Of a DNA stretch of 64,000 nucleotides, positions 1 to 64,000 are shown piece after piece; within the stretch, counting starts at the first letter, position 1, and every line of letters begins with the position of its first letter. The stretch is taken from IMG/VR virus record IMGVR_UViG_3300042691_015921. One strand, 5' to 3'. The translations under genes were made by a program, and so were the position numbers. Under the pieces are notes generated by a model. It had not been told where the DNA came from. It worked only from the letters and a program-made list of their open reading frames with translations, and ran no database searches. The DNA is from a virus.

Positions 1-26
1 TAAATACAGTCGATGGATTTTCGTAT

Positions 27-692
27 GTGAATAATGCATATCTAAATGCTGATTCTTACTTTACTGGAGTAATTGATACGGGAATACCATGTACGGCATA
101 TTATTATGCTAGGGGAGTATTAAGAGATTATAATAACCCTTCTAATATTCCATGGTTACATCCTAGACCATTAAGTCAATCTATTGCTAGAGATTTCAAC
201 GCGGGAACAATTAGTTATACATATAACTTTGATGATCGTCCAGCAAATCTTGTACCTGGGGCAATTACTGAAAGTATTCAAATAAATGATACATATCCTG
301 GCGAATTATTTTCAGTTACTCCGGTCATTGGTAGAAGTCAACCAGTATTACAATACCTTAATTCTAGAAGCGAATATAAACGTAGCCTTTCTATCAGTTT
401 AACTATGGCACAAACGGGCAATCCTTCGTTTGGTTCTACAAATGCAAATGGTGAAATAGTAAGTGATTCTGCAACTAGACGCGGAATATTGCAAAGAATG
501 TTTTTAACTGAAAAACCAAGTATATCACAAACATCTGCATTAAATGATATATTTCAGGCGGCAAATCCAGTAAATGACCCCAATTTTACAGTGGCTAGCG
601 GAAAGTGTTTTCATTCAGCACCAACAGAAAATTGGGACGCAAGGACAAGGAATTATAGTTATAATATAGAATGGACATATGAAAGAAGATAA
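27..692 (+). CDS. Putative virion structural protein (5'-truncated; frame is open from window start)
   Basis: No stop upstream in this frame back to position 3; first gene of a co-oriented run of large Ser/Gly/Thr/Asn-rich ORFs. Confidence 0.5.
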   Translation: MNNAYLNADSYFTGVIDTGIPCTAYYYARGVLRDYNNPSNIPWLHPRPLSQSIARDFNAGTISYTYNFDDRPANLVPGAITESIQINDTYPGELFSVTPVIGRSQPVLQYLNSRSEYKRSLSISLTMAQTGNPSFGSTNANGEIVSDSATRRGILQRMFLTEKPSISQTSALNDIFQAANPVNDPNFTVASGKCFHSAPTENWDARTRNYSYNIEWTYERR

Positions 693-705
693 TAAGGAAT
701 AAATA

Positions 706-3700
706 ATGCCTACTAATATTCAGCCTTTTGGAACATCTACAGATTCTCCAACATATAATGTCGCTCCAATTAAACTATTTGGATGTACAGTTATAGATTT
801 TAGTGTTTCAGCAGATTGGTCTGCTCAGGGCGGAAGTTTAAGTTGTAGACTAATTGAAAGCGATAGCGATGGAGACAGACTAACTATTCCAGTATTAGGT
901 TCTCCAGTTCTGTTTGAAATGAAAGACACTAATGGAAATATATTATTTCAGTATATTGGAATAGTAGATTCATTTTCAAGATCGGCTAGTAATAGTAAAA
1001 CATATTCTGCAAATTTTAGTAGTCCTCTAAAAATACTGGAAGCTACAAGTGTGATATTAGATGGATATGCTGGACTCGGTTCTTCTCAAGAAGGATCATA
1101 TCTATTGAACGGCATAGGCTCACAAGATTTTGGACATAATAATCCATCAATTATAGTTGACAACAGTCCCGGAGTTTATCACTGGTGGAATGTTGCTAAT
1201 CTTATTAATGTTTATGGAATATTAGAAAATGATGATCCAGTATATAGAGTGCCAACGCTTTATGATAGCATTTTAACCACTCCAAAACAATATGGAGATT
1301 TTGGATTTAGCGGTAAGAGCAAGGATGGAATTCCTCTAATAAAGTTGATGTGGGCATTACACATGGGGATTAATCACCTTCCGCCAATTGATCAAACACA
1401 AAGACAAAAAACACATGGAGGAAATTTACTATTTGGTCGCCACAACTATAACATTTATGATGATCAAGAAGCTATACCATATTATTATCATTTTGATGCA
1501 ATTCATTTCTATAATCAAATTGTAGATAAATTAGGGCCAGAATATAGAATAGCCGGCCAACACAAAACCCTATCTGAGATCATCTCTCATTTATGTGATG
1601 AGGCGAATCTAGAGTTTTATACATATATTGATCTTTATACTGATACTACGATTGGTGATCCGACTTTACAAGATCAAATCTTGTATCCAGATGTTATAAA
1701 TCAACCGGCTGTATGTAACTGGATTGCAGGCATTGGACAAACAATGGTGCCAACCAAATTTTCTTCCGGTGGAAATTATGGCGGCACAATTAGAGTTAAA
1801 ACTATAGATAAAAACTCTTTCTTTAATCAATATAGACCATTTAGCAATATTGCATATAATTTAATTGGACTAGAAGTTCCAGACTTAAAAAATTCTGTTA
1901 TTTCCTCATATAATGGAATTCATCCGGGAAGAAGGCCAATTAATGATACATCATATGGAACCTCGACTAGTAATTATTATTCAGATCCACTAGATTCTAG
2001 CGGTGTTGGATTATGGCGTGGATCAAATATAGAACAGCCACGTTCTGATTGGGGATTCACAAATGCCGGAACAATATCTGTTGCTAGTGGTGGAAGCTTT
2101 CCCGTGCAAGCAACCGGAGTAAGTGGACTGCCTGTTTTATTTGATCCTAATAAGCTAAATGATATCAAAATTAAGAGTTCTGATATATCTATTAAATTAA
2201 ATGACTTTACAACAATGAAGGTTATTACCGGAGGATATCAGACAAGATTAGTTTCTTCACCAAGAACAATGTTAAGGCATTATTGGGGGGATATTTTATT
2301 ACCAACTGGATCAGACCCAAGAACAACTAGTGACACAGCAACAGACTCTTTAGGATTAGATGAAACTTCTGTTAGAAAAATACCCGTTGTAACACAGTTA
2401 CTAGATCCAAGAGATGTTGATGATTGTATACTTATTGATATGAAGAGTGATTTTGGACCAATTACAATTACAGGAGTAATGTATCAAGGAATATATGCAG
2501 CTTCATTATTAGAAATTCGCTGTGCTATGTCTTCTATAGATAGCTGGAAAGCATTCGTGGAAGGATATAAATATCAAAAAATAAGGAATATAACGAAAGC
2601 TTTCTTCCCAGAATGTACTTCTCCAAGCGGACAAACAAATGGAGTCCCTGTTACTAAAGATGAATTAGAGAAGGGAATGGCGACTATCAATGCTTCTGGA
2701 GGTCTTGGTTATGCCGGTGCGTCTAATTTACTTGGTTTGGGGAATATGTTCTCCTTACATCAGACTCATAATAGTTTAGTTTCAACTAATTATAATAGAT
2801 CTGGTGATCCAAATTATTTACCGACAGCATCTGGCTCTGGTATTTTTGGTTTAGGCATTAATATTTCATGTGCGGCGGCAGAAGTGGCAGTGAGACAACA
2901 TGTACTGCCAACATTTCATGAAAAGATAAAAGAGATTGGTGATAAACATTATGGTAAATCATGGTATGCCCCGGTTCCATACGCAAAGGCTATTCAAGAC
3001 TTAGATGGCGATAATCTGGTTGGTAATTTTAAAAGATCATGGGAATTAAATGAGGCGGCATATGTAGAACCTTCTAATTATTATTCAAGACAGATTCCAC
3101 AAAATAATCTCTTTATAAAAGACGGAAAAGTTTCACCTTTCTTAAACTATGATCATAATTTCTTGGCATCAAATACTGGACAGTATGATACAAATTATGC
3201 ACAAGCTATTACAAACTTAGTAGGACAAGCACAGAAGATTTGTAATTTTTCTGAGTATAATCTAGATAAGTTATGCATCACTAGATACTCTTCCCCGTCC
3301 GGTGTTGATTCTAGTGGAAATATATTATACGGTGCATCTGGTCTAGACATAGTTCATGCGGCACCAGATAATATTGAAAATGGATATGCGTTTTTGCCTA
3401 TTGGATATGATGGTTATTACAATAGAGCAAAACTTCCTTTTAGTGATATCATTACTGGACTAAGGAAAAAATACGTAGATTCTAAAAATTCTGGTTCAAA
3501 TTTAATACCAAGCGGTGAAGGACAATTTGGAACAAGTTATTACTATACTATGTTTCAAATTCCATGGACTAGATTTGTACCAACAGATAGTGATCTATAT
3601 GCAAATACTACAACTAATGAACAGCCCCAAATCCCTGGAACGTCTGGACAAATTCCAGATAATAGCGGTTATTTTGAAAGCGGCGTAATTGGAATACCTT

Positions 3701-4512
3701 CTATTACTAATCATAGATGGCTTTCGGATACCGTAAGCGGACTACAAAGTTTGAACTTTGAAGAGAATGGAAGATTTTGTTTTCCATTTGTCAAATTTGA
3801 ATCCTCTAGAGTGTTTTTGCCTGTGCCGAGGCCCGGCTCATCTGGTAATGCAATGGGCGATTTATCAATGAATGGACTGAATGTATTTCTTGGGACTAGC
3901 ATAGCTAATAAAAACGGTTTTCCAAATCAGCCCGGAAGTATTGCACCGTCCGGTAAATATAGGCAACATCAAACCCTTGAAGACCAACTTGTTTCTGTAT
4001 TAAAACCTTTTCAGGCTTGCGTAGTACCAAAAAGTTTTAATTATGCTCAGATATCTACTAGATATGTCTACGGCCCATGGATGACAAGTCTATCATATAT
4101 ACCATTCAGGGGCAAGGTTGAGTATGAACAAGATGAATCTTTAATTCCTGAAAACTTTTTAATCCCAACAAATTTTGGTCAATTTGGCGGTTTTACATTA
4201 AACCAAACAAGTGGATTCACTGGAATGAATTTGGCGGCACAAGGTCGTGCAAATGCTATTGATGATTTTGCTTTATTTGCAATAGAAGAAGGAAGTATAA
4301 CAATTCCCGGAATTCCTTCAATTAAAAGAATTGGTGATAGTTTCTATGGGATACAACAAGTCACTGATATTAAGATTAATATCAATAATGACGGAATGGA
4401 AACAACATACAATTTTAAGACAATTTCTCCAAGATTTGGCAAAAATACTAGAGCTTTAGAACAGAAATTGACTAAAATATCTGATGACATTAAAAAATTA
4501 AAACTTAGGTAA
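706..4512 (+). CDS. Large putative virion (tail/baseplate-type) protein, 1268 aa
   Basis: Long ORF with SD (AAGGA) upstream; beta-rich composition; C-terminal segment resembles the ends of tail/baseplate hub proteins. Confidence 0.5.
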   Translation: MPTNIQPFGTSTDSPTYNVAPIKLFGCTVIDFSVSADWSAQGGSLSCRLIESDSDGDRLTIPVLGSPVLFEMKDTNGNILFQYIGIVDSFSRSASNSKTYSANFSSPLKILEATSVILDGYAGLGSSQEGSYLLNGIGSQDFGHNNPSIIVDNSPGVYHWWNVANLINVYGILENDDPVYRVPTLYDSILTTPKQYGDFGFSGKSKDGIPLIKLMWALHMGINHLPPIDQTQRQKTHGGNLLFGRHNYNIYDDQEAIPYYYHFDAIHFYNQIVDKLGPEYRIAGQHKTLSEIISHLCDEANLEFYTYIDLYTDTTIGDPTLQDQILYPDVINQPAVCNWIAGIGQTMVPTKFSSGGNYGGTIRVKTIDKNSFFNQYRPFSNIAYNLIGLEVPDLKNSVISSYNGIHPGRRPINDTSYGTSTSNYYSDPLDSSGVGLWRGSNIEQPRSDWGFTNAGTISVASGGSFPVQATGVSGLPVLFDPNKLNDIKIKSSDISIKLNDFTTMKVITGGYQTRLVSSPRTMLRHYWGDILLPTGSDPRTTSDTATDSLGLDETSVRKIPVVTQLLDPRDVDDCILIDMKSDFGPITITGVMYQGIYAASLLEIRCAMSSIDSWKAFVEGYKYQKIRNITKAFFPECTSPSGQTNGVPVTKDELEKGMATINASGGLGYAGASNLLGLGNMFSLHQTHNSLVSTNYNRSGDPNYLPTASGSGIFGLGINISCAAAEVAVRQHVLPTFHEKIKEIGDKHYGKSWYAPVPYAKAIQDLDGDNLVGNFKRSWELNEAAYVEPSNYYSRQIPQNNLFIKDGKVSPFLNYDHNFLASNTGQYDTNYAQAITNLVGQAQKICNFSEYNLDKLCITRYSSPSGVDSSGNILYGASGLDIVHAAPDNIENGYAFLPIGYDGYYNRAKLPFSDIITGLRKKYVDSKNSGSNLIPSGEGQFGTSYYYTMFQIPWTRFVPTDSDLYANTTTNEQPQIPGTSGQIPDNSGYFESGVIGIPSITNHRWLSDTVSGLQSLNFEENGRFCFPFVKFESSRVFLPVPRPGSSGNAMGDLSMNGLNVFLGTSIANKNGFPNQPGSIAPSGKYRQHQTLEDQLVSVLKPFQACVVPKSFNYAQISTRYVYGPWMTSLSYIPFRGKVEYEQDESLIPENFLIPTNFGQFGGFTLNQTSGFTGMNLAAQGRANAIDDFALFAIEEGSITIPGIPSIKRIGDSFYGIQQVTDIKININNDGMETTYNFKTISPRFGKNTRALEQKLTKISDDIKKLKLR

Positions 4513-4516
4513 ATAA

Positions 4517-6271
4517 ATGACTAGGACAAATAATCCATCAATTACAACTAGACCAGCATCGTTAGTATTGGTTGGCGAAATTACCCATACGTTACGGGCA
4601 CAGGGAAATGCTATAGCCACTGGAATAGAAGTAAACGGCAATAGTGATTCTCCTGTAGTGAGTGGACAATGGATGGAAGTTCCACAGGCACAGATTGGTT
4701 TATTAGATTACAATAGTTTTATTGATTTAGCCGGAAAATTTAAAGATGGAGTAACAGATAAAGACCCTTGGAATATACTTGGTGCTACATCTCTAGACGC
4801 TATATTTTATCCATATAATAACTTTACTAGTTCCGGCAGGGCTGGCCCTTATTTACCATATTGGACCGCACCAGCATCAACAGCGGGAAGTATAAATTCT
4901 ACGACATTAAATCCATTTAATCCATTTAATCAATTATCTGGAATAAATCCTAGAGGAAATCCAATAGGAAATGATCCGTGGTATTCTGGTGGTCATAATA
5001 TTGCGATGGCTTTAAATTATAATCCATTGGATTCTGGAATAAATGGAAGTGGAGGATATGTAGGTGCAAGCGGAACTTATCCATTCGGAAGCGGAAGTCC
5101 AGTAGATTTATATTTTGAAAAAGATCATTGGGCTAGAAGTACAGTAGAAGTTTCTGGAATTCGTGGAGTTGGATTAAAAGCCCCAATGGTTTTAACTGGA
5201 TGGGGTTATGATATTGATGGAAATCCCGTTCCTTCTAATCCAGCAGATTCTACTAAGTTTCATCCACAGGCAAGCTGGAACCCAAGCACATGGAAGTCTG
5301 GTCCGGTAGATTTAAGATGGGATAATGATCGCGGAGTATGGACTGGAGGAAACACAACTAAGTTATATTTAGTAAAATTAACCAATTTATATACTCCTCC
5401 TAGTTTTTCTTTTGAAGTTGAAAGAAGTAATAGTAGAAATCAGTATACTAGAAACGCACCACCAAATGTACGTGCATTTAGTTCTACTGGAAACATATAT
5501 GATCCAGAATATTTGGCATATAATAATAATTCTAGTAATATAGGATATTATGAACAACTAGACTATAATAGTTTAGAATTCCCCTTTTATGAAGCTTTTA
5601 TAATTAGGGAAACACAAAACAATCCAACACCAGCAAATGACTACTATAATATATGGACAAATGATTGTCAAGACTGTGGACATGTTACTATTCCATGTAG
5701 TGGTGCCGGTCATGGAACGTCTTCATCTAGTAAAAAGATATTAGTTGAAAATCCATTAAGACAATCTTTTGACGTTGGTGATTTGGCGTTTACTGTTTAT
5801 ACTGGACGAACAAAGAAAGTTAATACGGGATCTTTTACGGGAGGGAATGGAGTTGGTGCATCTGGTAAGATAGTAGTTGATGCTAGTGGTAGAGCATCTT
5901 TCAGTGTATTATCTGCCGGAAGTGGCTATACGACTGGTGGTTTTGCGATACAATCAACTGGATGTAATATATGTACAAATATATCGCTTACATTTACCGG
6001 AAATGCACTGTCTAGCGGGACACTTACCCCATCAAGCGGATTTCCTCCAAGTCAAGAATGTATTGTTAATATTTATCCAAATAATGCTACAGTTGAGACA
6101 GAATCTTTACCAATACATTGGGTATTACAAGCGGAGTTTAAATCACAGCAAGTTGTTACACACGTTGAATGCGATAATGGTGTATTACAAACATGTACAT
6201 TAAAAATACAAACTCAAGGATATAAAACATGTGAGTGGTGCGGCGAGGATACTGCACTAATTAATAACTAG
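4517..6271 (+). CDS. Putative virion structural protein, 584 aa
   Basis: Gly/Ser-rich; VLSAGSGYT motif common in phage tail/baseplate proteins; tightly coupled to neighbours. Confidence 0.5.
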   Translation: MTRTNNPSITTRPASLVLVGEITHTLRAQGNAIATGIEVNGNSDSPVVSGQWMEVPQAQIGLLDYNSFIDLAGKFKDGVTDKDPWNILGATSLDAIFYPYNNFTSSGRAGPYLPYWTAPASTAGSINSTTLNPFNPFNQLSGINPRGNPIGNDPWYSGGHNIAMALNYNPLDSGINGSGGYVGASGTYPFGSGSPVDLYFEKDHWARSTVEVSGIRGVGLKAPMVLTGWGYDIDGNPVPSNPADSTKFHPQASWNPSTWKSGPVDLRWDNDRGVWTGGNTTKLYLVKLTNLYTPPSFSFEVERSNSRNQYTRNAPPNVRAFSSTGNIYDPEYLAYNNNSSNIGYYEQLDYNSLEFPFYEAFIIRETQNNPTPANDYYNIWTNDCQDCGHVTIPCSGAGHGTSSSSKKILVENPLRQSFDVGDLAFTVYTGRTKKVNTGSFTGGNGVGASGKIVVDASGRASFSVLSAGSGYTTGGFAIQSTGCNICTNISLTFTGNALSSGTLTPSSGFPPSQECIVNIYPNNATVETESLPIHWVLQAEFKSQQVVTHVECDNGVLQTCTLKIQTQGYKTCEWCGEDTALINN

Positions 6272-6279
6272 GAATAAAT

Positions 6280-9200
6280 ATGGCCTTTATAACTAAGACG
6301 GACGACACCAAGTGTTATAGTTGTGGAAAACAATGCATTAATGTAGAGTTTTGTTCTGCTGGTGCTAGTTATGATTCTGACGATATTGGAAGTCAAGGGA
6401 TTTCTATATCTAGAAATATCCGCGTTTCTATAGTAGCTAATCCTGAATTCTGGGGATTTAGTGGAGTTTTAATTTCTGGATGGGCAACATATTCTAATGG
6501 ATATTATGATTTTTTTGATGGACACGATGAAGATCATAAAGCAGAAAAAACATGTAGTAGCATCACATATGGGCCGTTCTTAAATGAACAAAGACCAGAC
6601 GTTTTTTATAGATCAGTCTATGATCCAGATACAGGAATATCAACCCATTATGGATCAGATGGGTCATTAGAAGGAAGTGGATTGGGCAGGGGTGGTGCAG
6701 AAGTCTATCTTATTAATAGACGTTCTGGTTTAGTTGCAGGCGTCAGTTCAGACAATGCATCTTGTGCAACAGCAAATCCTACCCAGGTATTCAAGCAATT
6801 TCCAGAAAATTACGGTTGGGGAAATAAGATCAACTTCAACACTAAGATATATAAAAATCTTAGCGGTGCATGGAGAATGGTTAGTCTAGAAAACTGTCAT
6901 CCACAAGGAAATCTATATAAGCCGGCTGGATATCTAATTGATTGTTCTGGAAATGAAAAACAAAATGTTTCTGTCGAGTATAAAAGATTCCAAAACTATG
7001 AACCTTCTAGGACAAGAGCGTCTGGAAATTCATCTTATTATAACTATATTTCTGGTTGTCATCCAGATGGTTCTGTAGCTGGAAAATATGCCGGATATTT
7101 TGATGGAAGCGGTAGTATATTTAGGTCTACATCCTCTTCATCTTTTATCCAGGCAAAATTAGCATACGGTTCACTTTCAAATCAAATTGCCGCAAGCGGT
7201 CTTAGAAATGGAATGACTATTGGAATAAAGAATGATGTAAGTGGAATATTCAACAATGTATATACAATCTTTGATGTTACGCATACACCCACTTATACAT
7301 TAGTAAAATTTGTTGGAACAACTAGCAATAATACACAACCAAATTCGGCAATACCAACTGGCGATTTTAGTTTGAATATTGGACAAAGTGGGCATTGGGT
7401 AGCATTTAATACATATGATCCACAGACTTGTTGTGGTCTTAGTGCCTATGGAATTTCTGATAAGGACAAACAGTTTTGTGACGGATTGAATTATCATACA
7501 GACTTTAGAAGAATTTTTAATCATCCAAAAAATATATTACAATCTAATAGAGATCCACAGTGGAGATATAACTACGGATTATATGATAATATCACGGCAT
7601 TGTCTGGCATTTTAGCAGAATCTGGTCGTCGTGATTTTAGATACCCATCTATAGATAATAGCGGACTTCCAATAATTGTGAGCGGTAGTCCAGTATTTGA
7701 AAAACAGTTATCATATTATGGAGATTTCTTTATTGAAGACAAATATGATTCTGCCAAAAGATTTGAACAAGCTATAAATAGAGGAAAGGGTAGAAATGCT
7801 ACATGTTATAGTAAATATGCTACATTAGAAATATTTCCTGATTGTGTCACACAATATGATTTTTACAATAAATGCGTCACAGAAACACAAACGTATGTAA
7901 CAAATAGACTACCTAGACTGGCTTTCGTTTATCGTGGATGTAATTTCAATGACGACTGCTCATTTGATGCGAGTGGATTACCTCTTGGCGGATGGAAAAA
8001 TCAAGGAAGTGTTCCAACCGGTATAGAAGATTTAAAGAGGCAACTAGCAGGTCAAGAAATACATATGTTCCTTAATTTAGGAACGGCTTGGGGTGGAAGA
8101 AAACCGCTTAGTCCATGTAGGTGTGACTGTGATTCAGTAATCCCTGGACAATATCCACCAGAACATATTCAAATTCCAAGCCCTATCACTTTTCCATCTT
8201 TTCCAAATTTTGATTTAAATCCAACCGGTTATGGATGTAAAGACGCTAGATATCAATTGAATTATAAGAGAAATGAAACCGGCGGATATATTACCCAGAG
8301 CGGTTTCTGTGATCCTTTACCAACATCTAATTATGCCTGTATGGTAAAACAACCATATGTTACATATGGTTATATTATGAATCTGTGCGGCAAAGAAACT
8401 AAAAATAGAAAAGATGTTATTACAGAAGCATTTTCAAAACTCCATCAGGACAAAACATATACAAATGCAAACCCAACAGGCAACATAACAGAACCAATGT
8501 ATTGGAATATTGTCGCACCAAACCCAACACCGTTTGGCGGTAGTGGAGGCGTCTGGTCAAGCGGTAGTAGTGCCAGAGGAGACTCTGGCGGTTCATTTTC
8601 TCAAATTGGTGGAAGCGGATATGGGTTCTGGGGACTTGCCGACTCAAATAAACAGGTGGTTGCACCATATTTTTGTACAAAACAAAGTTCATACACATGT
8701 TGTACAAACTCTGGATCTTATCTTGACTATAATACAACCGGCACATTGACTAATATTTTAGGAACTAGTAATGGCTGGCCTACCTCTAAGGTTCCTTTTC
8801 TAATTGAAATAGAAGTAGACGATAGTTGTGTTGGATGTGCATCTTCTAGTATGAAAGCGGAAACATTAAATCTAGAAATAAACGGCTTAAATTCTGAGTT
8901 TATATGGCAGCAGCTTTCTACAAGATATGGACATAATTACTGCAAATATGGAGCGGCTAGCGTTTTTGGAAAAGCAAAGACTGAGCCCTCCTTTACGTGT
9001 GTAAGTGGATTTAATCTATCAGTATGTGGCAATGATTCACTTAGAGCAACTTATGGAGACTATTATACTGGAAATACATGCTCATGCATAAATGGGTTTA
9101 ACGTTACATTACATCCTGTAGTAGCATCCGGTTCAAGCGGCGTAATAATTGGATGGACCAGTAATCAGCTTGGTGGTGGTGCTGGAATGGTAGAATTGAC

Positions 9201-12200
9201 TGGCTGTAATGACTTTGCGAGTGCATATCTTGATGCTGATTATTTTAGGGCAGAAGGTGGAGGATATAGAGTATTTGCTCAATTTGATCTTGCGTGTCCA
9301 GATCTACATCAATATATAAATGAACCATATTATCCAGATGTATATTATGAAAATAATCCAATATCAGCAATCTGGGGAAATGCTAATTCATGCTCTCATC
9401 ATTATCCGGCAAGAATAGGAGAAAATGGAGACTTAGATTTACAAACGACTTTATATTTAGTGGCTGAACAGAATGTGGATATATTTAAAAAATTAACAAG
9501 TCGAGGGCTAAGATATAAGAATTTTTCACAATGTTTAACATTAGATGATTTTTCTTCTGTAGATAATCCATTTGGTATTTGCCCTGGTGAAAAAGTATAT
9601 ACATACGGTTGTTCTCTAGGTGCCTTCTTCTATGGATGTAATTATTCTGGAGGTTATCCCGGAAGTTATCCAGAATGTAATGGAAATACACCATGTAATA
9701 CCTGTCCAACTGGAACCGGGAGTGGAACAGTAGTATGTTCATGCGGAAGTGCTATTGGGTATGAAGGTATTTTTCCAAGAAGACTACCGGCTAATTATCA
9801 ACTAAACGAATGTGCCTGTGAATGTAAAGACCCAGCATTGATCGCTATTTATAATCTTACATCCACCGGACTAGTTCTAGTGTCTGGTGCTAGTGCTGCG
9901 TGTGCAAGTGTTTATTGGGCTGGAACCGATAAGATATCACCAACATTAATAAATTGCCCAACTCCTCAACCATTTATTGGAATTAAATTAGGAACAAGTA
10001 AATCTACTGACTGGTACGATTGGAGTCATGGTGTAAACTCTGTCGTAAGTGGCGTGAGGTATGAACTAAATAAACCATTCTTAAATACGGAAGAATGTAA
10101 TACATTAAGAAGACTTCCATATACTGCTGGAAATAATGCTACTAATATTGATTGTACGATAGCATCAGGCAAAGCAAATTATTGCAATGCCAATTCAACA
10201 GTAAATACAAAAACATGTGGAAATCCAGTTTATAGTACAGGATCATTTCCATCAGATGCAATAAGAGTTCGTAAAAAGAAGTGCCATCCAGAAGTGGCAA
10301 TTGTTAATAAAATTGAATGTCTAGGATCTGGTGGATACAAACTATATGTCTCAAGAGAATATCATGAACATGATAGAACTTGGTATGAAGTTGAAAGCAG
10401 TTCATGTAAAGTAGTAAATGCGGGTGCATATGTTTATAATGACGGCACAACTTCTGGCTGTCAATTAATAAACTATTCTATTCTTGCAGACTCTGTTACA
10501 CCAGCCTATACTTCACCCTGTAGTACGCATCCTTCTTCTGGATCATTTGTTACTCAAGACTATAAGTATCAGAAGTCTTCTTTTCCATCTGGTTCACATA
10601 TATGGAATTATTTTAATCTATTTTATTCTAGTGGATTTTTGCCAACTGTAGCAAATGGATATTTAATCCCGTCCGTTTCTAGTGGTTTTGCATGTACTGG
10701 AACTCCAGCGACAATTGTTAACTCTGGAACAGTTTTTGGAAGTGGATCATATTTGAGTCCATCGGGATTTAATGGCATATTTGCGACAAATCTTAAACAT
10801 AGTTGTGTACAAGACTCAGCAGTATGCGGCGGGGATTTGTGGTGCAATAAGATGTTTTTTCCGAGACATGAATATAAGGCTGGAACAAGAATTGCACCTT
10901 TTGGATCTCCTTCTATATGTACCGCGAATAATGAATTTAAATCTGCTTTTGAATTAGATGGTTATGACGAAAATGGTCAAACAATATCTGGCGGAAAAGA
11001 TATATTAAATGAACAAAAGTCTAGGTTCTTTGACTGGTGTAATGATTCTATAATACAATTAGCAAAACAAGATATAGGAATAGATAGTACAGAAATTATA
11101 GTTGATGATTATTTACCACTTATTGGAGTTATACACCCAGGATGGAAATTTACATCAGATATTAAAAGCTGTACAGTTGGAGGAACTGGATGCCAAGATA
11201 TACTTCCAGTTCATAGTGATATAAGTATCGCTGGCGGCATACATGAGCCAAAAACTTATACAACCCATGGATTTGACTCAATGGGTTATTATCTAGATAA
11301 ATCTGGCATTTCATATAATGGTATTGGAAATCTAGTAGGGGCAAGTGGGGCAAACCAATGCCTGTTCAATCCGTTCAAAATATTAATTGATGTTGAATGT
11401 TCACTAAATAGAATTGCTAGAAAAAACTTTCCATCAGATTCACCAACTTATTTACATGGTGTTCAGACTTGGCCCGTAGAATCATGTTTGGGCATGGTAG
11501 GAGAGCCAGGGTGTGGATGTTCAGATACTAAATGTCAATTTGCATCTAGTGTTAAACAAGGAGAATGCACTGCATTCCAGGGCACTTCTTACATTGGTAC
11601 AATTGCAAGTGGAACATATACGTATTGTCCAAGCGGAATAGAATGTAGTGGTTGTGGACTTAGTAACTGTGAGGAAAGAAATGGAATATTTATCCAGATA
11701 GGAAGTCCTGTTGGTAAGTTTTTTGATCCTAATATATTTACATCTATATCACCCATAGGGGAATTAGCAATAAATTCAACAGTTGTTTGTTATTGTCAAT
11801 CCGGTAGTGGAACTACGTCTGGCGTATACACAAACGTTGCTGGGCCTTTAACTGGATCATGGGCATTGAATACATGTGATGGAAGTGTATATCAATTATT
11901 ACCAAGCGGAACAAGATATGTAAGAAAATGGACATGTCAAAATAATCAATATATAAATAAAGCACCAAGCTTAGGATATACCTCATTATGTGATTGCGAA
12001 TCAGATATCAATGAGGGATTATGTGATGCAAAATATAGATGTGCAGACTTTTCGACATGTGCATGTCAAGAAGTTGGTCAATCAGGTCAAAGTGTTCCAA
12101 ATATAACTACCATTGGTGCAGGAGGAAGCGGAACATGGTGGTCATCAGACTGCGGATGCGAGGCATATCCAAAAGCTATGGGTGCCTGTGGACAAGACTC

Positions 12201-12228
12201 ATTAATTGAGTGGCAAATAACAGAGTGA
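6280..12228 (+). CDS. Giant cysteine-rich protein, 1982 aa (possible tail fibre/adhesin)
   Basis: Long ORF with SD (AGGA); many CxC, CC and CxxC clusters; last gene of the structural run. Confidence 0.5.
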   Translation: MAFITKTDDTKCYSCGKQCINVEFCSAGASYDSDDIGSQGISISRNIRVSIVANPEFWGFSGVLISGWATYSNGYYDFFDGHDEDHKAEKTCSSITYGPFLNEQRPDVFYRSVYDPDTGISTHYGSDGSLEGSGLGRGGAEVYLINRRSGLVAGVSSDNASCATANPTQVFKQFPENYGWGNKINFNTKIYKNLSGAWRMVSLENCHPQGNLYKPAGYLIDCSGNEKQNVSVEYKRFQNYEPSRTRASGNSSYYNYISGCHPDGSVAGKYAGYFDGSGSIFRSTSSSSFIQAKLAYGSLSNQIAASGLRNGMTIGIKNDVSGIFNNVYTIFDVTHTPTYTLVKFVGTTSNNTQPNSAIPTGDFSLNIGQSGHWVAFNTYDPQTCCGLSAYGISDKDKQFCDGLNYHTDFRRIFNHPKNILQSNRDPQWRYNYGLYDNITALSGILAESGRRDFRYPSIDNSGLPIIVSGSPVFEKQLSYYGDFFIEDKYDSAKRFEQAINRGKGRNATCYSKYATLEIFPDCVTQYDFYNKCVTETQTYVTNRLPRLAFVYRGCNFNDDCSFDASGLPLGGWKNQGSVPTGIEDLKRQLAGQEIHMFLNLGTAWGGRKPLSPCRCDCDSVIPGQYPPEHIQIPSPITFPSFPNFDLNPTGYGCKDARYQLNYKRNETGGYITQSGFCDPLPTSNYACMVKQPYVTYGYIMNLCGKETKNRKDVITEAFSKLHQDKTYTNANPTGNITEPMYWNIVAPNPTPFGGSGGVWSSGSSARGDSGGSFSQIGGSGYGFWGLADSNKQVVAPYFCTKQSSYTCCTNSGSYLDYNTTGTLTNILGTSNGWPTSKVPFLIEIEVDDSCVGCASSSMKAETLNLEINGLNSEFIWQQLSTRYGHNYCKYGAASVFGKAKTEPSFTCVSGFNLSVCGNDSLRATYGDYYTGNTCSCINGFNVTLHPVVASGSSGVIIGWTSNQLGGGAGMVELTGCNDFASAYLDADYFRAEGGGYRVFAQFDLACPDLHQYINEPYYPDVYYENNPISAIWGNANSCSHHYPARIGENGDLDLQTTLYLVAEQNVDIFKKLTSRGLRYKNFSQCLTLDDFSSVDNPFGICPGEKVYTYGCSLGAFFYGCNYSGGYPGSYPECNGNTPCNTCPTGTGSGTVVCSCGSAIGYEGIFPRRLPANYQLNECACECKDPALIAIYNLTSTGLVLVSGASAACASVYWAGTDKISPTLINCPTPQPFIGIKLGTSKSTDWYDWSHGVNSVVSGVRYELNKPFLNTEECNTLRRLPYTAGNNATNIDCTIASGKANYCNANSTVNTKTCGNPVYSTGSFPSDAIRVRKKKCHPEVAIVNKIECLGSGGYKLYVSREYHEHDRTWYEVESSSCKVVNAGAYVYNDGTTSGCQLINYSILADSVTPAYTSPCSTHPSSGSFVTQDYKYQKSSFPSGSHIWNYFNLFYSSGFLPTVANGYLIPSVSSGFACTGTPATIVNSGTVFGSGSYLSPSGFNGIFATNLKHSCVQDSAVCGGDLWCNKMFFPRHEYKAGTRIAPFGSPSICTANNEFKSAFELDGYDENGQTISGGKDILNEQKSRFFDWCNDSIIQLAKQDIGIDSTEIIVDDYLPLIGVIHPGWKFTSDIKSCTVGGTGCQDILPVHSDISIAGGIHEPKTYTTHGFDSMGYYLDKSGISYNGIGNLVGASGANQCLFNPFKILIDVECSLNRIARKNFPSDSPTYLHGVQTWPVESCLGMVGEPGCGCSDTKCQFASSVKQGECTAFQGTSYIGTIASGTYTYCPSGIECSGCGLSNCEERNGIFIQIGSPVGKFFDPNIFTSISPIGELAINSTVVCYCQSGSGTTSGVYTNVAGPLTGSWALNTCDGSVYQLLPSGTRYVRKWTCQNNQYINKAPSLGYTSLCDCESDINEGLCDAKYRCADFSTCACQEVGQSGQSVPNITTIGAGGSGTWWSSDCGCEAYPKAMGACGQDSLIEWQITE

Positions 12229-12663
12229 TCACCACTTGCCAATGGGACAACTAGAAGATTCCCATTTTGTTTTTGTCTCTAGATAACATCCACATTTACC
12301 ACATCTACTATTTTCAATAATAAATGGGCATTCAGCACAGATAGCCAATCTCTGTTTTTGTATATCTTCCGAAACGTTCTTCATACCATTCTGAATATGC
12401 TTTGCCGCAGATTGGATGAAATTCTTTGCCATCTGTGTTGTGGAGGGAAGACTAGGTTCTTCCTTAATAACAGTCTGTTCGGGAATTGGATCTTTTTTTG
12501 AACAGTCATTTGGATTCTGTTTTGGACCTCTGCATTGTTCCCACATATTAAAATAGCCAATGTGATTTTGGCATAGTTTATGTAAATGAGAAGATTTTTC
12601 AATCCCATGTCTTTTGCAGTATCCTGCCATTGGACATTCGCATGGGGTTTTATTATTGCTCAT
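12229..12663 (-). CDS. Small Cys-rich protein (DUF6171-like C-terminus)
   Basis: RLAICAECP...RCGKCGC...CPIGKW motif plus N-terminal CxC/CxxH cluster. Confidence 0.6.
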   Translation of the reverse strand: MSNNKTPCECPMAGYCKRHGIEKSSHLHKLCQNHIGYFNMWEQCRGPKQNPNDCSKKDPIPEQTVIKEEPSLPSTTQMAKNFIQSAAKHIQNGMKNVSEDIQKQRLAICAECPFIIENSRCGKCGCYLETKTKWESSSCPIGKW

Positions 12664-12892
12664 CCTGCATTATTCCAGATAGTACTTGATAAGTTCCAAT
12701 TCCTAACAGCATGGCATCTAGATAATCTCTATCTAAAGCTAAAAAGTGCATCATCCCAGCCATTTCATGGCGAACAATCGGTGCGTCCCAATTTAATGAT
12801 TCAAGTTCTTGCTGTGATATATCCTGTTCAATTATATCACTAAATAGAACTTTATCATTCTCTTTTTTAAACATTAGTCTATAGTATTTCAT
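12653..12892 (-). CDS. Hypothetical protein
   Basis: ORF with SD GGAG, overlapping the start of the next gene. Confidence 0.6.
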   Translation of the reverse strand: MKYYRLMFKKENDKVLFSDIIEQDISQQELESLNWDAPIVRHEMAGMMHFLALDRDYLDAMLLGIGTYQVLSGIMQDEQ

Positions 12893-12911
12893 AATTACTC
12901 CAGTCTATAAA

Positions 12912-12996
12912 CGGAAACTACAGGAGTCGAACCTGTGGAAGATTTCTCTTCGGCGGTTTAGTAAACCGCTGCCTTAGACCACTCAGCCAAGTTTCC
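12912..12996 (-). tRNA. tRNA-Ser, anticodon ACU
   Basis: Acceptor GGAAACT/AGTTTCC with G73; anticodon arm GCGGT-TTACTAA-ACCGC; long variable arm GAAGA-GAAA-TCTTC; T arm ACAGG-TTCGACT-CCTGT. Confidence 0.9.
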
Positions 12997-13009
12997 GCAT
13001 GATCAATGA

Positions 13010-13369
13010 TCATTCTTCCTTATTAGTTTCCTTATTATACTTTCTCCAGGGCTTCCAATTTCCTTCATCATCCTTGTTCTTTGGAAATAAACCACCACCC
13101 TTCTTATTTACTCCGAATGTACGCTTCGCAAAGTTACATTCAGGTTTCTTGGGATCGTGACATACCATTTCGTAGTATTCATTTTCTTCCTTATCAACTC
13201 TTACGTTGACGCGAACCTGATCCGATGTTTGTCCATTGCGTGAACATACGCAGTCATCAAATAATTCCTGCATATGATATAGAAACTTAAAAACATCCGT
13301 ATCAGATTCACAATCGTTAGAGATAACAACATTCTTTTCACCAAGCTTAACAAAATATTCTACTTTCAT
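13010..13369 (-). CDS. Hypothetical protein
   Basis: Coupled to upstream gene by an ATGA overlap. Confidence 0.7.
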   Translation of the reverse strand: MKVEYFVKLGEKNVVISNDCESDTDVFKFLYHMQELFDDCVCSRNGQTSDQVRVNVRVDKEENEYYEMVCHDPKKPECNFAKRTFGVNKKGGGLFPKNKDDEGNWKPWRKYNKETNKEE

Positions 13370-14076
13370 GTTTCATTCCAATCTTCTTTATAGCCCATTA
13401 AACTCTTATCAACATTCTGTTCACCACGCTTGATCTTATTGATTAAATCAATCATCTTAGCGGCGGTGTCTCTCTTAACCTCGTATATGCTATTATATAC
13501 CTTCTCACCAGAATTAATAAACTTGACCACATCAATATTTAGCTTTTTACAGTTAATATCAATATACTTAATTTGTTCTGGCTTGATTCTTTCATCCATC
13601 TGGTTTGGCTGTTGCGATAAGAACTGAGAAACATCTTTTTTGCATAGTTCTTCCGCAGCAACAACCCTTAGCTTTAGAGCCTTTCTCAATGCTCTACCCT
13701 CTGCCTTAGTTGAAGCAGTTGCAGGAGCATGAACGGCAAACATATCGTCTGTATTTCCAGCCCATACGTCTGCAACATCTGCATAAGTTTTACTGGATTT
13801 CTTTCCATCTTTGTCTGTAATTGAGAATACAACTTGATATATTACGGTAGTTTTTCCAATTGGATCTCCAGTTTCAATTCTATCCACTTTGATTGGTCCG
13901 CTGAATACAATTTCGCCAATCAATAGTTCTGCTACGCGACGAAGGCCAGCCGTTAGTGGATTGCCATCAATTAACTCTCTATCTGTAAAGAACTGCATAG
14001 CATAGTCATGCCACTCTGGCGATAACATGCTTGGTGGTACGTCTTTTTCCGAATTAGATTCTTCTTGTTTGACCAT
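13366..14076 (-). CDS. Putative Rad52/Sak-like single-strand annealing protein
   Basis: GLRRVAE... and ATASTKAEGRALRKAL motifs resemble the Rad52/Sak core; replication context. Confidence 0.5.
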   Translation of the reverse strand: MVKQEESNSEKDVPPSMLSPEWHDYAMQFFTDRELIDGNPLTAGLRRVAELLIGEIVFSGPIKVDRIETGDPIGKTTVIYQVVFSITDKDGKKSSKTYADVADVWAGNTDDMFAVHAPATASTKAEGRALRKALKLRVVAAEELCKKDVSQFLSQQPNQMDERIKPEQIKYIDINCKKLNIDVVKFINSGEKVYNSIYEVKRDTAAKMIDLINKIKRGEQNVDKSLMGYKEDWNET

Positions 14077-14881
14077 CTTTTACCTCAATTTCTATCAATC
14101 TACTTTTTGGTGGTGGAAAATTTTCCTGAATAGATGCAATTTCCTTCAATACTAATGATAGCAGATGATTCATCTTTGTCAAGGAGATACTTTTATCAAT
14201 CTGTCTAATCCTAATAATAACATATCCACTATTGATAAGAATACCCTGCTTGGCAGTGTCAGCAATTCTCTGCTTCATTAACTTCTCATCACCCCATATC
14301 GGCAAAAAATGCCCAGGACCATCAATCTCAATTGCAGTTTTTATTTCTGGAAGGAATAAGTCTACTTCTAGATTATTTCCAAATACAAGACCGCTCTTAT
14401 GAAATTCAACAGTATATCCGGCCTTACTGAGTCCATTGTTAAGATGAAGTTCAGTTTTAGATCCAAGTCTACTTGCCAGTCTTACGCTCTCTAGTGCTAA
14501 TAGTCTTATTTCTTCTTGCTTTGCTTTTCCAAGTGCTTCCCAATTCTTTTTACTTATATCAGATATTTTCTTTTTGTCTTCTTCTGATAGATTATGATAA
14601 GCCTTAGATCTAGAAACGCCTATCTTTTCTTTATGGTTTTTGTCTAGAGTCTTACCTTCCGTTGGGTGTCTAGCCCTGCCCTTTTCTAGTGCAAGCTTTT
14701 GTGCTTCTGAATAGTCTCTCTTGTAATAGTCTTCGTCATTATGTAGAACTTTTCCCAAGAACTTTAGGGCACGAAGAATTTTTGTTGAATATGTGTTAAG
14801 TGATTCGGCTATTTCATAGCTACTGCACCCCTTGTTATACATATCTAAAATCCGATCTTTATTTATCAAAGCAAATTCCAT
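14054..14881 (-). CDS. Putative free-standing homing endonuclease (HTH + helical repeats + DUF559/Vsr-like nuclease)
   Basis: N-terminal HTH (SSYEIAESLNT); C-terminal EVDLFLPEIKTAIEIDGPGH motif. Confidence 0.7.
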   Translation of the reverse strand: MEFALINKDRILDMYNKGCSSYEIAESLNTYSTKILRALKFLGKVLHNDEDYYKRDYSEAQKLALEKGRARHPTEGKTLDKNHKEKIGVSRSKAYHNLSEEDKKKISDISKKNWEALGKAKQEEIRLLALESVRLASRLGSKTELHLNNGLSKAGYTVEFHKSGLVFGNNLEVDLFLPEIKTAIEIDGPGHFLPIWGDEKLMKQRIADTAKQGILINSGYVIIRIRQIDKSISLTKMNHLLSLVLKEIASIQENFPPPKSRLIEIEVKDGQTRRI

Positions 14882-15333
14882 AGTCCCTCCAATGTAAATC
14901 TATTCATAATTTTATCAAATGTTATTCCACATAAATTTTTAATAGGTTGAATATAATCCTCAGATCTTAGTATTATTGTTAAGTCTTTATTTGTTAGCAC
15001 ATCGTATACATCGTCATATAGTAATGGTTTAAACATCCAATCTAAATCATAAAGATATAATACTTTTTTCGAATTATTAGAACATCCAAGAATATACTGT
15101 GCGTTTTCTATTGTATTTACCAGTAAAACACCATCGTTGAACGAGTCCATTTCTACTGGAGGAAATACGGCTGTATTTATATTCATAAGAGGAAAAGACT
15201 GATCTAATGCTGATATGGATATTTCTTCATTAGAGTCCAATACTGTATTATTTATATCCAGCATAACAAAATGATTAAATTCTGAATAAGATAAATTATC
15301 TAAACATATCATTGTTTTCATTTTTTGCACCAT
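14866..15333 (-). CDS. Hypothetical protein (possible degenerate glycosyltransferase domain)
   Basis: KVLYLYDLDW motif; lies in a GT-rich block. Confidence 0.45.
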   Translation of the reverse strand: MVQKMKTMICLDNLSYSEFNHFVMLDINNTVLDSNEEISISALDQSFPLMNINTAVFPPVEMDSFNDGVLLVNTIENAQYILGCSNNSKKVLYLYDLDWMFKPLLYDDVYDVLTNKDLTIILRSEDYIQPIKNLCGITFDKIMNRFTLEGLWNLL

Positions 15334-16100
15334 TCTGTTTTCTTATTTCTTAATATATCCTCTGCTATTTTATTCAAGCCAACAGTCTTGAATATAAATG
15401 CCGCTCTATCAAAGGACGTATGCTTACTTATTATATCTTCTCTGCTATATCCTTCGACTTGATATTTTGCGTCATCAACAACAGCGTGGTGTATTTTATC
15501 AGCACATTCTTCATAATTATTTCCATTATAGACTATTGGATTTCCACCGGCAGCAATAATATCCATTAGTCTAGACTCGTCATCATGAGAAACTAATGAG
15601 GCTTTAGAGTTGCTGTAAAACTTAAAATAATCATCTATATTGCACATTCCACAATAGCCGGATATATTATGCGGCTGATGATTAAAAAACTTAAAATTGA
15701 AACTACTGTTAACTATCCAATTTAGTAATTTTCCAAAAACAATTGGTGTTCCAATGTATAGAATATCAGAAGAAAATTTAGGAATATCTTTTTCATCTAC
15801 TGTAGATGGTCTAAAGTGTACAAAACCTCCTATATAGTTTTTAGACTTTTTATTTGATAATGAAAAAGAGTTTTTAGAATCTGATTCATTTATATTTATT
15901 GAAACCGCACGATTCTTTATTGGAAATTGATTGGTGTTTGGTATATTATGTATTATAACATCTGGATTAAAATTAGATATGGTTTCATGATTAATTTCTC
16001 CAGATAGATATCCACATTCATGCTTAGTCTTTGATATTACTGATAATAATGAATCAAAGTGTGTATCGCCTGTATATCTATAGAATAGTAGTCTCATCAT
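15318..16100 (-). CDS. Degenerate CgeB-like/GT-B glycosyltransferase
   Basis: SDILYIG, RLMDIIAAGG and HTSFDRA motifs resemble CgeB-type GTs. Confidence 0.5.
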   Translation of the reverse strand: MMRLLFYRYTGDTHFDSLLSVISKTKHECGYLSGEINHETISNFNPDVIIHNIPNTNQFPIKNRAVSININESDSKNSFSLSNKKSKNYIGGFVHFRPSTVDEKDIPKFSSDILYIGTPIVFGKLLNWIVNSSFNFKFFNHQPHNISGYCGMCNIDDYFKFYSNSKASLVSHDDESRLMDIIAAGGNPIVYNGNNYEECADKIHHAVVDDAKYQVEGYSREDIISKHTSFDRAAFIFKTVGLNKIAEDILRNKKTEWCKK

Positions 16101-16909
16101 AGTTCCTTTAAAGTTTTAATATCGTCCTGTTTTTTCTTTATTACGGATATTGTGATTTGATTTAATAATGTATTTATGAATGACTCTAGATTATAGAACT
16201 TTCTTTTAACATGATCGTTAATGAGATTTCTAGCAATATCAAAATCTGACTCATTTATAAATAAGATTTCTGACCACACGTTTGGTAATCCGTATGACAT
16301 ATTTAATAGTTTTCCACCATCAATTAAAAGCCCAATGTCATAATTATTTTTATCTTCGTTATGTATTATTGTATGTGTTTGTTTGTTATTTGATGGAGAG
16401 ATGCATGACTTATTAAATAATCTATCTCCGTGTATTATATATGTGTTTTGTGGTAGTGCTAAATTTAATCCAAAAATCCAACAGTCTAAAGCACTAGACA
16501 TTTTATGATATTTATTTTCTGCTATACGTATGTTTTTATATTTCTTGGAATGTATATGGGATACTAATTTATCATGCTCAAATCCTGAGATAATGATGAT
16601 CTCACTATCTGGATAAGAACTTCTTATTGTTTGTATTTGCTCATCTATTAGGAAATTTTTGTTATCTAGTACGGTTAAAGGAATATTTTTGTATCCCCTT
16701 TTATTTGATTTTTGTGAGCATAATATGATAAATGTGGTTGATACATCACAATTGTTTTTGATTTTATGTATACATTTCTTATTATTCATATTGATAAATT
16801 GTACACAAACTCTTTGGGATGTGAATACTGGCATAATTATTACCAACAATTTGTAATTTATCCTGATCGGTAAAATGCTTAACAAGTTTAGATGTTGACC
16901 AAAACACAA
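16097..16909 (-). CDS. Nucleotidyltransferase-like protein (LicC/NTP-transferase fold); likely start at 16789
   Basis: FIILCS...LIDEQI...EIIIISGFE...IIHGD pattern of sugar/choline-phosphate nucleotidyltransferases. Confidence 0.55.
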   Translation of the reverse strand: MCFGQHLNLLSILPIRINYKLLVIIMPVFTSQRVCVQFINMNNKKCIHKIKNNCDVSTTFIILCSQKSNKRGYKNIPLTVLDNKNFLIDEQIQTIRSSYPDSEIIIISGFEHDKLVSHIHSKKYKNIRIAENKYHKMSSALDCWIFGLNLALPQNTYIIHGDRLFNKSCISPSNNKQTHTIIHNEDKNNYDIGLLIDGGKLLNMSYGLPNVWSEILFINESDFDIARNLINDHVKRKFYNLESFINTLLNQITISVIKKKQDDIKTLKEL

Positions 16910-17399
16910 CTGGAATATTTAGAGATACATTCATAGCCCTTGATCTCATAAAACATTTGATATCATTAATGTTGTAGTCAGTGTATATAAAACCACTACT
17001 TTCTTCTTTTAACCACTCTAGACCTAATTCATCTATAGAATAGGGATTAAGCACTACATTGTCTGATATGCTTGCAAATGCTATTGAATCACCATGCTGA
17101 ATAAGATTTTGTAAAACAATATTATCAGCGTTTTCTCTTTCTTCATAATCTCTAGTTAGTATTTCGATTTCTATTAATGATTTAATTTGACTCAATTGAC
17201 TTTCAATACGTTTGGATAATGAAAAATCATATAGGTTTAGAAAGACTTTATATTTTTTAGAATTACATCCATTGACTATAGAAAGTAATAGATTATCATC
17301 TATATCATTAAGTATCTTATAATTAATTACTATATTCTGCATTGACTTCTTCCCATGTGAATACTTGTGGATCAGAATTTTCTTTACTAGATATATCAA
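16782..17399 (-). CDS. Hypothetical protein (GT-A-like remnant); likely start at 17342
   Basis: GFIYTDY and HIPKSL motifs resemble GT2 C-termini. Confidence 0.4.
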   Translation of the reverse strand: MIYLVKKILIHKYSHGKKSMQNIVINYKILNDIDDNLLLSIVNGCNSKKYKVFLNLYDFSLSKRIESQLSQIKSLIEIEILTRDYEERENADNIVLQNLIQHGDSIAFASISDNVVLNPYSIDELGLEWLKEESSGFIYTDYNINDIKCFMRSRAMNVSLNIPVVFWSTSKLVKHFTDQDKLQIVGNNYASIHIPKSLCTIYQYE

Positions 17400-18063
17400 G
17401 GAGTTTATCTTTAAAACTACACTCTAGATCGCCCTTTAGCCATTTATATAGATGAACCATGCTCACAGATTGATGCACTGAATCAGTTCCTCTTATATGA
17501 AGAAGTCTATATAATTTTTTATTTACAAAAGTGTCTACTTTATCAATCATGTCCTGATCAAAATCAAAGTCTGAATTTAAAATAAATAGATATCCATTCT
17601 TTGCAAAAGATAGTGACTTATAAATCTGTAATGCCCCATTATTATCTATAGCATGTATTATCTTATAGTCTGTGTCAATATTATTGCCACATGCAGAAAA
17701 GACATCTTGATGTTTTAATTTGCTATATATTACAATAATTTTAAAGTTCTTAATCTTAGGATTTTTATTTAACTTAATTAGAGTTCTTTCTAGTGCTTGT
17801 TTATCTAGAGCAAATATAACGATAGTACCACAAATATAAACTTCATCGTTACATATATCTATCTTTTCCTTAAGAGATAGATCTGTATTCCAATTTTCTG
17901 GACGCTTATATTGACATATTCTATCTATCAAGGGATCATTATTATCAGTGTATGTAATAGTAGCACCACGATCTATAAACTTATTAATAAGTCCATGCTC
18001 ACATGTTTTATTACTATTATCATAAAAACAACATCTTCCACAGTATGTTCCTATGTTAGCCAT
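17323..18063 (-). CDS. Hypothetical protein with N-terminal Cys cluster and DxD motif
   Basis: CGRCCFY...C; ILNSDFDF. Confidence 0.5.
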   Translation of the reverse strand: MANIGTYCGRCCFYDNSNKTCEHGLINKFIDRGATITYTDNNDPLIDRICQYKRPENWNTDLSLKEKIDICNDEVYICGTIVIFALDKQALERTLIKLNKNPKIKNFKIIVIYSKLKHQDVFSACGNNIDTDYKIIHAIDNNGALQIYKSLSFAKNGYLFILNSDFDFDQDMIDKVDTFVNKKLYRLLHIRGTDSVHQSVSMVHLYKWLKGDLECSFKDKLLDISSKENSDPQVFTWEEVNAEYSN

Positions 18064-19700
18064 TTTGCGTTCCTGTCAATTAGTCTTGATCTATTAATTC
18101 TGATTTCTTCCCATATATTGTAATTTTGTAATCTACTTTCAAAAGTCTTAAATATTATCTCTCTATTCATTGGTTTTGGTCTATTATCTGAGAATGGAGA
18201 GAACTCACTTACATAAAATCCATTCCAAGAAGCTTTAGATATTCCACGCTGCAAATCAGTTAGCATTGTCCTATAAAAATAGGAGGTCTTATGGGGTTGG
18301 TAATAGGAATAGGCGTCCGAGAGTTGCTTCATAAAAACAAAGTTAGATGGCTCTTGTACATTTATCTGAACTGGCTGTATTAATAATGGGGGCTGTTTCC
18401 AGTCTGCGTGTTTACAGTCATCAATAACTTTCATCCATTCGCTGGCAGTCTTATCCCAATTATAATTTTTTTCAAACAATTCTCTTGTCTCTATTCTCTT
18501 TTGATTTCTATAGTCTTCACTGGATGCGAAGAAAGATTTGAATATATTAATAAGAGATCTGTTATCTATAACGGCACGATTGCATCCAGTCTCTAGTTCT
18601 TTATATGTAGAAAAAGATATAGGATATCCACCAAGTTTATTTACAACGTCTTCCATAGCGGAATAGTTTGTACATGCAATTGGAATTCCGCAAGCCGCAG
18701 CTTCAACTTGTGGTAATCCGAAACCCTCGGAATTAGCAGACTGTACATATAGATCAAATAGGTTATATATCTTAGCTAAATCTTCATCCGTAGCACCATT
18801 GCCGACGTTTGACGGGGTAGATGAATATTGTTTGCACTTACTGCATACTTTTCTAGAATCTCTGAAAAAAGATGCTTCAACGTGTTTGCAGTTTTCACAT
18901 ATATAGGTCATTAATACTTTAGAAGATATATTGTTTTGATGAATTAATTCAGCTAGATTCCATCCAGCATCTGGAAAGCTTGTATGCAGGTAAAGGAATG
19001 TATTCTTTTCGCCCGATTCTTCTAGATATTTGCTGAATGATTCTATCAAGGCGGGAAATAGCTTACGCCTTTGATTTCTCATCACAGTGCCAATTATCTT
19101 TACATCAGACCTAAGATTAAATTCCTCTCTGATAGCGTCTCTATCCATAGGAATAAAACATGGGGCGGCAGACGGGGAGGCGACACCAACTGTATTAAGT
19201 CTAGTACCGCCCTGTTCTTCTAATGTTTTCTTGGCCCAATCAGAGTATGTTAATACGTAATCAACATCAGAAAACATATCTATCCACTCTTGATTTTGTG
19301 GACTAGCATCAACCGTTGGCATCCATGCCCAAGAAAAGATTCTTCTATATGGAGAATGATATATAAAAGAATCCATCCAGAAGTCTCTAATAGAAAGTAC
19401 TATATCTGGTTCAAATTCTAAGCAAACTCTTTCAAATCTCCATGCACCAAATTGGTTCATTGGATTAGAATTATATGCATTTACCTCTTGCTCATTATTT
19501 GGATCTGGCATATTAGCATAATTTTTCCAAGGTATATTTTTTCTACGAGGATCGTCTATACCTCCATATACAGAAAATTCAGCAATATCATATTTATTAG
19601 AAGCATGTATTCTAGATATTACTTCTTTACTGTATTTTGCATATCCTGTATTTAGATATGCTGCCTCAGATATAAATAATACTTTCTTTTTTTTAGCCAT
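18051..19700 (-). CDS. GT-B (GT4-like) glycosyltransferase with internal zinc ribbon
   Basis: TGYA N-motif; SEGFGLPQVEAAACGIP; NWDKTA; CENC...CSKC insertion. Confidence 0.85.
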   Translation of the reverse strand: MAKKKKVLFISEAAYLNTGYAKYSKEVISRIHASNKYDIAEFSVYGGIDDPRRKNIPWKNYANMPDPNNEQEVNAYNSNPMNQFGAWRFERVCLEFEPDIVLSIRDFWMDSFIYHSPYRRIFSWAWMPTVDASPQNQEWIDMFSDVDYVLTYSDWAKKTLEEQGGTRLNTVGVASPSAAPCFIPMDRDAIREEFNLRSDVKIIGTVMRNQRRKLFPALIESFSKYLEESGEKNTFLYLHTSFPDAGWNLAELIHQNNISSKVLMTYICENCKHVEASFFRDSRKVCSKCKQYSSTPSNVGNGATDEDLAKIYNLFDLYVQSANSEGFGLPQVEAAACGIPIACTNYSAMEDVVNKLGGYPISFSTYKELETGCNRAVIDNRSLINIFKSFFASSEDYRNQKRIETRELFEKNYNWDKTASEWMKVIDDCKHADWKQPPLLIQPVQINVQEPSNFVFMKQLSDAYSYYQPHKTSYFYRTMLTDLQRGISKASWNGFYVSEFSPFSDNRPKPMNREIIFKTFESRLQNYNIWEEIRINRSRLIDRNAKWLT

Positions 19701-20166
19701 TGTTTTGTTTATCCATTCTCGACTTTAACGTAGTTAATATTTTTGATACTTTATTTGGAGATATCTTTAATTGTGTAGATATGCTCTTATTTGTATTTCC
19801 ATTAATTTTCAAGTCAACAATTTGTTTTTCTAATTCTGTTTTAGCATTTACTAGATCATAATAGTCTGTATAGGCAAATTCATTATCATGATATGTAAAA
19901 CTATTATTATCAGCATACAGTAATTCAGACTGTTGTTTTTGCGACTTGATAAATTTAAGAATATCGTTCCTTACGCAGTGGGTGATGAATGTTGAAATTT
20001 TTCCCCTAGTTTCATCATATTTGTGTCCACTCTTACATAATGCTAAGAAACCCACCTGTATTAGATCTTCCTTGCTAAATAATTTATTCTTGATATAGAT
20101 TGAATTTGCAATTTTGTATACTAACTTTTTATTATCCTCAATCATTTTCTCAACTGTTTTATCCAT
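19693..20166 (-). CDS. Sigma-70 family RNA polymerase sigma factor (regions 2 and 4)
   Basis: EDLIQVGFLAL...YDETRGKISTFITHCVRN; C-terminal HTH. Confidence 0.85.
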   Translation of the reverse strand: MDKTVEKMIEDNKKLVYKIANSIYIKNKLFSKEDLIQVGFLALCKSGHKYDETRGKISTFITHCVRNDILKFIKSQKQQSELLYADNNSFTYHDNEFAYTDYYDLVNAKTELEKQIVDLKINGNTNKSISTQLKISPNKVSKILTTLKSRMDKQNNG

Positions 20167-20175
20167 AATCTTTTC

Positions 20176-20466
20176 CTATTTAATAATCTTAAATTCATTT
20201 ATTCTAAAATATACTCTATATCTATCTTTTCTGGCAGTTGAATCTATAATCAATAATTCATCGCCAGGGTGTAAGCTAGATAGTATAAAAGCAGCACTTC
20301 CCCATGCCTCAAAATCTAAACATTCACAATCAATTTTTTTGAAATCATTATTACTTTTTCTTTTATTTTCTACTGCCAACGTGATATGGACATAATCTAC
20401 AGCATCGGCTTTTTGACCGCCATAAGCTATATCCGTTACCTTGCCAAAAAATGAACAATGATTCAT
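20176..20466 (-). CDS. ssb: Single-stranded DNA-binding protein (short OB fold)
   Basis: MNHCSFFGKV...ITLAV...DFEAWG pattern of SSB. Confidence 0.6.
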   Translation of the reverse strand: MNHCSFFGKVTDIAYGGQKADAVDYVHITLAVENKRKSNNDFKKIDCECLDFEAWGSAAFILSSLHPGDELLIIDSTARKDRYRVYFRINEFKIIK

Positions 20467-20473
20467 ATCAATC

Positions 20474-22024
20474 CTATATCATGTAAATTTTATCAATAAT
20501 AAATGAATTTCTCTGCTTGTCCTTGATTTCACCAGAGATTAATACAGTTGCCTGCTCGTATATTATATCTTTGTTTTGCTCGTATATATCTGGAAAAACC
20601 ACAATATTTTCAAGTTCACCAGAGTCATCTTCTATTGATAAGAAAGCCATCAAATCACCATTCTTGGTCTTAAACTCCTTTGCCCTTTTAATAACTGCCG
20701 CAATTATGGAATGACCAGTTTTGCCATCGGCTATTTCTTTGCATGTAGTATCGGCATGTCCGACCTCCGCACATGCATTTAACTCGGAATGGTTTATAGC
20801 ATATCCAAGAAGTTTCTCCTCAATCTTAGCATAAACGGCAGAATTGTCAAGTAGACTCCTGCCTGGATTATTAATTCTTACTAATATATTTTCTACCTTC
20901 TCTAATCTCGACTGAGTTGAAATTATGCCGCCATTCTTTTTTAAGCCCAGGTTGATAAATTTCTGTAGAGTTTCTGAGATAGTATTTGATACTAGATCAG
21001 ACTTTGCAATGAAATCTATTTCTTTGTCTGTTAAGTCTAGATAACAATGAAACTCATGAAGCATTTCGCTTCTTGTCTTTCCAAGACCAGAAAAGGCACC
21101 AACGCTAATAAGGTTTTCTATCGCTCTCTTATTAATATTTGTTAGAACCTTGGTCAATAGAACAGTCCATGTTCTTTCATTTGACGGTATATCATCTAGA
21201 TATTTTTTAAGTTGCTCAAGATGTGCAGCACCAACATTTTTGACATTACAGATTCCGAAGTAGATTGCACCATTATGCCAAGAAAAATTATCTTCAAGAA
21301 TATTTATAGTTGGTCCACAAACTTTGATATCCTCTGATTTAGCTGCCATAATAAGTTGTCTAGTTTCCATATCTGGATCTATTTTTTCATCGGCATTTCT
21401 TAACCAGTTTTTAAAGAATTTTGGAGTATAATGATATTTGATCCATGCAGACCAGTATGCCATTTTAGCATATGCTACAGCATGAGATTTATTAAATGAA
21501 TATCTTGCTGATTTTTCAATCATATCAAAGATTTCTATAGCCTTATCTTCATCAATATTATTATTTTTACAGCCTTCTATAAATTTTACGCGAACCTCTT
21601 TCATGAGGTCTGCCTTTTTCTTGCCAATAGCCTTACGAAGATCGTCCGCTTGCTTTAGATTAAATCCAGCCATTTTGACTGAGATTTCCATTGCCTGTTC
21701 CTGATATACAATAACTCCATATGTTTCTTTTAGTAGGTCATCAATTAAAGGATGAAGGCTGGGAATATCTTCTTTGCCAAACTTACGATCAACAAAGTGC
21801 TGAGTCATTGATTTACCATCTACTATCGCTTTTAACGTTCCGGGCCTAACGATGCTAATGAGTGCAGAGAGTTCTGTTATATTCTTTGGCTTTGACTTTT
21901 TAGACCATGTTTTACCAAGGTAGCTTTCTATCTGAAAGCAACCTTTGACGCGACCTTCGCCTATCATGTTCCATACTTCGGCGTCGTCTTCTCGGATTTT
22001 AGTGATATCAATTTTGGAATGCAT
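20474..22024 (-). CDS. dnaE: DNA polymerase III alpha subunit, C-terminal half (fingers, HhH, OB)
   Basis: GCFQIES, ETYGVIVYQEQ, ADDLRKAIGKK, YSFNKSHAVAY, MAFLSIEDDSG. Confidence 0.95.
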   Translation of the reverse strand: MHSKIDITKIREDDAEVWNMIGEGRVKGCFQIESYLGKTWSKKSKPKNITELSALISIVRPGTLKAIVDGKSMTQHFVDRKFGKEDIPSLHPLIDDLLKETYGVIVYQEQAMEISVKMAGFNLKQADDLRKAIGKKKADLMKEVRVKFIEGCKNNNIDEDKAIEIFDMIEKSARYSFNKSHAVAYAKMAYWSAWIKYHYTPKFFKNWLRNADEKIDPDMETRQLIMAAKSEDIKVCGPTINILEDNFSWHNGAIYFGICNVKNVGAAHLEQLKKYLDDIPSNERTWTVLLTKVLTNINKRAIENLISVGAFSGLGKTRSEMLHEFHCYLDLTDKEIDFIAKSDLVSNTISETLQKFINLGLKKNGGIISTQSRLEKVENILVRINNPGRSLLDNSAVYAKIEEKLLGYAINHSELNACAEVGHADTTCKEIADGKTGHSIIAAVIKRAKEFKTKNGDLMAFLSIEDDSGELENIVVFPDIYEQNKDIIYEQATVLISGEIKDKQRNSFIIDKIYMI

Positions 22025-22694
22025 TTTTAAAGTTCTTTCTAGATGCTGTGGTCCTAAGCATTTTCATAGTTCTACAAAATAATTCAGCAGTCATTATAAC
22101 GTCAGACATAGCATCGTGTGCCTTGCCTTTAGAATAATTCATATATCCACGAATCAGATTGTCGGCAGACAGAGAGTTAACGTCTTTATTATTTTCAAAT
22201 AGTGCAAACATAAAATCAAGTAGGTCTATACTATGTATCCTATTGAACAGATCTTGCTCTCCACGCTTACTATCAACCGGTCCAAATTTGTATGGGGCTT
22301 GAGTGCAGAGGCGATTGACTATAACAGAGTCAAAGTTTTTAATGTTATATCCTACGGATATTGGGGCACTCCAATTACTACCTTTAAAATTATGCTGATT
22401 GACATAATCAGTAAAGTTTTTCCAAACAGATTCTACACTTGGTGCATCACGTAATATTTCTTCTGTTTTACCATGCACCGCAACTGCACCATCTTCTAGT
22501 GGATCAATACCAAGTTTTTGACATTTATCTTTATCGAATACAGGCTTAATCAATGACTGAAATTCTGATCCGGGCTTTATCTCTAATTTTCTTCCATGAA
22601 TAACAACGGCAGCTATTTGCACCGGCTGTGTTGTATATGGGTTTGCACTAGTCGTCTCAAAGTCATAGCAAATAAAATCACGATAGTTCATCAT
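22008..22694 (-). CDS. dnaQ: DEDDh 3'-5' exonuclease (DnaQ/epsilon-like)
   Basis: ExoI DFETT, ExoII GYNIKNFD, ExoIII HDAMSD. Confidence 0.9.
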   Translation of the reverse strand: MMNYRDFICYDFETTSANPYTTQPVQIAAVVIHGRKLEIKPGSEFQSLIKPVFDKDKCQKLGIDPLEDGAVAVHGKTEEILRDAPSVESVWKNFTDYVNQHNFKGSNWSAPISVGYNIKNFDSVIVNRLCTQAPYKFGPVDSKRGEQDLFNRIHSIDLLDFMFALFENNKDVNSLSADNLIRGYMNYSKGKAHDAMSDVIMTAELFCRTMKMLRTTASRKNFKNAFQN

Positions 22695-24528
22695 TAACCT
22701 CTTTTACTGTTTCTGCAATTTTTTTAAGTAAATTTACACCTAAAATATCAAATTTAACACATCCAATAGCCTCTAGATCACCCATTTCCATTCCAGCAAT
22801 TTGCTCTGAATTTCTAGAAGATTTAACCATGGGGCATATCTTTTCTAGACTGTCTGATGCAATTACTACGCCGGCAGCATGTTTTCCCTGTGTCTTAAAT
22901 ATTCCTTCCATTCGCATAGCCTGTTGAAATATTTTAGCATACTCGCCCTGTAGATTACCGTCATCGTCTAGCCAGCAATAATCAATTAGTGCCTCTCTGT
23001 CATTTTCAAGTGCCCATCTAATAACAGATGGATTATCCATTTCTTCCAACAGGTCAGAAATAGCGGCCTCGTTGGGAATCTTTTCTGTGATTTGATTCAT
23101 CTGATCAAAACTACATGACTCATTTACACGTAGAACTTCTTTAAGAATGGATTTGCCGGCAAGTCTACCAAATGTAAGCATTTGACAAACTCGGGATTCT
23201 CCATACTTATTCTTTAGATATTCAATTACCTCATCCCTATAATCAGGAGGGAAATCTACGTCAATATCTGGAAGAGAGATATGATCTTCTGTATTTCTGC
23301 CGTCATTGTAAAAACGTTCAAAAAGAAGTCCATACTCTATAGGATCAATAAGAGTTATTCCCGTTAGATAACAAACAAGCGATCCACCACCAGAGCCACG
23401 GGCGGGACCAACTAGACAGCCTTTATTTCTAAAGTAATTTACATAATCTTGTACAATTAAGAAGTAGCCAGGAAGTTTAGCCTTGCTAATTACCTCTAAT
23501 TCCTTAAGAACCCTATCTTTATAGATATCATGCTTGTCTTTCGGTATATTTGTAGATATCAATCTTTTCCATCCCTGCCTACACAATTCTTTAAGATATT
23601 CATCTTCTGATAGATTATTAGGTGCATCAAATCTTGGCAGCTTAGGATTAGATAAAATGTTTATGTCTTCTATAAGAAGACTTATATTTAATAGATTTGA
23701 TATTTGCCTATCTGAGTAATTAGTCTTAAGAAAGTCTAGATTCTTAATATAATATTTACTGCTTCTAATAAACTTCAATGCGTCTATATTTTTTGAATCA
23801 GTTATAGACTGATCTAGTTTCTTCATTGTTGTTTTAAGTTTAGTACATAATATAACACGGTGATCAATCGCGTCTATATTTTCTGGATAGTATGATGAAG
23901 TATCAGGTATTGATAGTTCATGATTAGGATCAATTTCATAGATGATATTTTTAATTACATTAGTAATTGGATATGATTCATCATTTGTTGTGTTTACTTC
24001 TAGATAATAATATTTAAATGTTTTACGCATTAATTCAATATGATCCCTAGCAACGGAACCATAGTTCGGCACTAGACAGTCAACTATACTTTCACTATCT
24101 ATTGATTGAAAAATACAATTGTTATCTGGCATCACTGATGAAAATAGCATACTTCCAACATATCCGTCCACACATACAAAATCATCTGGAGATATATTTT
24201 TGAGTAGTTCTTCTATAGAAATTCTAGGAGTATCATGATAGTTTTCTGGATTATTTGAAATAGAAATAACAGAAAGTAACTGATTCCATGCATTGCGATT
24301 CCTACAAAATAAACTGATAGTTGATCCATTTGCCAAAACAATTTCAGTACCAATAATCGGCTTAATATCAGACTTCTTGCAGGCTTGTATAAAGTTTACG
24401 CATCCGCTGATTGTAGTAAGATCGCATATGCCGGCATGAGTATAGCCGGCATTTTTACATGCTTGTACAATCTGTTCTGATCTTGAGATTGACGATAAAA
24501 GAGAATAGTGACTATGATTTCTAAGCAT
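22678..24528 (-). CDS. dnaE: DNA polymerase III alpha subunit, N-terminal half (PHP, palm, thumb)
   Basis: HSHYSLL, GPARGSGGGSLV, LLFERF, PDIDVDF, GKHAAGVVI, KFDILG. Confidence 0.95.
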   Translation of the reverse strand: MLRNHSHYSLLSSISRSEQIVQACKNAGYTHAGICDLTTISGCVNFIQACKKSDIKPIIGTEIVLANGSTISLFCRNRNAWNQLLSVISISNNPENYHDTPRISIEELLKNISPDDFVCVDGYVGSMLFSSVMPDNNCIFQSIDSESIVDCLVPNYGSVARDHIELMRKTFKYYYLEVNTTNDESYPITNVIKNIIYEIDPNHELSIPDTSSYYPENIDAIDHRVILCTKLKTTMKKLDQSITDSKNIDALKFIRSSKYYIKNLDFLKTNYSDRQISNLLNISLLIEDINILSNPKLPRFDAPNNLSEDEYLKELCRQGWKRLISTNIPKDKHDIYKDRVLKELEVISKAKLPGYFLIVQDYVNYFRNKGCLVGPARGSGGGSLVCYLTGITLIDPIEYGLLFERFYNDGRNTEDHISLPDIDVDFPPDYRDEVIEYLKNKYGESRVCQMLTFGRLAGKSILKEVLRVNESCSFDQMNQITEKIPNEAAISDLLEEMDNPSVIRWALENDREALIDYCWLDDDGNLQGEYAKIFQQAMRMEGIFKTQGKHAAGVVIASDSLEKICPMVKSSRNSEQIAGMEMGDLEAIGCVKFDILGVNLLKKIAETVKEVNDELS

Positions 24529-25525
24529 TATCTAGTTTTCCTCCACCAGCACCGTATTGTCCAAATTTATTCAAATCAGCATGTTCAGAGACGACAGTAG
24601 ACATGCCCTTCAATTTTATCAGATCATAGAAGTGTTGGCAAGTAGTTTTATTTGATCCGGGATATTGTTCGGCAAACTTGCATAGCTTAGTGCATTTCCA
24701 GTTTAATTGATCATTAGATAATTGCCTAGGTAATTCAACAGATTTAATGTACTCAAATTTTTGTTTAAGCATTTCTTCCGCTTTATGATAATCTTCTTCC
24801 GAGAAGACGATATCGAAAACCCCACCATCATTTATATAATAGATACTTGTATAAAAATTATAATCTGGATACATATTCTTCAACGCATAGAAATATAGCA
24901 TCAACTGTTTATCGGAGCATAAATCCTCGTATGTCTTTTCTTTACCCGTAGCCCAATTGAGTCTTTTGCCGGTCTTGTAGTCTAAGACCTGATAATAAAC
25001 ATCATCTTCTTTAATTATAAGATCTACAGTTCCTTTTATGGCAAGATTCCCAGATATTTTTTTACCATTCACACTATATGTATATTTTGCCCACGGTTTT
25101 TTGATTTCTATATCAAAGAATAACTCTGTGGCATACACATTCTGATTTCTCGGATCAAGCGATCCATTACTATATTCAAGTGCCTTATTTACCCATTGTA
25201 CACAGGTCTTGTAGTCTTTTTCATCTAGACCAACATCTTCTTCATGCTTCTTATAATAATCAAAACATATTCTAGTGATATATTCGATATCATCGCACTG
25301 AGAAAACTTTAAGCTTGGTATATCATCATTCTCGACAAGTTTCTTTTTGTCAAGCTGTGCTTTCTTTTTATCGGCAAGAACCTGCATTGTTCTATGGACA
25401 ATTGTTCCAAGCACAGCTTTTTTGTTTGTTTTATCTTTCATTCCAAGAACATATTGGAAGAAATATTTCATCTCGCACATTTCAAGAGTGCCAAGACTTG
25501 AAGACCTTAAGTAACTAATTATCAT
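24521..25525 (-). CDS. PD-(D/E)XK exonuclease, RecB/Cas4-like
   Basis: GTIVH, GTVDL, LDYKTG, QLMLY, C-terminal Cys cluster. Confidence 0.85.
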   Translation of the reverse strand: MIISYLRSSSLGTLEMCEMKYFFQYVLGMKDKTNKKAVLGTIVHRTMQVLADKKKAQLDKKKLVENDDIPSLKFSQCDDIEYITRICFDYYKKHEEDVGLDEKDYKTCVQWVNKALEYSNGSLDPRNQNVYATELFFDIEIKKPWAKYTYSVNGKKISGNLAIKGTVDLIIKEDDVYYQVLDYKTGKRLNWATGKEKTYEDLCSDKQLMLYFYALKNMYPDYNFYTSIYYINDGGVFDIVFSEEDYHKAEEMLKQKFEYIKSVELPRQLSNDQLNWKCTKLCKFAEQYPGSNKTTCQHFYDLIKLKGMSTVVSEHADLNKFGQYGAGGGKLDNA

Positions 25526-26313
25526 TTGATTGAAATGGTGTATTTACCAGTTTCCCTTATTTTTTGAGTAATGCCAGCACTAACTAGCATTGATAGAAAT
25601 TGTTCACAAGATTGTTCGATTGTCATTTCCTTATTATCAATAATTCCGTCAAATTTATCATAATTATCGGCATCAATTTCGCTTTGATGGTTACTTTCAA
25701 ATGGCGATCTAGTCAATCTATATACTTTTCCGCCACGTTCTTGAGTGGCGACTATTTCATTAATAAATCTACAATCTCCAATTATAGCGATCTCTGGATT
25801 ATCTTGTTCTATCCGCTTAAAACAATTTTCTAAATGGACAGGTTCATAAATCTTACGCATAATTTCTGTACCAAAAAATTGCATAAATTCGCGGGCTGTC
25901 ATTGCACCAGATTTATTATTCACCCCCGGCATATTTTCCCAACGTAAATGCTCTTGTAGCTGATTCTTTTCTTCGTCAGTCCCATATACGCATTCTGGGG
26001 GTATATTGAACAGGGTGACGCATATCTCCTTCATAGAGTCAGCAAAGTTATATGATCTTATCAGCGGCCATATTCTTCTTGAAGCGTATTGGTAGAACTC
26101 GTCACTGTTCTGTTGTAGTTCTAGAACACCCATCTCTTCGAATTCTTTTCCAGATTCATCATGAAATGTACAATTAACTACTAGTTTTCCTTCTGGCGAA
26201 ACAAAAAACTTTTCTATTACATCATGTCTTTTCATTTCGTGACCATGTAGAAAGTTTGATAGAGTTGTCTTTCCCGATTGAGCCCTACCGGATATTGCGA
26301 CTATTTTAGTCAT
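25522..26313 (-). CDS. Deoxynucleoside monophosphate kinase
   Basis: P-loop GRAQSGKTT; FADSMKE; REFMQFFGTE; DCRFINE; HQSE. Confidence 0.85.
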   Translation of the reverse strand: MTKIVAISGRAQSGKTTLSNFLHGHEMKRHDVIEKFFVSPEGKLVVNCTFHDESGKEFEEMGVLELQQNSDEFYQYASRRIWPLIRSYNFADSMKEICVTLFNIPPECVYGTDEEKNQLQEHLRWENMPGVNNKSGAMTAREFMQFFGTEIMRKIYEPVHLENCFKRIEQDNPEIAIIGDCRFINEIVATQERGGKVYRLTRSPFESNHQSEIDADNYDKFDGIIDNKEMTIEQSCEQFLSMLVSAGITQKIRETGKYTISIK

Positions 26314-27160
26314 ATTTTATTCCTTTTGCTTTAAATAATTTTTCAAATTTATTTTTTTTTCGTTCTAATGAAAATACACATTCTTTTCCATACATAGTCT
26401 TGTATAATGAAATAGTATTTTGAATTTTACTATTTTGTAAATAATAAAATGACTTTTGATCTATGATAGTTCCGAATCCCAAAAATTTTTTAATATTTTC
26501 TAAAAAATTAATATCTTGATTGCAAAGATTCCATTTATGTTCAATATTTGTATATTTTCCACGCTCTCTATGTCTCCAGCTAATCGAACCATCTCCATCA
26601 AAAAATCCACGAATTAAACTACCAGTGTATTTTTGTGGAATAATATCAAATATTCTTGAACAATTCTTTTTTTTATGTACAATTCCTATATCATATAAAT
26701 CTTTAACAAGTGTTTTTGAGGATATATCTAATTTTATAGAATTTTTATAACGTTTTATTTTTGCGTCTGGTGCAATTTCATTTTTAATAAAATCAAGAAT
26801 AGCTATATCTTTTTCTGCTAATCCAAATTTTATTCTATATCTAATATCATTATCATAATCAGTTATATGCCCATCAGCGATAATAAACCCAATTATATAG
26901 CAAGAATTATCATTAAGATTTTTAAAATAATTCACATTTACATTTTTTGATCTTTCACCAAATCTTCCACATTTTTTATTTAAAGACAGTTGATTTCTTT
27001 TATTTCTAACGCTTCTAAAATTATAACCTAATTTTTGACTAATTTCTTTATCTGTAAAGTTTTTATAATTTTCTTTTAAGAAATTCTCTTCTTCTATTGA
27101 CCATTTTTTCATAATATATGCCACAATATAGTATTTTTTACCCACTTGTATATACACCAT
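26306..27160 (-). CDS. Free-standing LAGLIDADG homing endonuclease; likely start at 27112
   Basis: Two motifs YIIGFIIADG and LIRGFFDGDG; N-terminal WSIEEENFLKENY helix-turn-helix. Confidence 0.85.
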   Translation of the reverse strand: MVYIQVGKKYYIVAYIMKKWSIEEENFLKENYKNFTDKEISQKLGYNFRSVRNKRNQLSLNKKCGRFGERSKNVNVNYFKNLNDNSCYIIGFIIADGHITDYDNDIRYRIKFGLAEKDIAILDFIKNEIAPDAKIKRYKNSIKLDISSKTLVKDLYDIGIVHKKKNCSRIFDIIPQKYTGSLIRGFFDGDGSISWRHRERGKYTNIEHKWNLCNQDINFLENIKKFLGFGTIIDQKSFYYLQNSKIQNTISLYKTMYGKECVFSLERKKNKFEKLFKAKGIKYD

Positions 27161-27182
27161 AAGGACAAAATCTAGTTTGTCA

Positions 27183-28256
27183 TTAAAATTTTCCTTTAAT
27201 TTGTGGTTTAACTATCGTATTGATTTCATCAACAGTCATATCGCCAATGTCATTTTTTGGTATATTGACTGAATATATATTAAATAAGTATTGTAGCCTA
27301 CTGTTTAGGTCTTTAGCACAGTCCACTCCAGCATCATCATTATCTGTCATAATAACGATATTTGATGCTCCAGTTTTCTGTATTAAAAATTCCTGAGAAT
27401 CACTGATCTTAGACCCAAACATTCCAACGGCATTGTGTATTCCAGCCTCCCACAATCTCAATATATCGCCTTGACCTTCAACTAAAATTATGGTCTGTGT
27501 ACGCTTTATATGTTCTAACGCTTTTCCATAATTATATAGAAAATTTGATTTATTGAATCCCTTTTGGTTTATCCATTTTCTTGGATCGTTATTGATTGTT
27601 CTTCCAGTACATCCTATCATAAATTGATCAGTTTCATCATATACCGGAAATACAATTCTTTGATACATTTGACTCTTGGGGTTCATACATAATCCAACAT
27701 CAAAGGTGTCAAGAACTTTTTCTGAAAATCCTCTATCAATATAGAATTTGGCTGGAAATATAAGACGCTTTCTTACAGTATCACGATCAATTCTAATGCC
27801 AGAAGTTTTCGAATTTCTTTTAGATGCTATTTTGATCAACTTATCAATAGCGTCATTGTTCTCAATAATTATAGAGTTTTCGTCTATGTCTAGACTAATA
27901 TCTTTGCAAAATTTTCTACAGAAACTTATAACATCATTGAATTTGAATACACGGTAATATTTTTTCTCTAGTAGAAGCCATATTAATGATAATATGTCTT
28001 TCCCAGGTTTTGACTCATGACAATGCTTTGTATTACAAAACCATTTACCATAATGATCTATATTATCCTCATCAATATTTATATTGAATGCGGTTATATT
28101 GTCGCCTTCATGTATCGGGCATCTGCTCATCAATAAGTTATTAGACTCATAATAATCATCAATGTCAAAAAATTCATATATCTCAAAAATTTTCTTCATC
28201 ATCTTCATCTTGAGAATCAATGTCTGTTTGATCTGCAAATCCTTGACTTCCGCCAT
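27183..28256 (-). CDS. dnaG: DNA primase (zinc-binding + TOPRIM); likely start near 28202
   Basis: CPIH..D zinc finger; RIVFP; LVEGQGD; MTDNDDAG. Confidence 0.9.
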   Translation of the reverse strand: MAEVKDLQIKQTLILKMKMMKKIFEIYEFFDIDDYYESNNLLMSRCPIHEGDNITAFNINIDEDNIDHYGKWFCNTKHCHESKPGKDILSLIWLLLEKKYYRVFKFNDVISFCRKFCKDISLDIDENSIIIENNDAIDKLIKIASKRNSKTSGIRIDRDTVRKRLIFPAKFYIDRGFSEKVLDTFDVGLCMNPKSQMYQRIVFPVYDETDQFMIGCTGRTINNDPRKWINQKGFNKSNFLYNYGKALEHIKRTQTIILVEGQGDILRLWEAGIHNAVGMFGSKISDSQEFLIQKTGASNIVIMTDNDDAGVDCAKDLNSRLQYLFNIYSVNIPKNDIGDMTVDEINTIVKPQIKGKF

Positions 28257-29664
28257 GTTCTTGCCTCTTTATTCCTCTGATTGTGCCAAGTTCTTTTATT
28301 TTTGCGTATTTACCATCCATCTGCAAACAGATATATCCCTCGTCCTCAATTCCAGGCCCATGCCTAGATACAACCGGTATCAACTTTTTATTTCCAGACG
28401 ATATACCATCCGCCATTCTCTCTTCCTCAGTTTTATCTTTAAAGATAGAAAAGCTTGTACATAGCCAGACTAATCTGTCCGAGCCGCTAACAACATCAGT
28501 TGTCTCTTTTGTTATACCATCACGATTTAGCTGCACAAATGATAAACATGGCACATCGTTCTCTACGCAGAAGTTATGTAGTGCTGTAATTTGGAAGCCT
28601 AGCACTTGAAACTCAGCTAGGTTGTTGTTGATACTATTGGAGGTCATAAGCTTCAAATAGTCATATATAATCAGGCAGTCATTCAGCACTCCATTCTCAT
28701 CATATCCAACAGTCTTAATAAGCCATCTCTTTGCAATAGATAGAGTCTCGTCAAATGGTCTTCCAGAAATACTGATATAATCATAAGGTATTTCCTTGAG
28801 AACGTTCTTACTATGAATAACTTTATCTTTATGTTCTAGATTTTCAAAAAAAGAACCAGAAGCAATCTTATTGATTTCAATTTCGCTAAGATTAGCTAAC
28901 ATTCTATTGATATGATCTTCCTCACTCATTTCTGTATCAAGCACTAGAACGGGAATATTATGAGTCCTAGAGACATACAGTGCTATATTATCAGCTAGAC
29001 AGCTTTTGCCGGCTTTTGGTCTAGCGGCAATTAAATCAACGCACTTACGTCTTAATCCACCACCAATGGCTTTATCAAATGCCGGAAATCCAGTGGTAAT
29101 CCCAATTGATTTACCCTGGTTGTTTTCTAAGTGATTAAGATATTCTTCAATTCTATTACCAATACGCTGCGGAAGCAACTCGTCTTCTTTTATGTATGAT
29201 AGACATGTATTTTGAATTGGATTTTCAGCTAAAGCTAATATTTCTGTAATTGATTCGTCGCCGGTTACTTTATTTAGATCGGAATATATTGTCCTAAGCT
29301 GGGACTGAATTTTTCTAGCAAACTCAAGTCTTTTTAGTTTCTTTGCATGTTCTACGACATTATCTATATGAACCGGAGTATTCATAACTCCAGAGATATG
29401 TTTTAATACTTCGTTCTTTTCAATATATTCATCTAGCTGTAGACTTTTAGCAGACGATAGGATATCTGCATATCCAGCAGACTCTTTATCTTTTAGTGAA
29501 TGTATAATACATTTATATAATACCTTATTTGTATCTAGGGTAAAGCTATCTTCGTTTAATAGGAGTTCTACTTCTATTAAGCTTTCTTTTCCATACTGTA
29601 GTAATCCGGCTAATACCGCCCTTTCAGATGCAACATTTTTTAGACTACTTTCTATCTTCGACAT
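28183..29664 (-). CDS. dnaB: Replicative DNA helicase
   Basis: SERAVLAGLL; AARPKAGKS; DTEMS; YDYLKL; QLNR. Confidence 0.95.
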   Translation of the reverse strand: MSKIESSLKNVASERAVLAGLLQYGKESLIEVELLLNEDSFTLDTNKVLYKCIIHSLKDKESAGYADILSSAKSLQLDEYIEKNEVLKHISGVMNTPVHIDNVVEHAKKLKRLEFARKIQSQLRTIYSDLNKVTGDESITEILALAENPIQNTCLSYIKEDELLPQRIGNRIEEYLNHLENNQGKSIGITTGFPAFDKAIGGGLRRKCVDLIAARPKAGKSCLADNIALYVSRTHNIPVLVLDTEMSEEDHINRMLANLSEIEINKIASGSFFENLEHKDKVIHSKNVLKEIPYDYISISGRPFDETLSIAKRWLIKTVGYDENGVLNDCLIIYDYLKLMTSNSINNNLAEFQVLGFQITALHNFCVENDVPCLSFVQLNRDGITKETTDVVSGSDRLVWLCTSFSIFKDKTEEERMADGISSGNKKLIPVVSRHGPGIEDEGYICLQMDGKYAKIKELGTIRGIKRQEHGGSQGFADQTDIDSQDEDDEENF

Positions 29665-30170
29665 TAACCATTCCTTCTATTTAGGCATCTATCACAAATA
29701 TAATTTTCTTTGGCAAACATGGGATGAACTTCGTTTGTCTTCCCACACTCTCTACATGTTACCTGTTTTTGAGAAAATTTTGGCCTATTTCTACTAGTAG
29801 GCTTAATGTTATCATTGATTTTATCAAATCCATCTTCTTTGTCAACCTCTGGTAAAATATCGACCATTTGCTCAAATCTATTAATTTTTTCTTCTTGTTT
29901 TGCAGTTGCTTTTTTTCTACCAGTCTTACTTGTTTTATTTGACTTAGTTGTGGTTGTATTATTTTCTAGCTTATTGACACGTTCAAGTAGTTCTTTGAAC
30001 TGTGAATCAACTATTTTGTCATCACTTGGGACTTCTATCTTTCGTCCAGTAATCAACGCATAAGCATTAGCAATCGCATTCCAGTCTTTATTTTCGATAG
30101 CATGTTCAATATTATCTACAACTATTAATAGTTCGTCATTTAATTCTTTTATATTCTCAAGTATATTCAT
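29664..30170 (-). CDS. Hypothetical protein with C-terminal zinc ribbon
   Basis: CRECG...CDRC. Confidence 0.65.
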   Translation of the reverse strand: MNILENIKELNDELLIVVDNIEHAIENKDWNAIANAYALITGRKIEVPSDDKIVDSQFKELLERVNKLENNTTTTKSNKTSKTGRKKATAKQEEKINRFEQMVDILPEVDKEDGFDKINDNIKPTSRNRPKFSQKQVTCRECGKTNEVHPMFAKENYICDRCLNRRNG

Positions 30171-30658
30171 TTAAAACTCCTAGACTTTCCAAGGTCTTGA
30201 AAAAGTGTTACTCTTTTCTTGATATCTTTAGTTGTTTCAGATAGCATTCCAAGACTAGCATACATTCTAAGTCTGCACTTTTCTACCTTTTGTGCAAAAG
30301 AATTTTCAGCAATGATTGACTTTTTCTTTATATCTGCCGGTAAATACTTATCGTATCTATCCCAATATTTTGCGTATAGAAAGTTAAGTGCCTCAACACA
30401 CCAAGTATATTGACTATTGATTAGATCATGTTTCTTTTGTAGTCTACCAGCATAGTTCATTAGTGTTATTGCGTTGGCAAAACACTCGTCGCTAGAAAGA
30501 CCAATAATATCTTCATTAGATAGAGAAAGTATTGGCTCATATTCATTAGAGTCTTTATATTCTATGATATTATTATCTTTACAGAAATTTTCTACCCATT
30601 CTGTAAATCTATCCAAAACTTCTACTGATTCATCGTCATCTGTATTAAATTCTTCCAT
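30167..30658 (-). CDS. Hypothetical helical protein (possible recombination mediator)
   Basis: Helical; lies between recA and dnaB. Confidence 0.5.
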   Translation of the reverse strand: MEEFNTDDDESVEVLDRFTEWVENFCKDNNIIEYKDSNEYEPILSLSNEDIIGLSSDECFANAITLMNYAGRLQKKHDLINSQYTWCVEALNFLYAKYWDRYDKYLPADIKKKSIIAENSFAQKVEKCRLRMYASLGMLSETTKDIKKRVTLFQDLGKSRSFK

Positions 30659-31050
30659 TCTGATTCCTTATTATAAGGTAATGATACAATTTTAATATTG
30701 TTTAAATTACACCACTCAATTTTGTCTGCGTCTCTTTTTTTAGACTTTAAGAAATCCATTTTATCACTATGGAAGAAAGAGCAAAATTCATAATGTTGTT
30801 TTCCATGCACTTCTATAATAAGCATCAACTCTGGAATAAAAAAGTCAGCGTATAATAATGAAGACCTTCCCAGCTTTTTAGATCCGGGAAGGGTTACTTC
30901 TTCATATACAGATGATTTAGGAAATAACTCTTTTATTAAGAATCTAGCTTTATTATGAAATGAGGATTTATTATCTTGATATCTTCTTTTTTGGTTTTTG
31001 GTAAAATTGAATAGATGTTCTTTATTATCAAAGCCAACTACTCTAATCAT
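30622..31050 (-). CDS. DUF559/PD-(D/E)XK-like endonuclease
   Basis: ADFFIP..IIEVHGKQHY...RDADKIEWC. Confidence 0.7.
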   Translation of the reverse strand: MIRVVGFDNKEHLFNFTKNQKRRYQDNKSSFHNKARFLIKELFPKSSVYEEVTLPGSKKLGRSSLLYADFFIPELMLIIEVHGKQHYEFCSFFHSDKMDFLKSKKRDADKIEWCNLNNIKIVSLPYNKESEWKNLIQMTMNQ

Positions 31051-32081
31051 TCTGATATCATATCCTTAACTTGTTTTTTGATTAATTCAAAAATATCTTT
31101 ACGTTCTACCAAAAATTCATAAACCTTAGATTGTCCTTGGAATTTTGGAGATTCTTTGAACTCTTCCAAAGTCGATAAAAGGGGGATGCTGTACCAAGAA
31201 CCGGCCTTTTCTATAATTCCAAAAGATTCTGCTAATTCAATAACTTCTTTTTCTTTATCAATACCTTTATTGAACTTGATATAGCTAATGCATTCAGTTC
31301 CAGAAGCACCCATTGCCGAGCAACTAATTTTCCAATGAACTAATTGTCCAATTTTCTTTCCATTTTCTTCCCAGGGTTCTATCTTGGCAATATCTAATCT
31401 GGTATCGGCCGCATATTGTACCTGACCACCACAATCCGGAATCTTTATTTTACCGTATCCAGATGTGTTAGTAATATAGTGGGTGATTATTAGAAGTATA
31501 ATTTTATTCTTGACAATAGTTTGAGCATTCTTTTTGATCCAGTGTGAAAGTAATTTTGGTAAACTAGCACGGATTGTAGCAGAACTACTTTCTTCAAGTT
31601 CTGACCTTGGAACTAATGAAGAACAAGAATCTATCACGCAAACAGCACCAGCATTTTCTGGACGCTTTAAGAGACTTTCTGCAATATCAAGAAAATCTTC
31701 CGCAGATAGTGCCTCTCCGTCCTCTGGGCTATGTACAATCTGTATTTTTTCCAGATCTAGACCTTGTGTTCCAACTAGATTATAAGCTTTTAGACGGCTT
31801 TCTCCGTCAATATAAATTACCGGCCGGCCTTCATCTTGTGCGTTTTTACATACCTGTAAACAGGTTGTACTCTTGCCAGTTTTTGGATCTCCAGAAATAA
31901 TAGTCCAACTTCCCTCAAGAAGTCCACCATTCAATGCTAAATCTAATGCGGGACTTACAGTAATAGATTTTAGAGTTTTTTTTGCGGTTATTAATTCAGA
32001 ACCTCTAGATACAACTTTCCCGAATGCTTTTTGTATAGCTTTATCATTACTTAAATCAAGTTTCTTCTTTTCTTTAGACAT
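31047..32081 (-). CDS. recA: RecA/UvsX-like recombinase
   Basis: SPALDLALNGG; Walker A GDPKTGKST; VIDS; KAGSWYS; FQG. Confidence 0.9.
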   Translation of the reverse strand: MSKEKKKLDLSNDKAIQKAFGKVVSRGSELITAKKTLKSITVSPALDLALNGGLLEGSWTIISGDPKTGKSTTCLQVCKNAQDEGRPVIYIDGESRLKAYNLVGTQGLDLEKIQIVHSPEDGEALSAEDFLDIAESLLKRPENAGAVCVIDSCSSLVPRSELEESSSATIRASLPKLLSHWIKKNAQTIVKNKIILLIITHYITNTSGYGKIKIPDCGGQVQYAADTRLDIAKIEPWEENGKKIGQLVHWKISCSAMGASGTECISYIKFNKGIDKEKEVIELAESFGIIEKAGSWYSIPLLSTLEEFKESPKFQGQSKVYEFLVERKDIFELIKKQVKDMISE

Positions 32082-32085
32082 AAAT

Positions 32086-32583
32086 TTATAAATCCTTCAA
32101 TATATTTTTTTTACCAGAACGAAACGGCTTTGATATCTTTTCTGGTTCATTATAGCTTTCAATCAGTTCTTTATCAACGCGAGCGTTCTCAAACTTTTGA
32201 ATGATAGGCTCAAGCTTTTTATCCTGTAGTTTAAAGATAAACTTAGCCTCATCAGATTTCAATGCCTTAATAATAGAGTCGGCATTAAACCTTTTTAACA
32301 ATTTTGCAGCAGCAATGACTTGGCCTTTATAGGCACCATGCAATTTATTTCCAGTAATCCAGAATCTTTCTGGACATTTGCCGCTGTTAAAGAACTCATT
32401 CCTTTTATCAAAAATAGTTTCAGCAAGGAAATTAGACGCAGTGATGTATCCTTCTTTGTACTTAGACTTGAAAGGAGTTTTATCACTGCGTTCTTTTGGT
32501 TTGTTCTGTTTTCTACTTGTTGCCTCTGATTCTGTGGATGTGTTCAGAGAGCGGTCTGGTGGCTGTTTTTTTTGTCGCTTCAC
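32086..32583 (-). CDS. Hypothetical protein
   Basis: ORF in co-oriented operon. Confidence 0.6.
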   Translation of the reverse strand: MKRQKKQPPDRSLNTSTESEATSRKQNKPKERSDKTPFKSKYKEGYITASNFLAETIFDKRNEFFNSGKCPERFWITGNKLHGAYKGQVIAAAKLLKRFNADSIIKALKSDEAKFIFKLQDKKLEPIIQKFENARVDKELIESYNEPEKISKPFRSGKKNILKDL

Positions 32584-32827
32584 CTCGTTCCGATGCCTCC
32601 TTACTCATAATAGCATAGCCTCTTTTACTGTTGACCATCATCAACTTATCTATTGTATCTGGTCGCTTCACTTTGTCAAGACACTCTTTGTAGTAAGCTT
32701 CGGCATATTCTGGACTACACTTTAGGTCTTCGCAAATAGATTCAAGAGTCATTTTATGACAGTTATGTTCTATATAAAATTTTTCTACTATGCATAAATC
32801 ATGTGTTTGCTTTTTTGCTTTAGCCAT
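32513..32827 (-). CDS. Hypothetical protein
   Basis: ORF in co-oriented operon. Confidence 0.6.
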   Translation of the reverse strand: MAKAKKQTHDLCIVEKFYIEHNCHKMTLESICEDLKCSPEYAEAYYKECLDKVKRPDTIDKLMMVNSKRGYAIMSKEASERGEATKKTATRPLSEHIHRIRGNK

Positions 32828-32831
32828 TCTA

Positions 32832-33047
32832 TCACTCCTCTAATATAGCTTTAATTTTCTTTATCTTAGTTTTAATATCATTTAGACAATCTATATAAGA
32901 ATTATGTTTCTTCTTATATTCAATCACAAAATTTTCTTGTTCTAAAAACTTTAACTCATCTTGATTTAGTGATCTTAAGAAGATATTAGTGTCATGATAT
33001 TCTCCAATATTAGGACTAATTAATATCACAGAATCAATATTTTCCAT
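32832..33047 (-). CDS. Hypothetical protein
   Basis: ORF overlapping the end of the upstream gene. Confidence 0.5.
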   Translation of the reverse strand: MENIDSVILISPNIGEYHDTNIFLRSLNQDELKFLEQENFVIEYKKKHNSYIDCLNDIKTKIKKIKAILEE

Positions 33048-33381
33048 CTTCTATGTATCTCCTTTTTTGTTCCTCATTCATAGAATTAATTTTAGATCTA
33101 ATTTCTTTTTTAGCTTCTTTAAGTGCTTCCTTCTTGCTGTCTTTATCTTTTAGAGATAATTCCTGCACTTTAGTTTTGCCCATTTTCTTAGAATTCTTTT
33201 CAGCTAATTGTCCGACAGTTGTAGGTTCTCCTTTTACAAAAACATATGGAATATGAATAACTCTATATAGAGTATCTTTTTCACAATTACTACATCTAAC
33301 CAGTGAATCTGACTTGATAGACTGATACACATCAGTCATTTCGTATTCACAGTTACTACATTTATAGTCATAATTTGGCAT
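33034..33381 (-). CDS. FmdB-family zinc ribbon protein
   Basis: MPNYDYKCSNC...CSNC signature. Confidence 0.8.
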   Translation of the reverse strand: MPNYDYKCSNCEYEMTDVYQSIKSDSLVRCSNCEKDTLYRVIHIPYVFVKGEPTTVGQLAEKNSKKMGKTKVQELSLKDKDSKKEALKEAKKEIRSKINSMNEEQKRRYIEDGKY

Positions 33382-34076
33382 TATTCCTCCAGTGCGTCCA
33401 ATACTCTGCCGAGTATTCCATTTCTCTGTATGTCATCTTTTGTCAGTCTACATATTCCAATACCTTCAATAGATGACAGTTTTGACAGAATAGTGCTAAG
33501 GCCGGTCATTTTTTTAATATCATGCTGTTTAATATCGCCGTTAACAATAACTTTTGAGTTTTTGCCCATTCTTGTTATAAACATTTTGATCTGTTCTAAA
33601 GTACAGTTTTGTGCCTCGTCTAGAATCATAAGAGAATTATGAAATGTGGCACCACGCATTAATTCTAATGGTTCATATCTAATACGTTCTTCATTAAAAT
33701 ATTTTCCATAATATATAGGACCAAAAAAGTCTTTTATATTTTCTTCTAATGGTTTAAAATATGGTGCTATCTTTTCTTTAAGTTCTCCCGGAACAGCACC
33801 AATGTCTTTTCCGGCAGCAACTAGAGGCCTAGTAGCGATTATCTGATTATAATTTCCAGAGTGTAAAAATTGTGCAAATAATCCAGCAGAAATATAAGAT
33901 TTACCACACCCCGCTGGACCAACGCATATAGTGATATCATTATTTAATATTGAATCTATATAGTTTTGATGATTTGCTGTTTTAGCCTCAACGGTTTTTA
34001 TTACACTTCTTTTATCTTGCTCTGCCTGCTTTTTGGTCTTGACCACTCTCTGATTTTTAGGTCTGCTTTTTCTCAT
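33381..34076 (-). CDS. phoH: PhoH-family ATPase
   Basis: GPAGCGKSY; MRGATF; ILDEAQN; GDIKQHD. Confidence 0.95.
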   Translation of the reverse strand: MRKSRPKNQRVVKTKKQAEQDKRSVIKTVEAKTANHQNYIDSILNNDITICVGPAGCGKSYISAGLFAQFLHSGNYNQIIATRPLVAAGKDIGAVPGELKEKIAPYFKPLEENIKDFFGPIYYGKYFNEERIRYEPLELMRGATFHNSLMILDEAQNCTLEQIKMFITRMGKNSKVIVNGDIKQHDIKKMTGLSTILSKLSSIEGIGICRLTKDDIQRNGILGRVLDALEE

Positions 34077-34137
34077 GGTGTCTTCTTTATTAGAGTTGTG
34101 TTAATTTATTGAACACTAGATTATCTATCGTTTTCTT

Positions 34138-34452
34138 TTATAGAGAGTCCGACATTTGGCTCTTGATAAAGGATATCATGTCTAAAAGATTGATTTGTTC
34201 TACTCTGTTGTTATCAGAAGCTTGTAACATAGGCTGTCCTTCTTTGTCTACAAAAATACAAATGCCGTGAGCAAGTTTATTAAACTTATTATGATGAACA
34301 GAAAAACCTGCGTATTGACTGCTCTCATTTGGATTCACTTCTAGTCCTAGACTAACTTCTGAATTTCCAACCCATACTCCCTTGCCTTTTTTGTCTTTAG
34401 TCTCGTAGGTCGCTAGCACCTTGCTTAGTGCTGATTTTACTAATTTTGACAT
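34138..34452 (-). CDS. Hypothetical protein
   Basis: Strong SD AGGAG. Confidence 0.65.
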   Translation of the reverse strand: MSKLVKSALSKVLATYETKDKKGKGVWVGNSEVSLGLEVNPNESSQYAGFSVHHNKFNKLAHGICIFVDKEGQPMLQASDNNRVEQINLLDMISFIKSQMSDSL

Positions 34453-34477
34453 TATTATATATCTCCTTTTTGTTTAA

Positions 34478-35419
34478 TTATGCTAGATCAGACACATCTG
34501 TTTTAGACCAAAACTTACAACTCCAATATCTAGCTTTCCATTTTGGTCCTGGGCTAGTATCGCATTGGTGTCTAGCACGGAACCTTTTTCTGCTTTCTGG
34601 ATCATCTCTTTTTATAGACATGTTTGGATCACCAAAGTTTACTTTTACAACATTACCCTTATCATTCTTAACATATACTGAGAACTTTTTTGGACCCTTT
34701 GGCGTTCTAAAGGGTTTATTTAGTTGAACTTTTTTGCCTTTGTTTTCAGCAGCGTACAATGTTGGCATTGCTTCTGTTTCTGGACCTTCCATTTCAGAAG
34801 GTTCTTCTACTTCGTCTTCATCCTCTTCTTCTGAATATTCATCTGTTTTACTAGCATAGAATACAGAGTCAAATATTGCTTCGATATAATGTTCTGCTTT
34901 TGAAATTTTATCTTTAGCCCATTCTTCAAATTCAACGGGAACTGATTCTAAAAGTTTAACAAGCATCATTAATTGTTGATGCATCTTATTAATTTGATTA
35001 ACCTGCATTGAATTATCTTCATCAGATTGTGCCTTTTTCCAAGATGTTGGGTCTGGCCTGTCTTTATCTCCGGGCTTTGCGGGCTTATAATTTTTACCTT
35101 CTCTCTTCTTCTTCTTACGGATGTTTTCCCAAAGTCCAGGCTTTTCATCTTCTCCGATAATATAAACTTCTGGCTGTTCATCAAAATCAAGATATTCCGA
35201 ATCACTAGGAATATAATCTATAATGGATTCAGTTGACCCAAAAGTTTGTTCATAATAGGTATCTTCTACTTGTTGTAGCTGTGACCCTTTTGCTGAACTC
35301 TGGCATACAGCATATCTTTGTGCATTATCTGGATAATCCTTGTTCATTGTAGAATCGCCCATACATCTAGATAAAAAATCTGCCCTGTCTTCATCTTTTC
35401 TTCTTTTTGGAATTGGCAT
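34478..35419 (-). CDS. Mosaic protein of short basic modules and acidic linkers
   Basis: PIPKRR..FLSRCM; GLWENIRKK; LNKPFR..KKFSVYV..FGDP..RARHQC..YWSC modules. Confidence 0.6.
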   Translation of the reverse strand: MPIPKRRKDEDRADFLSRCMGDSTMNKDYPDNAQRYAVCQSSAKGSQLQQVEDTYYEQTFGSTESIIDYIPSDSEYLDFDEQPEVYIIGEDEKPGLWENIRKKKKREGKNYKPAKPGDKDRPDPTSWKKAQSDEDNSMQVNQINKMHQQLMMLVKLLESVPVEFEEWAKDKISKAEHYIEAIFDSVFYASKTDEYSEEEDEDEVEEPSEMEGPETEAMPTLYAAENKGKKVQLNKPFRTPKGPKKFSVYVKNDKGNVVKVNFGDPNMSIKRDDPESRKRFRARHQCDTSPGPKWKARYWSCKFWSKTDVSDLA

Positions 35420-35427
35420 AGTTTACC

Positions 35428-35730
35428 TCATAGATCTTTTTCTTTAACGAATACGCCATCAATCATTTTGCCTTTACGATCTTTAATATCATTGTAAGCT
35501 TGCTCTAGGCATTCTTCCAGCGTAATCTTATTTCTTGCGGTTAAATTTAACATAACAACTAACATATCGCCTATATCATCACGAATATCTCGGCCCTTAC
35601 AAACACTATCTGATAATTCTCCAAGTTCTTGTAGCAGTTTTAGAGTTTGATCTTTATCACTACTTCCATCAATTAGATTTCTATCATGGTGCCATGTAAC
35701 TACTTTATCAATCAAATCATTCAAATTCAT
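35428..35730 (-). CDS. MazG-like nucleotide pyrophosphohydrolase
   Basis: KLLQELGEL..DDIGDMLV..CLEQAYNDIKDRKG. Confidence 0.85.
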   Translation of the reverse strand: MNLNDLIDKVVTWHHDRNLIDGSSDKDQTLKLLQELGELSDSVCKGRDIRDDIGDMLVVMLNLTARNKITLEECLEQAYNDIKDRKGKMIDGVFVKEKDL

Positions 35731-36809
35731 AGTGTCATATCTCCAAAGTCAATATCGCTCAAATCGTTTTTACTTGCACCAATTTTATATGAAGTTATTT
35801 CATGTTCTTGTGGTGCTACTTGTACGCTTTCGCTATTCATCCAGGGCTCTGTCCATCCAGCGATAGGATTCTTTCCAACGCTTTCATATGGAAGGCCAAT
35901 GTTCTTACGCCTTGACATACAGAGCCAATCAATATACTGATGTAATACATTTTCATTCAGTCCAATGATAGAGCCGTCTTTAAATAGATAAGATGCCCAT
36001 TCTTTTTCTTCCTGTGCGGCACTTTCAAACATTTTGATAGCTAGTTCTTCGCACTGCTTGGCTGTTTGGACAAAACCCTCAGACTCTTCCCTTTGTAGAA
36101 TTTTGATTATTTCCTGAGTATTCTTAAGATGTAGAGCCTCGTCACGCTTTATCAACTTTATTATATCTGCGTTGCCAGCCATCTTCTTATTTTCTGCAAA
36201 AGCAAAAGAGCAAACAAAACTTACATAAAATCTTACTGCTTCAAGTATATTAATACTTACCAATGTCATATAGATTTGTTTTTTTAGATCGGCAGTTTTA
36301 GTGCTACCTGAATCCATGCCCATTAAATTGTTATAGTCTTCAATTGCTCTCTTCGCTCTTTTAATGATTTCAATATCATCATAGATACCGCCAAATACTT
36401 CTGAACTATCAGAATATACATTTTGTATAATATAACTATAACTTTGTGAATGAATTTTTTCAAAAAATTGCCATGTCATTAGACATGCTTCTAGTTCAGT
36501 ATTTGTAACATATTCTAGTAAAGTGGGAACTCCTCGACAGATAACACTATCAAGCATTGTTTGATACTTAAGATTAGATGTGAATATAAACTTCTCGTTT
36601 TTACTTAGAGTCTGAAAATCAGATCTATCTTTCTTAAGTTCTATTTCCTCTGGACGCCAGAAGTTCATCATCTGCTTACTATCAAGTTCTTTAAATATTG
36701 GATATTTAACTATATCATACCTCTGCACACCAAGATCTTTACCAAGGAATAGAGGCTGAGTCATTGGATCAACGTTCTTTGTATTAAAGATTGTTTTCAT
36801 ATTGCACAA
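35727..36809 (-). CDS. nrdB: Ribonucleotide reductase class Ia beta subunit; likely start at 36800
   Basis: FWRPEE; EKIHSQSY; LEAVRFYVSF; RDEALH; VAPQEHEITSY. Confidence 0.95.
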   Translation of the reverse strand: MCNMKTIFNTKNVDPMTQPLFLGKDLGVQRYDIVKYPIFKELDSKQMMNFWRPEEIELKKDRSDFQTLSKNEKFIFTSNLKYQTMLDSVICRGVPTLLEYVTNTELEACLMTWQFFEKIHSQSYSYIIQNVYSDSSEVFGGIYDDIEIIKRAKRAIEDYNNLMGMDSGSTKTADLKKQIYMTLVSINILEAVRFYVSFVCSFAFAENKKMAGNADIIKLIKRDEALHLKNTQEIIKILQREESEGFVQTAKQCEELAIKMFESAAQEEKEWASYLFKDGSIIGLNENVLHQYIDWLCMSRRKNIGLPYESVGKNPIAGWTEPWMNSESVQVAPQEHEITSYKIGASKNDLSDIDFGDMTL

Positions 36810-39025
36810 CTCCCACTTTCACAATTTGTTTCTTTTTCTGTTTCGCCGTCACCATCTGGAGAATTAGCATAGTAGAAATTCTTGATCCCATACTTATAAC
36901 CATAGATTTGATCTTTTATCAAAACACTCAATGGAATATTTCCATCTGGATAATGTGCATAATTATAATAAAGATTAACACTTATACTCATGTCTACAAA
37001 CTTCTGGATAATAGCAGCTATATTTAATATAGACTTATTATCTTTTAGGTTCCATGCAATTGTATAGTAATTTTTACGGGTATAGAAGTTTGGAACCAAC
37101 TGCTTTAGCACACCATTCTTCGCCTTTTTATATGACAATAGATTTCTTACAGGCTCTATACCATTGGTGCTATTCTGTATGACAGAACTGCTCTCACATG
37201 GCATTATAGCCGATAAAGTTGAGTGTCGCAATCCAAATCTTGCAACCCTATCCCGTAATGATTCCCAATCCATTTTGTACACTGGCTTGATAATTTCATC
37301 TACAGACTTCTTATACCAATCAATCGGTAATAATCCTTTAGCGTATTTTGTATCATTAAACTTTGGACATTTACCTTTTTCCTGTGCAAGTTCACAACTA
37401 GCATTAATTAAATGCCATTGAATTTTTTCCATAAGTTCATGTATAACCTGTAATGTCTCTGGATTATCATAGAATAACTTATTCTTAGCAAGAAATCCGG
37501 CGAGATTTGTTATTCCTATCCCAAGAGAGCGACGGTTCTTTGTAAAGTTTTCACCAGCTAATACTGGATAGTCTTGATAATCTATTACTGAGTCTAGAGT
37601 TCTTACGGCGATTCGGCAAGCCCTCTCAATATCGGAATCATCAGATAATTCAAGTACATTTAGTGCGGCTAGAATACAAATTCCAATTTCACCATTTGGA
37701 TCGTCAATAGATTGAATTGGCTTAGTTGGGTGTACTATTTCCTGGCAGAGATTTGACATATAACAAGGAATTGACCAAGATCCATGTTCATTAGCATTGT
37801 CAATATTCATTGTATAAATACGTCCAGTTTCTAGTCTTTCTCTAGAAAATATTTCTGCTAACTTACGAGATGAAATTTTCTTCTTAAATTTAATATGTCT
37901 TGAATTTTCATATTTTAGATATAAAGTTTCGAACTTTTCATTATTACCAAACGCCTCATATAATCCAACGGCTTCATGCGGACTGAATAGAGTAATGTCT
38001 TCATTCTTAATCAATCTATCATAAAATAGCTTGCAGAATTGTATGGAATAATCCAGCTTTCTAACTCTATTATCGTCTGTTCCAGCATTATTTTTGAGAA
38101 CTAGAATATCTTCAATTTCATAATGCCAAAATGGAACATGAACCGTAGCAGAACCGCCACGTAGTCCGTTTTGGCTAGTAGACTTTACTGCTGATTCGAA
38201 GTTCTTTAAATAGGGAATAAGTCCAGTATGGATTACTTCACCGCCGCGAATTGGAGAATTGATAGGACGCATTCTTCCAATATTTAATCCAATACCGGCA
38301 CGACGGGCAGTATATTTGCCTACGGCATGAAGGCTGGAGAATATAGCGTCTAGATTATCGTCAACGTCAACTAGGACGCAACTAGCAAACTGGCGGATAT
38401 TAGTTCTTACGCCGGCCATAATAGGTGTTGGCAAATTGACTTGGAATGTAGAATAGCAATCGTAGGCTTCCTTTACTTCCTCTATGGTATTAAATAGACA
38501 CATAGCAATACACATATATGCAAACTGAGGAGTCTCATATATTTTGCTAGTAGTTCTATTCTTTACTAGATATTTATCAATTAATTGCTGTAGACCAGAG
38601 TATGTAAATAGATTATCTCTATCGTGATTTATAAGTTTTTCAATAGTTCTAACGTCATCATTTGACCATTTTTGTAAAATAATCTGATCGTATACTCCGT
38701 TATCAACATTTAGTTGTAAGAAATGAAGAAAGTCCATTGGCTTATCACCATATCCCCAAACCGTCTTTCTTAGGTGCATATTTAGTAGTCTAGCAGCTAC
38801 ATATTGATAATTTGGAGACGATGTAGATATCAGGTCATTGGCGGATTTAATCAATATCTGATGGATTTCCTCACTAGTAATGCCATCGTATAATGCAAGA
38901 TTTGCATTCATTTCAATATCAGAAAATGATACGCCAGATATATCATTAGTAGCCCATTCTAGAACCTTATGGATTTTCTCAACAGAAAACTCTTCTTTCT
39001 CCCCATTCCTTTTTTGCACTTTCAT
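36797..39025 (-). CDS. nrdA: Ribonucleotide reductase class Ia alpha subunit with ATP cone
   Basis: VQKRNG ATP cone; PTPIMAG; SNLCQEI; CESGSCAI C-terminus. Confidence 0.97.
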   Translation of the reverse strand: MKVQKRNGEKEEFSVEKIHKVLEWATNDISGVSFSDIEMNANLALYDGITSEEIHQILIKSANDLISTSSPNYQYVAARLLNMHLRKTVWGYGDKPMDFLHFLQLNVDNGVYDQIILQKWSNDDVRTIEKLINHDRDNLFTYSGLQQLIDKYLVKNRTTSKIYETPQFAYMCIAMCLFNTIEEVKEAYDCYSTFQVNLPTPIMAGVRTNIRQFASCVLVDVDDNLDAIFSSLHAVGKYTARRAGIGLNIGRMRPINSPIRGGEVIHTGLIPYLKNFESAVKSTSQNGLRGGSATVHVPFWHYEIEDILVLKNNAGTDDNRVRKLDYSIQFCKLFYDRLIKNEDITLFSPHEAVGLYEAFGNNEKFETLYLKYENSRHIKFKKKISSRKLAEIFSRERLETGRIYTMNIDNANEHGSWSIPCYMSNLCQEIVHPTKPIQSIDDPNGEIGICILAALNVLELSDDSDIERACRIAVRTLDSVIDYQDYPVLAGENFTKNRRSLGIGITNLAGFLAKNKLFYDNPETLQVIHELMEKIQWHLINASCELAQEKGKCPKFNDTKYAKGLLPIDWYKKSVDEIIKPVYKMDWESLRDRVARFGLRHSTLSAIMPCESSSVIQNSTNGIEPVRNLLSYKKAKNGVLKQLVPNFYTRKNYYTIAWNLKDNKSILNIAAIIQKFVDMSISVNLYYNYAHYPDGNIPLSVLIKDQIYGYKYGIKNFYYANSPDGDGETEKETNCESGSCAI

Positions 39026-39046
39026 AATCGGTCCTTATTCGGTAAT

Positions 39047-39103
39047 AAAAAAACCCGTCCTTTATGCACGTTTCCTCACATGGAAGGAAGAGGTGCGACG
39101 GGT
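39047..39103 (-). terminator. Structured leader ending in a terminator-like hairpin upstream of nrdA
   Basis: ACCCGTC...GACGGGT stem followed by a U run; internal GCAC/GTGC and TTCCT/AGGAA stems. Confidence 0.6.
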
Positions 39104-39116
39104 ATGTTGGTTCACT

Positions 39117-39143
39117 ATTATATCTACTGTCTTCAAATGTCAA
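39117..39143 (-). promoter_or_regulatory. Sigma70-type promoter for the nrdAB leader
   Basis: TTGACA-N15-TATAAT. Confidence 0.65.
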
Positions 39144-39799
39144 GCCGTAAAATAAAGAGATGGCTTTTTGACAAGTTGATCTAAAAATCTCTTAACAACC
39201 CAATTGATGATAGCTGGGAGAAAGAAATATAGCAATATTAAAGCCACGGATGATGATTTTGGCTCTACTTTTTTAGAATTGATTATATTTTCATATACAA
39301 AGTTTTTGCAATCTTGATACAACTGATTTTTGCTTTTTTCATCGCATTGTTTGAAGTCCACTCCTCCATTGCTGGCAAGAGTAGCCCATTCATTTGCATA
39401 ATTCAATGCAAGTTCTGCAACTGTTTTTCTTTTATTGTCTGGATATTGTGTAGCAATTTCTTGTTTTATTTTTTCTAAATTTACAAGAGGAGGGCTTCCA
39501 AATCTTTGTTCACTAGTGTCTTCATTATATGAGAAATTAATATCTGGAAAATGCTTTAGCTTAATTGATCCTCCGTCTTGTCCCAATATTATTCCCTCTA
39601 CTTCTGCCTTAATAGAAAGAAATAATTTCTTTGTTTTTACAGCAGGTAAATTATTTAAGAATAATACTTGAACAGAGTTATCTTTCTTTTCAACTTTAAT
39701 AGTTGTTGAATTTGGAATAAAGATAGAAAATTTTGATATGGAATATCCATTTTTTGAAAAAGCTTGATATATAGCTTCTTTTATTTTAATTAGGTCCAT
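39140..39799 (-). CDS. Hypothetical protein with C-terminal TM helix
   Basis: VALILLYFFLPAIINWVV. Confidence 0.65.
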   Translation of the reverse strand: MDLIKIKEAIYQAFSKNGYSISKFSIFIPNSTTIKVEKKDNSVQVLFLNNLPAVKTKKLFLSIKAEVEGIILGQDGGSIKLKHFPDINFSYNEDTSEQRFGSPPLVNLEKIKQEIATQYPDNKRKTVAELALNYANEWATLASNGGVDFKQCDEKSKNQLYQDCKNFVYENIINSKKVEPKSSSVALILLYFFLPAIINWVVKRFLDQLVKKPSLYFTA

Positions 39800-39800
39800 T

Positions 39801-40271
39801 TCACTTTCTTTCTATTAGACACCATGATAGTCCAGAAAATAATTGCTTTAGAGTTTTCTTTTCATAGTCGGTGACTATATGGTTTTCATCAGCTAGAACT
39901 GACTGGAAAAGACTGGTTAATTCAGTAGATAGTTTTGGATATTTACCACGTAGAGAATCACCAAAAAACTTAGAAGCCGCTTTTACGTATAGATCATTTA
40001 TCTGCTGAGAATCTGTCTTATATTTGAGTATTCTTTCGCAGAATTCATAATTGAATAATGCTATTTTTGCCCTATCTTCATTCTCCGTAACTAGATCGGC
40101 AATTGGCCTAACTTTGTTTAGTATTTCTTCTGATGGTTTTTCAATATTCAATATTGAACTTACTTCATCAACCTCGTTTGGAACAATATTTGGAACGAAT
40201 TCTGGAACTGATCCAAAGAACACAAATACAATTAGTCCAATAGCGAAAATCGTCTTAAGAGTTTTAATCAT
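39801..40271 (-). CDS. Membrane-anchored hypothetical protein
   Basis: N-terminal hydrophobic helix followed by a Pro-containing linker. Confidence 0.65.
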   Translation of the reverse strand: MIKTLKTIFAIGLIVFVFFGSVPEFVPNIVPNEVDEVSSILNIEKPSEEILNKVRPIADLVTENEDRAKIALFNYEFCERILKYKTDSQQINDLYVKAASKFFGDSLRGKYPKLSTELTSLFQSVLADENHIVTDYEKKTLKQLFSGLSWCLIERK

Positions 40272-40272
40272 A

Positions 40273-40563
40273 TTATTTCTCCTCTAAATTATCATTTAGA
40301 AGCGGAAATACCTCGTCTAATTTTTGCGATGCTGAAACTAATTTTGACTCATCGCACCTTCTTTTTAGCAAGTACCACAATTCAAGAGTTTTTAGAAATT
40401 CAGCACTATTTTCTTTGTCTACAGCAGTATCTACATTAACAACCGTATTTGGACTGTCTTTAACTAAAAACTTTCCAATTAAGTAGGAGAAGTCTATATT
40501 GGATAGCAAAAGTCCTACGGCAATTACTAGGGCAATGCCCTTTATTATAAGGTTCGTGTCCAT
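40273..40563 (-). CDS. Small membrane protein
   Basis: N-terminal TM helix. Confidence 0.65.
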   Translation of the reverse strand: MDTNLIIKGIALVIAVGLLLSNIDFSYLIGKFLVKDSPNTVVNVDTAVDKENSAEFLKTLELWYLLKRRCDESKLVSASQKLDEVFPLLNDNLEEK

Positions 40564-40979
40564 TACTTGATCTCAACTTTCTTGCATTGGCATGGTTTGC
40601 AACCGCATTTTGTTTCACATTGGCATGTAGTTTTTGTTGTCATCAAATTGCATTTTCCATCTGGGCAATTTTTAACCTGTGGAAGATCTTGCTTGGAATG
40701 ATATGGGCATGGGGTTGTATGAGTATCTCCATGGATAACTATTCCTGTGCCTTTACAAGCACATTTTTTAGGATCTGGATCGGTAACTGGACCATCATCT
40801 GGTTTTGGAACCGGTAGTATATTATATACTTCCTTTTCAGCAGAGTCAAATGCATTAGATATTTCTAGTCTCCATTTGCTCGCTAGGCTAGAATAATTTT
40901 GCAATATATCTTCGCTAAAACAATTCAATGAATAGCTAGCCAATAGAAATGTCGATATTAGTATTATATTTTTTTTCAT
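40563..40979 (-). CDS. Secreted Cys-rich protein
   Basis: Signal peptide; CACKGTG...CPYH; C-terminal CQCETKCGCKPCQC. Confidence 0.65.
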   Translation of the reverse strand: MKKNIILISTFLLASYSLNCFSEDILQNYSSLASKWRLEISNAFDSAEKEVYNILPVPKPDDGPVTDPDPKKCACKGTGIVIHGDTHTTPCPYHSKQDLPQVKNCPDGKCNLMTTKTTCQCETKCGCKPCQCKKVEIK

Positions 40980-40992
40980 TTTTATTCCAATA

Positions 40993-41919
40993 TTAAAATA
41001 CAGTATCTAACGTCCATGTTACTTTTCTTGGGGGAAATCCATCAACGTCACTAAATGCCCATGAGCCATCTTGTGATAGCATACCTGCGGCATCGCTTTC
41101 TCTAATCCAGAAACTTCCATCGGGCTGATCATGCCGTTTTTCACCGCCATTCCACACGCCCCAAGAATTTTGAACCAGAAAAAGTGTTTCATTATATATT
41201 TCATGAGTATCATCTACTGCAATCCATGCCATGGCATGATTCCAAGAACCGCTTCTTCTAGCTATGCCATATTGATCTCTACGTGAACTGAATCCATAAT
41301 TACTACACACCGATAAGGCATAACCGTTAGCAATAGCGTCTCTTGCTTCTTCTACTGTCTTAACAAGACTGGCAGTTTTAACTTGGTGTTTTTGTGCTTC
41401 TGTTATTAAAGAGGATGGTACTCCTCTACTGCCCCATCCAGCACCTAGATGACCATTGTAAACAGATAGGTCTATACTATCATATTTACGTCTTAGAAGT
41501 ATACCACCACTTTGACGAAGGAATCTGACCGCTTGAGAGCCAGTCATTCCCTCTCCGCTAAAGCCCCTAGAACCATATATTCCCTCCGTGGCACCTCTGG
41601 CAACGAACTCTTCTCGTTCGCCTCCAATTATTTCATGGCATCTAGTAATGTCTACAGCGTTCCTGCCAGCATGGGAAACACAATCTCCGACTACTTGTCT
41701 TTCGTGAGATCCAAATGTAGGATCAAACTTTTGCACTGACTTGAAAAGTAATGATAACTTCCCTTTACCAGTACCATAAAGACCATAAGCGGCAGCACCG
41801 AAAATTGGGTGTTTTAACTCACCAAGTAAACGGTCTGTATCTTCTGGATCTTTTATAAAACCCATAAAGCCATCTTTATAGGCTTTTAATAAATCTGTAG
41901 GTTTATCAAACATTGTCAT
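40993..41919 (-). CDS. Papain-like (C1) cysteine peptidase
   Basis: Oxyanion Q and catalytic C (QVVGDCVS), His (NHAM), Asn (QNSWG). Confidence 0.85.
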   Translation of the reverse strand: MTMFDKPTDLLKAYKDGFMGFIKDPEDTDRLLGELKHPIFGAAAYGLYGTGKGKLSLLFKSVQKFDPTFGSHERQVVGDCVSHAGRNAVDITRCHEIIGGEREEFVARGATEGIYGSRGFSGEGMTGSQAVRFLRQSGGILLRRKYDSIDLSVYNGHLGAGWGSRGVPSSLITEAQKHQVKTASLVKTVEEARDAIANGYALSVCSNYGFSSRRDQYGIARRSGSWNHAMAWIAVDDTHEIYNETLFLVQNSWGVWNGGEKRHDQPDGSFWIRESDAAGMLSQDGSWAFSDVDGFPPRKVTWTLDTVF

Positions 41920-42134
41920 ACCTTTTCGGATTTGGTATTATCATTTACCCATTTAACAGAGGAGTCAATTAATACTGTGATTACAGGAACAAGCATTACG
42001 CCAAGAGGACCAAGATCTATTTTAGTTAGATTTTGTCCAGCATATGTAAGAAATGCGGCAACGCCAACAAGTGCTGCGTTTTTGACTACTTTAAGTAGAT
42101 CGGACTTATTGAATGAAAAAGATTTAGAACCCAT
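41916..42134 (-). CDS. Small two-TM protein, holin-like
   Basis: Two hydrophobic segments, charged tail; ATGA overlap with the peptidase gene. Confidence 0.5.
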   Translation of the reverse strand: MGSKSFSFNKSDLLKVVKNAALVGVAAFLTYAGQNLTKIDLGPLGVMLVPVITVLIDSSVKWVNDNTKSEKV

Positions 42135-42143
42135 GATATTCTC

Positions 42144-42650
42144 CTAACTTAAGCCAAGGACTAGTAATTTATATGAAACGCCAGAAACAGAACTGTTTAG
42201 ATAAACATATCTTTGAGAAGCACTAATGGTAAATCCGGTAAATGGATCATTAGAGACAAACAAAGAATATGGTTTAACTAGTATATTACCACTTCCTCCG
42301 TTGAAGAGATTTGTGCAAGCATTTGTTCCGGTGCATGAAATATTAAAATTATAATTCTGTGTAGTAGATGTATTATAGATTGTAAAATTTTTAATACCGG
42401 TAAAGTTTATATTTTGTGTAGAACCAAAAGTATTTTGCGGAAGTGCTTGAAGATCGAGTCTAATTCCAGAACCTGATGGCAATATTCCAGTTATGGATAC
42501 TGCGTTTGTAATCTGGTTTGTTCCACTTCCATACGAATATGACATAGAAAGATTATTAGAATCTACTAAAGATAAGGATTCATTCGCATTGGTTTCAACT
42601 AGAGTAAAGCCAGTCTTATGGTTTACTGACGCACTGATAGAAAATGCCAT
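42144..42650 (-). CDS. Hypothetical beta-rich (possibly virion) protein
   Basis: Ser/Thr/Asn/Gly-rich. Confidence 0.55.
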   Translation of the reverse strand: MAFSISASVNHKTGFTLVETNANESLSLVDSNNLSMSYSYGSGTNQITNAVSITGILPSGSGIRLDLQALPQNTFGSTQNINFTGIKNFTIYNTSTTQNYNFNISCTGTNACTNLFNGGSGNILVKPYSLFVSNDPFTGFTISASQRYVYLNSSVSGVSYKLLVLGLS

Positions 42651-42659
42651 TTAATTACC

Positions 42660-42941
42660 TTATACTTTTATTGAAATATCATGAGTTTTTACTAAATCTT
42701 GTATAGCACACGATAATTCTTTTAGAGCATCATTCGTCTGTTCTTGTCTTATTGTTGCATCATGCTTCCATTCAGCACGTTCATCCTTGTGCATTGTGTG
42801 AATTTGAAAAATAGTTTCTTGAAATGATTCAGTTCTTTTATCTTCTCTTTTATTGAATGAAACTATTGTATAAAATAGCAGAGTAATCAATGAAGAAATC
42901 ATTAATCCAACTATACCTAATTCAGTAACTATGCCACTCAT
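42660..42941 (-). CDS. Single-TM coiled-coil protein (holin-like architecture)
   Basis: N-terminal TM helix plus charged coiled coil. Confidence 0.5.
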   Translation of the reverse strand: MSGIVTELGIVGLMISSLITLLFYTIVSFNKREDKRTESFQETIFQIHTMHKDERAEWKHDATIRQEQTNDALKELSCAIQDLVKTHDISIKV

Positions 42942-42964
42942 TTTTTGTTCTCCAAAGTAAATCC

Positions 42965-42988
42965 TCTCCCCCTATTTCTAGGGGGAGA
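42965..42988 (-). terminator. Stable hairpin / probable terminator
   Basis: TCTCCCCCTA-GAAA-TAGGGGGAGA right after the 43002 stop. Confidence 0.65.
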
Positions 42989-43001
42989 AGAAATAAGTTA
43001 A

Positions 43002-43625
43002 TTATACGTTTCTTGCTGGGTAATCTTTCAGAACGGGATTAATTGCACCATACATATAGACGAGTTCGCCAGGAACACTCTTGTATGTTACAAACTGAGC
43101 CTGATCAACAGCATTTGACGCATTATTAGTTGGAAGAACATAGCTAACATTATTTGAAGCTGGAGGAGTACTCCAACTAGTTCTCTGTCCAGAAATCTTA
43201 AGAAATCTGAAATAACCACTTCTGAAAGCCGAGCATGTCTGGGCACCTTTAGACTTGTTAGATATAAGAGTGCGTGGACGATTGCCCGGAGTTCCAATTG
43301 ACAATAGTGTACTAGCAACATTGTTAATTCTGGTAGTTACAGTTCTAATCATGAACTGACTCTGATCATATGCAAAAGTGCCGGAAGCATATGCTTTAGT
43401 TGCACTGTATGCATGAGCGGCACCAGAAGCCGCAAGAACTAGAACACGCTTGACTCTTCCATCAATAGCGTTATTTGTTAATGGAAATGTTCTTGAAACC
43501 GGTGATCCAACAGTTGTTGTGGTAGCAGATGTAATACCTACTATTGTTCCACCATTAGATTTTTCATTTACAATATTAGAATTGCCAGTGGCCGATACGA
43601 CATAACCGCTTGGTAGTAAAGCCAT
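43002..43625 (-). CDS. Hypothetical Ala/Ser/Thr-rich protein (probably virion-associated)
   Basis: Own leader, SD GGAG and downstream hairpin. Confidence 0.6.
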   Translation of the reverse strand: MALLPSGYVVSATGNSNIVNEKSNGGTIVGITSATTTTVGSPVSRTFPLTNNAIDGRVKRVLVLAASGAAHAYSATKAYASGTFAYDQSQFMIRTVTTRINNVASTLLSIGTPGNRPRTLISNKSKGAQTCSAFRSGYFRFLKISGQRTSWSTPPASNNVSYVLPTNNASNAVDQAQFVTYKSVPGELVYMYGAINPVLKDYPARNV

Positions 43626-43703
43626 GATATTCTCCAGTAGCTTTATTGCCAGTGTCCTAAATGTCCTTAAAGTTTAGTCCAATTCCTAATAATGTATACT
43701 CCA

Positions 43704-44372
43704 TCAGAGGCTATCGTATGTAATAATATTTCCGTTTTTTAGTAATTTTAGTGTTGTCAACTCTTTCTGATAATCAGTATCTGATTCGAATTCTGAGTTT
43801 TTAATGGTCATTATATTACCATCTTTTCCTACAAAAACTGCCCATTTGTTAGAATCTTTAATATTGAATAATGCCTCGTTTAGTCTGGATATAACATTAT
43901 CAATCTCGTTATTGTTAACATTATTAATATCTTGGTCAAATTCTAAATTATTACATAATTCTTTCTGTATTTGTATTCTAACTGATGGAAAAGTAAACAT
44001 TCTCTCTATACCAATGAAAAATCTATATGGAGATATGACTTTAAGGCATCCTATTCCATCAATTTGTTTGTTTAGAATATGAAAATCAGATTGTCTAATT
44101 CTGAAATTGGTATGACCAATCCAGCAATCAAACATATTATAAGGAGAAAATTGATCATTAATATCGTAATATCCAAATGGGGTTCTTATCTTTCGCATTG
44201 ATATAAGATCCTGAATATTTACAAAATTCATCATTCCTTCTTCATTATCTTCGTCTTCTTCAAAATTACTATTATCTTGATCGTTTTGATCATCAATAAC
44301 AGTATTGTCTAAATCGTTTGCTTCGTATGCCGGAATAAATTTTTCCCAAGCTATTTTTCTAGCAACACTCAT
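43704..44372 (-). CDS. Hypothetical protein
   Basis: SD AGGAG; IAWEKF and FDCWIGHTNF motifs. Confidence 0.7.
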   Translation of the reverse strand: MSVARKIAWEKFIPAYEANDLDNTVIDDQNDQDNSNFEEDEDNEEGMMNFVNIQDLISMRKIRTPFGYYDINDQFSPYNMFDCWIGHTNFRIRQSDFHILNKQIDGIGCLKVISPYRFFIGIERMFTFPSVRIQIQKELCNNLEFDQDINNVNNNEIDNVISRLNEALFNIKDSNKWAVFVGKDGNIMTIKNSEFESDTDYQKELTTLKLLKNGNIITYDSL

Positions 44373-44383
44373 ATTATATCTCC

Positions 44384-44653
44384 TTATTTAAAAGAGCTTG
44401 GATTGATGCAATTATCATCATCTTCAATATTATTATTTGGATTTGTATACTCTATAATGGCCCTTAGTATCTGTAATTCCTCAATCTTGTTATTAAGTGT
44501 TAAGTCTTTTTCTATGGTTTTGCAAAAAAGATTAAGGCCAGATGGAGAAGAAATAAAAAATATTAGATCTTTGAAAACGTCAAGATCTGAATATTCCATT
44601 GATATTATAGGATTAGAATCAGAAATATCTATTTTGATATGACCATTACTCAT
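44384..44653 (-). CDS. Hypothetical protein
   Basis: ATGA overlap with upstream gene. Confidence 0.55.
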   Translation of the reverse strand: MSNGHIKIDISDSNPIISMEYSDLDVFKDLIFFISSPSGLNLFCKTIEKDLTLNNKIEELQILRAIIEYTNPNNNIEDDDNCINPSSFK

Positions 44654-45018
44654 GATTGATAATTATTATTCATTAGTCGATATAGTTCGATACTTTGTTT
44701 ATTGAACCTAACAAATGATCCTTTTTTTGTGGTGTCTGATTGAGAAAGAATATTATATACTATATCAATTTTATCCTTATTGTTATCAATAGAAGATATT
44801 TGCTTGTTATTGATTAAAGAGTATATATCATTTTCATAGAAATATGATTGAATCAAATTATATATTTGAGCATTTATATGCAAATCAGAAGACAAGGTAA
44901 AAGATGGAAGATTGCCGTTTTCATCCAGAAATATAAGTATGTTGCCGTTATCTTCTGCTGTAGTTATTATTCTTAAGATGACTTTAGCTTCAAATAGATT
45001 CATTAAGATGTTTCTCAA
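44650..45018 (-). CDS. Hypothetical protein; likely start at 45003
   Basis: ORF in operon. Confidence 0.5.
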   Translation of the reverse strand: MRNILMNLFEAKVILRIITTAEDNGNILIFLDENGNLPSFTLSSDLHINAQIYNLIQSYFYENDIYSLINNKQISSIDNNKDKIDIVYNILSQSDTTKKGSFVRFNKQSIELYRLMNNNYQS

Positions 45019-46069
45019 CTGTTTTTGCCGTGTTTAGCCATGAATATTTTTGTCCAGTGGATATGCCATTTTCATTTACTGAAAGTTCATTATTTTGGAC
45101 TTTCTTGTGAACAAGTCTCATGTACTCAACCATCTGATCAATTTCATCATTATCTATTTTATGCCAATTGAATCTACCGTCAAAAAACTTATTATCTATC
45201 GCCTGTTCTTTTCCACTGTTCATATTTACAAGCATTGAATTATCTTGATTGCAAAATTCAGTATGTGCAGTAACATTGGTGATAATTAAGTGTCTGCCAC
45301 ACGCGAGCAATTCAAGTGCTTCTAGATTCCACCCCTCTGCTCTTGATGGAAATATTCCACAATGTATTTGAGACATGATATTATACACCATTGAGTGGCT
45401 TTTCTGTCTGTTGACAAAAACCATCTTATCTCCAAGCTTTGTGTTTCTGTATCGCCTGACCCATTCATCAGTTTCTTGCTGATTCAAGAAAAAATTATGT
45501 GGCATCATAACAAGTATAACATCATCATCTTTTTCAAAAGCCTTATTAAAAACTTCTGGAAGTATATCATGTCCTTTTCTAATCTCAAATTTGCCAAAAT
45601 TTCCAAAGACTGTTTTTTTAGGACTAGGCAAATTACATGGCTTAAAAATTGAAGTATCTACTCCAAGAGGCACAACATGAACAACGCCGGCCATAATTGG
45701 TAGATTATCAAGGATAACATCTTTTGCCCATGACGAGCATACAAAAAGTTCATCAGGATTCTTTAGGGAATGCAGTTCTATATCATTGAACTCTTCTAGT
45801 TCAAATATTGGCATTCCTATTCTTTTTCCATGGCCGGGGAATAGATTTAAATCATGTTGATGCCATATTTTTATAGACGGGGCATTATAAGAGTAATCCC
45901 AACGATTAAGAGTTTCAGAAATATATGGAAAAAGTTCTTCGTCTGGAGTATTCTGCCCAATTGGTATATGTCTTAAATCATGCCCAAGTGAATTAAGTTC
46001 CTTAATGATATTACATGAAACATATCCATAAGAAGTTTGATTTATTGGAGCATTAACATTAATTATCAT
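44990..46069 (-). CDS. GT-B (GT4-like) glycosyltransferase
   Basis: TSYG; VPLGVD; GKFEIRKG; SRAEGWNLEALE; YSW. Confidence 0.9.
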   Translation of the reverse strand: MIINVNAPINQTSYGYVSCNIIKELNSLGHDLRHIPIGQNTPDEELFPYISETLNRWDYSYNAPSIKIWHQHDLNLFPGHGKRIGMPIFELEEFNDIELHSLKNPDELFVCSSWAKDVILDNLPIMAGVVHVVPLGVDTSIFKPCNLPSPKKTVFGNFGKFEIRKGHDILPEVFNKAFEKDDDVILVMMPHNFFLNQQETDEWVRRYRNTKLGDKMVFVNRQKSHSMVYNIMSQIHCGIFPSRAEGWNLEALELLACGRHLIITNVTAHTEFCNQDNSMLVNMNSGKEQAIDNKFFDGRFNWHKIDNDEIDQMVEYMRLVHKKVQNNELSVNENGISTGQKYSWLNTAKTVEKHLNESI

Positions 46070-46277
46070 TTTTATCTTTTCGTATTGGAACCTGTTTTGG
46101 TTCTAGCTCTTTTTTTAGTTTAAATAGTTCATTTTCCAGTTTTCTTTCCTGACGCATAAGTAGACGCTTTTTTAAAAGCTTTGTCTTAATATTTTCTTTG
46201 CGTCTTTTTTCTTTTCGTTTTTTGTGCTTTTCACTCATCAGATATTTCCTCTTGTGTTCTGACATACAGAATTTCAT
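46059..46277 (-). CDS. Small basic protein
   Basis: Lys/Arg-rich ORF coupled to the GT gene. Confidence 0.5.
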   Translation of the reverse strand: MKFCMSEHKRKYLMSEKHKKRKEKRRKENIKTKLLKKRLLMRQERKLENELFKLKKELEPKQVPIRKDKNDN

Positions 46278-46458
46278 CAGCTTTTAATAGAATTGTTTCT
46301 TTGCCAAGCTCAGTGCTTCCAGATATCTCAACGCAATTATCATCAAATTCTCCAGAAAACACACTATAGATTTGATCTATTAGAGAGTTTGTTTCTTGCA
46401 AAGAAAGGAAGAGATGTATTTCTTTAGAATTTTTGAGAAAAATTATTATTTTTTTCAT
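46231..46458 (-). CDS. Hypothetical protein
   Basis: ORF in operon. Confidence 0.55.
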   Translation of the reverse strand: MKKIIIFLKNSKEIHLFLSLQETNSLIDQIYSVFSGEFDDNCVEISGSTELGKETILLKADEILYVRTQEEISDE

Positions 46459-46466
46459 ATAGAAAT

Positions 46467-46495
46467 ATTCTGGGGCTAATATTTAGCCCCAGAAT
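46467..46495 (-). terminator. Hairpin / probable terminator
   Basis: 13-bp inverted repeat ATTCTGGGGCTAA/TTAGCCCCAGAAT. Confidence 0.6.
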
Positions 46496-46506
46496 CATAG
46501 AGAGAA

Positions 46507-46809
46507 TCAAGAAATTACGTCTAGCATCTTACCCCTAACAATCTGTGCATGTCCACGATTTGATTGTGAATATACAGCACTCGCTAGTTCCTGTGTGATT
46601 CCTAGTGCCCGTGCGGCACGTTCTGTTCCACGCTTGTTGGCTGGAAACACGCCAAGGCCGAGACTATTGGCAACAGCGGTTACTGGATTAAAAGTCTTAC
46701 CGCGAGTTTTTCCCCTATATGATAAACCAAGCAGTCTATTATCAACATAGCTCCAACTATATCCTGCTGAAACTTCACTTAAAACTTCTAAAAATTCATA
46801 TTGAGTCAT
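46507..46809 (-). CDS. Hypothetical protein in its own transcription unit
   Basis: SD AGGAG, promoter upstream, hairpin downstream. Confidence 0.7.
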   Translation of the reverse strand: MTQYEFLEVLSEVSAGYSWSYVDNRLLGLSYRGKTRGKTFNPVTAVANSLGLGVFPANKRGTERAARALGITQELASAVYSQSNRGHAQIVRGKMLDVIS

Positions 46810-46847
46810 GTTATTCTCCTAAATTAGATTTGACAAACCAACAAGAC

Positions 46848-46875
46848 ATTATATCTTAAAAACTCTCGGTTGCAA
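46848..46875 (-). promoter_or_regulatory. Sigma70-type promoter
   Basis: TTGCAA-N16-TATAAT. Confidence 0.55.
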
Positions 46876-47197
46876 CTCGGTTGCTAAAATTTCAATTTCT
46901 TGGCATTTTGTTTGCCTTTTGTTGGCTATAATGCGGTAGCTGGTTGTTGATTCCCAGCCTACAGCATTTGTTTGCAATTAAAATCATCAGCTTGTTGGGC
47001 GTAGGCGAAATAAATAGCTAAAGACCCTCCAACGGCATTAGCGGCTTTTTAGTTCTGCGTAGGCGGATAATTGCTAATGTTAACCCTTCAAGTTTTAATT
47101 TTTTTATTTTCTCTCTGAGCAAACAGTTTGTTCTAGTAAAGAGAAGAGGTTGATCAATATTTCTTTCTCTTTTATAGATAATTGAGGATATTAATTT

Positions 47198-47785
47198 ATG
47201 AGCGATATATTTTTAAATCTAGGATGTTTTGATAAAAGATTTCCTAAACCATATATTAATGTAGATATAAGAAAAGATGTTAATCCAGATATTGTAGATA
47301 ACGCTTTTGAATTAAATAAATTTGATGATGACTCTGTAGATTTAATATATTGTTCTCATATGTTTGAACATTTAAAACCACCGCAGGCATCAATGGCATT
47401 GTCTGTTTGGTTTAGAAAGCTTAAAATTAATGGAATAATAAGACTTGCTGTTCCTGATTTTAAAGCTATATGCAGAAGGTATATCTATACTGAAAATCTA
47501 AATGAACTAGATAAGCTACTGTATGGTTCTCAAAAGCACGAATTTGATTATCATTATGCTGTATATGATTTTGAGAAAATTAAAAATTTATTAGAATCAC
47601 ATGGATTTACAGATATTGAAAAATGGGACTGGTGGAATACTGAACACAATAGATATATTGATGATTTTTCAAGGGCATATTTACCTAGTAATCAACCTGA
47701 TATAGCATTATCTCACAATAGATTACTCAATAACAATGGACTATTAATGTCATTAAATATACAAGCAAAGAAGGAAAAACAATGA
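47198..47785 (+). CDS. SAM-dependent methyltransferase (type 11-like)
   Basis: LNLGC; DLIYCSHMFEH; RLAVPD. Confidence 0.85.
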   Translation: MSDIFLNLGCFDKRFPKPYINVDIRKDVNPDIVDNAFELNKFDDDSVDLIYCSHMFEHLKPPQASMALSVWFRKLKINGIIRLAVPDFKAICRRYIYTENLNELDKLLYGSQKHEFDYHYAVYDFEKIKNLLESHGFTDIEKWDWWNTEHNRYIDDFSRAYLPSNQPDIALSHNRLLNNNGLLMSLNIQAKKEKQ

Positions 47786-48465
47786 TTTCTATATTGCTAC
47801 TTTCCAGAAAAAGAGAGTTAATGCTAGAAGAATGTATTGATTCTATTTTTAAAACATCATCAACAGAAGTTGAAATTTTTGTAGGATGCGATACAGATGA
47901 TGATACCGATTATAAAAGATTACACAATAAGTATTCTGAAAAAAATGTAACATTTATATATCAGCAAAGAGGATTTTTTAGCATACCAAAATATTTAAAT
48001 AAAATGGCAAAACTGACAAAAGGAAGTTCTATATTTGTTTTAAATGATGACTGTATAATGGAAGATACTGATTGGGACTTGCAGATTATTGATAAGTTAG
48101 GAGATGGAAGTATTCCACTATATGGAAAAACATATGACGATTCTATTGATAGAATATCTGATGATTATGCTGCATTTCCAATAATTACGAGATCTGCATA
48201 TGATAAACTTGGTTTTTTTATGGATGATTCTTTAGATAACCATGGTGCCGATGTTATTACCTATAGAATATATAAGTCCGCAAAGAAAGTGGTTGATTTA
48301 AATAAAGTAAGAATTAAACATATTTATCACAATAGCAATGAAGCACTTGCTAAAAGACAAAATGATCTAACAGCAACAGAAATGATTAATAGAACATTTT
48401 CTAAACCGTTTAGTGTTGAATTGATGCTAACTCTTGATATTTCAGAGAAAGCTAAATTACTATGA
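47782..48465 (+). CDS. GT2-family glycosyltransferase
   Basis: ISILLLSR; VLNDD. Confidence 0.75.
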   Translation: MISILLLSRKRELMLEECIDSIFKTSSTEVEIFVGCDTDDDTDYKRLHNKYSEKNVTFIYQQRGFFSIPKYLNKMAKLTKGSSIFVLNDDCIMEDTDWDLQIIDKLGDGSIPLYGKTYDDSIDRISDDYAAFPIITRSAYDKLGFFMDDSLDNHGADVITYRIYKSAKKVVDLNKVRIKHIYHNSNEALAKRQNDLTATEMINRTFSKPFSVELMLTLDISEKAKLL

Positions 48466-49418
48466 AAAAACAGATTTTATTTGTAACTGAAAAATGGTGC
48501 GATGCTAACCCAAAGTTAGCTTTAACTAATAATTTTCATAATTTATTCAATAGCTTTTCAAATTCAAGACCTGATTGTACATATAGCACTATTCATCTTG
48601 ATGAATCAATGATGATATATGGAAGACATATAGATCAAGTCCTTGAAGGGTACTGTAAAACTTTTAATGTAGATATGGTTATATATTCTTTACTTGGTCT
48701 TTCGTCGGCAAATCCATCTATAGAAACGTTTAGAAAGATTAAAAATCTTAATATATATCAATGTATAATGTGGCCCGATACCGGTTCAGTATGGGGAGTA
48801 GAAACCATTAAACAGATAGGCGATTCAGTTAATTTAAATGTTTTATGGGACAATCCAGTTTCTGATTATCATAATCAATCGCTTCCATTGCTAGAGAATA
48901 CCAAATCCATGTGGGTTCCACAAGACAATGAAATGTTTTGTGACAATAGAATAAAAGATATTGATGTTAGTTTCATAGGAAGTGATAGATATCCTGAAAG
49001 AAAAGTATATATAGAATATATTAAAAAACATTGCGAAACATTTGTATTCTCTGGTGGACAAAGAGAAGATAAATTATCTACTAAAGAATATGCTGATTTA
49101 ATTAAAAGAAGTAAAATAGGAATAAACTTTGCTGGTAATCCAGGCGGATTTTGGCAATGCAAAGGTAGAGTTTATGAAATAATAGCATCTAATTCAATGC
49201 TATTGGAAAGTAAAAATCCATCAACAGAAAAAATTCTTAATAATAATGAATATGTTGACTTTACAAGTCCAAAAGATTTATTATCAAAAATTCAATACTA
49301 TCTAGTAAATCAAGATGAAAGAATTGAAATAGCAAATAGAGGATATGATAGATACATTAAAAACTACTCATCTCAAATATTTTGGGATAAAATAATGAAG
49401 GAAGCATTTGATGAATGA
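48462..49418 (+). CDS. CgeB-like GT-B glycosyltransferase
   Basis: IDVSFIGS; SKIGINF; KGRVYE; ERIEIANRG. Confidence 0.8.
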   Translation: MKKQILFVTEKWCDANPKLALTNNFHNLFNSFSNSRPDCTYSTIHLDESMMIYGRHIDQVLEGYCKTFNVDMVIYSLLGLSSANPSIETFRKIKNLNIYQCIMWPDTGSVWGVETIKQIGDSVNLNVLWDNPVSDYHNQSLPLLENTKSMWVPQDNEMFCDNRIKDIDVSFIGSDRYPERKVYIEYIKKHCETFVFSGGQREDKLSTKEYADLIKRSKIGINFAGNPGGFWQCKGRVYEIIASNSMLLESKNPSTEKILNNNEYVDFTSPKDLLSKIQYYLVNQDERIEIANRGYDRYIKNYSSQIFWDKIMKEAFDE

Positions 49419-50244
49419 TTTTAGTAAACCATTTATTTCAATAATATTGCCAGCTATTAGACAAGATAGATGGGACGATCTATACGATAGTGTCTTATTA
49501 GCATGTGGAAAATATACATTTGAGTTAATCTTTTGTGGTCCCTTGCCATTAACTGAAAAACTTCAAGCAATACCAAATGTTAAATACGCAAAAGATTTAG
49601 GCTCTCCAACAAGAGCATCCAATATAGCATGTTCTTTAGCAGAAGGTCTTTTAATAACTTGGATAGCCGATGATTGTTTGATGATAGAAGATTCGATAGA
49701 TAAAAATATTGATCTATTATTATCTATGGGAGATGACATAAAAAATGTTGTAATCCAAAAGTATTATGAAGCTGGAAACATAACCAAAGACGAGTATTTA
49801 GTTATAAATAATTCAAGAAATTTTTCACCATATTTTAGTAATTCATGGGTTGGATTTAATAATCCAATAATGTATAGAAAATATTATGAATTACTTGGTG
49901 GTCTTGATGCGTATTTTGATGCATGTCCAACCGCACACAATGATTTAGCGGTAAGGGCACAGGCACAAGGTGCTATTGTAAAAATATCTCAATTTCCATT
50001 CCTTAACTGCGGATGGATGGAAGGTGGAACTGGAGATCATAAAGCAATATATCTTTCTCAAGAACAAGTTGATGAGCCAAAATTTAGACAAAGGTATCAT
50101 AATCCACAATGGATATATAGTGATTTAAATATTCCTATTGATAACTGGAAATTGTCACAATCAATATGGAATGTTAGATTCAAAAATGGCGTTCCAAAAA
50201 CATATCAAAGTATACTAGATGAAAATGAGTTAGCTTCATTATGA
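49408..50244 (+). CDS. GT2-like glycosyltransferase
   Basis: ISIILPAIR; WIADD; LGGLD; DLAVR. Confidence 0.75.
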   Translation: MMNDFSKPFISIILPAIRQDRWDDLYDSVLLACGKYTFELIFCGPLPLTEKLQAIPNVKYAKDLGSPTRASNIACSLAEGLLITWIADDCLMIEDSIDKNIDLLLSMGDDIKNVVIQKYYEAGNITKDEYLVINNSRNFSPYFSNSWVGFNNPIMYRKYYELLGGLDAYFDACPTAHNDLAVRAQAQGAIVKISQFPFLNCGWMEGGTGDHKAIYLSQEQVDEPKFRQRYHNPQWIYSDLNIPIDNWKLSQSIWNVRFKNGVPKTYQSILDENELASL

Positions 50245-51008
50245 AATTATCATTAATAGTTCCATCAATTAATTCGGATAAATGGATTAATATCAATGAA
50301 TATATGAAAGTTGCTTGTAAAAAATATTTATATGAAATTATTGGAGTTGGTCCAAAATTTCCAGACCAATCTCTAGAAAGTATTAAAAATTTTAAATTTC
50401 TAAGAGATTTTGGTTGTCCATCAAGAGCATTTCAATTAGCAACAATGATAGCCGAAGGAGAGTATATAGCTTGGTGTTCAGATGATTCAAAAATAATTGA
50501 AAATTCTATTGATGAATGTATAGCATTTTTTGATAATAATATGACAGAAAATGATGCAATGACCCTCAGATATTCTGAGGGTGAAAATTATACAGGTAAT
50601 CAACATAATGAAGAATTATATTGGATAGGATTTACGCATACTGATTTAAAACAGCCTGGGGTTCATAGAGACTGGAAGATAGCACCATTGTTCATGATAA
50701 GAAAAAGTTTATATTATAAACATGGAGGTCTTGATTGTAGATTTGAACACATAAATATGAATACACATGACCTAATGTTTGCAATACAGAAAAATGGCGG
50801 TAAACTATATTGTTCTCCTTCTAAAGTATTTTCTGTAAATTGGAGTCCAAATAATAATACATCTAATTATCAGCCAATATTTTTAGCATATCATCAAAAT
50901 GATTTACCATTATTTAAATACTTGTATCAGCAAGAGTATAATAGATCAGTTGATTTTGAAAACTGGAGATTACAACCGTCGCTATGGTCTAGGAGATATA
51001 AAGAATGA
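50241..51008 (+). CDS. GT2-like glycosyltransferase (paralog of upstream gene)
   Basis: LSLIVPSI; DFGCPSRA vs DLGSPTRA; WCSDD; GGLD. Confidence 0.75.
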   Translation: MKLSLIVPSINSDKWININEYMKVACKKYLYEIIGVGPKFPDQSLESIKNFKFLRDFGCPSRAFQLATMIAEGEYIAWCSDDSKIIENSIDECIAFFDNNMTENDAMTLRYSEGENYTGNQHNEELYWIGFTHTDLKQPGVHRDWKIAPLFMIRKSLYYKHGGLDCRFEHINMNTHDLMFAIQKNGGKLYCSPSKVFSVNWSPNNNTSNYQPIFLAYHQNDLPLFKYLYQQEYNRSVDFENWRLQPSLWSRRYKE

Positions 51009-51946
51009 AAGTATTAGTAACAGGTTCTAATGGCCTTTGTGGAAATTCGATAAAATCATTATCTTCATCGTCTAATCATGATTTCACCTTTATTGGAAGA
51101 AATAGCATTGATTTAAGAAATCAAAATCAAGTTGATGATTTATTTAATTCTATTAATGATATCGACGCTGTAATACATACCGCTGCCAGAGTTGGAGGTA
51201 TAGGAGCAAATCTTTCATACCCTGAGTCATTTTTTTATGATAATATAATGATTAATACAAATATTATACATAACTGTATAAAGAAAAATATTAAAAAGTT
51301 ATTTGCATTTTCTTCTGTATGTGTTTTTCCAGATAATTTGACTCTATTAGAAGAAGAAAAAATTAATGACGGTCCAGTATATGGTGCCAATTTCGCATAT
51401 GGATATTCAAAAAGAATGGTTGATGTTCACATAAATGCTGCAAAAAAACAATACAATATTAAAAATTGGTGTTCTATAATTCCAGGAAATATATATGGCC
51501 CATATGATATGTTTTCTATAAAAAATGGACATATAATACCAGCATTGATACATAAAATGTACTTATCAAAAATTAATAACAAGCCTCTTGAAATGTGGGG
51601 CGATGGATTGTCTCTTAGAGAATTTATATTTGTTGATGATTTAGCTTCTATGTTGATACAATTACTTGACAAAGAAGATATTCCAGATAAAATTATAATG
51701 TCCGGCATAGAAGAAACATCTATTAAAAATATTGTTGATATTCTTTCAGATATAGCTGATTTTAAAAACGATGTTATATGGGACACTTCAAAACCAAACG
51801 GACAAAGAAGTAGACCTTCATCAAAAGCTAGAGTAAATAGATTATTTCCAGATTTTAAATATACTGATCTTAGATACGGTTTAGAAAAAACATGGAATTG
51901 GTTTTGTAATAATTATCCAAATGTTAGGACTGAATATAATGCATAA
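51005..51946 (+). CDS. fcl: GDP-L-fucose synthase-like epimerase/reductase
   Basis: TGSNGLCG; AARVGGI; SSVCVFP; YGYSK; WGDGLSLREF; KPNGQ. Confidence 0.85.
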   Translation: MKVLVTGSNGLCGNSIKSLSSSSNHDFTFIGRNSIDLRNQNQVDDLFNSINDIDAVIHTAARVGGIGANLSYPESFFYDNIMINTNIIHNCIKKNIKKLFAFSSVCVFPDNLTLLEEEKINDGPVYGANFAYGYSKRMVDVHINAAKKQYNIKNWCSIIPGNIYGPYDMFSIKNGHIIPALIHKMYLSKINNKPLEMWGDGLSLREFIFVDDLASMLIQLLDKEDIPDKIIMSGIEETSIKNIVDILSDIADFKNDVIWDTSKPNGQRSRPSSKARVNRLFPDFKYTDLRYGLEKTWNWFCNNYPNVRTEYNA

Positions 51947-52568
51947 AGAAGATCTTATAAATTTCGAAAATGAAATAGAAAATTTATACAAAGAAGCGTC
52001 AATACATGGGCCGATACATCTAAGAAATGGAAATGAAGATAATCTTATTGAAATATTTAAGAATATTAAAGATAATCACTATGTATTTAGTACATGGGCT
52101 AATCATCTACATGCTATTTTGAAAGGTATACCATTAAATAAAATAAAAGATAGAATACTTGAGTCTCAGTCAATGGCAATGAATTTTCCAGAATATAGAT
52201 TCTATACTTCCGCAATAGTTTCAGGTATTTCTCCAATATCCATAGGAACTGCACTATCAATTAAAAGACATAATATCGACAGTAGGGTTTGGTGTTTTCT
52301 TGGAGATATGTCTTTTAGGACTGGAATATCTCATGAGTCAATTATATATGCGATATCCAATGATTTACCGATAACATTCATTATCGAAGACAATGGTAAA
52401 TCCGTTGATACTCCAACGCAAGATGCTTGGGGGTCAGTTCCAATTGGTGACATTGTATCTTTTTATCAGGAATTGATTAAAAAATTTAATTCTACATGCG
52501 ATATAATATACTATCAGTACAGTTCTAAATTTCCTCATTCTGGCACTGGAACATTTGTTGCATTTTAG
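51921..52568 (+). CDS. ThDP-dependent E1 alpha-like subunit; likely start at 51939
   Basis: GPIHL; SAIVSG; ThDP motif GD...EDN. Confidence 0.85.
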   Translation: MLGLNIMHKEDLINFENEIENLYKEASIHGPIHLRNGNEDNLIEIFKNIKDNHYVFSTWANHLHAILKGIPLNKIKDRILESQSMAMNFPEYRFYTSAIVSGISPISIGTALSIKRHNIDSRVWCFLGDMSFRTGISHESIIYAISNDLPITFIIEDNGKSVDTPTQDAWGSVPIGDIVSFYQELIKKFNSTCDIIYYQYSSKFPHSGTGTFVAF

Positions 52569-52576
52569 GATTAATA

Positions 52577-53095
52577 ATGAAATATATAGAAGAAGTAGAC
52601 CGTGGAATGAAACTGCTAGCCTCTAGAAACACAATAATTATTGGTCAAGCAGTAAAATATAAAGGACACGCCATAACGAGACAAGCCGCGTTTTGGCCTG
52701 AAAATAAAAAAATTGAACTTCCTGTAGCCGAAGAAATGCAAACCGGAATGGCTTTGGGTATGTCTATTATTGGAGATACTGTAGTCTCTATTTACCCGCG
52801 AATAAACTTTCTAATTTGTGCGGCTAATCAACTACTTAATCATCTTGACAAATGGGAACTGATGGGATGTGGAGTTCCACATGTAATACTTAAAGCTGTT
52901 GTTGGTAGTGAACATCCACTTGACCCCGGTCATCAACATAAGGCTAATTGGGCAGATCAGATTAAAGCTATGTGTGATAAAATCCATGTCCATAATCTAT
53001 TGTATGCACATAAAGTATATCCAGCATATGAATACGCTCTCAATAATAACGGAGTCCATCTAATTATTGAGCATGGCGATTTATATAGTAATTAA
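52577..53095 (+). CDS. ThDP-dependent E1 beta-like subunit (pyrimidine-binding domain only)
   Basis: ELPVAEEMQTGMALG; AANQLLN; PGHQH. Confidence 0.8.
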   Translation: MKYIEEVDRGMKLLASRNTIIIGQAVKYKGHAITRQAAFWPENKKIELPVAEEMQTGMALGMSIIGDTVVSIYPRINFLICAANQLLNHLDKWELMGCGVPHVILKAVVGSEHPLDPGHQHKANWADQIKAMCDKIHVHNLLYAHKVYPAYEYALNNNGVHLIIEHGDLYSN

Positions 53096-53113
53096 TTTAT
53101 ATAGGAAATATTC

Positions 53114-54250
53114 ATGAAAAGAATTGAATTTGGTGAATTGAGAATTGGAGATCTTGCAAGAAAAAATCTTCTAGAAGTATGTGACTCTAATTGGGCGAGT
53201 GGTGGTCCAAAAGTTGCTGAATTTGAAAAAAAATGGAGTAATTTATTTGGATACAAGAAAAGCGTAGCCATGAGTTCTGGAACGGACGGAGTTATTAACG
53301 CATGTCTTGCACTATATGATTTAAAAAATGCCAAACGCGGTATTAGTGAGGTCATTGTACCAGCACTGTCTTTTATCGCAACATCAAATGCTGTACGTGC
53401 CGCAGGTCTTATTCCAAGATTTGTGGACGTTAAGACAGAGACTCTCAATATTGATGAATCTAAAATAGAAGATGTAATTAATGAAAATACAGTTGCTATT
53501 ATGCCAGTGCATACAATGGGCAGAATGGCAGAAATGGGACCAATATGTAAGTTAGCCGACAAATATAATCTAATAGTTATAGAAGATGCATGTGAGGCAC
53601 ATGGTGCAATATACAACGACGGTATTGAATCAAGACACGTTGGATGTTGGGGACATATGTCTGTATATAGCTATTATATTGCACATTTAGTTTGTTGTGG
53701 AGAAGGTGGTATGGTATCCACAAATCATGATAATATTGCTGAGATACTATATTCTACACGATCCCATGGTCGCCCGGCACATTCTGTATACTTTGATCAT
53801 TTACGGACTGGATTAAACTCAAAGATGAATGATCTTGAAGCATCTATTGGTCTTGAGGCAATTGAAGTATTTCATGATACATTTTGGACTAGGCATGAAT
53901 TTATGAAAAGAATGCGTGAAGCCGCTAATGGATTTGAAAATGTTGCTTGGTTCTCAGAAGAAGATCATGGTAACTTAAACTGTCCGCATGGTTTTAGTAT
54001 AACATGCAAAGAACCCGGAAAAATAGATCAGGTTAAGTCTGTGTTGGATGCATATAATATCCATCATAAACGTAATTTTGGATGTATTCCCACACAACAT
54101 GGTGCATTTGCCGATATGGGATATAAACTTGGAGATTTTCCAAATTCAGAATGGATTGGCAATAATGGAGTACATATCGGGTGTCATCAATATCTATCTA
54201 ATGAAGACGTAGAAAGAATTTGTACAGCAATAAAGGAAGCACTGTCATGA
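53114..54250 (+). CDS. DegT/DnrJ/EryC1/StrS PLP-dependent enzyme with His at the catalytic Lys position (ColD/E1 dehydrase-like)
   Basis: SSGT; IEDACEAHG; SYYIAHLVCCGEGG. Confidence 0.85.
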   Translation: MKRIEFGELRIGDLARKNLLEVCDSNWASGGPKVAEFEKKWSNLFGYKKSVAMSSGTDGVINACLALYDLKNAKRGISEVIVPALSFIATSNAVRAAGLIPRFVDVKTETLNIDESKIEDVINENTVAIMPVHTMGRMAEMGPICKLADKYNLIVIEDACEAHGAIYNDGIESRHVGCWGHMSVYSYYIAHLVCCGEGGMVSTNHDNIAEILYSTRSHGRPAHSVYFDHLRTGLNSKMNDLEASIGLEAIEVFHDTFWTRHEFMKRMREAANGFENVAWFSEEDHGNLNCPHGFSITCKEPGKIDQVKSVLDAYNIHHKRNFGCIPTQHGAFADMGYKLGDFPNSEWIGNNGVHIGCHQYLSNEDVERICTAIKEALS

Positions 54251-54750
54251 TAGAAAAAATTCAACAATGCCTTGCCGCTATCAATCCAGATGATATACGA
54301 GATCTGAAAGATCTAGTAAAAGACTCATCGCAAGTTATACTTATAGGTAATGGCGGAAGCAACGCAATAGCTTCACATATTGCTGTGGACTATGTTAAAT
54401 TCTTAAATATTAAATCATTTTGTTTCTCTGATGCAAGTATGTTGACCGCATATATGAATGATTATTCTGTCGAGGATGCATACAAACAATTTATTGTAGA
54501 TATGCATGAGTCTGGAGGATTAGTAATTTTAATCTCATCTTCTGGAAATTCTAAGAATATTTATAATGCTGCGAGTTACTGTAAAGAAAATGATATCAAT
54601 TTTGTTATACTTACTGGATTCGACCAGAATAATCTGGTACGTAGTAATTTAAAAGATTATGCTGCCATTGACTATTGGGTAGATTCAAATAGCTATGGAG
54701 TGGTTGAGTGCGTACATCAAATATTTCTACATGCAATTATAGACAATTAG
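54220..54750 (+). CDS. gmhA: SIS-domain phosphoheptose isomerase; likely start at 54247
   Basis: GNGGS; LTAYMNDY; ISSSGNSKN; VECVH. Confidence 0.75.
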   Translation: MYSNKGSTVMIEKIQQCLAAINPDDIRDLKDLVKDSSQVILIGNGGSNAIASHIAVDYVKFLNIKSFCFSDASMLTAYMNDYSVEDAYKQFIVDMHESGGLVILISSSGNSKNIYNAASYCKENDINFVILTGFDQNNLVRSNLKDYAAIDYWVDSNSYGVVECVHQIFLHAIIDN

Positions 54751-54757
54751 GACTAAT

Positions 54758-55699
54758 ATGAATATTGTAATAACAGGTGCTGCTGGATATATTGGAACTA
54801 AATTAACTAAATATTTCTTAGATAGTGGGCATAAGGTTTTTGCTTTTGATAATTATTTCTATAGTCAAAAACAATTAGTATCTCATGTGTTCAATCATGA
54901 AAATTGTCTTCTATTCGAAGAAGATGTAACAAATTGGTCAGAAAATCTTAAAAATGCTATTGCTAATTCTGATATTCTAATCCCCCTGGCCGCATTGGTT
55001 GGGGCACCACTATGTAATAAATACCGTAGTAAAGCAACTAAGTTAAATCAGGAATGGTTTAATGAATTAATACCATATCTAAATGGGCAAAAGGTTATTT
55101 ATCCAAACACTAACTCTGGATATGGAAGCACGGGAAATGATATATGTACGGAAGAAACCCCATGCAATCCAATTTCTCTTTACGGTATAACGAAGGGAAT
55201 GGCAGAGCAAGTATTATTAACAAAATATGATAACTCTATATGTTTTAGGCTAGCCACCGTATACGGTAAAAGCTATAGACAGAGAATGGATTTACTTGTA
55301 AATAATCTAGTATATACTGCACTTAAAACAAAAAATCTGGAAGTTTTCGATGGACATTTTAGACGCAACTATATTCACATTGATGATATTGTTTCTGCAT
55401 TTGCACATGCTATTGATAATTTTGACACTATGAAAAATAATGTGTATAATTTAGGCAATGATTCTGTAAATATGACAAAGCTTGATCTCGTCAAGAGAAT
55501 AGCTTCACATACCGGTGTTAGTTATTCTATAGTCGATAATATAACAGATCCAGACAAACGAGATTATATTGTTAGTAGCCAAAAACTGTATAATACTGGT
55601 TTTACCCCTTTATATGATCTTGATTACGGGATTAAAGAGATGATAGAAGTTTGCAGTAATTTTAATGATGATATCATGTATATGTGCAGGAATTACTGA
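54758..55699 (+). CDS. NAD-dependent sugar epimerase/dehydratase
   Basis: TGAAGYIG; YGITK; RLATVYG; RNYIHIDD. Confidence 0.9.
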   Translation: MNIVITGAAGYIGTKLTKYFLDSGHKVFAFDNYFYSQKQLVSHVFNHENCLLFEEDVTNWSENLKNAIANSDILIPLAALVGAPLCNKYRSKATKLNQEWFNELIPYLNGQKVIYPNTNSGYGSTGNDICTEETPCNPISLYGITKGMAEQVLLTKYDNSICFRLATVYGKSYRQRMDLLVNNLVYTALKTKNLEVFDGHFRRNYIHIDDIVSAFAHAIDNFDTMKNNVYNLGNDSVNMTKLDLVKRIASHTGVSYSIVDNITDPDKRDYIVSSQKLYNTGFTPLYDLDYGIKEMIEVCSNFNDDIMYMCRNY

Positions 55700-56673
55700 T
55701 GATTATTTCAAAAACTCCATTTAGAATATCATTATTTGGTGGCTCAACAGATTACGAGTCATTCTACTCTGAACATGGTTCATTGCTCATTGGTTTCGCA
55801 ATTGACAAACATTGCTATCTTACCGTTAGAGATAATCCAAACATCTTTGATTACTACTCAAAAATCACGTACTCAACAATAGAATCTGTAGAAAATAATA
55901 GAGATATAAAACATAATGGTGTTCGTGGAGTTCTTGAATATTTTAATCTCCTAGATAGAAGATTAGAAATTTCATGCTTTAATGATCTTCCAGCACAAAC
56001 AGGAATTGGGTCATCTTCTTCTTTTGTTGTTGGATTAATAAATGCTATGATGTATCATACTAGGAGTTATAGATTTTCACCAAATAGATTGGCAGAACTT
56101 GCCATAGATATTGAAAGAAAGCATCTGAAAGAAGCGGGAGGGATTCAAGATCAAATATGGGCTGCACATGGCGGTTTTAACTCAATCAATATAGACAAAA
56201 AAGGAAAATTCAAAGTCAAACCGCTTCCGATATCTGATGATTTTGTTAAAGAATTTATTGATAGATCATTCCTAATATATACTGGAAATAATAGACAATC
56301 TTTTAAAATCGCCTCTTCTCATGATACAGGAAGTCAAGACAGAAACAAAGAAAATATCCTTTTCCTTGCTCGTCATGGATATGACGCCTTCTGTAATGAA
56401 AATCTACACGGCATAGCTTCGTTACTTAGAGAATCATGGGAATCTAAAAAACAAATATCTAACTTAATTTGTACGAAAGAAATAGAAGAAATGATTAATG
56501 ATTTATATGGATATGGAATGATTGGCGGGAAATTGATCGGCAGTGGAGGTTCTGGATTTATATTTGGAATGGCTGACAACTTTATTGAAAAACAAACGAT
56601 AAAGAACATATTCTCTAAGAGATATATAGATTTTAATATTTCAAAAATAGGATCTACTATTATCCATGAGTAA
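55684..56673 (+). CDS. hddA: GHMP kinase, D-glycero-alpha-D-manno-heptose-7-phosphate kinase-like; likely start at 55699
   Basis: TPFRISLFGGSTD; GIGSSS; GIQDQ; GGKLIGSGGSG. Confidence 0.85.
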   Translation: MQELLMIISKTPFRISLFGGSTDYESFYSEHGSLLIGFAIDKHCYLTVRDNPNIFDYYSKITYSTIESVENNRDIKHNGVRGVLEYFNLLDRRLEISCFNDLPAQTGIGSSSSFVVGLINAMMYHTRSYRFSPNRLAELAIDIERKHLKEAGGIQDQIWAAHGGFNSINIDKKGKFKVKPLPISDDFVKEFIDRSFLIYTGNNRQSFKIASSHDTGSQDRNKENILFLARHGYDAFCNENLHGIASLLRESWESKKQISNLICTKEIEEMINDLYGYGMIGGKLIGSGGSGFIFGMADNFIEKQTIKNIFSKRYIDFNISKIGSTIIHE

Positions 56674-57112
56674 TTTTAAAATCGGTATAGTCTCTGGATA
56701 TTTTAATCCATTACATGCCGGTCATATAGAATATATTAATGCCGCAAAAAAACAATGTGACTATTTGATTTGCATTATTAATAATGACGATCAAGTAAAT
56801 CTAAAAGGGTCCGCTCTTTTTATGGACGAAGACCATCGTAAAATAATTGTTGAAAATCTTAAAGGAGTAGATTTTGCAGTTATTTCAATAGATGATGATC
56901 TTTCTGTATCACAAACACTTGAGAATATATCAAATCTGGAAGGTATAAACGAAAACTGTCGCCTGCTATTTTTTAATAGCGGCGACAGAAATCCTGAAAA
57001 TCAAAACTTAAAAGAAGTTAATATATGTAAAGATAAAAATATAGAAAGAGTATTTCTAGATTTACCTAAAATATATTCTTCTTCTACATTAAAACTCAAC
57101 CTTACCACGTAA
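56666..57112 (+). CDS. Cytidylyltransferase-family (RfaE domain II/TagD-like) nucleotidyltransferase
   Basis: SGYFNPLHAGH (HxGH); C-terminal SSS. Confidence 0.85.
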   Translation: MSNFKIGIVSGYFNPLHAGHIEYINAAKKQCDYLICIINNDDQVNLKGSALFMDEDHRKIIVENLKGVDFAVISIDDDLSVSQTLENISNLEGINENCRLLFFNSGDRNPENQNLKEVNICKDKNIERVFLDLPKIYSSSTLKLNLTT

Positions 57113-57385
57113 AATATCAAATAGCATAACCCAATCAGAAGCTTTTGCTAAGATTGGATTCTTAAATGCCGCAGGCTTATTCTTCTCAAAGTAATAATGT
57201 CCTGTCCATGCAAACGGATATACAACAAATGGTGCAAATGGAATTAGACACCACCACCATCCTCCATTGTATATAATTGCAGATACAAATGCAATAGTTA
57301 CTAACTGTCCCAGCACATGAAGTCTCCTGCATGTTTTATTTTGATGCAGACTTAGATAATGCTGATAGTATTCTTTAAAAGTCAT
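57089..57385 (-). CDS. DUF962/Mpo1-like membrane protein
   Basis: YLSLH...RRLHVLG...AWTGHYYFEKNKPA. Confidence 0.85.
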   Translation of the reverse strand: MTFKEYYQHYLSLHQNKTCRRLHVLGQLVTIAFVSAIIYNGGWWWCLIPFAPFVVYPFAWTGHYYFEKNKPAAFKNPILAKASDWVMLFDILRGKVEF

Positions 57386-57748
57386 TTAAACCTCCACGTT
57401 TTCTATTCCTATATTCCTATCTACACAAACCGCAAAACTTGTAATCATACCGTTTGGTTTCTTGTCGTTAATTACCACTCTAGGCCCAACAGGAAGCCCC
57501 ATAATCAATTGATCATAGAATATACCATGCCTATCCAGATGCTGCTGCGTAATTGATCTACAGCCTTCCGGGCGAGCCGTTGTTAAAACTATATAGTAGT
57601 CTTTATCTCTCCACTCTGCTAATTTAGCAGTAACTCCTGGCAATAATGTTGGCTGAAAGGTTACAATATCATGTAAATCTCGCCAATGATACAGCAAGGT
57701 TCCATCTATATCGCAAAATATTGTTTTTCTATTTGTCCTATCATTCAT
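57386..57748 (-). CDS. Small HAD-superfamily phosphatase
   Basis: DIDGT; TTAR; YDQLIMG; INDK. Confidence 0.8.
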   Translation of the reverse strand: MNDRTNRKTIFCDIDGTLLYHWRDLHDIVTFQPTLLPGVTAKLAEWRDKDYYIVLTTARPEGCRSITQQHLDRHGIFYDQLIMGLPVGPRVVINDKKPNGMITSFAVCVDRNIGIENVEV

Positions 57749-58419
57749 TATATTTCCTTTATATTTTTATCCTCAATCTGTTTAAAATCATAGAAATACT
57801 GTTCTTCGTTGCTTTCGCTAGTCCATCTACTTCCTGTATTCTCACAGCTAAATTCTCTACTAAATACTAGCCAGTCTGGTTTTTTGTCAAAAGATCTGCT
57901 AATAAATGATCCACCATCCATCCACAAAATACGATTATTTGGCTGTAAGAAGTATTGACCCCCATCTCCTTCAAAAAAATGTCCGCATTTATGCCCACCA
58001 GCCATTTCTCCATATCCAGAACTATACTGTGGTCCCAACGACCAGTCAATCGTAAACAGATATTTTGACTTATGCCTACTCTTATCTTTTATGATAATAT
58101 TGGCCGATCTATTTTTTAGATAATCAACTATATTTACGCTGGCATAATAACTTAGACTATCCCAGAGTTGTAAAAAATCTAAAGGATAGTTCGATCCACC
58201 TTCCTTATCTCTATGCAAATAATGTATTGGAACTCTTGCGTGTTGACTTCCATATTCAGTCATGACACTAAAAAGACCACATCTTTGAGGTATGCTTGTA
58301 AAGTTAAACACTTCTACAAGAATTCTATCTGCATTTAAATCTGGAGGATTATTATATAGAAAAGATGTATCTAGATATGAGGTGAAGTAAGGAATATTTA
58401 TGTTTAGAAAATTGCTCAT
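57748..58419 (-). CDS. Hypothetical phage protein
   Basis: LQLWD, YLFTIDW, HKCGH, QPNNRI motifs. Confidence 0.7.
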   Translation of the reverse strand: MSNFLNINIPYFTSYLDTSFLYNNPPDLNADRILVEVFNFTSIPQRCGLFSVMTEYGSQHARVPIHYLHRDKEGGSNYPLDFLQLWDSLSYYASVNIVDYLKNRSANIIIKDKSRHKSKYLFTIDWSLGPQYSSGYGEMAGGHKCGHFFEGDGGQYFLQPNNRILWMDGGSFISRSFDKKPDWLVFSREFSCENTGSRWTSESNEEQYFYDFKQIEDKNIKEI

Positions 58420-58420
58420 A

Positions 58421-58918
58421 TTATATGTAATCTAGCCATTCTTCTGGCATGTTTTCTACAACTAGAAGTAATTCTGCCTTTTTAGGCGTTATAAGCAGAT
58501 TCATGCCCGCTTCTTGTGGCGTTCTATTTCCTTTTGACAAGTTGCATTTTCTGCAACAACTGACTTGATTCTCCCATGTATTCGCCTGGGACTTTTGTTT
58601 AAATCTACTGACAGGGATTATATGATCTATAGTTAGTTCTTCTGTGTGCAGTTCTTTATTACAATATCCGCACCTACTTCTATCTCTGGTGCGTATTGCT
58701 CTTTTAGATGGGAATTTTTTGTATGAAATGCGAATATACTTAGAATATACCATCACAGCGGGGATTTTTACCTCCCCACTGGATGAGCATAATCTCTTTT
58801 TATAGTATGATAATACGCTAACATTGGTATTATTTAGGTCCAATACTATCGCTCGTCTTATATTGATAATAGATAGTGGCGTATAATCCGCATTTAATAT
58901 CAGTGTCTTCATCAACAT
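58421..58918 (-). CDS. HNH endonuclease (McrA-like)
   Basis: RD..CGYC..TIDHIIP..WEN..CCRKCN..KG. Confidence 0.9.
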   Translation of the reverse strand: MLMKTLILNADYTPLSIINIRRAIVLDLNNTNVSVLSYYKKRLCSSSGEVKIPAVMVYSKYIRISYKKFPSKRAIRTRDRSRCGYCNKELHTEELTIDHIIPVSRFKQKSQANTWENQVSCCRKCNLSKGNRTPQEAGMNLLITPKKAELLLVVENMPEEWLDYI

Positions 58919-59100
58919 TCACCAACAGCAATTCCACTTCTTTGCATAAGTTCTGAAATCTTCTCAAGCTCAAGAGGAGTCAGCCCAATTTGATAGAATT
59001 TATCACATCTATACTGAGTAAATCTACCATTGATAATAAATCCGACAACTCTATTTGTATAGTCAATAACTGTTTTTTTATCTTTGCTAATCTTGTACAT
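58912..59100 (-). CDS. Hypothetical protein
   Basis: SD GGAGG; coupled to neighbours. Confidence 0.6.
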   Translation of the reverse strand: MYKISKDKKTVIDYTNRVVGFIINGRFTQYRCDKFYQIGLTPLELEKISELMQRSGIAVGEC

Positions 59101-59584
59101 TTAAAACCTCCTGATAAATCAAGTTATTTGGAGTAAAGGATATAGATATCTTATCCTTAATCAGTTCTAGAATTTGATTATATTCTTCTGAAAAGATGCT
59201 CATTTTAACTTTTGAAACATCTGTAAATTTAATTTCCTTAATTCCACATTGATATAATGCCTGTAAACAAGATATACATGGAGGACCGGTTATATATGCT
59301 GTCGCATCAAGTGTTTGCCGGCCCAGCCTAGCTGAGTTATAAATAGCGTTAGCCTCTGCATGTATCATAAATGGGTACTTTTTTGGCCTAGTTCTTGGCA
59401 GTATATCATCATCTATATCTCTGATAAATCCATTATATCCGGTAGAGATTAACGTTTTATCTTTTACCAGGGCACAGCCACACTGAGTCTCCATATCATG
59501 GCTCATTTCCCGCCAGGATATAGCTTCCTTAAAATAACGAATATCCCATTTAGTTAATATAGTATTGAGTTTTACAATATTCAT
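59087..59584 (-). CDS. dCMP deaminase
   Basis: TGYNG; HAEANA; PCISC. Confidence 0.9.
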   Translation of the reverse strand: MNIVKLNTILTKWDIRYFKEAISWREMSHDMETQCGCALVKDKTLISTGYNGFIRDIDDDILPRTRPKKYPFMIHAEANAIYNSARLGRQTLDATAYITGPPCISCLQALYQCGIKEIKFTDVSKVKMSIFSEEYNQILELIKDKISISFTPNNLIYQEVLNVQD

Positions 59585-59943
59585 TGTATTTCTTTCTTGC
59601 CTTTTTCTGTAAGTTCAAAGTAAAACTTTCCATCTTCCCCGACTTTATAATCCATTAAACCATTCTTAACCATTTCTTCTATTGAGTCAGATATTTCTTG
59701 TTCTACTTCTTCTTTTGTCTTAAAATAAATATTGTTTAACTCATAATCATCAATTATATATTCATACTTTCCTTTATTTTTTTTAGTTAAGTCTTTGACT
59801 ATAGCTTTCGCTAGCCCTTTCTTATTGAAAATACCAACAATAAATGGAAGTGCATTATCAAGTTCAGCCGGATCATGCTCTACTTCTGGACTTAATGTCT
59901 CATAGACTACATATAATTTCATAATCCCTCCTTGTTTACCCAA
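59581..59943 (-). CDS. Hypothetical protein; likely start at 59922
   Basis: SD GGAGG before MKLYVV. Confidence 0.6.
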   Translation of the reverse strand: MGKQGGIMKLYVVYETLSPEVEHDPAELDNALPFIVGIFNKKGLAKAIVKDLTKKNKGKYEYIIDDYELNNIYFKTKEEVEQEISDSIEEMVKNGLMDYKVGEDGKFYFELTEKGKKEIQ

Positions 59944-60530
59944 AGTTCTTCTTCAAACCATTCTGAAAATACAGATTGATTTAATACCACCCCCGGCTTT
60001 CCGCCCATATAATGTATTGGTTGTATCATATTATTCTTGATAGCATAATCGAAGAAATCTTTCACTGTTACCGGGGTCATTATTCCCCATCTCAGCTTAT
60101 CTTTTATAGATTCGATCTTGGAAATGTGCTTATCTAAGTCATAATCTTTTGGAATCTTTAGATCCAGATTTATCTTTTCTGATGGATAGATGAATAAGAT
60201 AGCGGCTTTTTCCCTAATGTATGCTTTCAGATCGCCAACCTTAAGGGTCAATTTACCATACGTAGGAACCCATTTAATTTCTATTGGCATATCATTGATT
60301 GGGCAGGAATTATATTTAAGATCGACTATATAATCTGCACCAGATGTTTTGCCTTTTTCAACAAATTCACCCGTGTTGTCAACACCATTATTTCTTGGAT
60401 TTTTGACGCTGATTCTTTTACTATTACAATTTTCAATCCACTTAAAAAAGAAATAGTTTTCTAACATAGTAGAAAACTTTATTTGCTGTTTGAAAGTGTC
60501 TATACTCCTATTATCAAAACGGTTAGACAT
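59919..60530 (-). CDS. Hypothetical protein, possible PD-(D/E)XK fold
   Basis: ADY...IEIK motif. Confidence 0.5.
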   Translation of the reverse strand: MSNRFDNRSIDTFKQQIKFSTMLENYFFFKWIENCNSKRISVKNPRNNGVDNTGEFVEKGKTSGADYIVDLKYNSCPINDMPIEIKWVPTYGKLTLKVGDLKAYIREKAAILFIYPSEKINLDLKIPKDYDLDKHISKIESIKDKLRWGIMTPVTVKDFFDYAIKNNMIQPIHYMGGKPGVVLNQSVFSEWFEEELWVNKEGL

Positions 60531-60557
60531 ATTTTTTTCCTAAAGTAAAAATTCAAA

Positions 60558-60826
60558 TTCGGGAACTAGGATTTGAACCTAGACAGAATGATCCACATAC
60601 TACTATAGTTTTCACTACCCTTTATGGTTTGTAGTCTAGACTTTACCTTCACCATGGATTAACTTTAGGTGTCTCCCGTCAAGTCGTTACACCTTCTAAT
60701 TTCTTAGCTTGGCTCGGGATTGGCATTTTACAGCGTTCCCCGAATTTGAGAGATTATACTATTAAAGTTTCCCTTAATGCACTCCAGTTCTTAAAGTCAT
60801 TCGTGCTACCGTTACACCACTCCCGA
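60558..60826 (-). tRNA. tRNA-Gln(UUG) interrupted by a group I intron (exons 60794-60826 and 60558-60595)
   Basis: Joined exons give a U1-A72 acceptor TCGGGAG/TTCCCGA, anticodon arm AATGA-CTTTGGA-TCATT and T arm CTAGG-TTCAAAT-CCTAG. Confidence 0.85.
60596..60793 (-). mobile_element. Group I intron (198 nt, no ORF) in the tRNA-Gln anticodon
   Basis: P (AAATTCGGGGAA), Q (AATCCCGAG), R (GTAACGACT) and S (AAGGTAAAGTC) elements; P1 ACTTTA/TGGAGT with U.G at the splice site; terminal G. Confidence 0.85.
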
Positions 60827-60827
60827 A

Positions 60828-60902
60828 TACGAGAGGGGGGAGTCGAACCCCCAACATTCAGATCCTAAATCTGACGCCTCTGCCAAATTGGGCTACCCTC
60901 GC
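60828..60902 (-). tRNA. tRNA-Leu(UAG) with short variable loop
   Basis: GCGAGGG/CTCTCGT with A73; TCAGA-TTTAGGA-TCTGA; variable loop ATGTT. Confidence 0.85.
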
Positions 60903-60913
60903 ATGATATATAG

Positions 60914-61016
60914 TAGTTAAACAAGTTCTTGTGGGTTCTGTGATTGTGGTAAAGCCACAATTCAGGCTTGCTCACACCTAGCCACAAGATACAGCAAGTC
61001 TCTACTCATTTAACTA
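60914..61016 (-). ncRNA. Candidate structured ncRNA of unknown class
   Basis: 13-bp closing stem with two G.U pairs, nested 8-bp and 7-bp stems, possible pseudoknot CTTGCT/AGCAAG. Confidence 0.5.
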
Positions 61017-61019
61017 TAA

Positions 61020-61092
61020 AGCCGATGAAGGGAATCGAACCCCCGACAGGCGATTTACAAAACCGCTACTCTACCAACTGAGTTACATCGGC
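61020..61092 (-). tRNA. tRNA-Thr(UGU)
   Basis: GCCGATG/CATCGGC; GCGGT-TTTGTAA-ATCGC; canonical D and T arms. Confidence 0.95.
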
Positions 61093-61101
61093 AAATTCTA
61101 A

Positions 61102-61203
61102 GGATGGATGAGTGGAATCGAACCACTTCAAGGGCATTTGTTTGCCTACTTTGCTGTCGCAATTCGGAACTTCCCTCACGCTACCATTCACGCTACATCC
61201 ATC
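61102..61203 (-). ncRNA. tRNA-like RNA with an expanded, branched anticodon domain
   Basis: GATGGATG/CATCCATC acceptor; D loop with GG; T arm AGTGG-TTCGATT-CCACT; about 38 nt in place of the anticodon loop. Confidence 0.6.
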
Positions 61204-61273
61204 ATGCAAGGCTCGCCATCTCTAACGAGCCAAGATCGCTCTATCCACATGGGTAGATACGTCAGCCTCCGAA

Positions 61274-61350
61274 TAGGGGAAGTGGGATTCGAACCCTACG
61301 ATCTCCAGCTTATGAGGCTGGCGAGAACGACCTGACTTCTCTATTCCCCG
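61274..61350 (-). tRNA. tRNA with CAU anticodon (Met, initiator-like)
   Basis: C1:U72 mismatch and A11-U24 as in fMet; CCAGC-CTCATAA-GCTGG lacks the three G-C pairs; bulged T stem. Confidence 0.75.
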
Positions 61351-61363
61351 ATAATTATTATAG

Positions 61364-61434
61364 TCCCAGGTCCGAGAGTCGAACTCGGCGTGAGTACCTT
61401 ATAAGAGTACGTTGCCAACCGGTTTCCACCTGGG
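61364..61434 (-). tRNA. tRNA-Ile(UAU)-like with degenerate D arm
   Basis: CCCAGGT/ACCTGGG with A73; GTACT-CTTATAA-GGTAC; T arm CCGAG-TTCGACT-CTCGG. Confidence 0.7.
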
Positions 61435-61450
61435 AAGTTAGTTCTTAACT

Positions 61451-61478
61451 ATTATACTCCACGTATCGTCATTGTCAA
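61451..61478 (-). promoter_or_regulatory. Consensus sigma70 promoter driving the tRNA array
   Basis: TTGACA-N16-TATAAT just upstream of the first tRNA. Confidence 0.8.
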
Positions 61479-61498
61479 GAACTGGTCTTTAATTTTTC

Positions 61499-61687
61499 TC
61501 AATCGTGATTAAAAAAACATAAGTTTCCAAAATCTTCTATTGGCAAAGACTTAGGTTCAACCTTTGGTCTAGGCTTAGGTGCGTTCTCCCCAAATAAAGC
61601 TTCTGCTTCCTCTGGAGTCATAACGTAACCGTCTCTCTGTGCCTCACGAACCGCGTCTAGCATACGTTTTACACTTTCTTTAGTCAT
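61499..61687 (-). CDS. Hypothetical protein
   Basis: Coupled to upstream ORF. Confidence 0.5.
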   Translation of the reverse strand: MTKESVKRMLDAVREAQRDGYVMTPEEAEALFGENAPKPRPKVEPKSLPIEDFGNLCFFNHD

Positions 61688-62006
61688 TAAATAATCCCTT
61701 TAGATATTCCCTAGGAGGAAGCGGACGCCAACCCTTGTATTCACGTTCAGCATCATACGGTTGCCAGTATGGAGCATCACAGGCATCCACGTTACCAAAT
61801 CCATCATCACGGTAAAAAGCGTGCGGACACAACCCTATGTATACTTCCACACCATTTTTCTTCTTGCCGGGAACGCCTCTTTCTTCATATTTATACGTTC
61901 CGGTCCACAATCCGATATTCTCTCCGAAGTAATAAACTCGTTGACCTTCTTTGGGAGGATCGGTATGAGAGTTTCGCCAGTCATTCATTATTGATACCTT
62001 TTCCAA
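61680..62006 (-). CDS. Hypothetical protein (DUF551-like W..PP ends)
   Basis: DWRNSHTDPPKEGQRV...WRPLP. Confidence 0.55.
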   Translation of the reverse strand: MEKVSIMNDWRNSHTDPPKEGQRVYYFGENIGLWTGTYKYEERGVPGKKKNGVEVYIGLCPHAFYRDDGFGNVDACDAPYWQPYDAEREYKGWRPLPPREYLKGLFND

Positions 62007-62245
62007 GCTTCCTCAGACGGACCCTCAACAGCCTCGCACAACTCTTCCCACAAACTTTCGACTAGATTTTGGTCACAGTCAACAGCCCTAAAAGGAACGT
62101 CATAGATAGAGTCAAGAAATCTATTAACAAGACTCTTCAAGTCCGCTAGTTCCTTCCGGGAATCATCAACCTCTTGGATTGTCATCACTTTCCTCCTTTT
62201 TTCTGATTCTACCACGCTACGCGAGAATGTCAATATGGGCGGCAC
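61988..62245 (-). CDS. Hypothetical protein; likely start at 62185
   Basis: SD AGGAGG before MTIQEV; promoter inside the annotated 5' extension. Confidence 0.5.
   Translation of the reverse strand: MPPILTFSRSVVESEKRRKVMTIQEVDDSRKELADLKSLVNRFLDSIYDVPFRAVDCDQNLVESLWEELCEAVEGPSEEAWKRYQ
62206..62233 (-). promoter_or_regulatory. Sigma70-type promoter
   Basis: TTGACA-N16-TAGAAT with extended TG. Confidence 0.65.
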
Positions 62246-62433
62246 CTATTCCTACTCCCACTCATCAGTGGTTTGGGAGGCCACATGGGTATGTCTACCT
62301 CTCTGCTGTGCTTTGCCTCGTCATACGGTAAACCGTCGCCCATAAGGTGTATTGGTAGGATTTTGAAAATGGAATCCTAAAAACCATTAGGGCAGTCATC
62401 CGCTTGGATAGCCAAGGTTCAGACCACGATCTT

Positions 62434-62461
62434 ATTCTACCACTGTTTATCGTCCTGTCAA
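62434..62461 (-). promoter_or_regulatory. Sigma70-type promoter
   Basis: TTGACA-N16-TAGAAT with extended TG. Confidence 0.65.
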
Positions 62462-62485
62462 GTCTGTTTCTTTAAACTTTCAAAG

Positions 62486-62557
62486 CTGTGGGAGGTGGTT
62501 CTGCCCCACCATCTTACACTTTAACAGAGTGCCGCATTACTGTTATGCTATCCCACA
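62486..62557 (-). tRNA. tRNA-Asn(GUU) with atypical D and T loops
   Basis: TGTGGGA/TCCCACA with G73; GCACT-CTGTTAA-AGTGT; T loop GGCAGAA. Confidence 0.8.
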
Positions 62558-62568
62558 AAGATATAAAA

Positions 62569-62641
62569 AGCAAGAGAAGGGAATCGAACCCTCAACTTTC
62601 AGTTTGGAAAACTGACACTCTGCCAATTGAGTTACTCTTGC
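62569..62641 (-). tRNA. tRNA-Gly(UCC)
   Basis: GCAAGAG/CTCTTGC with U73; TCAGT-TTTCCAA-ACTGA. Confidence 0.95.
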
Positions 62642-62680
62642 AAATCCTATGAAAAGATTTCTCTAATCATAGGAAAAATA

Positions 62681-62893
62681 TCAACGAACCACAGAACGAA
62701 CGCGAGAACCAACCCTACGCAGTCCATTGCGGGTTACTTCTACCGTCTTCTTTGTGACCTGAACTGGAACACGAACTACTTCCTTAGTAGCGGTAACTAC
62801 ACGGTTGCGAAGTCCACAAGTTCCATTAGCACAATCTCCAGCATTTACAGAGCCACAAGCAAGTGCAAATGCTACAACAAGAATATATCTCAT
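62681..62893 (-). CDS. Small secreted basic protein
   Basis: SD AGGAGG; signal peptide; CANGTC; Arg/Val-rich tail. Confidence 0.7.
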   Translation of the reverse strand: MRYILVVAFALACGSVNAGDCANGTCGLRNRVVTATKEVVRVPVQVTKKTVEVTRNGLRRVGSRVRSVVR

Positions 62894-62927
62894 AGAATCC
62901 TCCTTTAAAAAGTAAAGTTAAAACAAA

Positions 62928-63088
62928 TGCCCGTTTGGATATCAAGGGCGGGCAACCCCCCGTCACTGTCAAGCAGCGAGTGCGTAGGTTTCTACGTCAT
63001 TTAAAATTTGTCTATTTTTAAACTGGCCTTTAGACAAACCAGTACATGCAATTATCTTTTCCATAATCAGTCGATACTTTTCACCCCC
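62928..63088 (-). ncRNA. ssrA: Two-piece tmRNA, coding piece (5' acceptor strand, pk1, tag ORF (A)DVETYALAA at 62969-62998)
   Basis: GGGGGTGAAAAGTATCGAC 5' end; pseudoknot ACTGG/CCAGT plus TTTGTCTA/TAGACAAA; TAAAT|GAC resume context; YALAA-stop. Confidence 0.9.
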
Positions 63089-63626
63089 GATAAATTACTA
63101 TAGCCTTTGCAAATTTTATAACATCTTCATCTGAAAATTTATTTCTGGCAAAATTAAACATAACAGATACAAATCTAACATTTCCAATTATATATCCTTT
63201 ATTATTATCAATTCTGTCTAAACTAGCAGAGTTAATATTTAATGGATTTAATTTGTTATCTTGATCCTTATATGTTCTTAAATCTAAAGCAAAACCGGTA
63301 AATGGACAAGTACCATTCTGTGATTCCCAAACATCTTTTAAATGTTCTAAAGTCAAAGAATATTCTTTCTTTTTTCTTCTTTTTGCGTCTCTCAGAAACG
63401 GTTTAAATACACTATATTCATCTTGTTTTTTTGGATTATTCAAATTCCAAACGGGATAGTCCGTTCTATTACTTAATATTCTTTCAGTAGTTTCTGGACT
63501 TTTGCCATAACAAGACAAACAGCAGTAGAATTTGTCCTTTCCCGCTTTTACTTTTCTATTATACTCGCCTTTTTCTTTTTCAAATTCTTTGTTACAAGTA
63601 GCACAAACTAATTTTATTTTTGACAT
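63081..63626 (-). CDS. HNH-like putative homing endonuclease with N-terminal zinc finger, inside the tmRNA intervening segment
   Basis: CATC...CCLSC; CPFTG; SLDRIDNNKGY..GNV....N; SD AGGAG. Confidence 0.75.
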   Translation of the reverse strand: MSKIKLVCATCNKEFEKEKGEYNRKVKAGKDKFYCCLSCYGKSPETTERILSNRTDYPVWNLNNPKKQDEYSVFKPFLRDAKRRKKKEYSLTLEHLKDVWESQNGTCPFTGFALDLRTYKDQDNKLNPLNINSASLDRIDNNKGYIIGNVRFVSVMFNFARNKFSDEDVIKFAKAIVIYRG

Positions 63627-63690
63627 TTTATCTCCTATTTAGGTTATATATTTTATTATACACCAAAAATGATGGAGATGATCAAAAAAA

Positions 63691-63755
63691 GTGGAGGTGG
63701 AGGCATTGCAGCCTCGTCCTGTGTTATTTCCGAAATAATCTCTACATGTTTAGGC
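63691..63755 (-). ncRNA. ssrA: Two-piece tmRNA, acceptor piece
   Basis: CTAAACATGTAG...CAGGAC-GAGGC-TGCAAT-GCCTC-CACCTCCA; pairs with the coding piece to give G3.U70 and A73. Confidence 0.85.
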
Positions 63756-63991
63756 TAAGTTTGAGTCAATAGCCATGACTGTACCTTTTCATTTACTGAT
63801 TTCCGTAATAGATCAATAATTCCAGAAAATTTAAGACTTGTACGATCTGGATTATATTTATCATGATATACTATAGCGAGAAGAATTTGTTCAATTTCCC
63901 ATTCAAGGTCACTCATATTATACTCCCACCAGGGTCTTATCAGTAATTTCTTCCGTCTCATTATTATAGTGGACAAAGAACGAATAACCAA
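63755..63991 (-). CDS. Hypothetical protein; likely start at 63916
   Basis: SD GGGAG before MSDLEW. Confidence 0.4.
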   Translation of the reverse strand: MVIRSLSTIIMRRKKLLIRPWWEYNMSDLEWEIEQILLAIVYHDKYNPDRTSLKFSGIIDLLRKSVNEKVQSWLLTQT

Positions 63992-64000
63992 TCTTTTTAA

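Follow-up and report, generated by a model that had tools for sequence, protein, structure and literature searches.

A two-piece tmRNA gene on a phage-like contig with an endonuclease-family gene in its spacer

In circularly permuted tmRNA genes, the spacer between the two pieces is normally short and is trimmed away. Two-piece tmRNAs of phages have been published for the OM43 phage Melnitz and for 53 genes called by ARAGORN in phage databases (PMC9004378). Group I introns that carry LAGLIDADG homing endonuclease genes are found in the T loop of tmRNA, and a tRNA-Ala gene within the intervening sequence of a permuted tmRNA has been called a unique feature (both PMC11915505). In phage T4, SegB is a free-standing GIY-YIG homing endonuclease encoded in the tRNA gene cluster (PMC2988022, and PMC2330249 as cited there), and segB, mobE and I-TevI-III set the precedent of a hairpin that sequesters the ribosome-binding site (RBS) combined with an internal late or middle promoter (PMC2988022).

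Here, we analysed a 64,000-nt stretch of viral DNA (the window), in which comparative sequence analysis confirmed a genuine circularly permuted (two-piece) tmRNA gene on a phage-like contig. As in the published phage two-piece tmRNAs (PMC9004378) and the betaproteobacterial lineage (RF01850, RF04321), the acceptor piece comes before the coding piece, and the G3.U70 pair, A73, helix 2, PK1, an ALAA-type tag and a reduced number of pseudoknots are shared with them. Unlike in those tmRNAs, the spacer is 602 nt long and codes for a protein, with a promoter-like box and an RBS hairpin of its own; the open reading frame (ORF) enters the mature RNA by 8 nt, and standard tools miss the gene. The locus resembles T4 segB and the other seg/mob genes in that a free-standing endonuclease gene lies between structural RNA parts that would be cut from a common precursor, is sporadic among related phages, and has an RBS-sequestering hairpin with an internal promoter. 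It differs from SegB in that the flanks are halves of one RNA, which must pair across the insert, that the protein belongs to another family than GIY-YIG, with no match to HNH in Pfam, and that the ORF overlaps the mature RNA. As with the group I introns of tmRNA, a homing-type endonuclease gene within the tmRNA gene would be removed as RNA, but there is no ribozyme, the site lies after A73 rather than in the T loop, and removal would use the RNase P and 3' processing that a permuted gene needs anyway. In the tRNA-Ala case, too, a permuted tmRNA gene carries a foreign gene in its discarded spacer; here, however, that cargo encodes a protein of the nuclease type and is found again and again, in at least eight alleles. 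An earlier note on this DNA had held the arrangement to be undescribed. This stands for the nuclease gene in a permuted tmRNA spacer, no description of which was found in the literature searched, but not for phage two-piece tmRNAs as such (PMC9004378).

On the minus strand, the 3' domain of the tmRNA is encountered first (63751-63692) and the 5' domain after it (63088-62926), with a spacer of about 602-603 nt. The 3' domain, or acceptor piece, contains the 3' strands of helix 2 (ACATGT, 63749-63744; ATTATTT, 63739-63733; ATAA..CAG, 63727-63719), the T arm (63715-63700) with its stem GAGGC/GCCTC (63715-63711/63704-63700), the acceptor 3' strand CACCTCC (63699-63693) and the discriminator A73 (63692). 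CCA is not encoded, CTT following directly after A73, and the T loop is a non-canonical 6-nt UGCAAU, compared with the canonical 7-nt UUCGAAU. The 5' domain, or coding piece, begins with the acceptor 5' strand GGGGGTG (63088-63082), followed by TCGAC and the 5' strands of helix 2, PK1 (63043-63007; ACTGG/CCAGT and TTTGTCT/AGACAAA), the tag DVETYALAA with its stop (62998-62969; resume codon GAC at 62998-62996, TGA at 62971-62969) and a 3' pseudoknot or hairpin, TGCCCG/CGGGCA (62954-62928). Both pieces together form the 7-bp acceptor stem GGGGGTG/CACCTCC, which is tRNA-Ala-like with its G3.U70 pair and A73. After the 3' hairpin, the T run TTTGTTTT (62920-62927, minus strand) is likely to be the end of the coding-piece transcript; a simple terminator scan called no terminator at either RNA end. 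Both CACCTCCA and the 5' motif occur once each in the 64-kb window, on the same strand and 603 nt apart, and all the sequence features listed in the earlier note were found where it had placed them. At the sequence level, the pieces resemble the E. coli tmRNA motifs CAUGUAG...GGAC and GCAUG-PK1.

To place the two pieces, covariance models of the 3' domain (R1) and of the 5' domain (R2) were trained on 17-18 relatives, with the window excluded. R1 matched 63692-63751(-) over its full length (60.3 bits, E 3.3e-14; runner-up 15.6 bits), as did R2 at 62926-63088(-) (113.5 bits, E 1.5e-29), and each match was unique in the 64 kb, with no second copy of either domain. Where the earlier note had looked to searches with and without the spacer, the models built from relatives match both pieces, whereas ARAGORN found the gene neither way: it reported no tmRNA in the native region, in constructs with 0-80 nt of spacer or with the halves in standard order. 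Since ARAGORN also overlooked an obvious two-piece gene in allele L001, its silence is uninformative. Rfam gave no match in the window at gathering scores, the thresholds of RF04321 and RF01850 not being reached; below threshold, the only match was a local one to beta_tmRNA (RF01850; 22.6 bits, 62928-63020), which covers the tag and the 3' hairpin and in whose alignment GAC is the resume codon. This sub-gathering score probably reflects the 600-nt insert. Megablast of 60000-64000 against cultured phages returned no match, and an exact scan of IMG/VR for the 18-mer spanning the window's T arm and acceptor returned chance matches within protein genes only.

The window's layout is common to seven other viral contigs, and these eight permuted, ORF-bearing alleles were compared together with 11 alleles in which an ordinary one-piece phage tmRNA has a member of the same ORF family directly 3' of its acceptor end (n = 19). 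Each of the two domains is present once, and only once, per locus; in seven permuted loci the 5' domain follows about 600 nt downstream of the 3' domain, and the order is reversed in the one-piece loci. The acceptor stem is paired 7/7 in 19/19 alleles and exists in three compensatory forms: GGGGGTG/CACCTCC, GGGGGCG/CGCCTCC (including the permuted L190) and GGGGATG/CATCTCC. Helix 2d takes seven covarying forms, and the T stem is paired 5/5 in all alleles and covaries as well. Among the eight permuted alleles, a formal count found 79.6% of cells paired versus 69.2% in shuffles, with 0/500 shuffles reaching 79.6%, and 30 pair changes on both sides versus 16.4 in shuffles; slid controls gave 41-48%. 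Helices 1, 2 and 4 are 85-96% paired, with 3-4 pairs each changed on both sides, PK1 stem 1 is 90% paired with four covarying pairs, and helix 6 (the acceptor stem) is 100% paired. Thus, the pairing of the two halves claimed in the earlier note is borne out by compensatory changes across the ORF in the acceptor stem, helix 2, the T stem and PK1. The exception to helix 2 pairing between the domains is L027, which looks recombinant and chimeric across the ORF.

These data bear directly on whether the locus might be a tmRNA gene in decay that a mobile insertion has split and inactivated, its two-piece look being a relic. The 6-nt T loop, the unencoded CCA and the missed ARAGORN and Rfam gathering thresholds would suit such a relic. 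But despite divergence to 72-91% identity, the eight permuted alleles retain pairing of the acceptor stem, helix 2, the T stem and PK1 through compensatory changes, and all eight preserve the tag frame and an ALAA-type end. Unusual T loops are also found in relatives, which have UGCAAGU, UGCAAUU, a 6-nt UUCGAU or the canonical UUCGACU, the 6-nt or UGCAA-type loops recurring in L029, L204, L034 and L186. Moreover, a one-piece gene hit by an insertion would still have its 5' domain first. We therefore consider decay very improbable.

The spacer is occupied by an ORF of 181 amino acids (63081-63626, minus strand), recognised by its PHROG matches and invariant residues. Its product has a CxxC...CxxxC zinc finger at the N terminus and a conserved DRID..GY..N.R..N..N block in its C-terminal part, and matches phrog_3322 (endonuclease, 3.8e-23), phrog_1035 (endonuclease VII, 4.5e-15) and phrog_3118 (HNH, 1.3e-9). 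Thirty residues are invariant in the ORF family, D137, R138, D140 and N149 among them, a pattern that indicates purifying selection. Pfam gave no match for the window ORF or for any of 12 members of the family, and no canonical HNH histidine is evident in the invariant block. A PDB profile search pointed to a MYM/eL24-type zinc finger and to PacI at E 0.13. The AlphaFold model has a pLDDT of 70, falling below 50 at residues 144-151 within the conserved DRID..GY..N block; with this model, Foldseek found no match in the PDB at E 0.001 or better, and VIA-align wide gave a best Z of 3.2 and a Z of 2.6 for PacI, none of them significant. The nearest named Atlas clusters are HNH and Endonuclease_7, with a score of only 0.88. 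The earlier description of the protein as zinc-finger/HNH-like therefore holds as far as the PHROG endonuclease families are concerned, but found no counterpart in Pfam and no significant match in the fold searches. We classify the product as a member of a phage endonuclease family, with a putative nuclease fold and putative cleavage activity. No Rfam intron family was found at E up to 10 in 62400-64000, which was searched for a group I or group II intron core around the ORF; on both sides the ORF is bordered by the ends of the tmRNA itself.

The earlier note had predicted ORF-less relatives with short spacers, and two were found in the same two-piece tmRNA lineage, L288 with a spacer of 17 nt and L317 with one of 5 nt. 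On Rfam tmRNA_permuted (RF04321) they score 96 and 94 bits, respectively, and both reach 67-74 bits on RF01850; L031 and L033 score 108 and 106 bits on RF00023. The coding pieces of ORF-bearing alleles are 75-83% identical to those of L288 and L317, and the upstream flanks of the ORF-less L317 and the ORF-bearing L204 share 73% identity. The L030 and L190 ORFs show 79% identity, whereas no two coding pieces are less alike than theirs (72%). We read these observations, with the chimeric L027, as possible signs of mobility. In IMG/VR, at least 112 phage two-piece tmRNA alleles have spacers of 2-32 nt and no ORF, and the ORF is absent from the majority of phage tmRNA genes. Neither ARAGORN nor the permuted models of Rfam detect any ORF-bearing allele, although they do find ORF-less ones, an annotation blind spot because of which phage tmRNA genes are under-counted. 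The proposal that the endonuclease gene uses the spacer as a neutral site agrees with a spacer filled by the ORF, but the ORF is not tied to the spacer as such: because the family also occurs directly 3' of the 11 one-piece tmRNAs, the insertion site appears to be set by the tmRNA 3' end. In its distribution, the ORF behaves like a free-standing homing-endonuclease gene linked to that end.

The leader of the ORF has features of its own. An MFE fold of 63691-63618 predicts a hairpin in which the 5' arm ATCTCC (63674-63679, minus strand), within a second CATCTCCA-like element at 63680-63673, pairs with the Shine-Dalgarno sequence GGAGAT of the ORF (63630-63635, minus strand), while an outer stem pairs TTTTGAT (63687-63681) with GTCAAAA at the ORF start (63624-63618). 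Pairing of the ATCTCC/GGAGAT type is predicted in 19/19 alleles, with compensatory changes in L186, L031 and L034. The hairpin loop contains TGGTGTATAAT (63655-63665, minus strand), a -10-like TATAAT box (63655-63660) that is conserved in type A and type B alleles and is a putative ORF-specific promoter. The motif class of TGGTGTATAAT is about twofold enriched in the window, and a sigma-70 consensus scan did not call the box because it has no -35 element. The second CATCTCCA element had been interpreted in the earlier note as a degenerate copy of the acceptor strand left as an insertion scar. We rejected this candidate: the element is the 5' arm of the anti-RBS hairpin, is predicted to pair with the Shine-Dalgarno region in 19/19 alleles and occurs at non-permuted tmRNAs too. 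By analogy with I-TevI, it is possibly a candidate operator that mimics the homing site; a role in the RNA is favoured, since L186 keeps the pairing and loses most of the resemblance.

The history of the locus could be read in two directions. One would put the endonuclease first: a one-piece tmRNA with a 3' ORF would be ancestral, and the permutation would have arisen around the resident ORF, for example when a tandem duplication, tmRNA-ORF-tmRNA, lost its outer halves, so that the long spacer would be primary and the short spacers of L288 and L317 secondary deletions. The ORF tree can be read this way, all permuted alleles and the one-piece L031 forming one clade (97/97) while no other branch, nor the crAss outgroup, is permuted, which is compatible with a single origin of the permuted state; so can the leader, whose hairpin and TATAAT box are the same in both layouts. 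Set against this are the ORF-less two-piece alleles in IMG/VR and the position of L288 and L317 among the ORF-bearing alleles in a poorly supported tmRNA tree, in which most supports are below 70 and which is too weak to order gain and loss of the ORF. Given these alleles, that position and the unresolved tree, invasion of a pre-existing permuted gene fits equally well. We consider an endonuclease-first history unlikely; it differs from the explanation that we prefer, given below, in history and implies the same present function.

A second question is whether the ORF is mobile at all. It might instead be a domesticated partner of the phage tmRNA, a nuclease or a protein that binds nucleic acids, kept adjacent for co-regulation and acting on the host ssrA gene, on the tmRNA genes of competing phages or in tmRNA maturation. 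Close members of the family (at least 41% identity) are without exception found immediately 3' of a tmRNA acceptor end, one-piece or permuted, and the linkage holds in 19/19 alleles across 41%-99% protein identity, with the 30 invariant residues in addition; distant homologues (at most 33% identity) have no adjoining tmRNA, and none was found flanking the homologues of crAss-like phages (36-44% identity). Linkage down to 41% identity could reflect a domesticated, tmRNA-tied function rather than pure selfishness. A purely domesticated partner is nonetheless hard to reconcile with the absence of the ORF from most phage tmRNA genes and its presence or absence within one tmRNA lineage. The RBS-hiding hairpin with an internal promoter is, moreover, a signature of T4 homing endonuclease genes, and the nuclease/zinc-finger make-up fits free-standing homing endonucleases. 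On balance, we judge domestication to be quite unlikely.

We propose that the locus is probably a functional-looking permuted phage ssrA gene whose spacer houses a free-standing gene of the homing-endonuclease type. The endonuclease would recognise ORF-less tmRNA genes near the conserved T arm and acceptor 3' end, cut them and be copied in by repair, and in a permuted gene the landing site would be the discarded spacer. RNase P would remove the spacer from the precursor 5' of G1, and the other end would be made by 3' trimming and CCA addition after A73. Because tmRNA processing would remove the spacer, the insert would be harmless without a ribozyme or an intein. In read-through precursors, the ATCTCC/GGAGAT hairpin would hide the RBS, following the T4 pattern, and transcripts starting at the TATAAT box inside the hairpin would lack its 5' arm and be translatable. 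This would add a third route by which a selfish nuclease gene can occupy an essential-type RNA gene harmlessly, with the host tRNA-processing enzymes discarding the gene. The occurrence of one cassette beside one-piece and two-piece tmRNAs also makes a tractable system for the origin of permuted RNA genes, and for asking whether endonuclease-driven recombination shuffles the halves, as the chimeric L027 might suggest. The points that we counted against the proposed explanation are the 6-nt T loop, the rejection of the spliced construct by ARAGORN, the lack of a Pfam match, of a significant fold match and of an evident HNH histidine, the low pLDDT within the conserved block, and the linkage to tmRNA down to 41% protein identity.

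Finally, the ORF and the coding piece overlap. In the window, the last two codons of the ORF and its TGA stop (63083-63081) constitute nucleotides 1-8 of the mature coding piece, and the endonuclease stop codon lies inside the mature tmRNA in 8/8 permuted alleles. With the stop at nucleotides 6-8 of the coding piece, one transcript can therefore give a complete ORF or the mature 5' end of the tmRNA, never both. It is conceivable, if doubtful, that this interlock makes the element self-limiting through tmRNA maturation. Because the stop codon sits inside the mature tmRNA, a transcript cut by RNase P at G1 would become a non-stop endonuclease mRNA, a natural substrate of trans-translation; maturation would thus sever the endonuclease message and tag the protein made from it for degradation, and full-length endonuclease would come solely from unprocessed transcripts begun at the internal promoter. 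The overlap provides a specific, testable link between tmRNA maturation and endonuclease control. In six of the permuted alleles, the TGA lies at nucleotides 6-8 of GGGGGTGA; in L190 and L030, the stop lies further in.

A minus-strand permuted tmRNA with an endonuclease gene in its intervening segment had been proposed in an earlier note, together with two ways of looking for it: ARAGORN, with and without the spacer, and covariance models. ARAGORN called no tmRNA in the window, either as it stands, with the spacer deleted or with the halves in standard order. Rfam at gathering scores returned tRNAs only; at relaxed thresholds its sole tmRNA match was a local beta_tmRNA hit (22.6 bits) over the tag and 3' hairpin. 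Since these standard detectors were silent, two covariance models, one for the 3' domain (acceptor piece) and one for the 5' domain (coding piece), were built from relatives alone, the window being excluded (alignments A3 and A4). The 3'-domain model matched at 63692-63751(-) (60.3 bits, E 3.3e-14), with a tRNA T arm as its second-best match in the window (15.6 bits), and the 5'-domain model at 62926-63088(-) (113.5 bits, E 1.5e-29). The tmRNA 3' and 5' motifs each occur once in the 64 kb. Thus, both pieces lie where they had been claimed, and the presence of a two-piece tmRNA with an ORF is confirmed.

The locus starts with the tmRNA 3' domain (63751-63692, -), which contains the helix-2 3' strands, a T stem (GAGGC/GCCTC) with the loop UGCAAU, and the acceptor strand CACCTCC followed by A73. 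A 65-nt leader connects it to the ORF (63626-63081, -; 181 aa), the final 8 nt of which are overlapped by the tmRNA 5' domain (63088-62926, -). The latter comprises GGGGGTG, TCGAC, the helix-2 5' strands, PK1 and the resume codon GAC, and then the tag DVETYALAA, TGA, a 3' pseudoknot/hairpin and a T run. The contig is phage-like, encoding a ribonucleotide reductase, a family-B DNA polymerase, a DnaB-like helicase, a primase, a UvsX-like recombinase and a tRNA gene cluster; no near relative was found among cultured phages. A tRNA at 62486-62557(-), scored by Rfam at 49.3 bits and missed by ARAGORN, has a non-canonical T loop, GGCAGAA, reminiscent of the odd UGCAAU loop of the tmRNA.

Scanning IMG/VR with the ORF protein as guide yielded 75 loci, in which every homologue of at least 41% identity immediately follows the acceptor end of a tmRNA. 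A second scan, at the DNA level and directed at the conserved leader, contributed further alleles, giving 19 distinct ones in two layouts. In the eight permuted (type A) alleles (the window, L026, L027, L028, L029, L030, L190 and L204), the 3' domain is followed by the ORF and then by the 5' domain, which overlaps the ORF end; no 5' domain is present upstream, where L029 has a tRNA and L026 coding sequence. In the other eleven (type B: L031, L033, L034, L037, L038, L039, L117, L133, L141, L150 and L186), the tmRNA is a conventional one-piece gene of 315-355 nt with a member of the same ORF family immediately downstream, and Rfam assigns L031 and L033 to RF00023 tmRNA (108 and 106 bits). Model searches found a single 3' and a single 5' domain per locus, in the order assigned to its layout. 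Gut crAss-like phages also encode homologues (36-44% identity), annotated "endonuclease" (L104:1471-2052, from NC_055890.1, crAss-like phage cr56_1; L105:1474-2076), with no adjoining tmRNA and no tRNA or tmRNA call within the 3.5-kb stretch.

The predicted pairing of the two halves is borne out in these homologues. The acceptor stem is fully paired (7/7) in 19/19 alleles, in three compensatory forms: GGGGGTG/CACCTCC, GGGGGCG/CGCCTCC (permuted L190 among them) and GGGGATG/CATCTCC; G3.U70 and A73 are invariant. Helix 2d occurs in seven covarying forms (for example GCATGT/ACATGT, GCAATC/GATTGT, GCAAGT/ACTTGT, GCATCC/GGATGT and GCACCG/CGGTGT), and the T stem is paired 5/5 in all alleles though its sequences differ. 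In a formal count over the eight permuted alleles, ORF included (alignment A2), 79.6% of cells were paired versus 69.2% in shuffles (0/500 reached 79.6%), 30 pairs were altered on both sides versus 16.4 expected, and a control with partners slid gave 41-48%. PK1 stem 2 and the leader hairpin score poorly in this count because MAFFT misaligns both; the hairpin was covered by per-sequence folds instead. The exception is L027 (L027:2869-3697), where helix 2d is mismatched (4/6 pairs): its acceptor piece carries, in its 5' part, an L204/L317-like section with that type of helix-2d strand, and its coding piece is of L026/L028 type. The two pieces of L027 therefore seem to have been brought together by recombination or co-conversion spanning the endonuclease gene.

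The earlier note had also asked for related phages with a short, ORF-less spacer, and these exist, so that the proposal withstands this check. A scan for CACCTCCA followed after 2-32 nt by GGGGGTGA gave at least 120 phage loci, 112 of them usable two-piece genes. Two, L288:1985-2228 and L317:364-598, are ORF-less members of the type A lineage with spacers of 17 and 5 nt, respectively. In the coding piece they share 75-83% identity with L026, L204 and L030, as well as the tag ADESLALAA, and in their upstream flanks L317 and ORF-bearing L204 share 73% identity. This presence/absence polymorphism is as expected for a mobile endonuclease gene, which the ORF is predicted to be. Rfam recognises both as tmRNA_permuted RF04321 (96 and 94 bits; gathering score 47) and calls none of the ORF-bearing alleles with that model, so tmRNA genes with long intervening segments are an annotation blind spot.

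The ORF matches the PHROG profiles phrog_3322 "endonuclease" (3.8e-23), phrog_1035 "endonuclease VII" (4.5e-15) and phrog_3118 "HNH endonuclease" (1.3e-9). Invariant across the family alignment are four cysteines near the N terminus (C8, C11, C35, C39) and a C-terminal block (C107, D137-R138-I139-D140, G144-Y145, N149, R151, N158, N162). Profile searches against PDB sequences found an MYM/eL24-type zinc finger at the N terminus and, weakly (E 0.13), the beta-beta-alpha-metal nuclease PacI at residues 106-169. In the ESM Atlas, the protein falls in viral "hypothetical" clusters with hundreds of members, the nearest named clusters, HNH and Endonuclease_7, both being sub-threshold. Pfam gave nothing for any of 12 family members, and the mediocre AlphaFold model (pLDDT 70) had no significant match in Foldseek or VIA-align. 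The description "zinc-finger/HNH-like" is thus partly supported; the ORF encodes an endonuclease-family protein, a putative nuclease probably of the His-Me-finger type.

A degenerate copy of the acceptor strand after the acceptor piece had been read as an insertion scar. We reject this: the CATCTCCA-like element occurs in both layouts, one-piece alleles included, and therefore cannot mark the permutation, and in minimum-free-energy folds from A73 to the start codon it pairs with the Shine-Dalgarno region in 19/19 alleles. The predicted hairpin is supported by compensatory pairs: ATCTCC/GGAGAT in the window, CCATCTCC/GGAGATGG in L026, CTGGGTC/GACCCAG in L186, GGCC-TTTC/GAAAGGCC in L031 and TCCACC/GGTGGA in L034. 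The likeness to the acceptor strand probably arises because both are complementary to G-rich sequence (GGAGG, GGGGGTG). The hairpin loop holds a conserved TGTGTATAAT/TGGTGTATAAT box, of a motif class enriched about twofold in the window: 30 TKGTRTATAAT-like boxes versus 15.8 expected, with 0/100 shuffles reaching 30. A sigma-70 scan did not call the loop box, because it has no -35 element; such boxes may be the phage's -10-only promoter type. One lies at 61451-61461(-), just upstream of the tRNA cluster. In L026 (L026:2860-2875), a TATAATAAGATAT box upstream of the acceptor piece is near-identical to the hairpin box, and one promoter type may therefore drive both pre-tmRNA and endonuclease gene. 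The leader hairpin and loop box have the arrangement of T4 I-TevI, I-TevII, I-TevIII and segB and Aeh1 mobE, where read-through transcripts hide the ribosome-binding site and a late or middle promoter within the hairpin gives translated transcripts (PMC2988022). The CATCTCCA-like element may also have an I-TevI-like operator role.

In an ORF tree rooted by the crAss-phage homologues, the permuted alleles and one-piece L031 form one clade (97/97), the remainder of the tree being one-piece. Two histories fit this equally: the cassette may have moved out of a one-piece gene into the corresponding position of an already existing two-piece gene, or it may have been in place when the permutation arose around it; support in the tmRNA tree is too low to choose between them. 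L030 and L190 are mutual best matches by ORF (79%) yet share the lowest coding-piece identity of any pair (72%); this discord and the L027 chimera point to exchange between cassette and flanks.

We propose that a precursor covering both pieces would fold with the ORF enclosed by the acceptor stem and helix 2, helices that are all nested in the permuted order. RNase P would cleave 5' of G1, and 3' trimming and CCA addition would complete the acceptor piece, thereby releasing leader and ORF as an intervening segment. In 6/8 permuted alleles, nt 6-8 of the mature coding piece form the ORF stop codon, which lies further inside that piece in L190 and L030; processing at G1 would therefore strip the stop codon. 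Any one transcript could then supply a complete ORF or a mature tmRNA, but not both: processed ORF messages would become non-stop mRNAs, and the endonuclease would be produced from transcripts initiating at the internal box.

Two-piece tmRNAs of phages are already on record, in Melnitz and as 53 ARAGORN calls from phage databases (PMC9004378). A 2025 tmRNA database paper (PMC11915505) describes three gene forms; in it, LAGLIDADG endonuclease genes are confined to group I introns of the T loop, and a tRNA-Ala gene lies within an intervening sequence in a single case, presented as unique. Full-text literature searches combining tmRNA with homing endonuclease, HNH, intervening or permuted turned up no paper that describes a spacer-borne nuclease gene, in agreement with the earlier note. 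Well supported by these results, the locus is a genuine novel variation on two known themes, permuted tmRNA genes and free-standing phage homing endonuclease genes; it is not categorically new.

Elsewhere on the contig, two very large ORFs at 706-4512(+) (1268 aa) and 6280-12228(+) (1982 aa) matched none of the PHROG profiles at 1e-5. The family-B DNA polymerase is fragmented (20474-24528, -): 24528..22678 covers phrog_405 positions 47-616 and 22024..20474 positions 619-1072, and a 228-aa ORF between them (22694..22008, -; phrog_192 "DNA polymerase exonuclease subunit", 3e-25) overlaps both. A split gene, a frameshift or an insertion could each account for this.

Follow-up and report, generated by a model that had tools for sequence, protein, structure and literature searches.

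A putative homing nuclease gene that reads into the tmRNA 5' end within a two-piece phage tmRNA gene

Coding sequences and nuclease genes at tmRNA and tRNA genes

In Carsonella ruddii, the smpB ORF reads into the 5' end of the tmRNA gene ssrA, which has been called 'an interesting feedback situation' (PMC4131195). The overlap was described by Hudson, Lau & Williams in 2014 and first noted by Mao et al. in 2009, as cited in PMC4131195. Maturation of the tmRNA should render the mRNA of the overlapping ORF non-stop and a substrate for trans-translation, and the same is expected of the locus described here, which lies on the minus strand of a 64,000-nucleotide stretch of viral DNA (IMG/VR virus record IMGVR_UViG_3300042691_015921; hereafter, the window). 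Stop loss through tmRNA maturation is thus not new in logic, as it has already been published for Carsonella smpB-ssrA. However, Carsonella smpB encodes the partner protein of the tmRNA itself, in the decaying genome of an endosymbiont, whereas the overlapping gene in the window appears to be that of a mobile nuclease, housed between the two pieces of a permuted phage tmRNA. Likewise, the Carsonella overlap occurs in only half of the strains and is 'found nowhere else', whereas here it was present in 10 of the 10 lineages examined.

The fate that we propose for the nuclease mRNA also resembles that of E. coli arfA mRNA, in which an endonucleolytic cut in the ORF removes the stop codon, the product is ssrA-tagged and degraded, and output tracks tmRNA activity (PMC3989581). 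In arfA, however, RNase III cuts at the gene's own hairpin and the cut is experimentally proven, whereas the cut considered here is the one predicted for tmRNA maturation by RNase P. Further overlaps of coding sequences with tRNA or tmRNA genes have been tabulated (Table 4, PMC4131195), such as that of a Helicobacter FtsW-family CDS with tRNA-Ile (PMC4131195). As in the window, the CDS is upstream and in the same orientation, and non-stop mRNA is predicted to arise at high frequency. Those overlaps differ in being rare (about 1 in 15000 mRNAs), in being mostly single events in closely related genomes, and in not lying within the RNA's own precursor.

T4 SegB is a free-standing homing endonuclease, a GIY-YIG enzyme encoded between tRNA genes. 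It shares with the gene in the window a small size, a promoter of its own (putative in the window) and sporadic occurrence beside conserved tRNA-like genes, its probable targets, but the gene in the window probably encodes a PacI-like HNH enzyme, keeps to the tmRNA 3' end and is here housed in a permuted tmRNA. Group I introns in the tmRNA T-loop carry LAGLIDADG homing endonuclease genes, according to a tmRNA database paper from 2025 (PMC11915505). These too are selfish nuclease genes inside tmRNA genes, but they are of the LAGLIDADG type and sit within self-splicing introns, whereas the gene described here occupies the intervening segment. The intervening sequences of permuted tmRNA genes hold a tRNA-Ala or a repeat element, and the survey reports no protein gene there (PMC11915505). 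Two-piece tmRNAs are found in marine and aquatic phages, for example the OM43 phage Melnitz, and 53 of 133 unique phage tmRNAs are permuted (PMC9004378); in contrast to the locus in the window, two-piece tmRNAs of the Melnitz type have short intervening segments and no nuclease gene. Our literature search found no report of a nuclease gene in a tmRNA intervening segment, nor of a nuclease-tmRNA overlap.

The two-piece tmRNA gene and the ORF between its pieces

In the window, a phage tmRNA gene is circularly permuted and split into two pieces, with a nuclease ORF filling its intervening segment of about 600 nt. On the minus strand, to which all positions given for this locus refer, the gene order is acceptor piece, intervening segment and coding piece, as required by the permuted tmRNA family RF04321. 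The acceptor piece (63692..63751) precedes the ORF, about 600 nt upstream of the coding piece, and consists of the P2 3' strand (63751-63740) followed by GGAC, the T-arm (63715-63700) and the acceptor 3' strand CACCTCC with the discriminator A (63699-63692); CCA is not encoded. The coding piece (62907..63088) contains the 5' tRNA-like strand (63088-63070), PK1 (63043-63010), a tag frame encoding DVETYALAA and a stop (62998-62969), which aligns with the tags of relatives, and PK2 (62961-62929), and it ends in a T-run after PK2. The T-loop of the window tmRNA (within 63715-63700) has 6 nt rather than 7, as has that of the acceptor piece of L004, one of the related loci.

The ORF (63626..63081) encodes 181 aa with the C-terminus ..IVIYRG, and direct reading of its end gives TAT CGG GGG TGA at 63092-63081. 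Its last 8 nt (63088-63081) are tmRNA nt 1-8: the first base of the tmRNA, G1, is 63088 and forms the second base of the ORF's CGG codon, and the TGA (63083-63081) is tmRNA nt 6-8. There is no in-frame stop earlier than G1. Both the position of G1 and that of the stop are those given in an earlier note made from the sequence of the window. RNase P is predicted to cut between 63089 (C, position -1) and G1. The frame that starts exactly at G1 stays open through the tag stop at tmRNA nt 118-120 (63088-62969, minus strand) and is the tag frame; the nuclease ORF of the window does not use it.

Between the acceptor piece and the ORF, inside the intervening segment, lies the left part of the nuclease cassette (63627..63691), a block that includes a T-run and is kept in every cassette copy. 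It contains a conserved TATAAT-containing, promoter-like element (63664-63655), which we take to be a promoter, and a strong Shine-Dalgarno sequence, AGGAG, starts at 63636 ahead of the ORF. The conserved TATAAT element was not called by a simple promoter scan of the window, because its spacer is 19 nt. Just before this element is a degenerate second motif resembling a tmRNA 3' end (63680-63670), of the CATCTCCA type and followed by T's. A motif of the CATCTCCA type is present at the same place in every cassette copy, and it may be a tmRNA end carried over from a one-piece donor or a part of the promoter.

Four observations uphold the identity of 63088 as the tmRNA 5' end, which the same note had assigned: acceptor pairing, alignment to relatives, the invariance of nt 1-8 and covariation in PK1. 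The sequence GGGGGTG (63088-63082) pairs with CACCTCC at 63699-63692 in an acceptor stem of 7 bp that includes the alanine-identity G3:U pair, and the discriminator A is present. The window's coding piece aligns along its full length with those of three nuclease-free relatives, L127, L100 and L173, which match Rfam RF04321 (tmRNA_permuted) with 105, 96 and 91 bits, respectively, against a curated gathering cut-off of 47 bits. In the RF04321 alignment, G1 corresponds to the initial G of the consensus GGGGgUGaA. Across 10 aligned coding pieces, the window's included, nt 1-8 are invariant, and GGGGGUGA does not vary within this tmRNA clade, whose nuclease-free members have it too. In a covariation test, stem 1 of PK1 was 92% paired with both sides changed in four of its five pairs, and for the four tested helices together none of 500 shuffles attained the observed covariation score. 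Compensatory changes in the T-stem and P2 are also visible by eye in the alignments of relatives.

Standard tmRNA finders did not report this gene. ARAGORN called no tmRNA in the window, also not after in silico shortening of the insert, and no RF04321 match in the window reached 47 bits; the only Rfam hit at the locus was a partial match to beta_tmRNA (62928-63020, 22.6 bits, E 2.6e-4). The gene is missed by ARAGORN and RF04321 because the insert of about 600 nt splits it, and the 6-nt T-loop and an unusual resume region are possible reasons for the ARAGORN failure. Among the nuclease-bearing relatives, ARAGORN calls a permuted tmRNA in L004 and L005 after in silico shortening of the insert, and in L393 an RF04321 match of 48.9 bits (cut-off 47) spans the nuclease-containing intervening segment. 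Judged by sequence comparison, the tmRNA is functional with the insert in place, as nuclease-bearing loci keep intact tag frames and show covariation in PK1, PK2 and the T-arm.

Several other features lie on the minus strand nearby. A 70-aa ORF (62893-62681) directly follows the coding piece; it has an N-terminus resembling a signal peptide and a strong Shine-Dalgarno sequence, and it gave no family match. A tRNA at 62486-62557 was found by Rfam (49.3 bits) and missed by ARAGORN; its T-loop is unusual, and its anticodon loop points to GUU (Asn). Further on, an Rfam group I intron match (60615-60803, 55.4 bits, cut-off 50) adjoins a tRNA at 60827-60903.

The nuclease cassette and the place of its stop codon

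The ORF had been called an endonuclease from its letters, and both profile and structure comparisons agree. It matches PHROG 3322, annotated 'endonuclease', with E 3.8e-23, and endonuclease VII and HNH PHROGs match as well; a Pfam search of three ORFs of the window gave nothing significant. An AlphaFold model built from 37 homologues has a pLDDT of 87, and its best match among solved structures is the HNH restriction enzyme PacI (3ldy_A, E 0.011, probability 0.99, TM 0.35/0.43), followed by many HNH domains. With the sequence profile searched against the PDB, PacI appears at E 0.85 only. The gene is thus probably a free-standing, homing-type endonuclease cassette of the PacI-like HNH (beta-beta-alpha-Me) type. 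A blastn search of 62600-64000 against 50,697 phage records gave no match. An ENA contig of 1293 nt (P0001) holds a copy of the nuclease that is 99% identical, and therefore stems from the same or a very close phage sampled in another public assembly.

Relatives of this nuclease are found mostly in another setting. In 26 loci, scored with Rfam, the nuclease starts 46-104 nt past the 3' end of a one-piece tmRNA gene; the one-piece-associated loci are L006, L008, L009, L012, L014, L196-L202 and L204-L209, and further L212-L217, L219, L222 and L397-L399. In a permuted gene, the stretch that follows the tRNA-like 3' end is the intervening segment, and the same habit therefore puts the nuclease between the two tmRNA pieces. 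Intervening segments with a nuclease measure 592-618 nt, versus 17, 19 or 127 nt in those without it (L100, L127 and L173, found by an IMG/VR scan with an acceptor-piece pattern), and such presence and absence of a gene at one site is the pattern that would be expected of a homing-type selfish gene. In several copies, a displaced fragment of a tmRNA T-loop and 3' end, in some cases derived from another tmRNA, lies right at the nuclease stop or beyond it, and these fragments look like the footprint of homing into tmRNA genes. The constant place and the displaced fragments hint that the enzyme may cut, and its gene be copied into, the nuclease-free allele.

To follow the overlap through the family, we located the nuclease stop in the 10 DNA-confirmed loci or locus groups that hold a nuclease in the intervening segment. 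In all 10 the ORF continues beyond G1, and none has an earlier stop. The stop is at tmRNA nt 6-8 in the window, L001-3, L004/L182 and L194/5, at nt 10-12 in L393, nt 11-13 in L392, nt 23-25 in L005/L115, nt 28-30 in L401, and nt 34-36 in both L394 and L402. The earlier note had asked for a stop overlap conserved in homologues. This holds in that no relative of the same layout stops before G1 (10/10), but the exact position varies, with nt 6-8 in four groups and nt 10-36 in six. The nucleases concerned are 51-78% identical in pairwise comparison; acceptor stems of five kinds are present among the loci, and each of the three reading frames is used. L004, L392 and L393 are 69-77% identical, yet use three frames and three acceptor stems. 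Many further database homologues have C-terminal tails that can be read as translated tmRNA 5' ends.

The stop position alone is unremarkable, because the UGA follows from the tmRNA consensus once the ORF abuts G1 in frame. UGA at nt 6-8 is also present in nuclease-free tmRNAs and was therefore borrowed by the ORF; it did not evolve for it. What goes beyond chance is the absence of any stop before G1 in every relative of the same layout (10/10). From these alignments, it is this absence, and not the position of the stop, that presents itself as the conserved trait.

Homologues with a stop of their own are located elsewhere. Those checked all lie behind a one-piece tmRNA gene or a tmRNA 3' end, with the exception of L203 (L203:2053-2071), in which the nuclease stands in front of a one-piece tmRNA and stops at a TAA 16 nt before G1, with a TGA next to it (TAA then TGA, 13-16 nt before G1). 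Its sister L400 (L400:79-642) reads into the tmRNA 5' end and stops at nt 10-12; its upstream context is cut off. Five candidate counter-examples with tails unlike translated tmRNA (P0038, P0050, P0052, P0055 and P0056) were set aside, as none of them is in an intervening segment; all come after one-piece tmRNA genes or tmRNA 3' ends. When the exact 19-nt tmRNA 5' end was searched in IMG/VR there was no match, and a junction-blind IMG/VR scan, which combined the acceptor end with a cassette motif, returned no contigs beyond those already found.

Predicted stop loss on tmRNA maturation and what it may do

The tmRNA 5' end is made by RNase P, as stated in PMC3985003, and permuted tmRNA precursors are processed by tRNA-processing enzymes (PMC11915505). 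Ribosomes stall on non-stop mRNA and are rescued by tmRNA-SmpB, with tagging of the product and decay of the mRNA (PMC3989581). In the junction sequences that we read, covering the last 40 nt before G1, no conserved promoter-like element was seen near the ORF 3' end, and the coding piece would therefore be cut from a transcript that contains the nuclease ORF. As the ORF's only stop is at tmRNA nt 6-8, past G1, the reasoning of the earlier note that a cut at G1 strips the ORF of its stop is sound. By analogy with known tmRNA processing, we consider it likely that maturation at G1 produces stop-less nuclease mRNA.

The explanation that we favor, with a confidence that is modest for the account as a whole, is that a cassette packed flush against the tmRNA yields a stop-less nuclease mRNA upon maturation at G1, and that trans-translation comes to the rescue. 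The cassette would abut the coding piece such that its ORF, having no stop of its own, reads over G1 and ends at the tmRNA's UGA. Once the acceptor piece has paired with G1-G7, RNase P would cut the coding piece free, as in all tmRNAs. Each matured coding piece would then leave behind a nuclease mRNA that ends one base past codon 179 without a stop. Ribosomes on the cut mRNA would stall and be rescued through trans-translation by the host or the phage tmRNA; the nuclease made from it would presumably be tagged and degraded and the mRNA decayed. Untagged enzyme would be released only by ribosomes that finish before cleavage, and a ribosome at the stop would cover G1-G7 and so delay cleavage. 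The arrangement may have originated in the tight packing of a selfish cassette and have persisted because it does no harm or brings a slight benefit by damping nuclease output.

Several points speak against this explanation. Since transcription and translation are coupled, most ribosomes may have finished by the time the acceptor piece has paired and RNase P cuts, and the effect could then be small. Selection for regulation is not needed to account for the conservation, the position of the stop itself varies, and L203, which precedes a one-piece tmRNA, carries a stop of its own.

The earlier note had proposed a self-limiting feedback loop that holds a toxic nuclease low. In its full form this reading has the overlap kept by selection, with nuclease synthesis and tmRNA maturation being mutually exclusive, and we regard this as possible but doubtful. 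It would also have the nuclease from processed mRNA proteolysed, so that a potentially harmful enzyme stays low despite the strong tmRNA promoter, a suggestion that we offer tentatively. None of the 10 lineages has a stop before G1 despite several small indels that shift the frame at the junction, and some lineages, instead of gaining a stop, put up with 9-12 additional tmRNA-encoded residues. The strong Shine-Dalgarno sequence of the ORF also fits selection for such control, and ArfA is a proven case of regulation through programmed non-stop mRNA (PMC3989581). However, the stretch from a conserved 'AV' to G1 is only 6-12 nt (2-4 codons), and own-stop homologues carry at least five residues there by hand count. 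Ending the ORF ahead of G1 would thus cut into the C-terminal helix, and the junction may be frozen. A frozen flush junction, together with the need for a tail of at least five residues, explains the pattern equally well. In addition, the target for gaining a stop is tiny, at 2-4 codons, so that zero events in about eight deep lineages make for weak statistics, and homologues that follow one-piece tmRNA genes do without any arrangement of this kind. In L222, L212, L214, L197 and L006, too, the end of the ORF abuts or lies within a displaced tmRNA 3' fragment that is non-functional, which makes flush ends a habit of the cassette. Taken to its full extent, selection would mean that a lineage of phage nucleases gave up its own stop and kept a two-way switch with the host tmRNA, which on the present comparison seems rather unlikely.

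At the other end, the overlap might be a pure by-product of packing with no measurable consequence, if the nuclease is synthesized co-transcriptionally, ribosomes terminate normally at the UGA and processed leftovers are degraded. The flush ORF ends beside tmRNA-derived sequence in other contexts of the family and the presence of the borrowed UGA in nuclease-free tmRNAs are both what this would predict. Nevertheless, we find a complete lack of consequence improbable. Every functional coding piece would have to be cut at G1, so stop-less mRNAs would arise at least one-for-one with mature tmRNA, and ribosomes already on those mRNAs need rescue. That the tmRNA with its insert is a dead relic, or takes its 5' end from a private promoter at G1 so that processing costs the ORF no stop, is very hard to credit: ARAGORN and Rfam call no complete tmRNA in the window, and a TATAGT can be read there at -14..-9 relative to G1, but helices covary and tag frames are intact across the nuclease-bearing lineages, RF04321 is above its cut-off across the insert in L393, findings on which a relic was rejected, and the TATAGT, unconserved in other lineages, was rejected as a promoter.

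In the favored explanation, the locus bears on how a phage gene may be tied to trans-translation. Programmed non-stop mRNA is, from arfA, a proven way to couple the level of a protein to trans-translation capacity. After Carsonella smpB, the locus in the window and its relatives form a second class of overlap that is much more widespread, is consistently conserved and is found in phages. Made up of a single promoter, a single ORF and a single RNase P site, it would offer a simple natural system in which translation and RNA processing compete. On the practical side, such genes are missed by tmRNA finders, and the nuclease tails reported by gene callers are really tmRNA sequence. If the coupling is real, a selfish gene lives inside a useful RNA gene without over-producing its DNA-cutting enzyme.
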